Shown here: piece after piece, positions 1 to 24,000 of the stretch
Numbering within the stretch: the first letter of the stretch is position 1
Layout of the letters: each line of letters begins with the position of its first letter
Origin: Aquificales bacterium
Lineage (GTDB): Bacteria > Aquificota > Aquificia > Aquificales > Aquificaceae
Length of the DNA stretch: 24,000 bases
Direction of reading: 5' to 3'
NCBI GenBank assembly: GCA_027037055.1
Contig: JALWBR010000018.1
Span: forward strand, 13,923 to 37,922
Translations under genes and position numbers: made by a program
Notes under the pieces: generated by a model
Told to the model about the DNA's origin: nothing
What the model saw: only the letters and a program-made list of their open reading frames with translations
Databases searched by the model: none

Positions 1-1
1 A

Positions 2-331
2 GACTTTGAAAGATGGATAAACGAACCTCATAAGGTTGTATTTCCGGAAGGGGAAAGTTTGAGAGATGTTTATAAAAGGGTGAGTGATTTTATTGAATAT
101 ATTAAAAAAAATTACAGGGGTAAAACCGTCTTGGCGGTATCCCATACCGTGCCTATAAGGTGTATGTACTGCGCGCTTCTCAATGTAGATCTGGCAAGAT
201 TTTGGGGATTCGGCTGTGACAATGCCTCTTACTCTACGGTGTTCATAGAAGATGACAGATCTGTAATAAACAGGTTAAATATTACATGTCATTTGGGGGA
301 ACTATATGTGGAAGCTCATCAGGCTCTTTAG
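2..331 (+). CDS. Histidine phosphatase family protein (phosphoglycerate mutase / CobC-like), C-terminal part; 5' end lies outside the window
   Basis: The frame is open from base 2 (DFERWINEPHKVVFPEGESLRDVYKRV...TVLAVSHTVPIRC...). The 'PEGES' and 'VSH' segments are typical of the C-terminal half of His-phosphatase superfamily enzymes. The TTG at 59 in the ORF track is only an internal codon. Confidence 0.7.
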   Translation, partial: DFERWINEPHKVVFPEGESLRDVYKRVSDFIEYIKKNYRGKTVLAVSHTVPIRCMYCALLNVDLARFWGFGCDNASYSTVFIEDDRSVINRLNITCHLGELYVEAHQAL

Positions 332-2867
332 CTTTCTTCTTTTGGTTTTATCCGTCCTTTCCTACAGTAAGGACGAGCTTAAAAGGGGATTCAATATAAA
401 GGTAAAGGTTGTGGGTAGGATCTATGAGGAAAAGCCGAAGCTTGAGCCTCCCGCAAAATTAAAGGTTGAAGAGGAAGGAGTTTTAAACTTAAGTAACAAG
501 CTCCTTGAACCTCCAAAATCCATGGAATTTGCCCATATTGAAGAGATTGAAGCAAAGGGATTTTTGGGATGCGGGGAACCGGAAGACAGGACGAACTATC
601 GCTACGGTGTTATGGAATTCAAGGAAGGGAACTTTGAAGATGCAAAGTATTACTTGGAGAATGTTATTTCTGTAAATTCTCCCTTTTCCGGTATGGCTAA
701 ATATGTTCTCGGCATAATAGAGTATAAAAATAAAAAGGAAAGGAAAGCCTTAGACCTGTTTGCGGATGCCTGCGACACACCCCATATATACAGGGATGCA
801 TCCTGTGAAGCATATTATGCCCTGAAATTCAGGCTTGACGGTAGTCCCGTTGATACGGACCGTGAACTGTGGAAACAGGTTTATGAAATTTACACGGATG
901 GAGAATCTGGTATTCCAGATTGTTCCGGTGTAACCTTTAAAAGATACTGCAGGTATATAAGGGATTTTGTTGAAGGCAGGGAAAATGTAGAATACAGGGA
1001 CAGCACGAGGGTAAGGAGGGCTATTGTATTAATAAGGGAAGGCAATACTGAAAAGGCGATAAATATATTAAAGGAGGAGATAAAACCGTTAAAACCCTTC
1101 AGGGACATAGCCCTTTACTATATATCCCTTGCCTACATAAAAGAAGGCAATAGGGAAGAAGCAAAGAAATATATATCCCTACTTGAAACCTTTAATCCCG
1201 AATATGCTGCAAACTTATACTCCCTACTTTCAAAGGAGAATCTCATATACTCAAGGCTCGCCTACGCCATAACTGGCTCAAAGGAATTCCTTATAAGATC
1301 TGGAAAGATTGCTTACAACAGGGGAGATTACGAAGGAGCCTATTCAAACTTTATGCAGGCAGGAGACTATGAAAATGCCCTCTACGCGGCGGTAAAGATG
1401 GAAGACTATAACCTTGCACTGAAAACTTTAAAGAAGTGGAAAAGGAAAAATGCAACATATTACAGATGGCTCCTTGAAAGCCTCTATTGGCTTGAAAAGG
1501 ACAAGGAATTAAAAAAGGTTCTTACAAAAATAAGAAAAGCCCATCCCGGTTTGTATAGGGAGTATATGGGATGGTATCACTTTAAGAAGGGGAACTGGGA
1601 AAAGGCATACAAGTATTTCAAAGATCCTTACTATAAAGCCATAGCCCTCTTTAATATGGGCGAATACATGAAGGTTATTGAAACATTGAAAGATAAAAAT
1701 GACAAGAGATCAAGGATACTTAAGGCAAAATCCGCTATTTCTGTAGGTAACGGAAAGTTGGCAAGGGAGTTCCTGCTTAATGATACGGATGAGGAAATAT
1801 ATCTTAAAGGTCTAAGTTACTTCATAGAAAACCGTTATTCAAGGGCGGTAAGTTACTTTCAACGCATCTCTGAAAGGAGCAGATTAAAACCCAGAGCCTT
1901 ATTGAAGGAAGCGGATGCTTACTACAATCTTGGGAATATATCAAAGGCTAAAAGTCTTTATACAAAGGTGATGAAGGAATATCCGGATTCTGAAGAGGCG
2001 ATGAGTGCAACCCTTGCCTTAATACAGCTTGAACTTCAAAGGCCAGAAGGCAACCTCAAGGAGCTTATAACAACCTTTGTAAGCAAATATCCCGACTCAC
2101 CCATAGTAAACGATCTCTACTATCAACTCGGGGAAATATACACAAAAGAGGGGAACAGGGAAAAGGCAAAGGAGGTTTACGAAAAGCTTATTGATACGGA
2201 GTATGGAGAAAAGGCAAAGCTGAGACTTGCCCAGCTTGAAGAGGATGAAGAAACAAAAATAGAAAAGCTCCAAAAGTTAATAAAGGAATCGGAAGATCCA
2301 GAGGTCAGAGAGGAGGCAAGAAAGTCCCTTATGGCAATATACAAGCAAAGGGGAGATATAACAAACTTTGCGGAGCTTCTTGCTCAGGGGAGTATAGAGG
2401 ATAAAAAGGAAGCTATCAAGGCTTACATCTCCGTAGGAGAAGGGGAAAAGGCGGTTGACCTCTTTAACAGTATAGTTGAAAAGGGATATATGGATGAAGA
2501 CCTAAGAAGGATAAGCATAGACATATATACGGTCACGAACGATCCCAAGTATCTCTCTTATGCAAAGGAAAGTGAAGAGGATGAAACCAAGGCTAAAGCT
2601 TACTATCTTGCGGGTATGCATTATAAGAATGAGGGTAACAAGAAGAAAGCCCTTGAAGAGTTTGTAACCGTTACCATTCTGACACCGGATATCCAACCCT
2701 ATTACAACAGTAGCATTCTTGAAAGTGTTGATATACTAATAAGCATGAAAGCCAGAAAGGATGCTTCATGTCTATTGGAAAAGCTTGATCCGGAAACTTT
2801 ATCCGAGGAAGAGAGGGGGAAGTACAGATACTACAAGGATAAACTACCACCTTGTGAGGTGAAATAA
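306..2867 (+). CDS. Large secreted TPR-repeat protein (853 aa)
   Basis: ATG start preceded by GGGGGA. N-terminal signal peptide (MWKLIRLFSFLLLVLSVLSYS). Many TPR-like units (e.g. GNFEDAKYYLENVI, GNREEAKKYISLL, GNISKAKSLYTKVMKEYPDS, GNREKAKEVYEKLI). It overlaps the upstream gene by 26 bp and ends 1 nt before the ExbB-like gene. Confidence 0.8.
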   Translation: MWKLIRLFSFLLLVLSVLSYSKDELKRGFNIKVKVVGRIYEEKPKLEPPAKLKVEEEGVLNLSNKLLEPPKSMEFAHIEEIEAKGFLGCGEPEDRTNYRYGVMEFKEGNFEDAKYYLENVISVNSPFSGMAKYVLGIIEYKNKKERKALDLFADACDTPHIYRDASCEAYYALKFRLDGSPVDTDRELWKQVYEIYTDGESGIPDCSGVTFKRYCRYIRDFVEGRENVEYRDSTRVRRAIVLIREGNTEKAINILKEEIKPLKPFRDIALYYISLAYIKEGNREEAKKYISLLETFNPEYAANLYSLLSKENLIYSRLAYAITGSKEFLIRSGKIAYNRGDYEGAYSNFMQAGDYENALYAAVKMEDYNLALKTLKKWKRKNATYYRWLLESLYWLEKDKELKKVLTKIRKAHPGLYREYMGWYHFKKGNWEKAYKYFKDPYYKAIALFNMGEYMKVIETLKDKNDKRSRILKAKSAISVGNGKLAREFLLNDTDEEIYLKGLSYFIENRYSRAVSYFQRISERSRLKPRALLKEADAYYNLGNISKAKSLYTKVMKEYPDSEEAMSATLALIQLELQRPEGNLKELITTFVSKYPDSPIVNDLYYQLGEIYTKEGNREKAKEVYEKLIDTEYGEKAKLRLAQLEEDEETKIEKLQKLIKESEDPEVREEARKSLMAIYKQRGDITNFAELLAQGSIEDKKEAIKAYISVGEGEKAVDLFNSIVEKGYMDEDLRRISIDIYTVTNDPKYLSYAKESEEDETKAKAYYLAGMHYKNEGNKKKALEEFVTVTILTPDIQPYYNSSILESVDILISMKARKDASCLLEKLDPETLSEEERGKYRYYKDKLPPCEVK

Positions 2868-2868
2868 G

Positions 2869-3483
2869 ATGGAACAGCTTCTTGATTTTTTAAGTAAGGC
2901 GGGTTATGTAATCTATCCCCTTATAATACTTTCCATCTTCTCATGGTTCATCATAATTGAAAGGGCTTTTAACTTAAGGGCATCAAAATTTATTCCTAAG
3001 AATATAAACGATATTAAAAATCTTATCCACAGGGGTGACATAGACGGAGCGATGAAGCTGGCATCTTTAAGTCACGATCCTTTCAGCAGGGCATTAAGTA
3101 CGGTTCTTCAAGAGTATGAAAAGGGCAGGAGAAACAAGATACACCTAAGTCAGATTGCTGAAACAGAGCTTGTTTCCGTGGTCCCTCTTGTTGAAAAAAA
3201 TCTTCTCCTGCTGTCAGCCATTGCATCAATAGCCCCACTGCTTGGCCTTTTTGGAACAATAACGGGGCTTATAAAAGTATTTTCAGCCTTTGCAATCTCC
3301 GAAGCGGAGGAAGGAGTAACCCTCCTTGCCTCTGGAATAAGCGAGGCTTTAACGGCAGCGGCAGCGGGATTGATAGTTGCCATACCCGCCCTGTTCGCCT
3401 ATTGGATCTTCCGTGCTGTGGGCGATAAAATATTGGCGAAGATTGAGAATTCTTTTAAGGAAATACTGGAGATCTTAGAATGA
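2869..3483 (+). CDS. MotA/TolQ/ExbB proton-channel family protein
   Basis: 204 aa with three predicted TM segments. Family signatures are LLGLFGTITGLIKVF and GISEALTAAAAGLIVAIPALFAY. A GAGGTGA Shine-Dalgarno lies upstream of the ATG. Confidence 0.9.
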   Translation: MEQLLDFLSKAGYVIYPLIILSIFSWFIIIERAFNLRASKFIPKNINDIKNLIHRGDIDGAMKLASLSHDPFSRALSTVLQEYEKGRRNKIHLSQIAETELVSVVPLVEKNLLLLSAIASIAPLLGLFGTITGLIKVFSAFAISEAEEGVTLLASGISEALTAAAAGLIVAIPALFAYWIFRAVGDKILAKIENSFKEILEILE

Positions 3484-3881
3484 ATCTGCGGAAGGGAAGA
3501 AGACTATCAAGGGATGAGAGGGCTTACATAGATGTGGTACCCATAGTGGATATACTTCTCGCTGTTTTCCTTTTCTTGGCAATCCTTGCCTTCCAATCTC
3601 CCATGACCTTCATAGCGGTAAAGCTACCCTTTGCAGAACACGGCGAAAAGGGAGCCATAAGTATAATGAAGATACAAGTTACCGCTGACGGATCTTACAG
3701 AATGGGAGGAAAAAGGCTAAGCATATCAGAAATAGATAAAAGGATTAAAAAGGTAAAACCCACATCCATAATAATAGAGGCGGATGAAAGGGCTCAGCAC
3801 AAGTTTGTTGTTCAACTTATGGATATAGCGAAGAAAAATAAGGTGGAAGATCTCGTAATTGCAACAAGAACGAGAAGGTAA
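3480..3881 (+). CDS. ExbD/TolR family biopolymer transport protein
   Basis: 133 aa with an N-terminal IDVVPIVDILLAVFLFLAIL anchor typical of ExbD/TolR. ATGA start/stop overlap with the preceding gene. Confidence 0.85.
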   Translation: MNLRKGRRLSRDERAYIDVVPIVDILLAVFLFLAILAFQSPMTFIAVKLPFAEHGEKGAISIMKIQVTADGSYRMGGKRLSISEIDKRIKKVKPTSIIIEADERAQHKFVVQLMDIAKKNKVEDLVIATRTRR

Positions 3882-4648
3882 TGTTTTTCGCGAAAAAAAT
3901 AATCTCCTACTTTATCTTACCCCCGGGGATTTACATAATCCTGTTCCTTCTTATATACCTTCTTTCAAAAAGGAAAACGGTAAAATACATATCTCTTTTA
4001 TCAGCTGTAAGCTTATATCTTATTTCCATTGAACCCGTTAAAGATCTACTTCTCCTTCCTCTGGAAAATATGTATAAAAGACCGAAGGAATTAAGGGGTG
4101 ATATCATCGTAGTTCTGGGAGGAGGAGCCTATAACACGGGATATCTTAAAGAGGATTCAACAAAAAGACTTATAACGGGATTCCTTCTCCATAAAAAGAC
4201 GGGACTTCCTCTCCTCCTGTCAGGAGGTTCCGCCCTGAACAATCTGCCAGAATCAAGTATTATGAAGCAGTTTCTTATAGAGCTGGGCGTTGACAGGAGG
4301 CTTATTTTTACGGATCAGAAGAGCAGGGACACGAGGGAAAATGCTAAATATGTTAAAGAACTGTGTAAAAGAATAAACTGTAAAAGGATAATCCTTGTAA
4401 CCTCCGCCTATCACATGTACAGATCGGTTTATACCTTTGAAAGGGAAGGACTTGATGTCATACCTTATCCTACGGATTATAAAACGGACAGAAAATATAA
4501 CCTTTTCAGCTTCTTTCCTAAGATGAGCGCCTTAAAGGACTCTTACAGGGCAATAAGGGAATATATAGGTATTATTTTTTACAGGTTAAGAGTAGAGTCT
4601 GTCTCCCATATCACCGAGTCCTGGTATTATAAACCCCCTGCTGTTTAA
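3881..4648 (+). CDS. DUF218 (YdcF/ElyC-like) membrane protein
   Basis: TAATG overlap with the exbD-like stop. N-terminal TM helices, then IVVLGGG...LLSGG...TRENA...LVTSAYHMYRS, the pattern of DUF218/YdcF family proteins. Confidence 0.75.
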   Translation: MFFAKKIISYFILPPGIYIILFLLIYLLSKRKTVKYISLLSAVSLYLISIEPVKDLLLLPLENMYKRPKELRGDIIVVLGGGAYNTGYLKEDSTKRLITGFLLHKKTGLPLLLSGGSALNNLPESSIMKQFLIELGVDRRLIFTDQKSRDTRENAKYVKELCKRINCKRIILVTSAYHMYRSVYTFEREGLDVIPYPTDYKTDRKYNLFSFFPKMSALKDSYRAIREYIGIIFYRLRVESVSHITESWYYKPPAV

Positions 4649-5200
4649 TCCCTCATCAACCGAAAGGGTATAAAGTGTTAAACCATTACAGATCCTCTCC
4701 ACCCTTTCCAAACCTTCCGGAGATGCAACGAGATGGACGCTTATTATATCAGCGGGATTGCCTTCCTTTATAACTTCCCATACCTTAATAAGGGTTCCTC
4801 CCGTTGCAAGCATAGGATCAAGGATAATCACCCTTTTACCTTCAACCTCTGGTAATCTAACATACTGTATATGCGTTTCAAGGGTTTCCTCATCCCTCTT
4901 GGCACCGATAAATCCCCCCTCAGCTTGTAAAAACATCTCAAGGGCGGACTCAAGCATGGGCAAACCCGCCCTTAACACACCGACAAAGGTTATCCTACCA
5001 GTATCTATGAATTCAAATTTTCTTTTCCCCACCCAAGTCTCAATCTCCCTTTCCTTTATCTCAGCCTTTCTGAACACTTCCCCGAGCAGGATCTTTGTTA
5101 TCTCCCTTAAAAGATGTCTCATAAGAGGGGGTTCAGTACCTTTATCCCTCATAAGATTGAGCATGTGAGTTGCAAGATCGTTCTCTATAAGCTTTACCAT
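4586..5200 (-). CDS. upp: Uracil phosphoribosyltransferase
   Basis: Matches Upp over its whole length from MVKLIEND... (RAGLPMLE, ILDPMLATGGT PRPP-binding loop, C-terminal IIPGLGDMGDRLY). I chose the internal ATG at 5200 because the 57 extra N-terminal residues of the 261-aa ORF have no homology pattern and run antisense into ribD. Confidence 0.9.
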   Translation of the reverse strand: MVKLIENDLATHMLNLMRDKGTEPPLMRHLLREITKILLGEVFRKAEIKEREIETWVGKRKFEFIDTGRITFVGVLRAGLPMLESALEMFLQAEGGFIGAKRDEETLETHIQYVRLPEVEGKRVIILDPMLATGGTLIKVWEVIKEGNPADIISVHLVASPEGLERVERICNGLTLYTLSVDEGLNSRGFIIPGLGDMGDRLYS

Positions 5201-5218
5201 GGTGTTATATTGTAGAAT
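5201..5218. promoter_or_regulatory. 18-bp divergent upp/ribD intergenic region with back-to-back -10-like hexamers
   Basis: Plus strand: TATATT (5206-5211), 7 nt, then ribD ATG 5219. Minus strand: TACAAT (5214-5209), 8 nt, then upp ATG 5200. No SD is possible on either side. Confidence 0.4.
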
Positions 5219-6313
5219 ATGCAAGCCCGTGAAGGCTATATGAAGCTCGCCCTTGATCTTGCAAAAAAGGCACAAGGTGCAACCCATCCCAACCCTGCGG
5301 TAGGGTGTGTTATTGTAAACAGGGGGAGGATAGTTGGGCTCGGTTATCACAAAAGGGCGGGAGAACCCCACGCGGAGATAATCGCTTTAAGGATGGCGGG
5401 AGAAAAGGCAAAAGGGGGAGAAATGTATGTGACGCTGGAACCTTGTTCCCATCATGGGAAGACGCCTCCGTGTACAGAGGCAATTATAAAATACGAAATA
5501 AAAAGTGTTTACATAGGTATAGAGGATCCAAATCCCCTTGTCCACGGATCTGAATACTTAAAATCTAAGGGTGTTAGGGTTGCAAAGGATATATTAAAGG
5601 AAGAGTGCTTTGAGATAAACAAGGATTTTTTCACATATATACTGAAAGACAGACCGTACATAACACTCAAGGTAGCCCAGAGTATTGACGGCAGCGTTGC
5701 AACGGAGGAAGGGGACAGTAAATGGATATCCTCCTTTGAAAGCAGAAGGTATGTACACAGGCTGAGGGTTACATCAACCGCCATAATGGTGGGGGCAAAT
5801 ACTGTAATAAAGGATAATCCAGAACTTACCGTAAGATACATAAAATCCGCAAGACAACCAATAAGGATTGTTATTGACCCCTCCCTTAAAACAGATCCTT
5901 CCTCAAAGATATATGACACCGCTACAGCTCCCACAATAATAGTTGCTTCTTCCTCCAATCCAGAGAAGGAAAGGATATTTGAATCAAAAGGTGTGGAGGT
6001 TGTACATATAAAGAGAAAAGGCGAATTTGTTGATGTTAAAGAGCTTATGAGATTTCTGGTAAACAGGGGTATAGTTCATTTGCTCGTAGAGGGAGGTCCT
6101 TACCTTCACCGCTTTTTCATTGAAGAGGGTATATATGACAGAATCATAGTCTTTACTTCCCCCCTTCTCATAGGAGGTATGCATCTTGTCCTTAAGGGAA
6201 TAAAAGGCATAAAGGAAGCCCCTTCCCTCGATCTCCGATCCGTAAAGAGGATAGGAAGTAATGCAGTTATTGAACTAAGAAACAAGGATCACCTAAAACC
6301 TTATCAACTTTAA
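5219..6313 (+). CDS. ribD: Bifunctional riboflavin biosynthesis protein RibD (pyrimidine deaminase / uracil reductase)
   Basis: CMP/dCMP deaminase zinc motifs HAEIIAL and PCSHHGKTPPC, then a RibD_C reductase domain (ITLKVAQSIDG...). The N-terminus MQAREGYMKLALDLAKKA resembles known RibD/RibG N-termini. An alternative start is ATG 5240. Confidence 0.92.
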   Translation: MQAREGYMKLALDLAKKAQGATHPNPAVGCVIVNRGRIVGLGYHKRAGEPHAEIIALRMAGEKAKGGEMYVTLEPCSHHGKTPPCTEAIIKYEIKSVYIGIEDPNPLVHGSEYLKSKGVRVAKDILKEECFEINKDFFTYILKDRPYITLKVAQSIDGSVATEEGDSKWISSFESRRYVHRLRVTSTAIMVGANTVIKDNPELTVRYIKSARQPIRIVIDPSLKTDPSSKIYDTATAPTIIVASSSNPEKERIFESKGVEVVHIKRKGEFVDVKELMRFLVNRGIVHLLVEGGPYLHRFFIEEGIYDRIIVFTSPLLIGGMHLVLKGIKGIKEAPSLDLRSVKRIGSNAVIELRNKDHLKPYQL

Positions 6314-6690
6314 CTACACGCCTCCATAATTTCCTTTATAAGGTTTTCAACCTCTTCCGCAACTCCCTTAAGCTCGGGTTCCTTATACAGATCTATCATG
6401 TAGGTGGGCTTTATGGTGCTGAGTATATATCTGTTACCGTCCTGTATTATGGATATCCTGCAGGGTAAAGCGGTTGATATATAAGGGTTCTTCTTCAAAA
6501 CTTCGCTCGCAGCCCTCGGCATGCAAACCTCATAAATTACAAGGGTATAGTCAATAGGAAATCCCTTATTTTCAAGAATGTTGTTAACCTCATGAACAGC
6601 CATAACACCGAATCCTTTTTCCTTCGCTTTTTCTTCAAGGGTTTTCCTTATATCCTCAAGGCTTTTGGAAGATTCAACATTTATAAGCAT
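6310..6690 (-). CDS. DUF302 domain protein
   Basis: 126 aa with a family-like pattern (GFGVMAVHEV...YTLVIYEVCMP...ALPCRISI). AAGGAGGTAA Shine-Dalgarno 5-6 nt upstream of the ATG. Confidence 0.8.
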   Translation of the reverse strand: MLINVESSKSLEDIRKTLEEKAKEKGFGVMAVHEVNNILENKGFPIDYTLVIYEVCMPRAASEVLKKNPYISTALPCRISIIQDGNRYILSTIKPTYMIDLYKEPELKGVAEEVENLIKEIMEACS

Positions 6691-6695
6691 CGCCT

Positions 6696-7127
6696 TTACC
6701 TCCTTGAGATAAATTTTAGAATATTAAGATATATTTTATCAATTATTTCATTAACCGCCTTCTTCCTGTAAAGATCACCCACCGCACCCGTAGGTTGCCT
6801 GTAAGGGGCAAAGCCCGTAAAGGTTTCCCTTTTATCTCCTAAAACCATTTCAAGCTCTATACTGAGATTATAAGAACTTATCCTTCCCTTTGATGTGTAT
6901 GCTATGGGTCTTTCCTCCACCCTTTTTATTATGACATCTAAGGGTACAGAAGGTTTTTTGCAGGACGGCTTATAACCGCTTTCCAAGAGTGCCCTCTCCA
7001 CCCTTTTTCTTACTATTATCTTTATATATTTCTCCCTCGGGAAATCTCCTTTAACACTTATACATACTCTCTTCTCCGTAGGAAAGGAAAAACCTATCAT
7101 GAAGAAAAGGACAATCAAGAACTGCAT
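6696..7127 (-). CDS. Hypothetical small envelope protein (possibly LptE-like); function unassigned
   Basis: 143-aa ORF packed between coaD (13-bp overlap) and the DUF302 gene. Hydrophobic N-terminus without a classical lipobox. A weak resemblance to LPS-assembly lipoprotein LptE (RISSYNLSIELEM strand pattern) is my impression only. Confidence 0.5.
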   Translation of the reverse strand: MQFLIVLFFMIGFSFPTEKRVCISVKGDFPREKYIKIIVRKRVERALLESGYKPSCKKPSVPLDVIIKRVEERPIAYTSKGRISSYNLSIELEMVLGDKRETFTGFAPYRQPTGAVGDLYRKKAVNEIIDKIYLNILKFISRR

Positions 7128-7600
7128 CCGAACTTTTCCCTTAACTTAGTCTCAACATAAGGATGTACCATACCTTTCAAGTTTCCGCAGTAAGAGGCTA
7201 TATCCCTTACTATCGTTGAGCTTATATGGATATACTCCTGGGAGGGCATCATAAAAATTGTTTCAACACCAGCAAGCTTGTAGTTTGTCATGGCTATCTG
7301 AAGCTCATATTCAAAATCTGTAAAAAGCCTTACACCCCTTACTATAATTTTTATACCTTCCCCTCTCATAAAATCAACAAGAAGAGAATCAAAACCCTTT
7401 ACCTTAACCCTTTCACCGAAGGGTTCCACCATCCTTTTAAACATATCAAGTCTTTCCTCCTGTGTAAACAGAAGGTGTTTTCTCGGATTCTTAGCAACAG
7501 CCACAACCACTTCACTAAATATATCAAGGGCCCTTTTAACTATATCAAGATGCCCCAGATGAGGGGGATCAAAGGTTCCCGGATAAACAACCTTACTCAT
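7115..7600 (-). CDS. coaD: Phosphopantetheine adenylyltransferase
   Basis: VYPGTFDPPHLGHLDIVKRA (T/HxGH nucleotidyltransferase motif) and ISSTIVRD near the C-terminus. 161 aa, the typical CoaD length. Confidence 0.95.
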   Translation of the reverse strand: MSKVVYPGTFDPPHLGHLDIVKRALDIFSEVVVAVAKNPRKHLLFTQEERLDMFKRMVEPFGERVKVKGFDSLLVDFMRGEGIKIIVRGVRLFTDFEYELQIAMTNYKLAGVETIFMMPSQEYIHISSTIVRDIASYCGNLKGMVHPYVETKLREKFGCSS

Positions 7601-8051
7601 CCTTTATCCACACAGATAAAGCGGTATCCCCGTAAACCTTTCTCTTATCCGCATCAAAATACTTCCTCTTATCATGCTCAAGTATAAACAAACCTCCCTT
7701 TTCCAACCTTGAAAGGGCAAGATCTATAAGCTCCGCATATCCGCTGTAATCGTAGGGAGGATCCGCAAATATAATATGATAGGTTGATTTATCCCTCTTC
7801 AGGAAGGAAAGAGCATCTCCTTTTACGAGCTTACCTTTAACCTTCCCCTTCAAATTTTTAATATTCCCCCAGCTTATATCAACGAAGGTTACATCCGCTC
7901 CCAACTCTTCCGCCTTCTTACCTATCTGTCCAGTACCACAAAACAGATCAAGAAATTTTTTACCTCTTATATCACCGACTATGTTAAACAAGGCATTCTT
8001 CACTATAGAAGAGGTAGGTCTTAATTTGTATTTAGATCTTGTATTTTTCAC
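7593..8051 (-). CDS. rsmD: 16S rRNA (guanine966-N2)-methyltransferase RsmD family
   Basis: LRPTSSIVKNALFNI, SAM-binding LDLFCGTGQIG and the catalytic DPPY motif. GTG start. The N-terminus is shorter than in typical RsmD. The conserved rsmD-coaD pairing supports the call. Confidence 0.85.
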   Translation of the reverse strand: MKNTRSKYKLRPTSSIVKNALFNIVGDIRGKKFLDLFCGTGQIGKKAEELGADVTFVDISWGNIKNLKGKVKGKLVKGDALSFLKRDKSTYHIIFADPPYDYSGYAELIDLALSRLEKGGLFILEHDKRKYFDADKRKVYGDTALSVWIKDE

Positions 8052-8067
8052 AATTTAGTATTATACT
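8039..8067 (+). promoter_or_regulatory. Sigma-70-like promoter candidate for the uORF/speH-purS-purQ-ligase unit
   Basis: TTGTAT (8039-8044), a 17-nt spacer, then TATACT (8062-8067). The predicted transcription start near 8074 would place the strong SD and the uORF in the leader. Confidence 0.4.
8060..8065 (-). promoter_or_regulatory. -10 hexamer TATAAT positioned 8 nt upstream of the rsmD GTG start
   Basis: The reverse complement of 8060-8065 is TATAAT, followed by ACTAAATT and then GTG (8051-8049). It overlaps the plus-strand TATACT box. Confidence 0.35.
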
Positions 8068-8099
8068 TTTTTATCCTTCCAAAAGGAGGTGACTTTGTT

Positions 8100-8183
8100 A
8101 TGGGTACTTTTGTGTTTAATGTCTTCAAAAATCTTTCCAGGGAGGACAGAAAATGGCAAAGACCCTCGGACTGCATATCTTAG
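8100..8183 (+). CDS. Candidate 27-codon upstream/leader ORF (MGTFVFNVFKNLSREDRKWQRPSDCIS) overlapping the speH start out of frame
   Basis: AAGGAGGTGA (8083-8092) has the longest run of complementarity to a canonical anti-SD that I noticed in the window, and lies 7 nt before ATG 8100. The ORF ends at TAG 8181-8183, 28 nt inside speH. There is no homology evidence. Confidence 0.3.
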   Translation: MGTFVFNVFKNLSREDRKWQRPSDCIS

Positions 8184-8548
8184 CGGACATTTACGGTGTT
8201 GACCCCGCCCGCATTGATAGGGTGGAGGATATAAAAGATCTATTGGAGACAGCGGTCAAAGTTGCGGATCTTACAAAAATTTCCTCCCATTATTATCAAT
8301 TCCAACCTCACGGGGCAACGGGAGTTGTCCTCTTGGCGGAATCCCACATATCTATTCACACATGGCCAGAACACGGCATAGCAACAGTTGATGTTTACAC
8401 ATGCGGTGATCCCTCAAAGGCTTACAGAGCAATGGATTACATAATAAGCACCCTTGAACCTACAAGGGTTGATAAACAGATACATGAAAGGGGGCTTATG
8501 TTTAAAGACATGAATACCCCAGTAAATGTTTTAATGGAATCAAAATGA
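8153..8548 (+). CDS. speH: S-adenosylmethionine decarboxylase proenzyme, small SpeH type (pyruvoyl enzyme)
   Basis: 131 aa with LLAESHISIHTWPEHG, the self-cleavage (Glu-Ser) and HTWPE signature of class 1 AdoMetDC. GGGAGGA Shine-Dalgarno upstream. Confidence 0.9.
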   Translation: MAKTLGLHILADIYGVDPARIDRVEDIKDLLETAVKVADLTKISSHYYQFQPHGATGVVLLAESHISIHTWPEHGIATVDVYTCGDPSKAYRAMDYIISTLEPTRVDKQIHERGLMFKDMNTPVNVLMESK

Positions 8549-8763
8549 AGGTACGAATACTTATAATGCCCAAAGAGGGTCTTCTTGATCCTCAAGGCAG
8601 GGCGGTGATGGAATTACTGACATCAAAAGGTTACAACATAGAAAGTGCAAAAGTAGGAAAGGTCATAGAGATGGAAGTTGATGATTCCGTTGATATAGAA
8701 GAGATAGCAAAAAAATATCTGGTCAATCCCCTCATAGAAAGCTATAAAGTGGAAAAGGAATGA
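8545..8763 (+). CDS. purS: Phosphoribosylformylglycinamidine synthase subunit PurS
   Basis: 72 aa. KEGLLDPQGRAV...NPLIESYKVE matches the PurS pattern. ATGA overlap on both sides (speH and purQ). Confidence 0.85.
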   Translation: MKVRILIMPKEGLLDPQGRAVMELLTSKGYNIESAKVGKVIEMEVDDSVDIEEIAKKYLVNPLIESYKVEKE

Positions 8764-9440
8764 AATTCGGTGTTTGTGTATTTCCTGGTTCAAACTGCGA
8801 TTATGATACATACTATGTCATAAGGGATGTTCTTGAGAGGGATGTAAGATTTATTTATCACAATGAAACAAATATAAAGGACATAGATATTCTCATCCTT
8901 CCTGGGGGCTTCTCCTTTGGAGATTATGTAAGACCGGGTCTTCTTGCTTCTAAGACCGCTTTGATGGATGCGGTTATAGATTTTGCCCATAAAGGGGGTA
9001 TAGTGCTCGGTATATGTAACGGTTTCCAAATTTTAACAGAAGCGGGATTGCTTCCCGGAGCATTGCTCCCTAATGTAAACGGCAGGTTCATTTGCAAGGA
9101 TGTATATCTACGAATAGAAACAAAGTCAAGGATACTAACAAATAAATTAAAAAGAGGAGATGTATTAAGATTGCCCATAGCCCATCACGACGGCAGATAC
9201 TATGTTGATGATAAAACCCTAAAAGATATGGAAGAAAACGATCAGATAATATTCAGATATGCGGACAAGGAAGGAAACACGGATAACGGATCAAATCCCA
9301 ACGGTTCCGTCTCAAACATAGCGGGTATATGTAACAAAGAGGGAAATGTGTTTGGAATGATGCCCCATCCAGAAAGGGCATCCGAGGATGTTCTCGGAAA
9401 TCATGACGGACTCATGCTGTGGTATTCTCTTATTAGTTAA
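8760..9440 (+). CDS. purQ: Phosphoribosylformylglycinamidine synthase glutaminase subunit PurQ
   Basis: FPGSNCDYD, GGFSFGDY, nucleophile elbow GICNGFQ, and MPHPER. Confidence 0.93.
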   Translation: MKFGVCVFPGSNCDYDTYYVIRDVLERDVRFIYHNETNIKDIDILILPGGFSFGDYVRPGLLASKTALMDAVIDFAHKGGIVLGICNGFQILTEAGLLPGALLPNVNGRFICKDVYLRIETKSRILTNKLKRGDVLRLPIAHHDGRYYVDDKTLKDMEENDQIIFRYADKEGNTDNGSNPNGSVSNIAGICNKEGNVFGMMPHPERASEDVLGNHDGLMLWYSLIS

Positions 9441-10531
9441 TGGTTGAAGAATTCAAAGAAGCGGTTCAAAGAAGGAAGGCGAGGGTTGAAAGTTTTTTAA
9501 AGTGGGAATACCTCAGATTTTCCGATGATTTCAAAGATATTCCGAGGGGTACGGTCCTCTTCGGGAATGCAATTATATGGGGATATCCCCACATAGGTAG
9601 AATATTCAGGCTTGATAAGGGACTTAAAGAGCAATTTGAACATCCATTCTTTATTGAAGAAAAGGTGGACGGCTACAATGTAAGAATATTTGAACACGAC
9701 GGTGATATTGTAGCCCTTACGAGGGGAGGATATATATGCCCCTTTACCATAGACAGGATCCCTGAATTTTTAGACCTTCGTATTTTTGAAGAAAATCCGG
9801 ATATTATTATCTGCGGGGAAGTGGCGGGACCGGGTAATCCCTATATAGAAGAGAGTCCTCCCTTCATTAAGGAAGATGTACAGTTCTTCGTTTTTGACAT
9901 TATGAGTAAAAACAAAAGGGAGTTTTTGCCCTACACAAAGAAATTGGAGCTGATTAATAGGTATAACCTTCCCGCCGTTAAAACATACGGCAGATTTACA
10001 TCAGAGGATATACAAAAAATAAAAGAAATTCTCTTTAAGATGAATGAAGAAGGCAGAGAAGGTGTTGTTTTTAAAGAAGACTCGGAAAGGAACAAAAGGG
10101 TGAAATATGTAACAAGCAATGCAAACCTAAGCGATATAAGGGTAACGGCAAAAAACATGCTACAGCTACCCCCCGAATACTTTACGAACAGACTGCTCAG
10201 GCTCGTTCTTTTTATGGAAGAAGAGGGTATTGAAAAGACGGAAAAGTTATATAAAGATCTGGGTAAAGCCTTCATAGACGGACTATTTGACGCAATAGAA
10301 CAGTACAAAAAGGAACACAGAGTAAGCAGGAAGTTTTTATGTAAATTCAATAAAAAGGAAAATGCCCTCGCACTCATTGAACAGCTCAGCAGTGCTTCCA
10401 GACACATTCAGGTAATTCAAAATCGCTTGGAAAAAGAAGGAGATTATTACATACTTGAGTTTGAAAAGGTGTATCTGAACATGACGGGTTTCTTAGGACA
10501 TATACTAAGTGGCGGTCTTGTGTTTGATTAG
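9440..10531 (+). CDS. ATP-dependent RNA ligase, archaeal Pab1020 (Rnl3-like) family
   Basis: Nucleotidyltransferase motif [11 protein letters not shown] (KxDGxN), motif III FFVFDI, motif IV EGVVFK, motif V RVKYVT. The size (363 aa) fits the homodimeric Pab1020 type. TAATG overlap with the purQ stop. Confidence 0.85.
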
Positions 10532-11095
10532 GCTCTCAAGGACAACCCTTAAATTCTTAGGATTCATTATTTTGATACCCACCTTGTCCGCCCATTTTCT
10601 CAAACCCTCATCCCCCGAAATAAGAACACCGTCAAGCTCATAAGCGAGCAAAAGAACATCCACATCCTCTTTACTGTCAATAATACCCTGCCTTAAGGCT
10701 TCCCTGTACTTTTCCCTCAATCTTGCAATAAGTTTTCCCACATTCTCCTCATCAAGTTTTCCCGCCTCCTTCGTATGCTCCTCCGCTATTCTTAAACCCT
10801 TGTTTATCCTGTATCTTATTTCATCTATAAACTCATAAAGGATCTCACTCGGTATCATGAGCTGATACCTTCTCGGAGACCTTATTCTGACCACCATCTC
10901 AAACTCGGGTACGAGAACCTCCGAACCGAGAATGTGCTGAAGCTCTTCATAAACAGAAGAAGGCATAAAGAATTCCGCTCCCGAATGCATAGCAAGGTGT
11001 ATAAAGGTTTCCACAGCACCGTCGGGAGAGGATTCAAACTGACCGTATATATCTGGATTTGTAAAAACGCTTGTATCAAGGACGAACCTATCCAT
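10505..11095 (-). CDS. PIN-domain metallonuclease of the 'RNA ligase partner' / HARP (Aq_880-like RNA-free RNase P) type
   Basis: 196 aa. PIN acidic residues in [21 protein letters not shown] and LISGDEGL. Size and architecture fit the roughly 23-kDa PIN_5 proteins found beside Pab1020 ligases in archaea and Aquifex. The family assignment is from memory and is not searched. Confidence 0.75.
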
Positions 11096-11102
11096 GAATT
11101 TT

Positions 11103-11110
11103 ATTATAAT
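11103..11110. promoter_or_regulatory. Palindromic ATTATAAT giving a consensus -10 box on both strands between the PIN gene and the oxidoreductase gene
   Basis: Plus strand: TATAAT (11105-11110), 8 nt, then ATG 11119. Minus strand: TATAAT (11108-11103), 7 nt, then ATG 11095. The whole intergenic region is 23 bp. Confidence 0.45.
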
Positions 11111-11118
11111 CTTTACCC

Positions 11119-12510
11119 ATGCGTGTGGTAATAGTGGGGAACGGTCCTGCCTCAGCTTCCGCTATAGAATCTTTCAGAGAAATAGATAAGGATTCGGAAA
11201 TAGTAGTCTTATCCGATGAAGAATTCCCTACCTATGCACCAAACTGTATGGAAAATGTGATAAGGAACGATATACAGGATAATGCACTTTTTTACAAAGG
11301 AGGGTTTGAGTTTTACGAAAGATACAAGGTTGATTTCAGACCAAAAAAGGAAGTAAAGGCGGTTGATACAAAAAGAAAGGTTGTTATAACTTCCGACGGG
11401 GATGAGATAGAGTATGATAAGTGCCTCTTAGCCGCAGGTGCTGACTCTTTTATACCTCCTATACAAGGTATTGAACTCGGCGGTGTAACAACCGCAAAGA
11501 ATCTGTACGATGCTTTAAAGATAAGAGAATGGATAAAAAGTGGAAAGATAAAAGATATAGTCATAGTAGGAGCGGGACCCATAGGTATTGAAGATGCGGA
11601 GACCCTCAAACATCTCGGATTTAATGTAACGGTAGTTGAAATATTTAACAGAGTCTTACCGAGAATGCTTGATAAGGACATGGCGGATATATACATGAAG
11701 TATCTGGAAGATCTGGGAATAAGATTCCTCCTTGAGCATCAGGTTACATCCATAGAAGGAAACAACTGGGTTGAGGGAGTAAGGGTAAAACCCATTCAAA
11801 GAGACAGGGAGATTTTCATAAAAGCGGACATGGTCATACTTTCTGTCGGCGTAAGACCCCGTACAAGGCTCGTTGAAAATACTGATATAAAAATACACAC
11901 GGATGAAAAGACGGGTAAACCGATGGGGGGAATATTAACCGATGAGTATCAAAGGACATCAAACCCCGATGTATATGCAGCGGGGGATATATGCTCATCA
12001 GTAGATGTCTTCGGTAATCACAGGTGGATAGCTTTATTCCCTGCAGCCCAGCAGGAAGGATATATTGCGGGGTACAATATGGCAGGATTGAGGGTAAAAA
12101 ATGAAGGAAGCGTTGATTACAATGCGGTAAAAACGAGAGAGGTTACAGCCGGTAGCGGAGGCATTTTCGGAGAGGATAAAGAAATTCTAAAGGTTGAATA
12201 TGATAATTATTTGATAAAAATATTCCTCAGCGAGGGTAGGATAACAGGTTATCAGTTTGTGGGTATACCCGCAAGTGAAGATATTAACAAGACAAATACC
12301 CTTCTCTATTCTCTTGTAAGGGAAGATTGGAAAAATACAGTAATATCAAGAAAGGGTATGGGACTGGAATCCTCGGGAGTGCTTATGCACAACTTCATAA
12401 GGAATAATAGAGTAGTAAACGAAACACATATAGATATAATAATGAAGGGAATACTAAGAGCCTTGGGAAGTACCGCCTTGGATACCCCCCTCTTCCGCAG
12501 AACTCTCTGA
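11119..12510 (+). CDS. FAD-dependent pyridine nucleotide-disulfide oxidoreductase (NADH oxidase / CoA-disulfide reductase-like)
   Basis: Rossmann motifs [13 protein letters not shown] (FAD) and [15 protein letters not shown] (NAD(P)H), YAAGDIC near the C-terminal FAD contact, and a single candidate redox Cys in YAPNCMENV. Confidence 0.85.
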
Positions 12511-13965
12511 TTCCATACCCGGTTTATATATAACTATTCTGTTCTTCCCCAACTTTTTAGCCCTGTAAAGGGCTATATCCGCCTCTTTTATAAGCGTATC
12601 AATATTATCAACATCCTCCCTGTAGGTTGATATACCGCCGCTCACCGTCGTAGATATATATTTGCCATTTACGGGAAACTTCTTTTGTTCAAAGATCTTC
12701 CTTATCCTCTCCGCAACTTGAAATCCACTTTCAGCATCACTATTCTGGAGAACAACAACAAATTCCTCACCGCCGAATCGTGAAACAATATCAGAGCTCC
12801 TTACATTGCTTTTAAGAATTTCCGCAAACTCCTTAAGGACCCTGTCACCCACATCATGACCGTAGTTATCATTTATGTGCTTGAAGTTATCTATATCAAA
12901 AACGACCAATGTAAAAATGTTACCGTACCTTTTAGCATTCTCTATAATCAGCTTTATATGTTCAAAGAAGAACCTCCTGTTATACAGACCAGTAAGGTGA
13001 TCAATATAGGCTATCTCCTGAAGTTTATCCCTTTCCGTTTTTATTTCCTCAATAAGATCTTTCAATCTCTCACCCATAAGCAAAATACTGTGTTTTAACA
13101 TATATATCTCATCCCTATTCTTTTCCCGCGCTATTTCCCTTTCAAGGGCTTCTATCTTTGAAAAATCCCCCCTTTGAAAGGATTCCGCGGTGTCCTTTAT
13201 AAGTTCTATCCCAGAAACAACCCTCCTTATAGTTAGATAAACGATAAAGCTTATAAGGAAGGTAAGAACAAAGTTGTAAAGGGTAAGCTTTATAAATTCC
13301 ACAATGTAACTTCTGTAAAGGGTCGCCATATCCTTGACTATTATTATTCTGCCCGCAGGTATCTCCCCCCTTATTAATATGGGAATATCCATTATGAACT
13401 TTTTATCGGGGAATTCTCCCACAATTCTGTAACCATCAATATCCATGTAATCCGTAAGGCTAAGGATTTCCGTGCTTGATGCATCTTCAACAAGAACCTT
13501 TTTAAAAACATATCTATCCTTTATGTAAATATCCTGAATACCATATTCCTTTAAAATGCCTTCAATAAATTTTTTATCATAAATTATCATCCAGTCAATA
13601 TCTTCAACAAGCTTGATCAGATCAAGAATATCCGCAAGGTGAGAATAAACGAGATAACATCCCTCTTTTTTAGTCACATAAAATCCCACAACCGTACCTT
13701 CATTTGTAAGATCGTAAACCTTAAATTTGTTCTTACACCTATCTTCACTGACCTTCAATAAAGATCCGGGTCCTGCGGTCTCTTTAAGACGGGATATTTC
13801 AAAATCCTCAAAGGTTTTATATAGGGAGTGTATTCTTTTGAAGTTGGTACTTATCTCTCCTTCCAGATTGTTTCTTAGTTGGATAAAGTTAAATATACCT
13901 ATGGTTACAACTATTAGAATTGAAACAATCAAAATACTTAAAAATATCCTCTTTTTCAGGGTCAT
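12454..13965 (-). CDS. Membrane-bound diguanylate cyclase (2 TM + periplasmic sensor + linker/coiled coil + GGDEF with I-site)
   Basis: Catalytic FDIDNFKHINDNYGHDVGD and GGEEF, with an RSSD I-site 5 residues upstream of GGEEF. TM helices lie at about aa 14-36 and 237-262 of the long ORF. The maximal ORF starts at 13989 (MTELYNYMM...). I favour the second of the tandem ATGs (13965, MTLKKRIF...) because of the -10 element geometry. ATG 13968 is also possible. Confidence 0.9.
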   Translation of the reverse strand: MTLKKRIFLSILIVSILIVVTIGIFNFIQLRNNLEGEISTNFKRIHSLYKTFEDFEISRLKETAGPGSLLKVSEDRCKNKFKVYDLTNEGTVVGFYVTKKEGCYLVYSHLADILDLIKLVEDIDWMIIYDKKFIEGILKEYGIQDIYIKDRYVFKKVLVEDASSTEILSLTDYMDIDGYRIVGEFPDKKFIMDIPILIRGEIPAGRIIIVKDMATLYRSYIVEFIKLTLYNFVLTFLISFIVYLTIRRVVSGIELIKDTAESFQRGDFSKIEALEREIAREKNRDEIYMLKHSILLMGERLKDLIEEIKTERDKLQEIAYIDHLTGLYNRRFFFEHIKLIIENAKRYGNIFTLVVFDIDNFKHINDNYGHDVGDRVLKEFAEILKSNVRSSDIVSRFGGEEFVVVLQNSDAESGFQVAERIRKIFEQKKFPVNGKYISTTVSGGISTYREDVDNIDTLIKEADIALYRAKKLGKNRIVIYKPGMESESSAEEGGIQGGTSQGS

Positions 13966-13970
13966 CATAT

Positions 13971-13982
13971 AATTATATAATT
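13971..13982. promoter_or_regulatory. 12-bp perfect palindrome AATTATATAATT providing -10 boxes for both nadD and the diguanylate cyclase gene
   Basis: Plus strand: TATAAT (13976-13981), 6 nt, then nadD ATG 13988. Minus strand: TATAAT (13977-13972), 6 nt, then ATG 13965 (or 3 nt to ATG 13968). Confidence 0.45.
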
Positions 13983-13987
13983 CGGTC

Positions 13988-14581
13988 ATGATACTATTCT
14001 TTGGCGGTAGCTTTGATCCGATTCACAACGGACATCTTATTCTCGCGGAGGATGTCAGGGAAAAGCTGGGATTTAAAAAGGTAATTCTTATTCCCGCAAA
14101 CATATCGCCCCTCAAAGGAAGATATGTAGCACCACCCGAGCACAGGATACGCATGATAGATATATCAATAAGGAACCTTGAAAACTTTGATGTTGACCTT
14201 TGGGAGATAAAGGCAGGCGGAGTTTCTTACACAATAAATACAATAAAGTACATTAAGGAAAAGTACGGTAATAAACCCTACATGCTTGTCGGAGCGGACA
14301 GTATGCTAAGCTTTGACAAATGGAAGGATCCGGAAAAAATCCTTAAAGAAAGCTGTATAGTTATTATGGAAAGGGAAGGAAAACTTCCCTTGGTGGAAAG
14401 ATTTATGACAGAGAAATTTCCGTCCTTTAAAGAAGGCAAGGATTATTTAATAGTAAAAACCAGGCGTATAGATATATCTTCCACTGAAATAAGGGAAAGG
14501 GTAAAAAGGGGACTTCCTATAAGAGGGATGGTACCCGTGGAGGTAGAGACTTATATAAAAGAAAAGGGTCTTTATAAATAA
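13988..14581 (+). CDS. nadD: Nicotinate-nucleotide adenylyltransferase
   Basis: FFGGSFDPIHNGHL (HxGH) at the N-terminus and ISSTEIRERV (ISSTxxR) near the C-terminus. 197 aa. Confidence 0.93.
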   Translation: MILFFGGSFDPIHNGHLILAEDVREKLGFKKVILIPANISPLKGRYVAPPEHRIRMIDISIRNLENFDVDLWEIKAGGVSYTINTIKYIKEKYGNKPYMLVGADSMLSFDKWKDPEKILKESCIVIMEREGKLPLVERFMTEKFPSFKEGKDYLIVKTRRIDISSTEIRERVKRGLPIRGMVPVEVETYIKEKGLYK

Positions 14582-14875
14582 CTACTGTGTCTCACTTATT
14601 TCCGTTATCCTTATACCTATCTTATCTCCCACTATAACCATCTCCCCTTTGGCAATAGGCACACCGTTAACCTTAACATCTATGGTGTCACTTATGTTCC
14701 TTTCAAGCTCTATAACGGAACCAGCCTGCAGATTTATAAGATCCCGTACAAGAATGGTAGCCTCTCCCAAAGAACCTTCTATCTTCATTGGGATATCATG
14801 AAGTTTCTCGCATTTCTCCAATTCACATAAATTGTGCTCTTCCCTTTTTTCTTCTCTCCCTTGACCGTTTTCCAT
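14582..14875 (-). CDS. fliN: Flagellar motor switch protein FliN (minimal SpoA-domain form)
   Basis: SpoA domain LGEATILVRDLINLQAGSVIELERNISDTIDVKVNGVPIAKGEMVIVGDKIGIRITEI. I chose the start at ATG 14875 (97 aa) because GAAGGAGA lies 7 nt upstream and it forms a TAATG overlap with the fliF stop. The longer ORF start at 14896 has no SD. Confidence 0.88.
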   Translation of the reverse strand: MENGQGREEKREEHNLCELEKCEKLHDIPMKIEGSLGEATILVRDLINLQAGSVIELERNISDTIDVKVNGVPIAKGEMVIVGDKIGIRITEISETQ

Positions 14876-16398
14876 TATCTTGTCTCCTTCAACCATGATT
14901 TGATAATCTTGGCAACCTTGTTAGGCTCTTCCTTCGCTATATTGGTTATAGTATCTATTACTATAACCTCCTTTGCCTTTTCCCTTATAGCCTCAAGGCC
15001 CGCAACACTTTCAAGCTCTCCAGCAGTGGGTACCTTGGCAGGAGTAGGCGGAGCTTCAACAGTAACCCTCTCCCTTCTTCCCAATCTTCTCATCAAAATA
15101 ACAAAAGCTATAAAAGCAAGCAAAGCCATAAAGGCATAAACGCCCCATCTTATATATTCGGAGTAATCAACATATTCAACAAACTCGGGTTTTTGAAAGG
15201 GAACGGAAACTATGGATATCTTGTCTCCCCTTTCCATGTTAAGCCCTGCAGCGGCTACAATCATATCCTCAAGCTTTTTCAAATCCACATCCTTCTCAGC
15301 ATTCTTGTCTATAAGAACACCCACACTTATCCTCTTTATCTTCGGTGCATAGTCCGCCGTATAGATCTCCTTTTTACTCACCTCAAAGTTTGTTGTAACT
15401 TCACTTTTCTCCGTATTTATAGTCCCACCGCCCCCTACACCTGCCCCCGGCGGTATATTTGCGGTTGCACCCGGGATACCACCTATACCCGTACCCATTG
15501 TTCTCTCTTTCCTTTTCTGTTGACTGACAACAGCAGTCATGTCTGGATCATATATCTCTTCCTTCTTCTCCATTTTTGTAAAGTCCATCTCCGCGGATAC
15601 GACAACCTTAACCTTGTCATAGCCTATGGTTTCGGAAAGGGCTTTCAAAATCTTCTTTTCCAATTTCCTTTCAAACTCAGAAACTATCTTCAACTGCTTC
15701 TCACTAACGCCTTTAAATTCGTCTCCCTCATCAAGGAGGGCTGTAAGGTCCCTGCCCCTGTCGTCAATTATAACCACATTGGAAGGTTTAAGTCTTTCAA
15801 CACTTGATGCTACAAGATTTCTGATGGCTATAATCTGTTCACGGGTAATATCCGTACCAGGCTTAAGCTTTATAAAGACGGAAGCGGAAGGTTCTTCTTC
15901 CTCCCTTAGGAATATTGATTTTTCTGGTATGGCTATATGCACCCTTGCATCGGTAATGTTCTTTATTCTTAGAATAGTTCTGACAAGTTCTCCCTCTATA
16001 GCCCTTTTGTAATTTACCTGTTGTTGAAAATTTGAAATACCTATCCCCGTTTTATCAAAAATCTCATAACCTATTATGCCCTTACTGGGAATACCCTTTG
16101 CACTGAGCTTAAGCCTTATATCTCTTACCTGACCTTCCGGAACGAGAACGGTCCTCCCATCCTTCCCTATCTTATACTTAACTCCTTCCTTATCCAGTTC
16201 CGTTAAGATAGCTACCATATCCTCTTGACTGAGACCAGAGTAAAGGATTGAGTAGCTGGGCTGGGCTAAATAAACGGAAGCAACCCCAAGAATTATAATA
16301 AGACCGAGGGCGGAAGCTATTATCAAAAACTTTTGTGTCGTAGGAAGCTGTTTAAACCTTTCTACTAAGCCCCTTATACTTTCCCTTACATCAGCCAT
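14875..16398 (-). CDS. fliF: Flagellar M-ring protein FliF
   Basis: 507 aa. N-terminal TM, YscJ/FliF ring-building domains (LYSGLSQEDMVAILTELDKEGVKYK...), second TM (VYAFMALLAFIAFVILM) and a charged C-terminal tail. Confidence 0.93.
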   Translation of the reverse strand: MADVRESIRGLVERFKQLPTTQKFLIIASALGLIIILGVASVYLAQPSYSILYSGLSQEDMVAILTELDKEGVKYKIGKDGRTVLVPEGQVRDIRLKLSAKGIPSKGIIGYEIFDKTGIGISNFQQQVNYKRAIEGELVRTILRIKNITDARVHIAIPEKSIFLREEEEPSASVFIKLKPGTDITREQIIAIRNLVASSVERLKPSNVVIIDDRGRDLTALLDEGDEFKGVSEKQLKIVSEFERKLEKKILKALSETIGYDKVKVVVSAEMDFTKMEKKEEIYDPDMTAVVSQQKRKERTMGTGIGGIPGATANIPPGAGVGGGGTINTEKSEVTTNFEVSKKEIYTADYAPKIKRISVGVLIDKNAEKDVDLKKLEDMIVAAAGLNMERGDKISIVSVPFQKPEFVEYVDYSEYIRWGVYAFMALLAFIAFVILMRRLGRRERVTVEAPPTPAKVPTAGELESVAGLEAIREKAKEVIVIDTITNIAKEEPNKVAKIIKSWLKETR

Positions 16399-16399
16399 A

Positions 16400-16690
16400 T
16401 TAAACCTGCATCCTCTGAAGTTCCTGGAATGCCTCTAAAAGCTTATTTCTTATTTGAATCAAAAGATTTAGTGCCAATGAAGCCTTCTCAAATTCTATTA
16501 TGGCAGAATGAAGGGGAATATTCTCCCCCCTTAAGATAGCTGATTTTATCTCTTTTGACTTTAACTGTTGCCTATTTACCCACTCTATAAAGGAAGATAA
16601 TTGCTTAGCAAAGTCATCCCCCTTTCCTTGTTTAATATCATTTCCCTTTATGTGCTTTAATGGTAAAGAAGGAAAATCTCTTATCTCCAT
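16400..16690 (-). CDS. fliE: Flagellar hook-basal body complex protein FliE
   Basis: The C-terminal FEKASLALNLLIQIRNKLLEAFQELQRMQV matches the conserved FliE C-terminus (..VRNKl..AYqEimrMqv). Confidence 0.88.
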   Translation of the reverse strand: MEIRDFPSLPLKHIKGNDIKQGKGDDFAKQLSSFIEWVNRQQLKSKEIKSAILRGENIPLHSAIIEFEKASLALNLLIQIRNKLLEAFQELQRMQV

Positions 16691-17094
16691 AGTTCTAATG
16701 TCCTCTCCGCCATTTCCCTTGTCATATTAAAAGCTGTCATATTTGCCTCATAACTCCTTATTGCGGATATCATGTTTGCCATCTCCTTTGCAAGATCAAT
16801 GTTAGGTTTCATAACATAACCTTCCTCATTGGCCATGGGGTGGTCGGGATCATAAACCATTCTGAAAGGTTCATCTGATTCTATTATACCTTCAACCCTT
16901 ACCGGTATCTCTCCCCTTTCCTTAGATTTTGGATCCTCAACAGCCCTGAATACAACCTCCAACCTTCGGAAAGGTACACCTTCCTCCGTATAAGAGTCAT
17001 AATTTGCCAGATTTGAGGCTATGGTGTTCATCCTTATCCTCTGGGCGTACATACCAGATGCACTTATATTGAATGCGTTAAATACATCATTCAT
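16681..17094 (-). CDS. flgC: Flagellar basal-body rod protein FlgC
   Basis: ISASGMYAQRIRMNTIASNLANYDS at the N-terminus and AIRSYEANMTAFNMTREMAERTLEL at the C-terminus. Confidence 0.93.
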   Translation of the reverse strand: MNDVFNAFNISASGMYAQRIRMNTIASNLANYDSYTEEGVPFRRLEVVFRAVEDPKSKERGEIPVRVEGIIESDEPFRMVYDPDHPMANEEGYVMKPNIDLAKEMANMISAIRSYEANMTAFNMTREMAERTLELWR

Positions 17095-17471
17095 CTTCTA
17101 CCCTCCTTGATCACATTTTCCAATTTCCTCAAATATCCCGTTGCCATCTTCATATAAGTTTCATAAGCCAATCTGTTTTTTACCATCTTTGCCATCTCCT
17201 CTTCTATACTCACATTATTTCTATCGTTACCTACAAGGCCCCTGTTAATCTCAATAACTTTAAAACTACTTCCCTCACCTGACCCGTCCAAGTGCTTCGC
17301 CCTTGTTTTTTTCAATTTAAGTACTTTTCCCAATTCTCTGCGGAATATAACATCCTTTGCCCTGTAACCCGGCGTATCCGCATTGGCTATATTGCTGAGT
17401 ATAACCTTATGCCTTAACCATGTATAATTTAAAAAGGGTTTAAGCTCGTCCGCCCCTTTAAATATGTCCAT
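17091..17471 (-). CDS. flgB: Flagellar basal-body rod protein FlgB
   Basis: LSNIANADTPGYRAKDV rod-protein N-terminal motif. 126 aa. GGGGGT SD 5 nt upstream. ATGA overlap with flgC. Confidence 0.92.
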   Translation of the reverse strand: MDIFKGADELKPFLNYTWLRHKVILSNIANADTPGYRAKDVIFRRELGKVLKLKKTRAKHLDGSGEGSSFKVIEINRGLVGNDRNNVSIEEEMAKMVKNRLAYETYMKMATGYLRKLENVIKEGRR

Positions 17472-17474
17472 AAT

Positions 17475-19253
17475 TTACCCCCACAAGGCTTTTATAGCCT
17501 CACTCCATATATTATTAGTCTCCGAAGCCTTTTTGACAACCCATTTTAAAAGTTCCTTGTCCTTTCTTATCTCACCTATCCTACCCATCTGAAATATAGC
17601 CCACCAGAAATAGGGATCCCTATTATCACCCTTATGTTCAATAAACTTTCTGTAATATTTTTCCGCCTCCGCGTATTTTTTCATATCAAAATATTTATCC
17701 CCCAACCTCAACAAAGCATATTCCTTCATAAAATCCATTCCTTTTACCTTCTCCGCCTCCTTAAGGAATGCCTTATAGCTCTTTAGGTCATCACCTATGT
17801 AAGCAACAAGAAATAATGCCCTCACCTTATGGGTACCATCTATACCCTTGATAGATGCCTTTAACAGCCTAAGACTCCTCTTTCTATCACCTTTAAGAAA
17901 TGCATAAATACCTTCTATATAGCTCCTTAAATATTTGTTACTCAACTCTTTTGATAGTGAAACAGCCTCCTCATCACCCGTATTAAGTAGTGCAAGAACG
18001 GTTATCTCTTTCTGTTTATCCTTCCAGAATATTTCCTTAACATTGTTTCTATTAGTCTTGTAAAGATCAACTATCAATAAGCTATCTTTACGAGGAGATA
18101 GGGACTCATAAACACCATGAAGCAATCGGATTTCCTTTGTTTTATTAGCTATGTCTTCCCTGTAAACATTTTTAACCTTTAAAACCTCCCTATCCCCTTC
18201 ATCAATATGTTTTTCTTTAAGGATCAGGTAATAAATGCCGAGAAGGGGAAGTATGCTTCTTTTCTCCTCTATATTAAGCCATACTATATCCCTAAGTTTT
18301 GACCTGTAATCCTTAAAAAACTCATTGTAGGTTTGAAGAAAATCGTAATACATCCATAAAGAGGAAAATATGGCTTGGGCTGTTTTACTTGATAGAAGCG
18401 TGTTTTCATCCGCATACTTCTTTATTTTCTCAAAGGCATCCTTGTAATTTTTATTATCCAGATATATAAAAATTAAATACATATTTATCTTGTCCGTATA
18501 TTCACCGTAATAATCCTTCCTTGACGCTATTTCCAAATAAAGGGTCGCCTTTTTTATATCACCCGTTCTGTAGTAAGAGGCTCCGAGTCTGTATAAAAAA
18601 GCGGGATCATTCTCAAGATACGGGTTTATGCTTCTTGCAATGGAAAGATACTCCACAGCCTTTTTATACTCTTCAATATTGAACATAAAATAGCCGAGAA
18701 CCGTGTAGTAAAGATCCTTTATATCTTTAATATCTTCCTCTTTAAGTCTGAGTACCCGGGTGTATCCTTCCATACTGTCCATAACCGCGGAAGAGAGGGC
18801 AAACTTAATGAGATATTTGGGACTTCCTTTCTCCTTGTAAAGGGTGTCGTAAACAGCTTTGGCTTTCTCATACCAGCCTATCATGTAGTAGCAGTCTCCC
18901 AAAAACTCCCTTTGTAGCAAGGGAAATCTCGGAGTCTTATATTCATAAAAATATTTATTTAAAAAGGCAATGGCGGATCTTATACCGCTCCTGTGACCGG
19001 TGGAATAAAAATATAGGGCGTAGGCTTTTCCCAAATAAAGGTAGGATAGTTCTCCGTAATAGCTTTCCGGAGCAGTGGAATATAGGGAAGAAAAGATATT
19101 TATAGCGCCTATGTAGTCTCCGACTGACAGGCTTTTAACCCCATCATTAAAAAGGGCTTTAAGATTCTCCTTCCCCCTAAGCTCACTATTAAAGGAGTAG
19201 GCTGAAATCAGTACTATCAGAAACAGAGGAAGTCTTCTTACCAGCGATTTCAT
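17475..19253 (-). CDS. Secreted TPR-repeat protein (592 aa), periplasmic scaffold candidate
   Basis: Signal peptide MKSLVRRLPLFLIVLISAYS. TPR-like units throughout (GDYIGAINIFSSLY, GWYEKAKAVYDTLY, GDIKKATLYLEIA, KNYKDAFEKIKKY, KKYAEAEKYYRKFIE). Its stop lies 3 nt before the flgB start. Confidence 0.8.
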   Translation of the reverse strand: MKSLVRRLPLFLIVLISAYSFNSELRGKENLKALFNDGVKSLSVGDYIGAINIFSSLYSTAPESYYGELSYLYLGKAYALYFYSTGHRSGIRSAIAFLNKYFYEYKTPRFPLLQREFLGDCYYMIGWYEKAKAVYDTLYKEKGSPKYLIKFALSSAVMDSMEGYTRVLRLKEEDIKDIKDLYYTVLGYFMFNIEEYKKAVEYLSIARSINPYLENDPAFLYRLGASYYRTGDIKKATLYLEIASRKDYYGEYTDKINMYLIFIYLDNKNYKDAFEKIKKYADENTLLSSKTAQAIFSSLWMYYDFLQTYNEFFKDYRSKLRDIVWLNIEEKRSILPLLGIYYLILKEKHIDEGDREVLKVKNVYREDIANKTKEIRLLHGVYESLSPRKDSLLIVDLYKTNRNNVKEIFWKDKQKEITVLALLNTGDEEAVSLSKELSNKYLRSYIEGIYAFLKGDRKRSLRLLKASIKGIDGTHKVRALFLVAYIGDDLKSYKAFLKEAEKVKGMDFMKEYALLRLGDKYFDMKKYAEAEKYYRKFIEHKGDNRDPYFWWAIFQMGRIGEIRKDKELLKWVVKKASETNNIWSEAIKALWG

Positions 19254-20499
19254 GCCTTATACTCTCTCTATCCCTGTCTCCCTTTTTATTGTAATTTAAC
19301 GGTTTTTCGGACTTTGATATAATCTGCCATCCGTTAACACTTAGCATCTCAAGATCAAATCCTATGATATGAAGCCTTTCCGAGAGCCTTATCTTATCAA
19401 GAAAAGATATATTCTCAGGAACAAGATTTTCAGATCTAACAGATACAGACAGCTTTTCCCTCTCAACCCTTAAGACTATGTTTATATCCTCAGTCTTCAA
19501 ATGAACCCTCTTCGGCTTTGAAATGTTGTTTGTTTCATATTCAGAAATGTCTATAGTTTGCCTTACCTCCGCCACATCCTCAAACTGTTTTATTTCCTCC
19601 TTCCCGCCTCCTGTCTTATGAAGATGATAAACATCCCTTATATCCTCTCTCTTAACAGGTCTTTCAACTTCAGCACTTACTGATTCGGTAACATAATCAC
19701 CCTTCGCATATACCTTTGTCTTCAGCTTAACATCATTAGCATTACCGCCACCATCAACGTGTTTCTTAATAAATTCCCTGGACTCTCCTTTTTCATTAAT
19801 GGGTTCCTTTTCAAATTCAAGGTGTATATTACCCTTTGCCTTACTAAAACCCTCTCTTGAGGGTGAAACCTCTCTTTTATACTCGGATTTTACATCATAA
19901 GGTTGCTTTTGAGGTAGCATATCCTCCTTTAGAAAACCTATATCCCCCTTCTCATTATTCTCTTTCTCTCCATACACTTCCCTTCTTAATATCTCCCCCT
20001 TAATTTTCTCCATTTCGTAGGGTTTAACATCCTTTACATTACTCTTAAGAGCCTCAAATACAGGCTTATCTGTTAAAGATATCTTCTGAACAGCACTTCC
20101 AATGTTCTTTTCCACCTTTTCTGTATTAACACTTAAAATTAATTCCGTCTTACCAGTTTCACTTTGAGGTTTACTTTTATTTTCTTCTGGTTTCTCGCCA
20201 TCAGTAATGTTTTCAACCTTCACATATTTAATATCACCGATAGGTAATACATTTCCTTGTAGTACATTGACGCTCTTTTTCTCTGTATCGTCCTTCTCAG
20301 AATTTACACTATCCAGTATATGCAAACCATCTCCTTTTCTCTCCTCTTTGATACCCCCCATAATCTGGGTTATAATTTCCGAAAATTCCATATACTCACC
20401 ATTTTGTTCCTCAGACTTGGGGGTTAAAAGATCTAATATATCCTCCCCCTTTTTTCCTTTTATACCCCACAAGAATACAGGTAATCCGAATCCGTTCAC
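19189..20499 (-). CDS. Glu/Lys-rich hypothetical protein (436 aa) with a possible FliK-like (hook-length control) C-terminal domain
   Basis: GTG start in a GTGA overlap with the glycosyltransferase stop. An alternative start is ATG 20391. The long low-complexity charged middle and the C-terminal segment RVHLKTEDINIVLRVEREKLSVSVRSENLVPENISFLDKIRLSERLHIIGFDLEMLSVNG follow the alternating pattern of Flg_hook domains but lack the usual P..LG. The functional call is weak. Confidence 0.55.
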   Translation of the reverse strand: MNGFGLPVFLWGIKGKKGEDILDLLTPKSEEQNGEYMEFSEIITQIMGGIKEERKGDGLHILDSVNSEKDDTEKKSVNVLQGNVLPIGDIKYVKVENITDGEKPEENKSKPQSETGKTELILSVNTEKVEKNIGSAVQKISLTDKPVFEALKSNVKDVKPYEMEKIKGEILRREVYGEKENNEKGDIGFLKEDMLPQKQPYDVKSEYKREVSPSREGFSKAKGNIHLEFEKEPINEKGESREFIKKHVDGGGNANDVKLKTKVYAKGDYVTESVSAEVERPVKREDIRDVYHLHKTGGGKEEIKQFEDVAEVRQTIDISEYETNNISKPKRVHLKTEDINIVLRVEREKLSVSVRSENLVPENISFLDKIRLSERLHIIGFDLEMLSVNGWQIISKSEKPLNYNKKGDRDRESIRHEIAGKKTSSVSDSTDFSLLL

Positions 20500-22349
20500 T
20501 TAGAATAGTATATTCCTTCTTTTTTAGCTTTCAAGTACTTTGAAATTCCGTGCTGAGTCTTATACCAGTAAAAGGGTCTTTTTATAAGCTCATAAAGGGC
20601 TATGTAAGCTGATAAGGAATGAAGATACCAATAAAGAGGAATGAGTATAGAAAAAGGTAACAGGTTGTAATATCCCCTCCTCAACAAACCGATAGCATGC
20701 AAAACAATACCCATACCGTTTCCGATCACAAATGTGTATAAGGATATTGTCTTTACATCAAAGGCGGGTGATACAAATAGAGAAAAAAGCATAACAAAGG
20801 GATGGGCAAGGAATATAAAGGGAGTCCCGCCTATGAGCAGAAAGAGGGTCAATAATCCCCTCACACCCGTGTGTTTATATAGATAACCCATATTCCTTGA
20901 GTGGACAAGAAAAGTTTGCATATAACCCTTAATCCATCTGGATCTTTGCTTAATCCAGTTCTTCAAACGGGCATTTGCCTCTTCATAGGTCGTTGAGTTT
21001 ATAAATCCCACCCTGTACCCCTTAACCGCAAATCTTATTCCGAGATCTGCATCTTCCGTTGTATTAAAGGGATCCCAACCTTTTACTCCATCAAGCTTAC
21101 TCCTGTCAAAGTGATTACTTGTACCACCGAGGGGAATGGGAAATCCAAGTTTAACAAGACCCGGTATCATACAGTCAAACCAAAAGCTGTATTCAAGTGT
21201 AAATAGTTTGGTTAAAAGGTTTTCATCCCTGTTGTAGAAGTTAAGCTTGGCCTGTAAACATGCTGTATCCCCTCTACACTTTTCAAAATTAGCAAGGGCG
21301 AGCCTCAATTGATCGGGTTCCGGTATGTCTTCCGCATCGTATATCGTTACATACTTTCCCCTTGCAAAAAATAACCCGTAATTACATGCCTTAGGTTTTG
21401 TCTTAGGCATACTTGCAGGGACTATAACAAACCTCCAGTTATAAGGGGGATTATACCTTTTTGCACTTACAAGGGTCTCATAATCATCCTCTTCAAGGAT
21501 GAGTATGATGTCAAGCTTGTGTTGAGGATAATCAAGTCTCTTTAAAGCACTTATAAGATTTCCTATAACCTCCTTCTCCCTGTAAAGGGGTAAAAGTATG
21601 GTATAAACCGGATACTCATCCCTTTTATTTTCACCTATCTTTACCCTGTTTCCGCAGGAAGAAATAAGACCCGCTAAGCTTACAAAAAGTTTAAAAGCTA
21701 TGGCTGAAATGTAAAATACCTGCATTGCAATGAACATACCCGTTGAAGAACGGGAAGGATATAAAATAAGGGAAAGGATAATTAACAGGCCCACGGTAAG
21801 GAAAAACATCTTTTGTTTCTTTGAAATAACAAGGCTCGCTGATAAATTTTCACTTTCCCTTTTAAGGGAAGAAACAGCAAAATCCATAAGTTCTCTGTGA
21901 AAAACGCTTTGAATGATCCTTTGTAGATCGTTATCGGATATAAGTTTTAAATCAACACGGTTAAACACATACTTATGCTTTAGCTTCTTTGTAATAAACC
22001 TTAAGTCAAGATTTTCCCTCGGATAGGATGTTGCAACAATAAGTGTGTCATCTTCAATCCTTAAAGGTATACACTGATTATCCCATATCTCCTTCGGAGA
22101 AAATATCTTTATTAAACCGATATCCAATTCATTAATTGAGGGTGAAAAGAACCCTATACCGTATTGCTGTGATAGGGCGGTATATAACTCCCTTTTGTTT
22201 ATGTAGCCGAGAGATAGTAATATCCAGCCTATTCTACCACCGAATCTTCTCTGATAGTCAAGGGCATATTTAAGTTGTGTCTCACTTATAACACCGCTCT
22301 CAACCAGTATCTCCCCTATCCTTAAGGTGGCAGTTAAAACTCCGCCCAT
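20496..22349 (-). CDS. Membrane-embedded processive family-2 glycosyltransferase (exopolysaccharide synthase) with an N-terminal MshEN/T2SSE_N c-di-GMP receptor domain
   Basis: Residues 10-33 (RIGEILVESGVISETQLKYALDYQ) and 39-62 (RIGWILLSLGYINKRELYTALSQQ) fit the MshEN 24-mer motif. Two TM helices lie at about aa 181-230. GT2 core: YTILLPLYRE, LEEDD, KPKACNYG, DAED (338-341), TED (431-433), QRSRW (468-472). Further TM helices run to the C-terminus. Confidence 0.9.
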   Translation of the reverse strand: MGGVLTATLRIGEILVESGVISETQLKYALDYQRRFGGRIGWILLSLGYINKRELYTALSQQYGIGFFSPSINELDIGLIKIFSPKEIWDNQCIPLRIEDDTLIVATSYPRENLDLRFITKKLKHKYVFNRVDLKLISDNDLQRIIQSVFHRELMDFAVSSLKRESENLSASLVISKKQKMFFLTVGLLIILSLILYPSRSSTGMFIAMQVFYISAIAFKLFVSLAGLISSCGNRVKIGENKRDEYPVYTILLPLYREKEVIGNLISALKRLDYPQHKLDIILILEEDDYETLVSAKRYNPPYNWRFVIVPASMPKTKPKACNYGLFFARGKYVTIYDAEDIPEPDQLRLALANFEKCRGDTACLQAKLNFYNRDENLLTKLFTLEYSFWFDCMIPGLVKLGFPIPLGGTSNHFDRSKLDGVKGWDPFNTTEDADLGIRFAVKGYRVGFINSTTYEEANARLKNWIKQRSRWIKGYMQTFLVHSRNMGYLYKHTGVRGLLTLFLLIGGTPFIFLAHPFVMLFSLFVSPAFDVKTISLYTFVIGNGMGIVLHAIGLLRRGYYNLLPFSILIPLYWYLHSLSAYIALYELIKRPFYWYKTQHGISKYLKAKKEGIYYSK

Positions 22350-23134
22350 AACGATAAAAACCCTCCTTCAGATTTACCCGTGTTCAAACCGTACAAGGTT
22401 TTTATAAACCCAATAAAAAGGGAGTAATTACCTGCCCTTATGCGCGGGCCTATGTAAAGATTAAGCAGTTCAAAGCTATCGGGTACAAATACATTGGGAA
22501 CTATATTAAGATTGGTTTCCGCTGTCCTTTGGAAATCAAGGGTGCCTATGAGCTGAAATCCCTTACCAATATTACCACCCAAGGTAAGATAAGAAGAAGA
22601 GATACTAAGCACCACATCTGTGTACTTTCTGTAACCGAAACCGCTATCAACAAACACCCATTTATTGGAATAACCTCCCAAAAGACCCACCTCAAAGGCG
22701 TAACTTCCGTAGCCTATAATCGGTTCAATGCTTGTGCTGTAGTTCCAAGGGATTATAAATTTTCCATAAAGGGAAAATACAAAGGGGTCGTAATAAACAA
22801 AACTGCCTATTATTCCCACCTCTATATCCTGAAGGTTTCCGTTGTATTTTTCCCCGCAGGTTATGAGGGTAAGGGGTACTTTAAATATTAAAGTGGCCCT
22901 ATCGCTCAACCCGTATTCACTGTAACCTATGAGATCATGTTTTGTATATGAACATTCAAGTTTTTTCTCTTTACCGTACTTATCAAAGTATGAGTTTGCT
23001 GTAAGAAAAAAATAGGTAAGGGAAAAGAAGTAATGGTTCTTTTTACGGAGCCATGCGGAAGCTTCCGCCTCTTTAATTGTAACAAATATAAGTAAAACTA
23101 CTATACAACGCCCGAACCCCTTCCGGCTTTTCAT
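22334..23134 (-). CDS. Outer-membrane beta-barrel protein (266 aa), candidate polysaccharide export porin
   Basis: Signal peptide with an AEA/SA cleavage-like site. Alternating hydrophobic/aromatic beta-strand pattern throughout. C-terminal ...GFLSLWAEF ends in Phe, as in OMP sorting signals. AAGGAAGGT SD 7 nt upstream of the ATG. 16-bp overlap with the synthase gene. Confidence 0.7.
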   Translation of the reverse strand: MKSRKGFGRCIVVLLIFVTIKEAEASAWLRKKNHYFFSLTYFFLTANSYFDKYGKEKKLECSYTKHDLIGYSEYGLSDRATLIFKVPLTLITCGEKYNGNLQDIEVGIIGSFVYYDPFVFSLYGKFIIPWNYSTSIEPIIGYGSYAFEVGLLGGYSNKWVFVDSGFGYRKYTDVVLSISSSYLTLGGNIGKGFQLIGTLDFQRTAETNLNIVPNVFVPDSFELLNLYIGPRIRAGNYSLFIGFIKTLYGLNTGKSEGGFLSLWAEF

Positions 23135-23232
23135 TTATATTACCTTCCTTATTTGAAAGTTATTTATTTCATGTTAATATATTACGGTCTTACCGAAAGG
23201 CAATATTGATTATTTCCACACTCAAAATATCT

Positions 23233-23238
23233 TAAAAT
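23233..23238 (+). promoter_or_regulatory. -10-like TAAAAT 8 nt upstream of the prfB ATG
   Basis: TAAAAT (23233-23238), then ACTGTGTC, then ATG 23247. There is no SD-like purine run before the ATG. Confidence 0.35.
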
Positions 23239-23246
23239 ACTGTGTC

Positions 23247-24000
23247 ATGATTGAAACACTTGAGGAAAGGTTTGAGGAAATAAGAAAGGTAATAAATATT
23301 GATGAGCTTAAGAAGGAGCTTGCAGATCTTGATAAGAAGATGTCCGAGCCGAATTTTTGGGAAGATCAAGATAAGGCAAGGGAAGTTATAAAGAAAAGGA
23401 AATGGATAGAGGGTACACTTAAGACGGTAGAGGAGATAGAGGAATCCCTCAGGGATTTAAGGGAATTACAAGAGATGGCGGAAGAGGATCCAGAAGCACG
23501 GGAGATGTTTTTGCAAGAATTGAATTCGGTTGAAAAAAAGATAAGGGATATGGAGATAAAGACGCTCCTTTCTGAGGAGATGGATGAAAAGGATGCTTAT
23601 CTTACTGTACAGGCGGGTGCTGGAGGGACGGAAGCATGTGACTGGGCGGAGATGCTTTTAAGGATGTATATGAGGTGGGCTGAGAAACACGGATATGAAA
23701 TTGAAGTCATAGATACAACACCCGACGATGTTGCGGGTATAAAGAGTGCAACCATCCTTATAAAGGGACCTTACGCCTACGGTTATTTGAAGGGGGAAAC
23801 TGGGGTACACAGGCTTGTCAGAATTTCACCTTTTGACGCCAACGCACGGAGACACACATCCTTTGCATCCGTATCAGTAACCCCGAGGATAGATGAAAGC
23901 ATAAAGGTGGAGATAAGGGATGAAGATATAAAGATGGAAACCTTCAGGGCTTCCGGAGCGGGCGGGCAGTATGTAAACAAAACGGATACCGCGGTGAGAT
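23247..24000 (+). CDS. prfB: Peptide chain release factor 2, 5' part (3' end outside the window); single uninterrupted frame
   Basis: My own translation from ATG 23247 gives [25 protein letters not shown]...[12 protein letters not shown]...[22 protein letters not shown]...[19 protein letters not shown]. The SPF tripeptide identifies RF2 and GGQ is the peptidyl-tRNA hydrolysis motif. The gene is absent from the ORF track, presumably because no stop codon falls inside the window. Confidence 0.93.

Follow-up and report, generated by a model that had tools for sequence, protein, structure and literature searches.

The window, by which we mean the whole 24,000-nucleotide stretch of DNA analyzed here, comes from an uncultured marine member of the Aquificales whose genome is a 1.67-Mb, 54-contig draft, 99.96% complete by marker genes. 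The ORF listing of the window places a 196-aa open reading frame with an ATG start on the minus strand (10505..11095), where it converges on a ligase gene and overlaps it by 27 bp at the 3′ ends, as an earlier note on this DNA had described. The features of the locus are as follows:

9440..10531, plus strand: rnl gene, predicted to encode a Pab1020-type (Rnl3) RNA ligase, ATP-dependent and 363 aa long; converges on harp
10505..11095, minus strand: harp gene, whose 196-aa, 22.5-kDa product is a metallonuclease of the PIN_5 type and orthologous to Aq_880, the RNA-free RNase P of Aquifex aeolicus
10505..10531, both strands: 27-bp dual-coding overlap, in which the ligase ends in GGLVFD-stop (+) and the HARP in LIKHKTAT-stop (-)
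11103..11131, minus strand: promoter-like site TTACCA-17-TATAAT with 10/12 matches; 3 such sites occur in 4.7 kb

On the ligase side, a speH-purS-purQ-rnl chain (8153-10531) is closely packed, with start and stop codons overlapping at 8545-8548, at 8760-8763 and, as TAATG, at 9438-9442. The purS-purQ-ligase linkage is a clade-specific context, kept in 14 related Aquificaceae loci and absent from other ligase-bearing loci. On the other side, a divergent 463-aa pyridine-nucleotide-disulfide-oxidoreductase-like gene starts at 11119 (+), 23 bp from the harp start at 11095 (-), and an oxidoreductase is kept upstream of HARP in just 2 related loci. The -10 element TATAAT of the promoter-like site ends 7 nt upstream of the ATG of harp, and its TTACCA falls inside the divergent oxidoreductase coding sequence; this promoter, predicted by consensus match only, suggests that the harp mRNA may be leaderless or near-leaderless.

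Family identity and conserved residues of the HARP

The family match of the window protein lies far beyond chance (PIN_5, E = 3.9e-67; PDB, E about 1e-88). The PIN_5 profile (PF08745) aligns over positions 1-205 of its 205 at 226.1 bits against a cut-off of 27, and the NCBIfam models TIGR03875, "RNA ligase partner protein", and NF003344, an equivalog, score 229.2 bits (cut-off 95.3) and 313.2 bits (cut-off 241), respectively, the former showing that the 'RNA ligase partner, MJ_0950 family', suspected in the earlier note to be the HARP family, is indeed that family. Other PIN families in Pfam (PIN_12, PIN-TPR-GreABC) give partial matches below their cut-offs, and the profile searches do not move the protein into a VapC toxin-like PIN family. 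A search of the PDB returns 7 distinct matching chains, every one named "RNA-free ribonuclease P", of which the best four (8ssf/8ssg, 8kda, 7f3e and 8kd9) align end to end at E values of 1e-88 to 2e-87, with no gap to 8ssf and one 2-residue indel to 7f3e/8kd9. The computed mass of 22.5 kDa agrees with the roughly 23 kDa of Aq_880, a likeness in size that had been remarked on at first reading, and the host genome holds a single PIN_5 gene. By tblastn, loci 98-100% identical to the window HARP are titled "Aquificales bacterium" MAGs and those at 70-77% Aquificaceae, Aquifex or Hydrogenobacter, including MAG loci titled Aquifex aeolicus at 71-74%. The HARP Pfam family is printed as PF09745 in PMC12153264, probably through a typographical slip, the matching family here being PF08745.

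Cryo-EM and mutagenesis of the Aquifex and Hydrogenobacter enzymes (AaHARP/HtHARP) published in 2025 assign the AaHARP active site to D7, T8, S9, D138, S139, E141, D142 and D160 and its main RNA contacts to R94, R102, R109, R125, R129 and R133, and describe an inserted spike or protruding-helix domain whose basic residues bind the tRNA elbow and the cleavage site (PMC12217051). In our alignment, where the window numbering equals that of AaHARP plus 2 past the 2-residue insertion, the active-site residues are kept at 8/8 positions (D7, T8, S9, D140, S141, E143, D144 and D162), as are five of the six tRNA-contact arginines (R94, R102, R127, R131 and R135), the sixth being a lysine, K109, which is also found in the 8ssf chain. 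The acidic clusters from which the protein had been picked out as a PIN nuclease could all be located, namely VLDTSVF (D7/T8/S9), KEDVDV (E143/D144) and ISGDEGL (D162), and the spike domain region aligns, by sequence, without gaps except for a 2-residue loop indel. With full-length PIN_5 and PDB matches and the catalytic residues kept, the candidate HARP of the earlier note is, at the level of its alignments, a clear HARP orthologue that carries every sequence-level hallmark of a catalytically competent HARP. The protein is the orthologue of a well-characterized enzyme in a clade where such an enzyme is expected.

Whereas the sequence identity and the residues of the window HARP are observed directly, its oligomerization and catalysis would follow by homology (PMC12217051, PMC10941002). 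HARP monomers would pair via the inserted two-helix spike bundle, and these dimers would stack to form a ring with as many as twelve subunits; the PDB entries 7f3e, 8kda and 8kd9 comprise 12 chains each, and the full-length alignment to chains solved as oligomers indicates that the window HARP should oligomerize, up to a dodecamer. Assembly into a tetramer or larger is a requirement for HARP activity. Recognition of the tRNA elbow would fall to R94, R102, K109, R127, R131 and R135 of one dimer, and an adjacent dimer would cut the -1/+1 bond using two Mg2+ ions together with D7, D140, E143, D144, D162 and S141, so that the 5′ leader of the pre-tRNA would be removed without an RNA subunit; AaHARP is in addition able to trim long 3′ trailers with vacant active sites. 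Four recombinant bacterial HARPs, none of them from Aquificaceae, oligomerize yet fail on pre-tRNA (PMC12153264), and homology alone is therefore no guarantee that the window HARP is active.

RNase P complement of the host and its order

Searches of the host genome gave no match to rnpB of type A, type B or the archaeal type (RF00010, RF00011, RF00373), nor to rnpA (PF00825), and the same searches do match in control genomes; PRORP (PF16953) and type-T RNase P RNA (RF02357) matched neither the host nor any control genome. With gathering thresholds applied, no Rfam family matched anywhere in the window either. As RNA genes may be absent from a draft assembly, we surveyed 60 further genomes of the order, making 61 with the host, which fall into the window's own family (f1, probably Aquificaceae to judge by the record titles above), a second family (f2) and a sister family (f3):

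f1, other genomes: HARP 26/26, rnpB 0/26, rnpA 0/26
f2: HARP 7/8, rnpB 0/8, rnpA 0/8
f3: HARP 0/26, rnpB 25/26, rnpA 26/26

In this set of 61 genomes, no family has both HARP and rnpA/rnpB, and ten genomes within the f1 sample are single-contig. The earlier suggestion that the host may lack RNase P RNA is thereby strengthened: neither rnpB nor rnpA was found in the host, nor in the 34 other genomes of f1 and f2. Since these sampled relatives are all without rnpA and rnpB, HARP is most likely the sole and essential RNase P, its essentiality being our inference and the absence of rnpA/rnpB matches from the genome an observation. The literature names HARP as the one RNase P that A. aeolicus and other Aquificaceae possess; it is probably of archaeal origin there, with rnpA/rnpB lost afterwards (the 2024 review PMC10941002; PMC12153264).

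One could argue that HARP is a mere back-up, as in Haloferax and Methanosarcina, and that the real RNase P RNA is unassembled or too divergent for Rfam. The 54-contig state of the host assembly, from which at least one tRNA (Tyr) was not found, would be compatible with such a gap, and the housekeeping RNase P of archaea is the RNP form (PMC12153264). We nevertheless consider a back-up role very improbable: rnpB and rnpA are both missing from 26/26 other genomes of the family, ten of which consist of one contig, the same searches detect rnpB/rnpA in 25-26/26 genomes of the sister family, and the protein gene rnpA is missing too, a loss that RNA-assembly problems would not explain.

The tRNA genes of the host bear on the assignment in both directions. 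ARAGORN finds 37 of them in the draft assembly, with tRNA-Tyr not found, and several are just 6-7 nt apart (C6, C19, C45); 37 tRNA genes needing 5′ processing, some closely spaced, count for HARP as the host RNase P. In 23/37, 3′-CCA is encoded directly after the discriminator base, as compared with about one fifth of the tRNA genes in Hydrogenobacter thermophilus, and the Hydrogenobacter HARP is roughly 10-fold slower on CCA-bearing pre-tRNAs (PMC12153264); given this reported slower cleavage in vitro, CCA in most host tRNA genes counts against HARP as RNase P.

The classification of HARPs within the VapC-like structural PIN group (PMC10941002) also invites a different assignment, in which a VapC-like PIN toxin is paired with the ligase as its antitoxin, or as an RNA-repair counterpart, in a toxin-antitoxin or defense module. 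The toxin-antitoxin idea has been raised in print (PMC12153264), and a faint PADLOC match to PDC-M11A (18 bits) exists, albeit with no stretch passing alone. The genomic evidence argues otherwise: a small upstream antitoxin gene is absent, the neighbors being the 363-aa ligase and the divergent 463-aa oxidoreductase; the ligase has no PADLOC match; other PIN families stay below their cut-offs; and the gene is single-copy in the host and present in 26/26 sampled genomes of the family, ligase-less ones included, which fits a housekeeping gene rather than a mobile toxin-antitoxin module. With an 18-bit partial match for the one protein, none for the other and no antitoxin-like neighbor, we reject the toxin-antitoxin/defense reading, which appears extremely improbable.

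We thus conclude with high confidence that the window ORF would be the RNase P of its host, most likely the sole and essential one, and that together with the convergent Rnl3 gene it represents the published HARP-Rnl3 cassette. That RNase P is a ribozyme is a rule to which the protein-only enzyme of Aquificaceae forms a textbook-level exception. That one more uncultured lineage follows this exception matters for annotation rather than for the concept.

The HARP-ligase pair and its convergent 3′ overlap

The neighboring gene, taken at first reading for a Pab1020-type ligase, proves on its profile matches to be an Rnl3-type ligase: TIGR01209 matches it full-length at 417 bits (cut-off 136.9), the RNA_ligase domain (PF09414) and the Pab1020 C-terminal dimerization domain Lig_C (PF18330) score 93 and 96 bits, and the KxDG adenylation motif is present as KVDG at K75. 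The pairing of HARP with such a ligase is already published, with hypotheses as to its function: Seshadri and Gopalan, who mined over a million genomes, report Rnl3 in 89% of HARP-positive genomes and co-location, "typically bidirectional", in 80% of the bacterial genomes positive for both (mBio 2025, PMC12153264). As to function, they suggest that harsh habitats may select for the two genes independently, that the two may be a toxin and its antitoxin, a possibility the authors themselves consider unlikely, or that they may be coupled in the maturation and circularization of C/D-box RNAs or in the processing of 5′-adenylated pre-tRNAs (PMC12153264). The earlier note held the pairing to have no explained function; candidate explanations have been put forward in print.

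Of 80 related loci, 50 have the ligase inside the sequence fetched around HARP, and all 50 co-located ligases are convergent with HARP, counts that come from related and thus not independent genomes whose record titles nevertheless span several phyla. The coding 3′ ends overlap in 40/50 and are spaced by 3-327 bp in the other 10. An overlap of 27 or 30 bp is found in 21 related loci, namely 20 of the window's marine Aquificaceae clade and one titled Tectomicrobia, and an overlap of 4 bp characterizes a clade with, among others, Hydrogenobacter and Pampinifervens in its record titles. Planctomycetota, WOR-3 and Nitrospirae are among the further record titles with the pair. Of individual loci, L048:3001-4638 (titled Candidatus Tectomicrobia) and L050, L052 and L054 (Gammaproteobacteria) encode HARPs 57-64% identical to that of the window next to a convergent ligase, and L048 carries the same 27-bp overlap. 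In L050:3001-3717 and L056:3001-3702 the HARP frame stops only after some 150 bp of the ligase gene; a genuine long C-terminal extension, loss of the stop codon or faulty assembly could account for this.

Within the overlap, a 15-nt block is invariant or near-invariant in an alignment of 12 loci because it is dual-coding, specifying the LVFD-stop end of the ligase, which lies within the family profile, and LIKHK of the HARP on the opposite strand. A conserved RNA structure or a bidirectional terminator at the 3′ ends was considered and rejected: four 121-nt segments folded at the junction show no RNA structure beyond that of shuffles (z-scores of -0.55 to +0.87), and no terminator-like site was found between harp and the ligase gene. 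With no such site between the genes, the convergent transcripts would be expected to overlap.

As the flanks change and the pair stays, the conserved unit is the HARP-ligase pair itself. Ranked by identity to the window, HARP and ligase moreover follow one and the same order, from Aquificaceae through Tectomicrobia and Gammaproteobacteria to Planctomycetota, and these sequences suggest that the pair may have moved between phyla as one cassette. The association is also dissolved in places. The ligase is unlinked to HARP in about 7/24 ligase-positive f1 genomes, and it is altogether missing from genus g7 of the same order (G035, G043 and G051; HARP 3/3, ligase 0/3) and from family f2 (genus g9; HARP 7/8, ligase 0/8), both of which are also without rnpA/rnpB; in these two groups, HARP would therefore serve as the only RNase P without a ligase, and they provide natural 'ligase-minus' controls for HARP-ligase hypotheses. 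The g7 HARPs are more divergent (E about 1e-54 compared with about 1e-67 elsewhere).

Why the two genes should be neighbors at all leads to a further reading, namely that HARP, besides acting as RNase P, cuts a structured RNA that the ligase seals or circularizes, with the convergent overlap coupling their expression via antisense. RNase P leaves 5′-phosphate and 3′-OH ends, which by established chemistry are those that an ATP-dependent RNA ligase needs, and HARP would thus deliver what Rnl3 requires. The co-occurrence and co-location of the two families (PMC12153264), the convergence of 50/50 co-located ligases, 40 with overlapping coding 3′ ends, and the persistence of the pair though both flanks change, including in non-Aquificota records, are all in keeping with such a second role. 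We regard it as rather unlikely, however, considering the HARPs without ligase in g7 and f2, the unlinked ligases in f1, the non-independence of counts drawn from related genomes and the lack of conserved RNA structure at the junction. In addition, a Thermococcus kodakarensis ligase knockout shows no growth defect (PMC12153264). Nor do C/D-box RNAs offer ready substrates: no match to fibrillarin (PF01269) was found in the host genome, whereas archaeal control genomes do match, so that the published C/D-box idea is inapplicable to the host as written and any substrate shared by HARP and ligase must be something else.

At its most specific, and as a speculation that we hold to be quite improbable, HARP and Rnl3 might form a cut-and-seal module in bacteria without C/D-box RNAs, acting on an unnamed class of structured RNA, with the convergent overlap balancing their expression. 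HARP would make the 5′-phosphate end, the ligase would join or circularize the product, and the strictly convergent, 3′-overlapping layout, kept in several phyla, would link the two genes in their expression by way of antisense transcription. The gene layout is observed here, and a functional link of the window HARP to its ligase would be inferred from it. In our preferred reading, with HARP as the host RNase P, the locus and its relatives sharpen the question of why a HARP and an RNA-circularizing ligase travel together, through the conservation of the pair alone, the dispensability of the ligase, the limit on the C/D-box idea and the CCA-bearing tRNAs.

Comparison with known systems

The closest characterized relatives of the window protein are Aquifex aeolicus Aq_880 (AaHARP; 7F3E, 8KD9) and the HARPs of 8SSF/8SSG/8KDA, with which it compares in length (196 versus about 191-194 aa) and has in common all catalytic residues and, for AaHARP and the 8SSF-type HARP, the RNA-contact basic residues. 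Both the window HARP and AaHARP belong to hosts in a clade without rnpA/rnpB. The window HARP differs from AaHARP in coming from another species, of an uncultured Aquificales MAG lineage, in having K109 where AaHARP has R109, and in its C-terminal tail, KHKTAT, which runs 27 bp into the ligase gene. With VapC toxins it shares the PIN-like metallonuclease fold class and four or five active-site acidic residues (PMC10941002), but HARP carries a spike-helix insertion and lacks a small antitoxin gene of its own, is single-copy and family-wide, and would by homology act in tRNA maturation rather than in RNA destruction. VapBC-type modules are marked by a small antitoxin gene directly upstream within one operon and by a patchy, often multicopy distribution.

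The ligase shares with Pyrococcus abyssi Pab1020 (Rnl3) the nucleotidyltransferase domain, the Pab1020-type C-terminal domain, the KxDG motif and the TIGR01209 match, and differs in being bacterial and the last gene of the speH-purS-purQ-rnl chain. Finally, the locus reproduces the HARP-Rnl3 pairing of PMC12153264 with the same two families (TIGR03875 and TIGR01209), adjacent and in the same 'bidirectional' arrangement, to which the present analysis adds the exact geometry: convergent in 50/50 loci, overlapping in 40, and with clade-specific overlaps of 27/30 or 4 bp.

Follow-up and report, generated by a model that had tools for sequence, protein, structure and literature searches.

An exopolysaccharide synthase gene pair packed against a flagellar operon in an Aquificales bacterium is probably a lineage-specific insertion

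The window, the whole stretch of 24,000 nucleotides that was analysed, carries nine abutting genes on the minus strand, spanning 14582-23134. The open reading frames and junctions were checked base by base, and the nine gap-free minus-strand genes are present with the junctions that a sequence-only reading of this DNA had claimed. The features of the block, from its upstream end, are:

23135..23246, no strand assigned: divergent intergenic region between the release-factor gene and the OMP gene, 112 bp
22334..23134, minus strand: OMP, 266 aa, with a signal peptide and a C-terminus ending in LWAEF
20496..22349, minus strand: XagB-family processive GT2, 617 aa, with an N-terminal MshEN and transmembrane segments
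22164..22322, minus strand: MshEN c-di-GMP motif pair in the GT2, 53 residues (RIGEILVESGVISETQLKYALDYQ, RRFGG, RIGWILLSLGYINKRELYTALSQQ)
20507..20534, minus strand: sigma-70-like element (TTGAAA-16-TATACT) within the final GT2 codons, with 7 nt between it and the GTG of the 436-aa gene
19189..20499, minus strand: 436-aa protein of an uncharacterised Aquificota family, with a GTG start and a C-terminus ending in DFSLLL
17475..19253, minus strand: secreted all-alpha TPR protein, 592 aa, with TPR matches in Pfam
17091..17471, minus strand: flgB (proximal rod), TIGR01396 E 3.4e-25, 88.8 bits (cut-off 59)
16681..17094, minus strand: flgC (proximal rod), TIGR01395 E 1.2e-49, 168 bits (cut-off 102)
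16400..16690, minus strand: fliE, TIGR00205 E 1.6e-20, 73 bits (cut-off 30), and PF02049
14875..16398, minus strand: fliF (MS ring), TIGR00206 E 9e-94, 315 bits (cut-off 130)
14582..14875, minus strand: fliN (C-ring), TIGR02480 E 1.4e-25, 89 bits (cut-off 84)

The junctions, all on the minus strand, are:

OMP/GT2: 16-bp overlap
GT2/436-aa: GTGA, 4-bp overlap
436-aa/TPR: 65-bp overlap
TPR/flgB: 3-bp gap
flgB/flgC: ATGA
flgC/fliE: 10-bp overlap
fliE/fliF: 1-bp gap
fliF/fliN: TAATG with the fliN ATG at 14875, or a 22-bp overlap with the longest fliN ORF

The longest ORF of fliN begins at 14896; translation probably starts at the ATG at 14875, which is preceded by the Shine-Dalgarno sequence GAAGGAG in a layout shared with locus L089 (see below).

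Upstream of the block, the release-factor gene diverges from 23247 on the plus strand. The 112-bp region contains the Shine-Dalgarno sequence of the OMP gene (AAGGAAGG) and, at 23203..23176 on the minus strand, the sigma-70-like match TTGCCT-16-TATATT; it has no Rfam or riboswitch match. The OMP has no match in Pfam or NCBIfam. Five other Aquificota loci encode orthologues of 252-263 aa (identity 29-39%, E between 1e-29 and 1e-47); the genes lie immediately 5′ of GT2, and all the proteins end in the aromatic residue F. In addition, OMP homologues adjoin XagB-family GT2 genes in distant phyla. Judged from this gene neighbourhood, the OMP is a conserved outer-membrane partner encoded with XagB-type synthases, and putatively a small β-barrel exporter.

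The GT2 matches Glyco_trans_2_3 (E 1.7e-23) and MshEN (E 2.9e-8) in Pfam, and is 52-53% identical to its homologues in Aquifex and Hydrogenobacter; some family members carry the JGI name XagB. The processive GT2 signature (D, DxD, TED, Q/RxxRW) is complete, and the catalytic motifs DAED338, TED431, and QRSRW468 do not vary among 19 homologues. The N-terminus matches the NCBIfam c-di-GMP motif model NF053729 (E 6.7e-18, 64 bits vs a cut-off of 38). By regular expression, residues 10-33 and 39-62 each match the 24-residue MshEN motif exactly, with 5 residues between them, as in the published 24+5+24 definition (PMC5013675). The c-di-GMP-type MshEN predicted on the synthase from the sequence is thus a textbook motif pair, and since the pair is complete it is reasonable to expect that c-di-GMP gates the GT2 after translation. 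The GT2 gene evolves under purifying selection (dN/dS 0.07 vs L001, dS ~0.5), which together with the intact catalytic and MshEN motifs indicates, at the level of sequence, that the synthase is functional. The GT2 locus in the window is without the BcsB-like gene that is present in five other Aquificota modules, and without the ~470-aa partner gene.

In the 436-aa protein, a motif of the F-x-x-h-L-L type at the N-terminus is followed by a low-complexity linker that varies and by a conserved C-terminal domain of ~100 aa; this domain lies at the C-terminal end in all 26 representatives of the family (133-657 aa). The family is fast-evolving: dN/dS of the 436-aa protein is 0.33, and its identity is 74%, vs 93-100% for its neighbours. 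The family has no match in Pfam, NCBIfam, or the PDB, a PDB profile search returning 0 matches. The AF2 model has a pLDDT of 45, and Foldseek finds nothing significant with this low-confidence model.

The TPR gene begins, in another frame, within the 436-aa gene and shares its first 65 nt with the 3′ end of that gene; the start at 19253 is supported by the conserved N-terminus. The AF2 model of the TPR protein (pLDDT 91) is all helical; residues 1-24 are of low confidence, consistent with a signal peptide. Its orthologues form 21 full-length clusters (34-95% identity), all from Aquificota where the source is named. Where downstream sequence is available, flgB-flgC-fliE-fliF lies directly 3′ of the TPR orthologue (19 of 19, among 22 TPR loci), and a gene with the C-terminal domain of the 436-aa family lies directly 5′ in 14 of the 22. 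The TPR protein is therefore probably a periplasmic flagellar accessory protein, and the 436-aa gene, by the same gene order, is read as the ancestral first gene of the flagellar operon. Neither gene belongs with the EPS genes; the two make up the conserved 5′ end of the flgB operon in Aquificota. The ~470-aa and 363-aa proteins encoded downstream of GT2 elsewhere are unrelated to either. On this comparison, the EPS part of the block is two genes only, OMP and GT2.

The adjacency of the EPS and flagellar genes is confined to one small, shallow clade of heat-loving Aquificota. GT2 lies 5′ of the TPR locus only in L001, L087, and L101 (3 of 22 loci), the TPR proteins of which are 84-98% identical to that of the window, and the arrangement is kept in four assemblies of this clade. 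L089 (TPR 64% identical), the nearest relative outside the clade, shares both flanks with the window clade: the release-factor, obg, and ferritin genes on one side and nadD, GGDEF, Pyr_redox, PIN_5, and RNA ligase genes on the other. In L089, a 428-aa gene comes straight after the release-factor gene, with no OMP-GT2 between them. L089 also has, in its intergenic region, sequence homologous to the ~35 nt of the 112-bp region that lie closest to the release-factor gene. The OMP-GT2 adjacency is likewise absent from 18 further TPR-flgB loci (Hydrogenivirga-type loci, L090, and tgt-type loci). Conversely, flg genes occur near an XagB-family GT2 in one of 80 genomes, L001. The GT2 modules of L081, L083, L085, and L086 have the order BcsB-like, OMP, GT2, and ~470-aa gene without an adjoining flagellar operon, and that of L002 (BcsB-like, OMP, GT2) has neither the ~470-aa gene after it nor a flagellar operon alongside; the sole flagellar-type neighbour in L086 is an opposite-strand FlgA-chaperone gene ~6 kb away. 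Conservation of the adjacency in related genomes, on which a functional link had been made to depend, is thus missing outside the clade with TPR identity of at least 84%, including in L089 with its matching flanks.

Tight packing is common throughout the window. Of the 17 junctions outside the nine genes, 14 measure no more than 6 bp. Tight pairs there are convergent (nadD/fliN, 0 bp; Pyr_redox/GGDEF, -57), divergent (GGDEF/nadD, -2), or on the same strand between unrelated genes (purQ/RNA ligase, -1; coaD/rsmD, -8). At the window's baseline rate, the probability of eight consecutive tight junctions is ~0.2. The packing of the block is no tighter than the baseline of this genome, and therefore its gap-free junctions carry little information about operon structure. 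A different group of Aquificota has a housekeeping gene, tgt, packed onto its copy of the flgB operon. In addition, the GTGA overlap between the GT2 and 436-aa genes is not conserved, as the GT2 of L001 and L101 ends nine codons sooner, leaving a 23-nt gap.

This junction contains the sigma-70-like element TTGAAA-16-TATACT, which matches the consensus at 10 of 12 positions. The hexamers, their spacing, and the distance to the GTG are the same in the window, L087, L001, and L101, while the spacer sequence varies. In L089 the equivalent, TTGCAC-16-TATACT, is at the same place and is intergenic. Past the HGISKY motif, the GT2 tail has 12 aa in the window vs 6-8 aa in homologues; in L001 and L101 it has 5 aa (KYLKA*), and the stop codon falls inside the promoter spacer. 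By this comparison, the stop inside the spacer is the original end of GT2, and the window GT2 has lost its stop codon and gained nine extra codons up to the GTGA overlap. The element in the window accordingly sits within a non-conserved tail produced by the lost stop. The 436-aa gene is also the only one of the nine without a Shine-Dalgarno sequence 5-12 nt upstream. We regard the element as a candidate for the ancestral flagellar operon promoter, from a scan in which promoter-like sites are not in excess of shuffled sequence (25 vs 28.4 ± 3.8). Its -35 hexamer lies in the conserved GT2 codons Y-L-K, so protein constraint could explain part of the conservation, and the conserved block could act in translation initiation rather than transcription. 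Terminator-like sites occur at shuffle frequency (12 vs 9.1 ± 3.0), none of them at a gene junction. Because no such site stands out between the two halves, read-through from the EPS genes into the flagellar genes is possible.

Taken together, the genes, their tight packing, and the MshEN domain are as the sequence-only reading described them; its division into EPS and flagellar parts and its view of the 112-bp region as the sole obvious promoter space, which the conserved element before the 436-aa gene contradicts, do not hold.

The block is probably a composite of two units, in which OMP-GT2 is a lineage-specific insertion upstream of an old flagellar operon with an apparent promoter of its own. 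The first unit would be the ancestral Aquificota flagellar operon (436-aa gene, TPR gene, flgB, flgC, fliE, and fliF, joined by fliN in this branch), which in relatives is free-standing after a short divergent intergenic region. The second would be OMP and MshEN-GT2, the two-gene core of a synthase-dependent, Xag-like module for exopolysaccharide in Aquificota. This second unit would have inserted, in the clade's ancestor, into the intergenic region between the release-factor gene and the flagellar operon, presumably the sole non-coding space available for insertion. The insertion point would lie just upstream of the flagellar promoter, leaving the -35 and -10 hexamers and their distance to the GTG intact. 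OMP-GT2 would be transcribed from its own promoter in the 112-bp region, and some read-through into the flagellar genes would be likely, there being no terminator downstream of GT2. The flagellar genes would retain an independent start, probably giving a leaderless transcript from the GTG. The output of the synthase would be governed after translation through binding of c-di-GMP to MshEN; if so, shared transcription creates no regulatory conflict, and a flagellum-specific role of the polymer is not needed.

Alternatively, the nine genes could be a true single operon transcribed only from the 112-bp region, with the c-di-GMP conflict solved through MshEN. All nine are on the same strand with no convincing terminator between them, the motif pair is intact, and the four clade assemblies retain the arrangement. 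We nevertheless consider this unlikely, given the conserved promoter-like element just before a gene that lacks a Shine-Dalgarno sequence, the flagellar part standing alone as an operon in all relatives, and the uninformative junctions of this genome.

A second alternative is that the linkage is ancestral and that L089 deleted OMP-GT2, which would make the EPS-flagellar operon older than it appears. L089 keeps homologous DNA on both sides, and a clean deletion and an insertion are inseparable by sequence alone, so the choice between insertion in the clade and precise deletion in L089 is settled by parsimony only. Parsimony makes the deletion quite improbable: all 18 outgroup loci examined are without GT2 beside the operon, the GT2 modules observed in outgroups are of the complete four-gene kind and lie elsewhere, and the deletion would have to leave behind a working promoter built of GT2 tail codons.

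A flagellum-associated polymer (a sheath, basal-disk, or collar glycan), which would make the linkage adaptive, is very improbable. GT2 is under purifying selection, and the two halves have stayed linked through dS ~0.5 and to 84% TPR identity, a persistence compatible with selection for linkage; a secreted TPR protein also sits between them. However, XagB-family clusters are tied to biofilm EPS and stalks (PMC3609779, PMC4643136, PMC8250860), and in Xanthomonas oryzae pv. oryzicola single deletion of xagA or xagB does not significantly change swimming (PMC3609779). In addition, neither in other Aquificota nor in ~79 other genomes do orthologous OMP-GT2 modules stand beside flagellar genes, and the genes for the TPR and 436-aa proteins accompany flgB (19/19) rather than the synthase (3/22 loci). 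None of the evidence examined supports the sheath or basal-disk glycan that had been suggested for this locus.

A TPR protein is typical of synthase-dependent systems, and the TPR protein weakly matches BamD, PrsT, PilW, and BcsC-type models in NCBIfam; yet a four-gene EPS module with the 436-aa and TPR proteins as export parts like AlgK, BcsC, or PgaA is scarcely credible, as those matches are far below the cut-offs, the orthologues of both have no nearby synthase in 18 loci, flgB always follows the TPR gene where downstream sequence exists, and Aquificota Xag-like modules contain no TPR gene.

The insertion of OMP-GT2 into an old operon bears on how such arrangements are read. Deliberate co-expression of a matrix synthase with the flagellar core, if true, would have run counter to the usual motile/sessile logic. 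The tight packing appears instead to reflect a very compact genome, and a slime-flagellum link is not demonstrated by the sequence. Where a genome is nearly devoid of intergenic DNA, a translocated pair of genes can settle only in a promoter region and then looks fused to the neighbouring operon; in ultra-compact genomes, same-strand gap-free packing is weak evidence of a functional operon. The analysis defines the Xag-like module of Aquificota (BcsB-like, OMP, MshEN-GT2, and ~470-aa protein) and brings out two conserved unannotated genes heading the Aquificota flgB operon. These head genes bear on the control of hook assembly in a phylum reported without fliK, which according to the literature was not detected in the genome of Aquifex (PMC3708937). 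As a tentative proposal that may well be wrong, the 436-aa protein could be a FliK analogue or extremely diverged FliK acting as hook-length ruler, the TPR protein a periplasmic motor scaffold or assembly factor, and read-through a second transcriptional input. If so, read-through from the c-di-GMP-gated EPS module would give this clade a lineage-specific extra input to its early flagellar genes.

The flagellar unit resembles other proximal rod/MS-ring operons, such as the start of the Bacillus fla/che operon, in the order flgB, flgC, fliE, fliF and in its translationally coupled junctions. Unlike these, the Aquificota version is headed by the secreted 592-aa TPR protein, in most lineages a gene for a fast-evolving protein of 296-657 aa is also ahead, and in the branch of the window fliN lies directly 3′ of fliF, without fliG. 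The TPR protein is like PflA/PflB of the Campylobacter flagellar periplasmic scaffold and the motor TPR collar proteins of spirochaetes in being a secreted TPR solenoid whose gene lies with flagellar genes, but it has no sequence similarity to either and the fold match is non-discriminating: a C. jejuni periplasmic scaffold chain (9hmf_K, 773 residues) ranks fourth in Foldseek (E 6.8e-7), with TM-scores that are low (0.2-0.3) and equalled by generic eukaryotic TPR proteins. The 436-aa family resembles FliK in its short N-terminal F-x-x-L-L-type motif, variable linker, conserved ~100-aa C-terminal domain with a tail and conserved extreme C-terminus, and location among flagellar genes. This is a resemblance only: the 436-aa protein and 24 family members have no Flg_hook/T3S4 profile match in Pfam or NCBIfam, and hhalign against FliK (E 0.23 and 0.088) gives no statistical homology.

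The exopolysaccharide unit resembles NfrB/NfrA of E. coli, a c-di-GMP-activated GT2 and its partner (PMC8669469), in combining a processive GT2 fused to an MshEN c-di-GMP receptor with an outer-membrane partner. The MshEN region of NfrB matches the GT2 N-terminus (NF008411, E 6.5e-13); as an NfrB equivalog the GT2 was rejected (47.9 bits vs a cut-off of 1170). MshEN is N-terminal in the window GT2 and C-terminal in NfrB, and the 266-aa OMP is unrelated to NfrA. Among known clusters, xagABCD of Xanthomonas and the xag-like and sfz-sfb clusters of iron oxidisers that form stalks are also similar. The GT2 belongs to their XagB family over its full length, being 38-47% identical to homologues from Xanthomonas, Mariprofundus, and many other sources, and Aquificota modules pair the synthase with a BcsB-like gene, as the iron-oxidiser clusters do. 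The window locus differs from xag clusters in consisting of OMP and GT2 only, placed before a flagellar operon.

The nine minus-strand ORFs running from 23134 down to 14582 (OMP, GT2, 436-aa, TPR, flgB, flgC, fliE, fliF, and fliN) had been described as one gap-free exopolysaccharide (EPS) and flagellar unit. Base-by-base reading reproduces the proposed junctions:

OMP/GT2, 16-bp overlap
GT2/436-aa, GTGA
436-aa/TPR, 65-bp overlap
TPR/flgB, 3-bp gap
flgB/flgC, ATGA
flgC/fliE, 10-bp overlap
fliE/fliF, 1-bp gap
fliF/fliN, TAATG, provided that fliN starts at the ATG at 14875

This start is preceded by a good Shine-Dalgarno sequence and agrees with the layout of a relative. In profile searches, FlgB, FlgC, FliE, FliF, and FliN score above the NCBIfam curated cut-offs, the 617-aa protein (GT2) falls into glycosyltransferase family 2 and carries a MshEN domain at its N-terminus, and the 592-aa protein belongs to the TPR proteins. 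For the 266-aa (OMP) and 436-aa proteins, neither Pfam nor NCBIfam gives a match. The OMP gene is preceded by 112 bp and then by a divergent release-factor gene.

The tight packing of the block is ordinary for this genome. The window is AT-rich (~40% GC) and densely coded, and 14 of the 17 junctions elsewhere in it measure no more than 6 bp. If junctions are tight at the rate seen in the window, eight of them in a row have a probability of ~0.2. The tight junctions elsewhere include (bp; negative values, overlaps):

purQ/RNA ligase, unrelated, same strand, -1
coaD/rsmD, unrelated, same strand, -8
nadD/fliN, convergent (13988-14582), 0
Pyr_redox/GGDEF, convergent (overlap 12454-12510), -57
GGDEF/nadD, divergent with overlapping start codons, -2

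Since the junctions are mostly gap-free, promoters of this genome must often sit within neighbouring genes, and the extreme compactness at nadD/fliN and Pyr_redox/GGDEF leaves no room for conventional terminators. The methodological caution to draw, that tight packing on one strand says little about a functional operon in so compact a genome, is one of the two main sources of the modest interest of the locus.

Elsewhere in the window, the plus-strand genes at 306-3881 encode an 853-aa TPR protein followed by ExbB/TolQ-like and ExbD/TolR-like proteins (junctions, 1 and -4 bp), which by sequence looks like a Tol/Ton-type energising cluster. The RNA ligase 1 bp from purQ (9440-10531, plus strand) is of the Pab1020 type, with RNA_ligase and Lig_C domains; its gene and the convergent gene of a PIN_5 ribonuclease overlap by 27 bp.

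Comparison with relatives relocates the boundary between the two halves of the block. The genes concerned are:

19189-20499, minus strand, 436-aa gene, opening the Aquificota flgB operon, member of a fast-evolving family
17475-19253, minus strand, TPR gene, 592 aa, secreted, directly upstream of flgB

Homologues of the TPR protein are full-length, 34-95% identical, and, where named, from Aquificota only. We examined 22 loci with a TPR homologue, 19 of which have downstream sequence. In all 19, flgB follows TPR within a few bases and is followed by flgC, fliE, and fliF. Directly upstream of TPR, 14 of the 22 loci have a gene with the conserved C-terminal domain typical of the 436-aa family, and this gene usually overlaps the start of TPR by 59-68 nt. 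The other loci are more distant and lack the 436-family gene; their upstream same-strand gene is tgt, packed equally tightly. Because of this conserved synteny, the 436-aa and TPR genes are the 5' end of the Aquificota flagellar operon rather than part of the EPS genes; the flagellar half begins further upstream than the sequence-only reading had it.

The 65-nt out-of-frame overlap (19189-19253) joins the 3' end of the 436-family gene to the signal-peptide-coding 5' end of TPR. A long overlap (59-68 nt in most loci) also occurs in relatives L088, L090, L092, L102, L104, L105, and others, and is kept across lineages only ~35% identical in protein. The gene tgt encodes queuine tRNA-ribosyltransferase, a housekeeping tRNA-modification enzyme; it lies directly against the TPR-flgB operon on the same strand in relatives L106-L108 and L110-L114 (e.g., 4752-5885 of L114).

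AlphaFold2 confidently models the TPR protein (pLDDT 91) as a signal peptide followed by a solenoid made up of helices only. One chain of the periplasmic flagellar motor scaffold of Campylobacter (9hmf_K) ranks fourth in Foldseek, and generic TPR proteins score equally; the predicted fold does not discriminate function. Synteny is the sole line of evidence that suggests a flagellar role. The other main source of interest is this pair of conserved genes, both unannotated, with which the Aquificota flgB operon begins.

The remaining two genes, OMP and GT2, form the synthase half. GT2 contains the processive-synthase motifs DAED, TED, and QRSRW, and the 24-residue MshEN c-di-GMP motif, which occurs twice in exact form with a five-residue spacer in between, the same arrangement as in the structural definition of MshEN (PMC5013675). 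By sequence, both synthase and MshEN motifs are intact. GT2 belongs to a very large family, for which some sources use the name XagB; the family has been linked to Xanthomonas biofilm polysaccharide, and a part in the stalk formation of iron oxidisers has been suggested for it (PMC3609779, PMC4643136, PMC8250860).

In four other Aquificota (Aquifex pyrophilus, Hydrogenobacter thermophilus, and two further assemblies), the GT2 module has the order BcsB-like protein, ~255-aa protein, GT2, and ~470-aa protein. The BcsB-like protein often has a SPOR domain, the ~470-aa protein has no Pfam match, and no flagellar operon lies beside the module in any of the four loci. One of the four loci (L086) has a lone FlgA-chaperone gene on the opposite strand ~6 kb downstream; a further relative (L002) has BcsB-like, OMP, and GT2 genes followed by convergent unrelated genes. 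With 29-39% identity and E values as low as 1e-47, the 266-aa protein is orthologous to the ~255-aa partner, and all of these proteins have a signal peptide and an aromatic last residue, a trait of outer-membrane barrels. The 436-aa protein shows no similarity to the ~470-aa protein downstream of GT2 and is rejected as its counterpart; the TPR protein matches neither the 363-aa protein encoded downstream in the Hydrogenobacter module nor the BcsB-like/SPOR protein of L002.

The adjacency of the two halves is confined to the window's clade. Among 80 genomes with an XagB-family synthase, flagellar genes lie near it only in L001, which is closely related to the window. Of the 22 loci with TPR, only those of relatives L087, L001, and L101 have GT2 upstream (TPR identity 98, 95, and 84%, respectively). 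The nearest relative outside this clade, L089 (TPR 64% identical), has both flanks as in the window clade: the release-factor gene, obg, and ferritin at one end, and nadD, GGDEF, Pyr_redox, PIN_5, and RNA ligase at the opposite end. In L089, however, the release-factor gene is directly followed by the 428-aa gene. In alignment, its single intergenic region is homologous to two stretches of the window, one beside the release-factor gene and one before the 436-aa start. We consider this sequence comparison decisive for the adjacency: the nine-gene block is of composite origin. When all outgroups are considered, the more parsimonious event is that the OMP-GT2 pair was inserted in the window's clade, although L089 may instead have undergone a clean deletion. 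Duplication of a promoter flanking the insert is rejected, as the regions upstream of OMP and of the 436-aa gene align with a score of 11, versus 11.3 ± 1.9 for shuffled sequence. The inserted pair has a GC content of 0.37-0.39, similar to its flanks, with no compositional anomaly. Compared with L001, GT2 has a dN/dS of 0.07 at a dS of ~0.5, indicating purifying selection since the rearrangement. Therefore, GT2 is functional and not a decaying passenger.

A candidate promoter precedes the flagellar part. A consensus scan finds TTGAAA-16-TATACT at 20534..20507, with 7 nt between its end and the GTG start codon of the 436-aa gene. The hexamers, spacing, and distance to the start are common to the window, L087, L001, and L101, whereas the 16-nt spacer varies; L089 has TTGCAC-16-TATACT at the equivalent, intergenic position. 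In L001 and L101, GT2 ends in ...KYLKA with its stop codon within the spacer, and 23 nt separate it from the next gene. The window and L087 have lost this stop (GCT TAA/TGA to GCT AAA). The corresponding regions, with the stop present in L001 and L101, are:

window, 20496-20525
L001, 1215-1262
L101, 1085-1134

As a result, GT2 gains nine codons, and its extended frame crosses the -10 element and ends at the TGA of GTGA, turning the gap into an overlap. The tail after HGISKY (12 aa in the window, 6-8 aa in homologues) is not conserved. The GTGA overlap, which resembles translational coupling, is thus a recent accident.

Alone among the nine genes, the 436-aa gene lacks a Shine-Dalgarno sequence within 5-12 nt upstream of its start, which fits a transcript that would start at or next to its start codon. 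Promoter-like matches overall are as numerous as expected from shuffling, and the -35 element of the candidate lies within conserved codons. The strongest point for the putative promoter is the conservation of the -10 element in non-coding DNA of L001 and L101; a promoter-like element is conserved before the flagellar part. Neither sigma-54 nor sigma-28 motifs have a convincing match within the unit in the window.

In Hydrogenivirga-type relatives only, a sigma-28-like ATTATAACA-N11-12-GCCGAT[A/T] is conserved before the early flagellar operon:

L088, ~8640-8675
L092, ~5645-5680
L093, ~5520-5555

The window clade and L089 have the sigma-70-like TTGnAn-16-TATACT, which looks like a switch of promoter type between orthologous flagellar operons.

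The 112-bp region, from which OMP and GT2 would be transcribed, contains the promoter-like match TTGCCT-16-TATATT at 23203..23176. There is no terminator-like structure at the GT2/436-aa junction, and partial read-through into the flagellar genes may occur; the flagellar operon would additionally fire from its own ancestral promoter. No c-di-GMP riboswitch or other RNA element is found in the 112-bp leader or elsewhere. Polymer synthesis would be set by c-di-GMP binding to MshEN, not by transcription. On this reading, the supposed paradox of co-transcribed motility and matrix genes is weak. Of the two explanations in the sequence-only reading, post-translational control through MshEN is reasonable for the synthase, and a flagellum-associated glycan finds no support. 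Its observation is confirmed and its interpretation partly upheld.

A c-di-GMP-producing enzyme is encoded two genes downstream of fliN, its start overlapping the divergent nadD start by 2 bp:

12454-13989, minus strand, GGDEF diguanylate cyclase, 511 aa, long N-terminal sensor region

L089, which has no synthase, carries this gene too; the gene therefore gives no evidence for a dedicated local signalling pair.

An exhaustive profile search finds 26 representatives of the 436-aa family (133-657 aa), with the conserved domain always C-terminal. Orthologues of the 436-aa gene include:

L088, 8683-10065
L089, 8656-9942
L090, 8998-10065

In many members, an F-E-E-V-L-L-like motif at the N-terminus is followed by a variable linker and a ~100-aa conserved C-terminal domain, and the protein ends in a conserved ...D-F-S-L-L-L. 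Every test of FliK homology falls short of significance. There is none in Pfam at E up to 10 for the 436-aa protein, none in Pfam and NCBIfam for 24 members, and none shown by PDB profile searches. AlphaFold2 models the C-terminal domain with a pLDDT of 45, and Foldseek returns nothing below E 0.19. With hhalign, the family gives E 0.23 against E. coli FliK and E 0.088 against a profile of the FliK C-terminus from seven species, for which the sequences came from plasmid and megaplasmid records. According to a paper on Aquifex FlhB, the Aquifex genome yielded no fliK gene (PMC3708937). The layout of the family resembles that of FliK, which likewise has an N-terminal D-F-L-A-L-L motif and a conserved extreme C-terminus; this FliK-like architecture is a lead, not a finding. 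Taken as a whole, the locus is an EPS synthase pair of known type, set beside a flagellar operon of known type by a clade-specific rearrangement.

Follow-up and report, generated by a model that had tools for sequence, protein, structure and literature searches.

Organization of the locus

The window, i.e. the whole 24,000-nucleotide stretch of Aquificales DNA that was analyzed, contains four ORFs that form one tightly packed string on the minus strand, and this string runs on into the flagellar genes flgB-flgC-fliE-fliF-fliN. The genes and flanking regions, numbered by their positions in the window, are:

23135-23246, minus strand: prfB-barrel intergenic region, presumed to hold the promoter for the barrel and synthase genes
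22334-23134, minus strand: outer-membrane beta-barrel gene (266 aa)
20496-22349, minus strand: MshEN-GT2 synthase gene (617 aa)
19189-20499, minus strand: gene for a Glu/Lys-rich 436-aa protein (GTG start)
17475-19253, minus strand: TPR protein gene (592 aa)
14582-17471, minus strand: flgB-flgC-fliE-fliF-fliN (Pfam and NCBIfam equivalog matches above cut-off for each gene)
17091-17471, minus strand: flgB
16681-17094, minus strand: flgC
16400-16690, minus strand: fliE
14875-16398, minus strand: fliF
14582-14896, minus strand: fliN
12454-13989, minus strand: HAMP-GGDEF diguanylate cyclase gene (GGEEF active site, with an RSSD I-site five residues upstream)

An initial annotation of this DNA had described the four ORFs as a complete, minimal and uncharacterized variant of the synthase-dependent exopolysaccharide (EPS) secretion module, and its ORF sizes and overlapping junctions were confirmed by the coordinates. 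The overlaps are 16 nt between the barrel and synthase genes, 4 nt between the synthase and 436-aa genes (GTGA, in which the synthase stop codon overlaps the start codon of the next gene) and 65 nt between the 436-aa and TPR genes; the gap from the TPR gene to flgB is 3 nt. Upstream of the barrel gene, the sequence and its translations place prfB in divergent orientation on the plus strand, with its ATG at ~23247. In agreement with the annotation, the four-gene interval (17475-23134) encodes no recognizable modifying enzyme. Only the window's clade keeps the diguanylate cyclase gene at this position, and the product of this gene may be a local source of c-di-GMP for the synthase.

The synthase carries a predicted c-di-GMP receptor domain

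The synthase matched the Pfam MshEN family and three GT2 families, as its initial description implied. Its principal elements are:

22164-22325, minus strand: NCBIfam c-di-GMP motif NF053729 (predicted binding; 64.2 bits against a cut-off of 38)
20778-21605, minus strand: GT2 catalytic domain (synthase residues ~249-524)

Two 24-residue RxGxx(L/V)(L/V)xxG...Q motifs, 5 residues apart, can be read at residues 10-62, the definition of the MshEN c-di-GMP motif being taken from PMC5013675. The family-invariant motifs of the catalytic domain, YDAED, TEDADLG and QRSRW, are all intact. The protein is predicted to be an inner-membrane processive GT2 whose N-terminal part is an MshEN receptor domain for c-di-GMP, and would be activated by c-di-GMP.

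The barrel has a 12-stranded fold

The product of the first gene has an N-terminal signal-like segment ending A-S-A and a C-terminus (...LWAEF) with a terminal Phe, and the AlphaFold2 model built from a 64-sequence alignment is a 12-stranded barrel (pLDDT 91.1, pTM 0.83) with a long conserved extracellular loop at residues 129-145; the annotated signal-peptide barrel thus held up. No Pfam or NCBIfam family, PF13557 included, was found for it, and among its relatives PF13557 matched 1 of 17 sequences in one alignment (A2) and 1 of 64 in another (A7), both below the curated cut-off scale. The barrel family comprises 147 representative clusters at E<=1e-3. A Foldseek comparison with the PDB gave the COG4313 channel 4RL8 as the best match (TM 0.75-0.78, E 6e-11), followed by FapF, autotransporter beta-domains and NanC, and the family profile also matched 4RL8 among PDB sequences (E 0.0023).

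We consider the barrel a candidate polysaccharide conduit, through which a polymer may be exported. Since 4RL8 is the best match by both structure and sequence, and COG4313 proteins have been linked to uptake of hydrophobic molecules and not to export of glycans (PMC4493636), the barrel could alternatively take up a hydrophobic or small substrate as a channel of the COG4313 type, the glycan staying in the periplasm or leaving by another route. However, the first strand of the barrel begins after only ~8 residues of the mature protein, which makes an N-terminal plug unlikely, whereas Pput2725 has an N-terminal segment that occludes the lumen; the fold class also has among its members FapF, a secretion barrel for a linear polymer, and NanC, a porin for oligosaccharides. 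The genomic distribution of the barrel, given below, also bears on this alternative.

The barrel and synthase form a conserved pair

We identified 584 tblastn-confirmed relatives of the synthase in genome contigs and kept 80 loci for a census; those outside the window's own clade are 39-52% identical over the full length, and the set covers many phyla. By tblastn and HMM search, a homologous barrel gene lay beside the synthase gene in 25 of the 80, in diderm phyla only. It was directly upstream of the synthase gene in Aquificota, Desulfobacterota, Pedobacter, HR37 and Synergistaceae, and either downstream of it or in divergent orientation in Gemmatimonadota, gamma- and alpha-proteobacteria, cyanobacteria and one Rhodothermales MAG. 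That the linkage survives rearrangement argues for a shared function, and on this comparison of sequences the barrel and the MshEN-GT2 synthase are a real pair, conserved across many bacterial phyla. Persistence of the linkage across ~10 diderm phyla or classes also argues against the uptake-channel alternative, which we regard as improbable, even though ~20 Mucilaginibacter loci have the cassette described next and no barrel gene was found within 10 kb of it.

A BcsB-like protein (PF03170) was encoded in 52 of the 80 loci and a PMT_2/GT-C-like membrane protein in 53, with GH5 and ManC genes in some. Together, the BcsB-like protein, barrel, MshEN-GT2 synthase and GT-C-like protein make up a widespread, apparently uncharacterized cassette. 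The window has no BcsB-like, PMT_2/GT-C-like, GH5 or ManC gene, and because the BcsB-like and GT-C-like genes are missing the locus is better described as reduced than as the "complete" module of the initial annotation.

The next two genes belong to a flagellar operon

The 592-aa protein has TPR matches in Pfam and a hydrophobic, conserved N-terminus, consistent with the signal-peptide TPR protein first described. Its homologues (n=21) are all Aquificota-type. Comparison with the PDB returned generic TPR matches only, with no specific similarity to any solved protein, and the matches to BcsC and PrsT were weak, at the level of TPRs and far below the cut-offs of those models. The TPR gene lay immediately upstream of flgB in 10/10 loci whose contig reaches that far. 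In nine loci outside the window's clade the order was a 436-aa-family gene, the TPR gene and flgB, then flgC-fliE-fliF where the contig extends. The loci with this flagellar TPR pair are L084 (Hydrogenivirga caldilitoris), L085/L086 (an Aquifex-type MAG), L087 and L089-L094, which include other metagenome contigs; their TPR homologues are 31-47% identical to that of the window and abut flgB where the contig extends. Positional orthologues of the 436-aa protein (342-559 aa) were encoded upstream of TPR-flgB in every locus examined, and the 65-nt overlap is conserved in relatives. No synthase or barrel gene lay near the nine outside loci, within the 0.5-10 kb of upstream DNA per locus; the comparison covered up to 10 kb on either side of the operon.

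Judged from homology and gene order, the 436-aa and TPR genes open, in that order, a basal-body operon of the flagellum that relatives of Aquifex have conserved, and the joining of this operon to the EPS pair is specific to the window's clade. The TPR protein may be a periplasmic flagellar assembly or scaffold factor.

These results bear on the proposal of a single, minimal secretion machine of the synthase-dependent type that is built from the four proteins, with the TPR protein as its scaffold and the 436-aa protein as a synthase accessory. The tight or overlapping junctions, the gene order conserved within the clade, the secretion of the TPR protein (as for AlgK) and the weak BcsC/PrsT matches are what would be expected of such a machine. 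However, the TPR and 436-aa genes occur at flgB, where the contig extends, without synthase or barrel in the nine outside loci; their HMMs matched only in the window's own clade among the synthase loci (0/76 elsewhere); and the conserved partners of the synthase are instead the BcsB-like and GT-C-like proteins. A single four-protein machine is therefore very unlikely. The initial annotation had itself listed strict co-variation of the TPR and 436-aa proteins with the flagellar genes as an outcome that would speak against it, and this is what was found; of its synthase-dependent module, the barrel and synthase stand as a pair that recurs in several gene orders and the four-gene unit falls.

The 436-aa protein is a candidate FliK-like protein

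As first reported, the 436-aa protein is rich in Glu and Lys (14% and 15% of its central region). It gave zero Pfam or NCBIfam matches. It evolves fast, retaining 40% identity where neighboring genes keep 84%. An N-terminal [DES]FxxLL motif (residues 28-52) also occurs in E. coli and Salmonella FliK. The other recognizable part is:

19192-19509, minus strand: conserved C-terminal domain of the 436-aa family (~105 aa, ending DFSLLL)

In an alignment of 11 sequences (A5) G67, E71, N76, G77 and L123 of this domain are invariant; its AF2 model (pLDDT 38) was unusable.

We propose the 436-aa protein as a candidate FliK-like hook-length/substrate-switch protein; its three-part architecture, variable length and rate of change are what a ruler protein would show. 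Against this, there was no Flg_hook Pfam match, profile-profile comparison with FliK by hhalign was not significant (E 0.1-0.16), no significant similarity to solved T3S4 domains was detected, the family lacks LxPxxLG, the signature of FliK in proteobacteria, and the C-terminal tail is constrained by the overlap of its last 21 codons with the TPR signal-peptide codons. It is thus quite conceivable, if short of probable, that the protein is some other lineage-specific flagellar or regulatory protein, for instance a chaperone, a factor of the anti-sigma type or a protein that works with the TPR protein. In favor of the FliK-like assignment, the hhalign alignments, though not significant, bring the conserved helix-Gly-strand block into register with the core of FliK, and FliK is otherwise unaccounted for in Aquifex, where fliK is reported not to have been found (PMC3708937).

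Promoter-like elements and coupling of the two units

Upstream of the 436-aa orthologue, 4 of the 9 outside loci have a conserved box, TAACAT-N12/13-CCGAT(A/T)T, that looks like a sigma-28 -10 element; this sigma-28-like promoter of other genera is absent from the window. The prfB-barrel intergenic region has a sigma-70-like match at 23203-23176, such matches being no commoner than in shuffled sequence. A further element lies within the string:

20507-20534, minus strand: TTGAAA-N16-TATACT, with 7 nt between its end and the GTG of the 436-aa gene

This element is kept in three lineages of the window's clade, with a varying spacer, and in L083/L102 and L002 its -10 box lies in non-coding DNA past the synthase stop codon. 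An internal (leaderless) promoter is one reading of it; alternatively GGAA, also conserved and directly ahead of TATACT, could be a ribosome-binding site.

At least two species of the clade preserve the order barrel-synthase-436-aa-TPR-flgB...fliN and have the GGDEF gene close by. Together with the GTGA overlap, this order means that the units may be co-transcribed and functionally linked within the clade. The EPS pair would then have been recruited into the flagellar operon, either as a pre-made, c-di-GMP-triggered adhesin synthase (holdfast-like) or with the GT2 acting on the motor in the manner of the B. subtilis EpsE clutch. Consistent with such a fusion, the synthase and 436-aa genes overlap here and are only 23 nt apart in a sister species, the sigma-28-like promoter is missing, and the GGDEF cyclase and fliN genes were added beside the operon in this clade only. 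However, TTGAAA-N16-TATACT could give the flagellar genes a promoter of their own, adjacency by itself is no proof, and EpsE is a soluble GT2 whereas the synthase here is polytopic. We think recruitment unlikely.

Proposed model

The observed domain content, barrel fold and gene co-occurrence point, with good probability, to two units placed end to end: a reduced EPS pair and a flagellar basal-body operon. The first unit (22334-23134 and 20496-22349) would be a reduced synthase-dependent EPS system, in which MshEN binds c-di-GMP, the GT2 synthase polymerizes and translocates a beta-linked glycan, and the dedicated 12-stranded barrel then passes the linear chain outward across the outer membrane. 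It may be a two-gene remnant or minimal form of the wider cassette. The second unit, from 20499, would be the Aquificaceae flagellar operon, encoding the fast-evolving 436-aa protein of FliK-like architecture, the secreted TPR protein and FlgB-FlgC-FliE-FliF, with FliN added in this clade.

Comparison with known systems

PflA/PflB of Campylobacterota and FlcA of spirochaetes are periplasmic TPR proteins of flagellar motors, and AlgK, BcsC-N and PgaA-N are EPS TPR scaffolds. Like these, the window's protein is secreted, consists of TPRs throughout and is ~600 aa long, and its gene accompanies basal-body genes; it is unlinked to the EPS synthase outside the clade. Like FliK, the 436-aa protein is encoded among flagellar genes of one operon, evolves fast and has the [DES]FxxLL motif close to residue 30, a low-complexity variable center and a conserved ~100-aa C-terminal domain whose tail is polar and whose end is hydrophobic, but it lacks a detected Flg_hook domain and LxPxxLG.

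The barrel shares strand number and size with COG4313/Phenol_MetA_deg (Pput2725, PDB 4RL8), and is like FapF in its 12-stranded fold (TM 0.6-0.7). It differs from COG4313 in lacking a PF13557 match and, probably, a plug, and from both in that its genomic partner is a glycan synthase and not a catabolic or amyloid operon.

The Nfr system of E. coli consists of the GT2-MshEN synthase NfrB, the TPR and barrel protein NfrA and the epimerase NfrC (PMC8669469, PMC8669472). An MshEN-gated GT2, a dedicated outer-membrane barrel and a synthase-dependent pathway are common to both systems (PMC8669469, PMC8669472). The domain order is reversed, with MshEN N-terminal in the window's synthase and C-terminal in NfrB, and the match of the NfrB NCBIfam model falls on the MshEN part of the synthase at 47.9 bits, far below its cut-off of 1170. 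Also unlike Nfr, the window's barrel is free-standing and not fused to a TPR part, an epimerase is absent, and the usual partners of this type of synthase are BcsB-like and GT-C-like proteins.

With BcsA/BcsB/BcsC the locus shares a processive GT2, the QxxRW motif and c-di-GMP control, but the receptor is MshEN and not PilZ, the window has no BcsB-like gene, and the synthase scores ~50 bits with Bcs models whose cut-offs are 699-992. BcsC is far larger and combines TPR repeats and barrel in one protein, whereas the window's barrel has 12 strands and no TPR domain. The likeness to Bcs is greatest in the related loci, where a BcsB-family periplasmic subunit is common and GH5 is sometimes present.

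Gene organisation of the locus

The initial annotation had read four ORFs of the window as one complete, though split, synthase-dependent exopolysaccharide (EPS) secretion module. The sequence and its translations bear out the four ORFs themselves, all on the minus strand:

22334-23134, minus strand, barrel, 266 aa
20496-22349, minus strand, MshEN-GT2 synthase, 617 aa
19189-20499, minus strand, 436-aa protein, GTG start
17475-19253, minus strand, TPR protein, 592 aa

Successive junctions overlap by 16 nt (barrel/synthase), 4 nt (GTGA; synthase/436-aa) and 65 nt (436-aa/TPR). The flgB gene starts 3 bases past the TPR gene, and flgB, flgC, fliE, fliF and fliN, all of whose matches exceed the Pfam and NCBIfam cut-offs, run from 17471 down to 14582. 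Because the next gene upstream of the barrel, prfB, is divergent, the barrel heads this co-directional string. No modifying enzyme was found in the four-gene interval, in agreement with the initial annotation.

At the far end of the string fliN directly follows fliF (14582-16398) with a 22-nt overlap, i.e. fliG, fliH and fliI do not lie between them; in the Hydrogenivirga and Aquifex-type loci the last gene of the operon is fliF, followed by purF or other genes. The divergent prfB (RF2, SPF motif; 23247-24000, plus strand) can be read from its ATG without a change of frame, and the programmed +1 frameshift site that this gene usually has was not seen; the prfB homologue of L081, a locus of the window's own clade, was called as a single 359-aa product. 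Positions 306-3881 of the window (plus strand) hold a gene for a second large TPR protein (853 aa), which is unrelated to the first, followed by ExbB/TolQ-like, ExbD/TolR-like and DUF218 genes.

The synthase appears intact

The synthase matches the Pfam MshEN and GT2 domains. Its score against NF053729, the model for the MshE-type c-di-GMP motif, was 64.2 bits (cut-off 38), and residues 10-62 contain two 24-residue motifs in tandem, set 5 residues apart, the arrangement defined for MshEN by Wang et al. (PMC5013675). Score and motif together are consistent with the c-di-GMP receptor coupled to the synthase that had been proposed. In an alignment with 63 homologues all family-invariant residues were kept, including YDAED, TEDADLG and QRSRW, and the glycosyltransferase domain, as read from the sequence, is flanked on both sides by hydrophobic segments. 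The Pfam match, conserved motifs and flanking segments agree with the proposal of an inner-membrane processive GT2 synthase, and the window protein looks like an intact processive enzyme. A look-up of its exact sequence found no record.

A HAMP-GGDEF diguanylate cyclase is encoded at 12454-13989 (minus strand); its active site reads GGEEF, and the RSSD I-site lies at the canonical distance from it. This gene is found beside the operon (after nadD) only in the window's clade (L002, L081 and L102), and it is possible that the cyclase is a dedicated source of c-di-GMP for the synthase.

Partner genes of the synthase in other genomes

Scanning one genome per species gave 584 relatives of the synthase, and the best 80 of these 584 loci were analysed by clustering the neighbouring ORFs and then searching them with family HMMs. 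Outside the window's clade these synthases are 39-52% identical to that of the window over the full length; the 80 loci span Aquificota, Thermotogae, Desulfobacterota, Actinomycetota, Chloroflexota, Thermus, cyanobacteria, Bacteroidota, Gemmatimonadota and others. Two partners recur among them, i.e. (i) a BcsB-like protein (PF03170) of ~690 aa that carries a signal at its N-terminus and an anchor at its C-terminus (52 of the 80) and (ii) a polytopic protein of ~520 aa matching PMT_2, of GT-C type (53 of the 80). Homologues of the window barrel occur in 25 of the 80, in diderm phyla only. They lie directly 5' of the synthase in Aquificota, Desulfobacterota, Pedobacter, HR37 and Synergistaceae, and 3' of it or on the opposite strand in Gemmatimonadota, gamma- and alpha-proteobacteria, cyanobacteria and a Rhodothermales MAG. 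The linkage of barrel and synthase therefore persists through rearrangement, which is good evidence for a common function.

The composition of the loci varies. In the Pedobacter loci (L032 and L038) the BcsB-like gene and the synthase flank the barrel, those of Mucilaginibacter (L054-L079) have BcsB-like, synthase, GT-C-like and GH5 genes with no barrel within 10 kb, and in the Actinomycetota loci the synthase stands alone. One Aquificota BcsB-like subunit (L004:776-2875) carries an N-terminal SPOR (peptidoglycan-binding) domain, and one from Desulfobacterota (L008:7042-9147) has a weak SPOR match, under the Pfam cut-off. Some of the best 80 loci also carry GH5 (17 loci) and ManC genes. The cassettes of Thermocrinis, Synergistaceae and thermophilic Synechococcus include a gene for ManC (GDP-mannose pyrophosphorylase) or for a related cupin (L003:4267-5652; the cyanobacterial loci L051, L055, L073 and L078; and L050). 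These ManC and GH5 neighbours perhaps point to a polymer that contains mannose or has beta-1,4 linkages, a mannan or glucan.

These partners define a widespread cassette of BcsB-like subunit, barrel, MshEN-GT2 synthase and GT-C-like membrane protein. No name for it was found in Pfam or NCBIfam, where none of its proteins has an NCBIfam name, and the literature searched held no description of a cassette built on a GT2 with N-terminal MshEN. Family HMM searches of the window found neither a BcsB-like nor a GT-C-like ORF; the same models match nothing in the window, which rules out the 436-aa and TPR proteins as divergent forms of these two subunits. As both genes are missing, the locus is reduced rather than complete.

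The barrel

The barrel family comprises 147 representative clusters (E<=1e-3), nearly all of 190-345 aa. An AlphaFold2 model built from 64 diverse members predicts 12 strands (pLDDT 91.1, pTM 0.83). The most conserved block, P129...Y132...G141, lies in a long loop joining strands 5 and 6, which on the model is probably an extracellular loop folding into the lumen. A Foldseek search of the PDB placed the COG4313 channel 4RL8 first (TM 0.75-0.78, E 6e-11), in keeping with the 12-stranded fold of that group, followed by FapF (an amyloid-secretion barrel), autotransporter beta-domains and NanC (an oligosaccharide porin); the family profile also reached 4RL8 among PDB sequences (E 0.0023). The Pfam family PF13557 (Phenol_MetA_deg) did not match the window barrel even at E<=10, and matched only 1 of 17 homologues in one alignment (E 9.6e-7) and 1 of 64 in another (E 0.0079), so that the family lies essentially outside Pfam.

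COG4313 channels have 12 strands and are plugged at the N-terminus, and a role in the uptake of hydrophobic molecules has been suggested for them (PMC4493636), whereas the window barrel has only ~8 mature residues before strand 1 in the model, and a plug is therefore unlikely. The genomic partner of the barrel, a glycan synthase, points to a role in glycan export. The initial annotation had allowed that a match to a known, unrelated outer-membrane protein family would count against its proposal. The fold is indeed that of a known superfamily (COG4313/FapF/NanC), but this superfamily includes linear-polymer channels. The predicted 12-stranded structure and the linkage to the synthase in 25 of the best 80 loci thus favour the dedicated outer-membrane porin that had been suggested.

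The TPR and 436-aa genes head a flagellar operon

HMMs of the 436-aa and TPR proteins matched, among the best 80 synthase loci, only L002, which belongs to the window's clade; at E<=0.01 the TPR-family HMM had no match in any other synthase locus. For the TPR protein 21 homologues were detected, every one of them Aquificota-type. Outside the clade we examined loci from Hydrogenivirga caldilitoris (L084) and Aquifex-type MAGs (L085/L086), a further locus (L087) and six metagenome loci (L089-L094), the last found by a scan with the TPR alignment. In each of them flgB lies directly 3' of the TPR gene, with flgC-fliE-fliF next where the contig reaches, and an unannotated ORF of 342-559 aa carrying the C-terminal domain of the 436-aa protein lies 5' of it (in L091 and L092 this ORF is cut by the contig end, or shortened). 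The 65-nt overlap is identical in the Hydrogenivirga and Aquifex-type loci. Neither synthase nor barrel was found upstream of the operon within 0.5-10 kb, depending on the contig. The EPS pair stands ahead of the flagellar operon only in the window's clade (L002, L081 and L083/L102), which comprises at least two species with barrels and synthases 77-84% identical.

The TPR protein therefore co-varies with flgB-fliF instead of with the synthase, and its proposed role as periplasmic scaffold of the EPS system is not supported. Nor is the complete four-gene module: the TPR and 436-aa pair tracks flagellar genes, the very ground on which the initial annotation had been prepared to give up the module. 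The TPR protein is secreted and its similarity to other proteins is generic TPR only; in the PDB its profile matched only generic or designed TPR proteins. Context alone suggests that it is a periplasmic flagellar assembly or scaffold factor, which makes it a candidate for an unstudied periplasmic component of a hyperthermophile flagellum.

The overlap at 19189-19253 is out of frame, i.e. the last 21 codons of the 436-aa gene (...SDSTDFSLLL) also encode the TPR signal peptide, and conservation of the 436-aa tail may be due in part to this dual coding. Automatic calls in L081 and L082 start the TPR gene 56 codons late and so miss the signal peptide.

A candidate FliK

The 436-aa protein diverges much faster than its neighbours (40% identity versus 84% for the synthase and TPR protein). 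Its family varies in length from 342 to 559 aa, has a Pro/Glu/Lys-rich centre, and opens the operon in 12 loci. Seven of the nine full-length members have an N-terminal [DES]FxxLL motif between residues 28 and 38, and in the metagenome locus L093 the motif lies at residue 52; E. coli and Salmonella FliK have DFLALL at residues 28-29, and looser forms occur in Ralstonia and Pseudomonas FliK. The C-terminus consists of a conserved ~100-aa domain followed by a polar tail and a hydrophobic end. This three-part layout, with its N-terminal motif, variable centre and conserved C-terminal domain, is the architecture of FliK, and the flagellar gene context and the centre of variable length agree with what is expected of FliK, which has a disordered N-terminus and a central ruler.

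Profile comparison by hhalign aligned the family with proteobacterial FliK in the expected register (E 0.1-0.16), although no score was significant (E 0.7 for E. coli FliK alone, 0.1 and 0.16 for sets of 4-6 proteobacterial FliK). Searches of Pfam, NCBIfam and PDB sequences returned chance-level matches only, for the 436-aa protein and for sets of 5 and 11 members, with no match to Flg_hook/T3S4 among the 11. An AlphaFold2 model of the C-terminal domain, made from a shallow alignment, had a pLDDT of 38, so no fold search was based on it. We lean slightly towards regarding the 436-aa protein as FliK-like. A published study did not find fliK in the Aquifex genome (PMC3708937); for the hook-length/substrate-switch protein reported absent there, the family supplies a concrete candidate.

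Putative promoters at the junction of the two units

In four loci from outside the clade an intergenic region of ~60 nt lies 5' of the 436-aa orthologue (L084:8625-8682, L087:8505-8562, L089:3415-3472 and L090:2666-2723). It contains two conserved blocks, CAGGCA(A/G)AAAATTATAACAT and CCGAT(A/T)T, with 12-13 nt of variable sequence between them, and the CCGAT(A/T)T blocks look like the -10 box of a sigma-28 (FliA)-type promoter. In the window a sigma-28-type box was found ahead of neither the barrel nor the 436-aa gene. When the 160 nt 5' of the 436-aa gene and of its orthologues were screened by regex for sigma-54 boxes (TGGCAC-N5-TTGC type), none turned up, and a promoter and terminator scan of window positions 14000-23600 gave no excess over shuffled sequence.

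A different element, TTGAAA-N16-TATACT-N7-GTG, precedes the 436-aa gene and is kept, with a variable spacer, in three lineages. In the window its TTGAAA-N16-TATACT part runs from 20534 to 20507. The regions compared, which hold the element, are as follows:

20499-20545, minus strand, window
1085-1134, L083 (window's clade)
1213-1262, L002 (window's clade)

The synthase of L002 and of L083/L102 ends ...KYLKA*, with the -10 box in non-coding DNA; the window synthase has lost this stop, and read-through adds 9 residues (KKEGIYYSK) across the element. A near-palindrome, TTTCAAAGTACTTGAAA, overlaps the -35 box. The TTGAAA-N16-TATACT box may act as an internal promoter; alternatively, a conserved GGAA immediately 5' of TATACT may serve as a ribosome-binding site.

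Proposed function and comparison with known systems

The analysis corrects a plausible but wrong four-part annotation. In the first unit, binding of c-di-GMP to MshEN would release the GT2 synthase, the c-di-GMP perhaps being supplied by the cyclase at 12454-13989; the synthase would then polymerise and translocate a beta-linked glycan, and the predicted 12-stranded barrel would carry the chain across the outer membrane. The second unit is a flagellar basal-body operon, its first product probably acting in hook-length control or substrate switching and its second in the periplasm. Of the minimal synthase-dependent variant originally suggested, the barrel, the synthase and the unusually small size of the porin stand, and the four-gene module is not supported. 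The points of interest are an apparently uncharacterised cassette, a FliK candidate for Aquificaceae and the joining, in this clade alone, of an EPS synthase to a flagellar operon. Should the small barrel prove to be the conduit for the glycan, synthase-dependent secretion would need no TPR-barrel giant for its outer-membrane step.

A bolder reading, which we consider improbable, is that barrel and MshEN-GT2 suffice by themselves as an exporter of two proteins. No smaller synthase-dependent system would then be known, and a 12-stranded COG4313/FapF-type porin would take the place of a large barrel whose TPR repeats are fused to it or lie in a partner protein. Its fusion here to a flagellar operon beside a cyclase would give motile cells a latent adhesin synthase switched on by c-di-GMP at surface contact, and the 436-aa protein would be the FliK thought lacking in Aquifex.

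The synthase itself stands apart from the characterised enzymes with which it was compared. It scored 51.6 bits against TIGR03030 (cut-off 699) and 47.8 against NF008558 (992), which rejects a BcsA-type cellulose synthase, an identity that also lacks a PilZ match and an accompanying BcsB-like ORF. PgaC/IcaA was likewise rejected (TIGR03937, 55.2 bits against a cut-off of 422), as was NfrB (NF008411, 47.9 against 1170), where the MshEN part alone aligned. NfrB has its GT2 domain at the N-terminus and MshEN at the C-terminus, whereas the window synthase has the opposite domain order.

Follow-up and report, generated by a model that had tools for sequence, protein, structure and literature searches.

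Can a glycosyltransferase that carries an MshEN domain at its N-terminus act as a polysaccharide synthase switched by c-di-GMP, and with which partners would it work? The question is raised by a gene of a hot-spring Aquificales bacterium, which encodes a 617-aa MshEN-GT2 synthase of the XagB-like family. The gene occupies positions 20496-22349 of the window (the whole 24,000-nucleotide stretch of DNA that was analysed) and was defined from the ORF listing, Pfam and NCBIfam domains and an AlphaFold2 (AF2) model. The initial annotation had given this interval without a strand; the ORF does exist there and reads on the minus strand, the plus strand translation being full of stops.

N-terminal MshEN domain

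Two MshEN motifs of 24 residues are located at aa 10-33 (motif I, RIGEILVESGVISETQLKYALDYQ; 22251-22322, minus strand) and aa 39-62 (motif II, RIGWILLSLGYINKRELYTALSQQ; 22164-22235, minus strand), as the initial annotation had proposed. Both are recognized by the motif pattern, by the NCBIfam model NF053729 and by alignment to Vibrio cholerae MshE (5htl). The spacer between them is RRFGG (5 residues), which gives a unit of 53 residues. This unit (aa 10-62) matches NF053729, named "c-di-GMP_motif, MshE-related", over its entire length (1-53/53) with 64.2 bits (E 6.7e-18), 26 bits above the cut-off of 38 bits. In the six frames of the window, a relaxed MshEN pattern has only two matches, aa 10-33 and 39-62; composition predicts about 6e-6 chance matches per window, and none was found in 200 shuffles.

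The resemblance to the V. cholerae MshE arrangement, also suggested earlier, is borne out by a gapless phmmer alignment of residues 9-113 of the synthase with residues 8-112 of the 5htl chain. In motif I, R10, I11, G12, G19, L26, L30, and Q33 align to MshE R9, L10, G11, G18, L25, L29, and Q32, and in motif II, R39, I40, G41, G48, L55, L59, and Q62 align to R38, L39, G40, G47, L54, L58, and Q61. The ligand-contact positions of the V. cholerae protein are kept at 14/14 key positions, with Ile for Leu at position 2 of each motif. The MshEN consensus reads RLGxx(L/V/I)(L/V/I)xxG(L/V/I)(L/V/I)xxxxLxxxLxxQ; deviations from it are these two isoleucines and Tyr49 (motif II position 11). The tyrosine had been noted as a deviation; it is indeed present, but it is the norm of the family, being found in 38 of 46 homologues. 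In the same set (46 homologues at 45-53% identity), motif I shows Arg or Lys at position 10 (17 R, 17 K), G12 in 45, G19 in 43, L26 in 42, L30 in 44, and Q33 in all. Motif II is conserved to a similar extent, with R39, G41, and L59 in 44/46 each, G48 in 46/46, and an invariant Trp42; its last position is Q in the synthase and H in 31 of the 46.

The predicted structure follows the known fold. AF2 helices at aa 11-17, 23-36, 40-46, and 52-63 form the predicted four-helix bundle of MshEN_N, and strands and helices continue to aa 149 (pLDDT ~81-97 in all, ~81-93 for the alpha/beta elements). These alpha/beta elements correspond to the MshEN_C (T2SSE_N1-like) subdomain (aa 63-153; 21891-22163, minus strand), which aligns to the N-domains of PilF, PilB, and MshE and is matched by the Pfam MshEN model PF05157 with 34 bits (cut-off 23.1), in agreement with the T2SSE_N-like domain expected to about aa 150. 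The MshEN_N motif also matches the c-di-GMP-binding domains of Thermus thermophilus PilF. For MshEN constructs, c-di-GMP binding at 14 nM to 0.5 uM has been reported (Wang 2016). Judged from its sequence, the N-terminal domain is most likely a c-di-GMP receptor.

Alternatively, the domain might be a non-signalling MshEN fold that serves as a structural, oligomerization, or docking module, as in XpsE/GspE of Xanthomonas, the synthase being regulated otherwise. Binding has been lost in certain MshEN homologues, XpsE among them (Wang 2016), and motif II contains two residues that are specific to the family, Trp42 and Tyr49. Moreover, of 78 relatives that were scored, 46 have an intact motif (11-14/14 key positions) and 32 a decayed one (4-8/14). 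The latter are mainly Bacteroidota and cyanobacteria and nonetheless keep the domain; this retention implies that the domain also has a role independent of c-di-GMP. However, the inactivating changes of XpsE in the Wang 2016 list (G11V, I19R, L29R, R38G, G40L, L54H, L58C, and Q61V) are absent from the synthase, the 14/14 score and the margin over the NF053729 cut-off speak for a functional site, and orthologues that are 75% and about 52% identical keep the motif. A motif kept in some lineages and decayed in others is what lineage-specific selection on a ligand site should produce. A purely non-signalling domain is therefore considered unlikely, and the receptor reading is preferred.

Catalytic core and membrane helices

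The order of two TM helices, a GT2 core, and further TM helices had been predicted, and hydropathy and AF2 agree on it. The N-terminal TM hairpin (aa 177-229; 21663-21821, minus strand) appears as hydropathy peaks at aa 178-201 and 204-232 and as AF2 helices 177-196 and 198-229. The putative cytoplasmic GT-A (GT2) catalytic domain (aa 245-460; 20970-21617, minus strand) is recognized by motif positions and by Pfam PF13632, PF13641, and PF00535, which jointly span aa 249-524; the models suggested earlier as a check (PF05157 and PF13641/PF13632) were all matched. An interface helix with QRSRW is followed by four long helices (aa 487-590), the presumed translocation channel (together 20580-20966, minus strand); in the AF2 model the C-terminal helices run at 462-484, 487-506, 508-525, 530-558, and 561-590.

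QRSRW and TED mark processive beta-glycan synthases. The processive GT2 signature (D, DxD, TED, Q(Q/R)xRW) is present in the synthase, with EEDD starting at aa 286, and the DAED, TED, and QRSRW of the initial annotation were located at aa 338, 431, and 468 (QRSRW, aa 468-472, at 20934-20948, minus strand). E286, E287, D289, D338, E340, D341, T431, E432, D433, and the five residues Q468, R469, S470, R471, and W472 are invariant in the 46 homologues. The same holds for W595, K597, T598, H600, and G601, which form a C-terminal W595-x-K-T-x-H-G601 motif (20547-20567, minus strand) 127 residues past QxxRW. It is a candidate gating loop, perhaps comparable to the FxVTxK gating loop of BcsA.

The AF2 model of the synthase (pLDDT 88.6, pTM 0.89) places the predicted GT-A domain against interface helices and a TM bundle, as in membrane-embedded GT2 synthases. 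The best PDB folds retrieved by Foldseek are hyaluronan synthases (HAS 7sp7, E 1.7e-13), the cellulose synthase BcsA (4p00, E 1.6e-11), and the chitin synthase Chs1 (E 7e-9). Motifs and model together suggest that the enzyme is most likely a maker of polymer acting processively.

A non-processive membrane GT2 has also to be considered, which would form a lipid-linked monosaccharide, as DPMS, GtrB, or ArnC do, or a glycolipid for a periplasmic GT-C. A gene for a PMT_2/GT39-like membrane protein follows the synthase in 46 of 80 related loci, the classic pairing of GT2 and GT-C; Foldseek also retrieves the mannosyltransferase PcManGT, at rank 19 (E 1.2e-10), and an XagB-like gene was auto-annotated as monoglucosyl-diacylglycerol synthase (Kato 2015). 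Conversely, QRSRW and TED are invariant, the best folds (HAS, BcsA, and Chs1) are channel-forming, the BcsB-like, GH5, and OM-barrel partners found elsewhere suit a secreted polymer, and the window holds no GT-C gene. This reading is rather improbable, and a processive synthase remains the favoured one.

Neighbouring genes and proposed mechanism

The synthase ORF has GGAGG ~12 nt 5′ of its ATG, and its first 16 nt are shared with the end of the upstream gene. This upstream gene (22334-23134, minus strand) encodes a 266-aa predicted 12-strand outer-membrane beta-barrel (OMP) with a signal-peptide-like N-terminus and the C-terminal end ...SLWAEF. Its AF2 model (pLDDT 76.8) has its best PDB matches in the COG4313 channel 4rl8 (TM 0.74) and FapF. 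Of 80 other loci, 26 have an OMP homologue beside the synthase, and these are all from diderm lineages, whereas the TPR gene is not conserved beside the synthase in other lineages among the family loci compared. The conserved partner at this locus is the upstream OMP and not the TPR gene; the initial annotation, which had named both, was correct for the first only. The OMP gene and prfA are divergent, and the 112-nt gap between them contains a candidate sigma-70-like promoter (TTGCCT-16-TATATT, 9/12; 23176-23203, minus strand), a match to be read in the light of a promoter scan in which such sites were no more numerous in this region than in shuffles.

Nine tightly packed minus strand genes (OMP, GT, U436, TPR, flgB, flgC, fliE, fliF, and fliN) run from this point; the sole sizeable gap possible is ~100 nt before TPR, depending on the start chosen, and a terminator scan gave nothing convincing between them. 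A membrane HAMP-GGDEF diguanylate cyclase of 511 aa (12454-13989, minus strand), the candidate signal source, lies 6.5 kb from the synthase gene. It is recognized by Pfam GGDEF (175.8 bits) and TIGR00254 (195 bits) and has GGEEF at aa 406, the I-site RSSD at aa 397, and two TM segments. The cyclase is syntenic in three related contigs, its place being kept in the relatives L081 and L082, and the nine-gene order together with the cyclase is kept in relatives whose synthases are 98%, 93%, and 75% identical.

This arrangement could mean that the OMP-synthase pair serves the flagellar system, the glycan being part of, or acting on, the flagellum as sheath, anchor, or brake rather than as general matrix. 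The packed run without a convincing terminator and its conservation with the cyclase are consistent with this, and NfrB-dependent EPS can impede the motility of E. coli. However, none of 78 other family loci has flagellar genes adjacent to the synthase, which makes the linkage a feature of this lineage and perhaps an incidental one, and no flagellar identity was recognized for U436 or the TPR protein. A flagellar function of the pair is very unlikely. Also unlikely is the idea that a flagellar basal-body operon has taken up at its head, near a dedicated membrane diguanylate cyclase, a stripped-down two-gene module (OM barrel and MshEN-GT2, with no BcsB-, GT39-, or hydrolase-type partner) as a hard-wired motile-to-sessile switch. 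If so, flagellated cells would carry a latent glycan machine that c-di-GMP turns on. What it makes would serve at the flagellum or act on it, as brake, anchor, or holdfast-like adhesin, and the glycan and flagellar machines would be linked by the two proteins encoded between them, the TPR protein and a fast-evolving one of unknown kind.

Particular to this lineage are the position at the head of a conserved flgB-flgC-fliE-fliF-fliN cluster, with the membrane cyclase in the vicinity, and the missing BcsB-like, GT39-like, and hydrolase partners. The window and the 10 kb upstream hold no BcsB-like, XagC-like, or hydrolase gene. Among 57 well-flanked relatives, 36 have a BcsB-like gene, 32 an XagC (PMT_2/GT39-like) gene, and 16 an XagD/GH5 hydrolase, and 18 are without both the BcsB-like and XagC-like genes. 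Since about 60% of these relatives have the BcsB-/GT39-like partners, the Aquificales enzyme might need factors encoded elsewhere. GDP-mannose-pathway and GH5 genes, neither of which occurs in the window, adjoin the synthase in relatives; by analogy, there is a hint of a polymer of mannose- or beta-glycan-type.

In the proposed mechanism, the synthase would polymerize a nucleotide-sugar in the cytoplasm and thread the chain through a channel of its own helices. When c-di-GMP rises, possibly through the HAMP-GGDEF cyclase, one molecule would bind the four-helix MshEN_N bundle on the cytoplasmic side. The change on binding would be relayed by MshEN_C and the TM hairpin to open the active site, perhaps by release of the invariant WxKTxHG loop, and the polymer would leave the cell through the barrel of the translationally coupled upstream gene. 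We infer activation rather than inhibition by c-di-GMP, as well as the export role of the barrel and the gating loop. The occurrence of the barrel only in diderm relatives is counted in support of the scheme. Taken as a whole, an inner-membrane, c-di-GMP-switched, processive XagB-like MshEN-GT2 synthase with an export barrel is a probable account of this locus.

Distribution and known systems

The initial annotation implied that an N-terminal MshEN fusion is rare. On the contrary, this architecture is already catalogued and common across bacteria. Wang et al. 2016 list "MshEN - Glyco_trans_2_3" in their Supplementary Table 4, including Rhodobacter sphaeroides Rsph17029_0522, whose domain order is that of the Aquificales synthase; the listing, which is purely bioinformatic, implies that polysaccharide secretion is under c-di-GMP control. 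Their distribution comprises Actinobacteria, Firmicutes, and Proteobacteria, whereas Aquificota and the many other phyla found here are unmentioned. At least 584 species genomes, from many phyla, encode full-length relatives (~aa 10-605). The synthase shares the family features: ~620 aa, MshEN, 2 TM, GT2, 4 TM, and full-length homology. Its source, an Aquificales MAG, also fits the thermophile-like genome perceived earlier.

Matches at 45-53% identity cover 96-99% of the query, and 3 of the 120 listed are named XagB by JGI, a KEGG-style name (46-47% identical over 96-98% of the query); the link to XagB runs through these names and the literature. XagB belongs to the Xanthomonas xagABCD biofilm EPS cluster, and the biofilm is lost when xagA or xagB is mutated in a high-c-di-GMP (rpfG) background. 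Related proteins are discussed as Sfz2/XagB-like in iron oxidizers. Sfz2/CDS10 comes from stalk-formers, and Sfz2 has, as the synthase, an N-terminal T2SSE_N (IPR007831) and a GT2 with QxxRW and TED. Clusters of the XagB type also include a bcsB-like gene, xagC (GT-C-like), and xagD (hydrolase), none of which lies within 10 kb of the synthase; instead, the Aquificales locus has OMP, unknown, TPR, and flagellar genes. In the literature searched there is no report of c-di-GMP binding by XagB and no biochemical or structural study of any N-terminal MshEN-GT2 enzyme.

The control of EPS synthases by c-di-GMP has been worked out for PilZ (BcsA, Alg44), the PgaC/PgaD interface, and the C-terminal MshEN of NfrB. 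The N-terminal MshEN-GT2 family is much more widespread than these studied systems, and its XagB-like members are implicated in Xanthomonas biofilms and iron-oxidizer stalks. In genome scans, this architecture is to be expected and is not an anomaly. With a fully canonical motif, a confident model, and only one obligatory-looking partner, the Aquificales orthologue would be a convenient thermostable subject that could reveal the product and the way in which a GT2 channel is gated by an MshEN domain. If the tabulated receptor is the orthologue, the MshEN-GT2 enzyme may be a main c-di-GMP signalling output in the phylum.

Models for individual known synthases scored far below their cut-offs. PgaC/IcaA (TIGR03937) gave 55.2 bits against 422.3, BcsA 51.6 against 699 (TIGR03030) and 47.8 against 992 (NF008558) with no PilZ match, and NfrB (NF008411) 47.9 against 1170, only aa 10-127, the MshEN part, being matched. 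The best overall fold match is to class I hyaluronan synthases (Chlorella virus HAS and Xenopus HAS1; TM-score ~0.5 on target). Their layout is similar, with two N-terminal TM helices, a GT-A domain, interface helices, and C-terminal TM helices; they differ in their low identity (13-16%), the lack of a nucleotide-sensor domain, and a different polymer. BcsA resembles the synthase in its GT2 core, to which aa 246-522 align with E 6e-10 (E. coli 7lby), and in its fold (4p00, 4hg6). It is a synthase-translocase gated by c-di-GMP, as is proposed for the Aquificales enzyme, and many MshEN-GT2 family members have a BcsB-like partner; no BcsB is encoded at this locus. The BcsA sensor is a PilZ domain of another fold and BcsA has eight TM helices, whereas the synthase has six and an N-terminal sensor.

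NfrB of E. coli, an exopolysaccharide synthase activated by c-di-GMP, combines the same modules in the reverse order: its GT2, of processive type and with DxD, TED, and QxxRW, is N-terminal, and its MshEN, which is fully conserved, is C-terminal. Its c-di-GMP binding is proven, MshEN binding and GT activity are both required, and it has its own partner in the outer membrane as well as a local cyclase specific to it, DgcJ (Junkermeier and Hengge 2021). That partner, NfrA, is a large TPR-barrel fusion, whereas the Aquificales locus encodes a 266-aa barrel and a separate TPR protein.

Sequence and conservation of the putative sensor

The synthase is encoded by a 617-codon open reading frame at 20496-22349 on the minus strand, an interval whose plus-strand translation carries many stops, in a window of 39.7% G+C. 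Its N-terminus reads MGGVLTATL-RIGEILVESGVISETQLKYALDYQ-RRFGG-RIGWILLSLGYINKRELYTALSQQ, and the translated frame confirms the arrangement described in the initial annotation, that is, two 24-residue motifs (motif I, aa 10-33; motif II, aa 39-62) separated by the 5-residue spacer RRFGG. In the six frames of the window, the motif pattern is found at these two places and at no other. Composition predicts about 6e-6 chance matches per window and none was seen in 200 shuffles; the match is not due to chance. The NCBIfam model NF053729 (MshE-type c-di-GMP motif) aligns end to end with aa 10-62 at 64.2 bits (cut-off 38), and Pfam MshEN (PF05157) is found on aa 63-153, above its cut-off. Three Pfam GT2 models cover aa 249-524, each also above cut-off, and the GT2 signatures are present in the core, with DAED at 338, TED at 431, and QRSRW at 468.

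When the PDB is searched with phmmer, the synthase matches the c-di-GMP-binding N-domains of Thermus thermophilus PilF, of PilB proteins, and of Vibrio cholerae MshE, the last (5htl) being aligned over 105 residues without gaps. In this alignment R10, I11, G12, G19, L26, L30, and Q33 in motif I, and R39, I40, G41, G48, L55, L59, and Q62 in motif II, fall on the ligand-cage residues of MshE identified by Wang et al. 2016. Across the alignment of 46 homologues, little or no substitution is seen at the four glycines, Q33, R39, L26, L30, and L59; position 10 holds R or K, and Trp42 never varies. Tyr49, which had been described as a deviation, does differ from the canonical motif, yet it is the norm of the family in these 46 homologues. 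Motif II mostly ends in His among them and in Gln in this protein, which brings the synthase closer than the family consensus to the canonical motif.

A strict regular expression for the tandem motifs undercounted them in homologues, and sensor integrity was measured instead by alignment at 14 key positions, those aligned to the MshE contacts, in 78 genome-derived relatives. Between 11 and 14 of these positions are kept in 46 of the 78 (Aquificota, Thermotogota, Desulfobacterota, most Actinomycetota, Gemmatimonadota, and Thermus), and just 4-8 in the other 32 (Mucilaginibacter, Pedobacter, cyanobacteria, a few Chloroflexota, and two Actinomycetota/Microbacteriaceae MAGs). As judged from the alignments, this split suggests that the ligand site is preserved in lineages that use it and decays in those that do not; the retention of the domain by relatives with a decayed motif shows that MshEN would also have a ligand-independent role. 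The latter group is one ground for a rival reading, in which the MshEN domain of the synthase itself would be a silent sensor. On the other side stand the residues that in this protein coincide with the MshE cage, and the membership of Aquificota in the well-conserved group. A sensor that responds to c-di-GMP is the reading followed here.

Predicted fold and proposed mode of action

The AlphaFold2 model of the synthase, built from the alignment of 46 homologues, is confident (mean pLDDT 88.6, pTM 0.89). It consists of an MshEN_N bundle of four short helices (aa 11-63); an MshEN_C alpha/beta unit extending to about aa 150 and followed by a linker helix; a transmembrane helical hairpin (aa 177-229), with which the hydropathy peaks agree; a GT-A domain (aa 245-460); an interface helix bearing QRSRW (aa 462-484); and four long helices (aa 487-590). 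This number of membrane helices, two ahead of the GT-A domain and four behind it, puts the sensor, the catalytic domain, and the C-terminus on the cytoplasmic side. The domain matches, the motif positions, and this fold bear out the initial observation and its structural interpretation.

Channel-forming processive synthases take the top ranks when the model is compared with the PDB by Foldseek: the Chlorella virus and Xenopus hyaluronan synthases (E from 1.7e-13 to about 1e-11) and BcsA (E about 1e-11), with the yeast and oomycete chitin synthases giving weaker values than these. The catalytic signature residues are all invariant in the 46 homologues. The same is true of W595-x-K-T-x-H-G601, near the C-terminus and 127 residues past QxxRW, which we take to resemble the FxVTxK gating loop of BcsA and which may act likewise.

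The protein is most likely a c-di-GMP-gated synthase-translocase. In the proposed mechanism, one c-di-GMP would bind the MshEN_N bundle and, by analogy with NfrB and BcsA, would relieve autoinhibition of the GT2 site; processive elongation would then be accompanied by extrusion of the polymer via the helices of the synthase itself, and the product would exit through a 12-strand barrel. The neighbouring HAMP-GGDEF cyclase could plausibly supply the signal locally.

The predicted outer-membrane partner and the flagellar locus

The gene upstream of the synthase (22334-23134, minus strand) encodes a 266-aa protein, the putative outer-membrane partner, which groups with an unannotated family of about 270 aa that has no Pfam family. 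Its N-terminus resembles a signal peptide and its last residues are ...SLWAEF, the terminal aromatic residue being common to family members. The AlphaFold2 model is an all-beta barrel (pLDDT 76.8). In the PDB it is closest to the COG4313 channel 4rl8 (TM-score 0.74) and the FapF secretion channel, each a barrel of 12 strands. Word-indexed searches with the protein returned 2 matches and, in a second search, 16. The stop codon of its gene and the start of the synthase gene overlap by 16 nt, and GGAGG lies upstream of the synthase ATG. Homologues stand beside the synthase in 26 other loci, all from diderm lineages, and none was found among the Actinomycetota, Chloroflexota, and Geobacillus loci examined. 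Because of the barrel prediction, the diderm-only linkage, and the 16-nt overlap, the protein is counted as part of the system, as had been proposed, and it is likely to be the outer-membrane conduit.

Upstream of this gene, a 112-nt gap is followed by prfA on the opposite strand, and the next 9 kb contain housekeeping genes and no gene of the BcsB, GT39, or hydrolase type. Downstream and on the same strand, the synthase is followed by U436 (a gene for a 436-aa protein), a 592-aa TPR protein gene, flgB, flgC, fliE, fliF, and a 104-aa fliN, with adjacent genes overlapping or a few bases apart; a convergent nadD-like gene comes next, and then a membrane diguanylate cyclase of 511 aa (12454-13989, minus strand). 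In the cyclase, two transmembrane segments flank a domain of ~190 aa; HAMP and GGDEF domains come next, with an intact GGEEF (aa 406) and an RxxD I-site, RSSD (aa 397), five residues upstream. In the flagellar cluster (14582-17471, minus strand), flgB-flgC-fliE-fliF leads directly to the FliN-only protein; none of fliG, fliH, and fliI comes after fliF, and the nadD-like gene marks the end of the cluster.

The whole gene order is kept in two related loci, L081 (98% identity) and the more distant L082, in both of which the cyclase also lies just past the flagellar cluster. In L082 the identities are 75% for the synthase, 77% for the outer-membrane protein, 82% for the TPR protein, 81-94% for the flagellar proteins, 83% for the cyclase, and only 42% for U436. 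This linkage gives rise to the alternative that the pair of outer-membrane protein and synthase would be a glycan system dedicated to the flagellum. Flagellar genes accompany the synthase in none of the other 78 family loci, so that the linkage, although real and stably kept in this lineage, is not a trait of the family. The conserved place of the synthase at the head of a flagellar cluster is an unusual feature and one reason for interest in it. Promoter and terminator scans gave counts that do not exceed those of shuffles, with terminator-like matches inside genes, and so do not set operon boundaries. No c-di-GMP riboswitch or other Rfam RNA reaches the gathering threshold in the window, which also has no tRNA.

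The TPR gene (17475-19253, minus strand) lies immediately upstream of flgB with a 3-nt gap. Its start is ambiguous, giving either 592 aa, with a signal-peptide-like N-terminus and a 65-nt overlap with the previous gene, or 536 aa, the length annotated on the ENA contig; the L082 orthologue, at 589 aa, agrees with the longer form. It had been proposed as a partner of the synthase, but the closest relative, L002, is the only one in which BLAST finds it beside the synthase, and sequence searches return only generic TPR matches; it is not adopted as an export partner. The gene tables of L081 and L082 list a TPR gene of similar size at the corresponding position. U436 (19189-20499, minus strand), between the synthase and the TPR and flagellar genes, is Lys/Glu-rich and has no Pfam or NCBIfam family; a search of 1.8 billion representatives yields just 16 relatives (E<=0.001), and the metagenome scan none. 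The C-terminal ~110 aa are conserved (...NISFLDKIRLxERLHxIGFxLEMLSxNG...DFSLLL) and by eye recall the hook-length-control domain of FliK. This identity is unsupported, as Pfam gives no match to the whole protein, its C-terminal 160 aa (E up to 10), or 14 relatives, and a profile search of the PDB returned noise only.

Elsewhere in the window, a gene for an 853-aa TPR protein followed by ExbB/TolQ-like and ExbD/TolR-like genes (306-3881, plus strand) is possibly a Tol/Ton-type energising module. At 9440-11095 a Pab1020-type RNA ligase gene (RNA_ligase and Lig_C) is convergent with a PIN_5 ribonuclease gene, with a 27-nt overlap.

Partner genes and relation to known systems

Clustering of the open reading frames within 6 kb of the synthase at 80 loci yields four recurrent partners: a BcsB-like protein (about 690 aa; Pfam BcsB, signal peptide, and C-terminal anchor) at 49 loci; an XagC-like multi-pass membrane protein (about 510 aa; PMT_2 match, GT39 in the record annotation) at 46; the outer-membrane family at 26 and in the window; and a GH5 enzyme (about 380 aa; Pfam Cellulase) at 17. 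In the 57 loci with enough flank, the corresponding counts are 36, 32, 21, and 16. Loci with a decayed motif that retain the domain with 4-8 of 14 positions, in Bacteroidota (L032, L038, L054-L080) and cyanobacteria (L040, L044, L048, L051, L055, L073, L078), nearly always carry the BcsB-like (22/26) and GT39-like (21/26) genes. The frequency of the latter partner bears on a further rival, in which the enzyme would make a lipid-linked sugar for a GT-C partner. The BcsB-like and GT39-like genes are both absent in 18 of the 57 well-flanked loci, and neither of them, nor a hydrolase gene, occurs in the window or just upstream; the folds nearest to the model are those of processive synthases. A gated synthase-translocase is kept as the reading, and the combination of a canonical motif with a minimal partner set is a second reason for interest in this thermophile orthologue.

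The Geobacillus stearothermophilus conjugative plasmid pEF60063-1 (CP128455.1, 33.7-40.5 kb; locus L084) carries a complete module, in the order nucleotidyltransferase, BcsB, MshEN-GT2, and GT39, which indicates that the system can move horizontally. In Thermocrinis a mannose-1-phosphate guanylyltransferase gene lies two genes downstream of the synthase orthologue (TIGR01479, 558 bits, cut-off 373), and such guanylyltransferase/PMI genes occur beside the synthase in 8 of the 80 loci, from several distant lineages (for example L003, 4267-5652, and L084, 2579-3961). Together with the GH5 neighbours, they hint that the polymer of the family possibly contains mannose.

The N-terminal fusion is common among bacteria. 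A word-indexed protein search gives at least 8000 matches, and the best 120 are about 620 aa long, 45-53% identical over 96-99% of the query, include proteins of Aquifex pyrophilus and Hydrogenobacter thermophilus, and in three cases bear the JGI name "glycosyltransferase XagB". With each GTDB species represented by one genome, a scan finds at least 584 genomes that encode a relative; the best 80 matches span roughly residues 10-605 and come from Aquificota, Thermotogota, Desulfobacterota, Actinomycetota, Chloroflexota, Cyanobacteria, Bacteroidota, Gemmatimonadota, Synergistota, Thermus, and Proteobacteria. The gene is 98% and 93% identical to those of two "Aquificales bacterium" MAGs.

The fusion was already catalogued by Wang et al. 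2016, whose Supplementary Table 4 lists "Glyco_trans_2_3 - MshEN" as NfrB and "MshEN - Glyco_trans_2_3" as Rhodobacter sphaeroides Rsph17029_0522, in Actinobacteria, Firmicutes, and Proteobacteria. These authors read it as c-di-GMP control of polysaccharide secretion, and their tables place H. thermophilus among organisms with MshEN as the only known type of c-di-GMP receptor. A full-text literature search found no biochemical or structural study of a member with the N-terminal sensor, and in the literature searched these enzymes are uncharacterised, which is a third reason for interest in the synthase. Sfz2 of stalk-forming Zetaproteobacteria has an N-terminal T2SSE_N and a GT2 domain with QxxRW and TED, and its T2SSE_N was not recognised as a c-di-GMP receptor (Koeksoy et al. 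2021). The bcsB-like/xagB/xagC/xagD cluster was defined by Kato et al. 2015, and in Xanthomonas oryzae the extra biofilm of a mutant in rpfG, a c-di-GMP phosphodiesterase gene, requires xagA and xagB. Assignment of the synthase as NfrB, BcsA, or PgaC is rejected, with scores far under the equivalog cut-offs. NfrB is the sole MshEN-GT2 enzyme with biochemical data, and the synthase described here is a further member of this known architecture rather than a new one.
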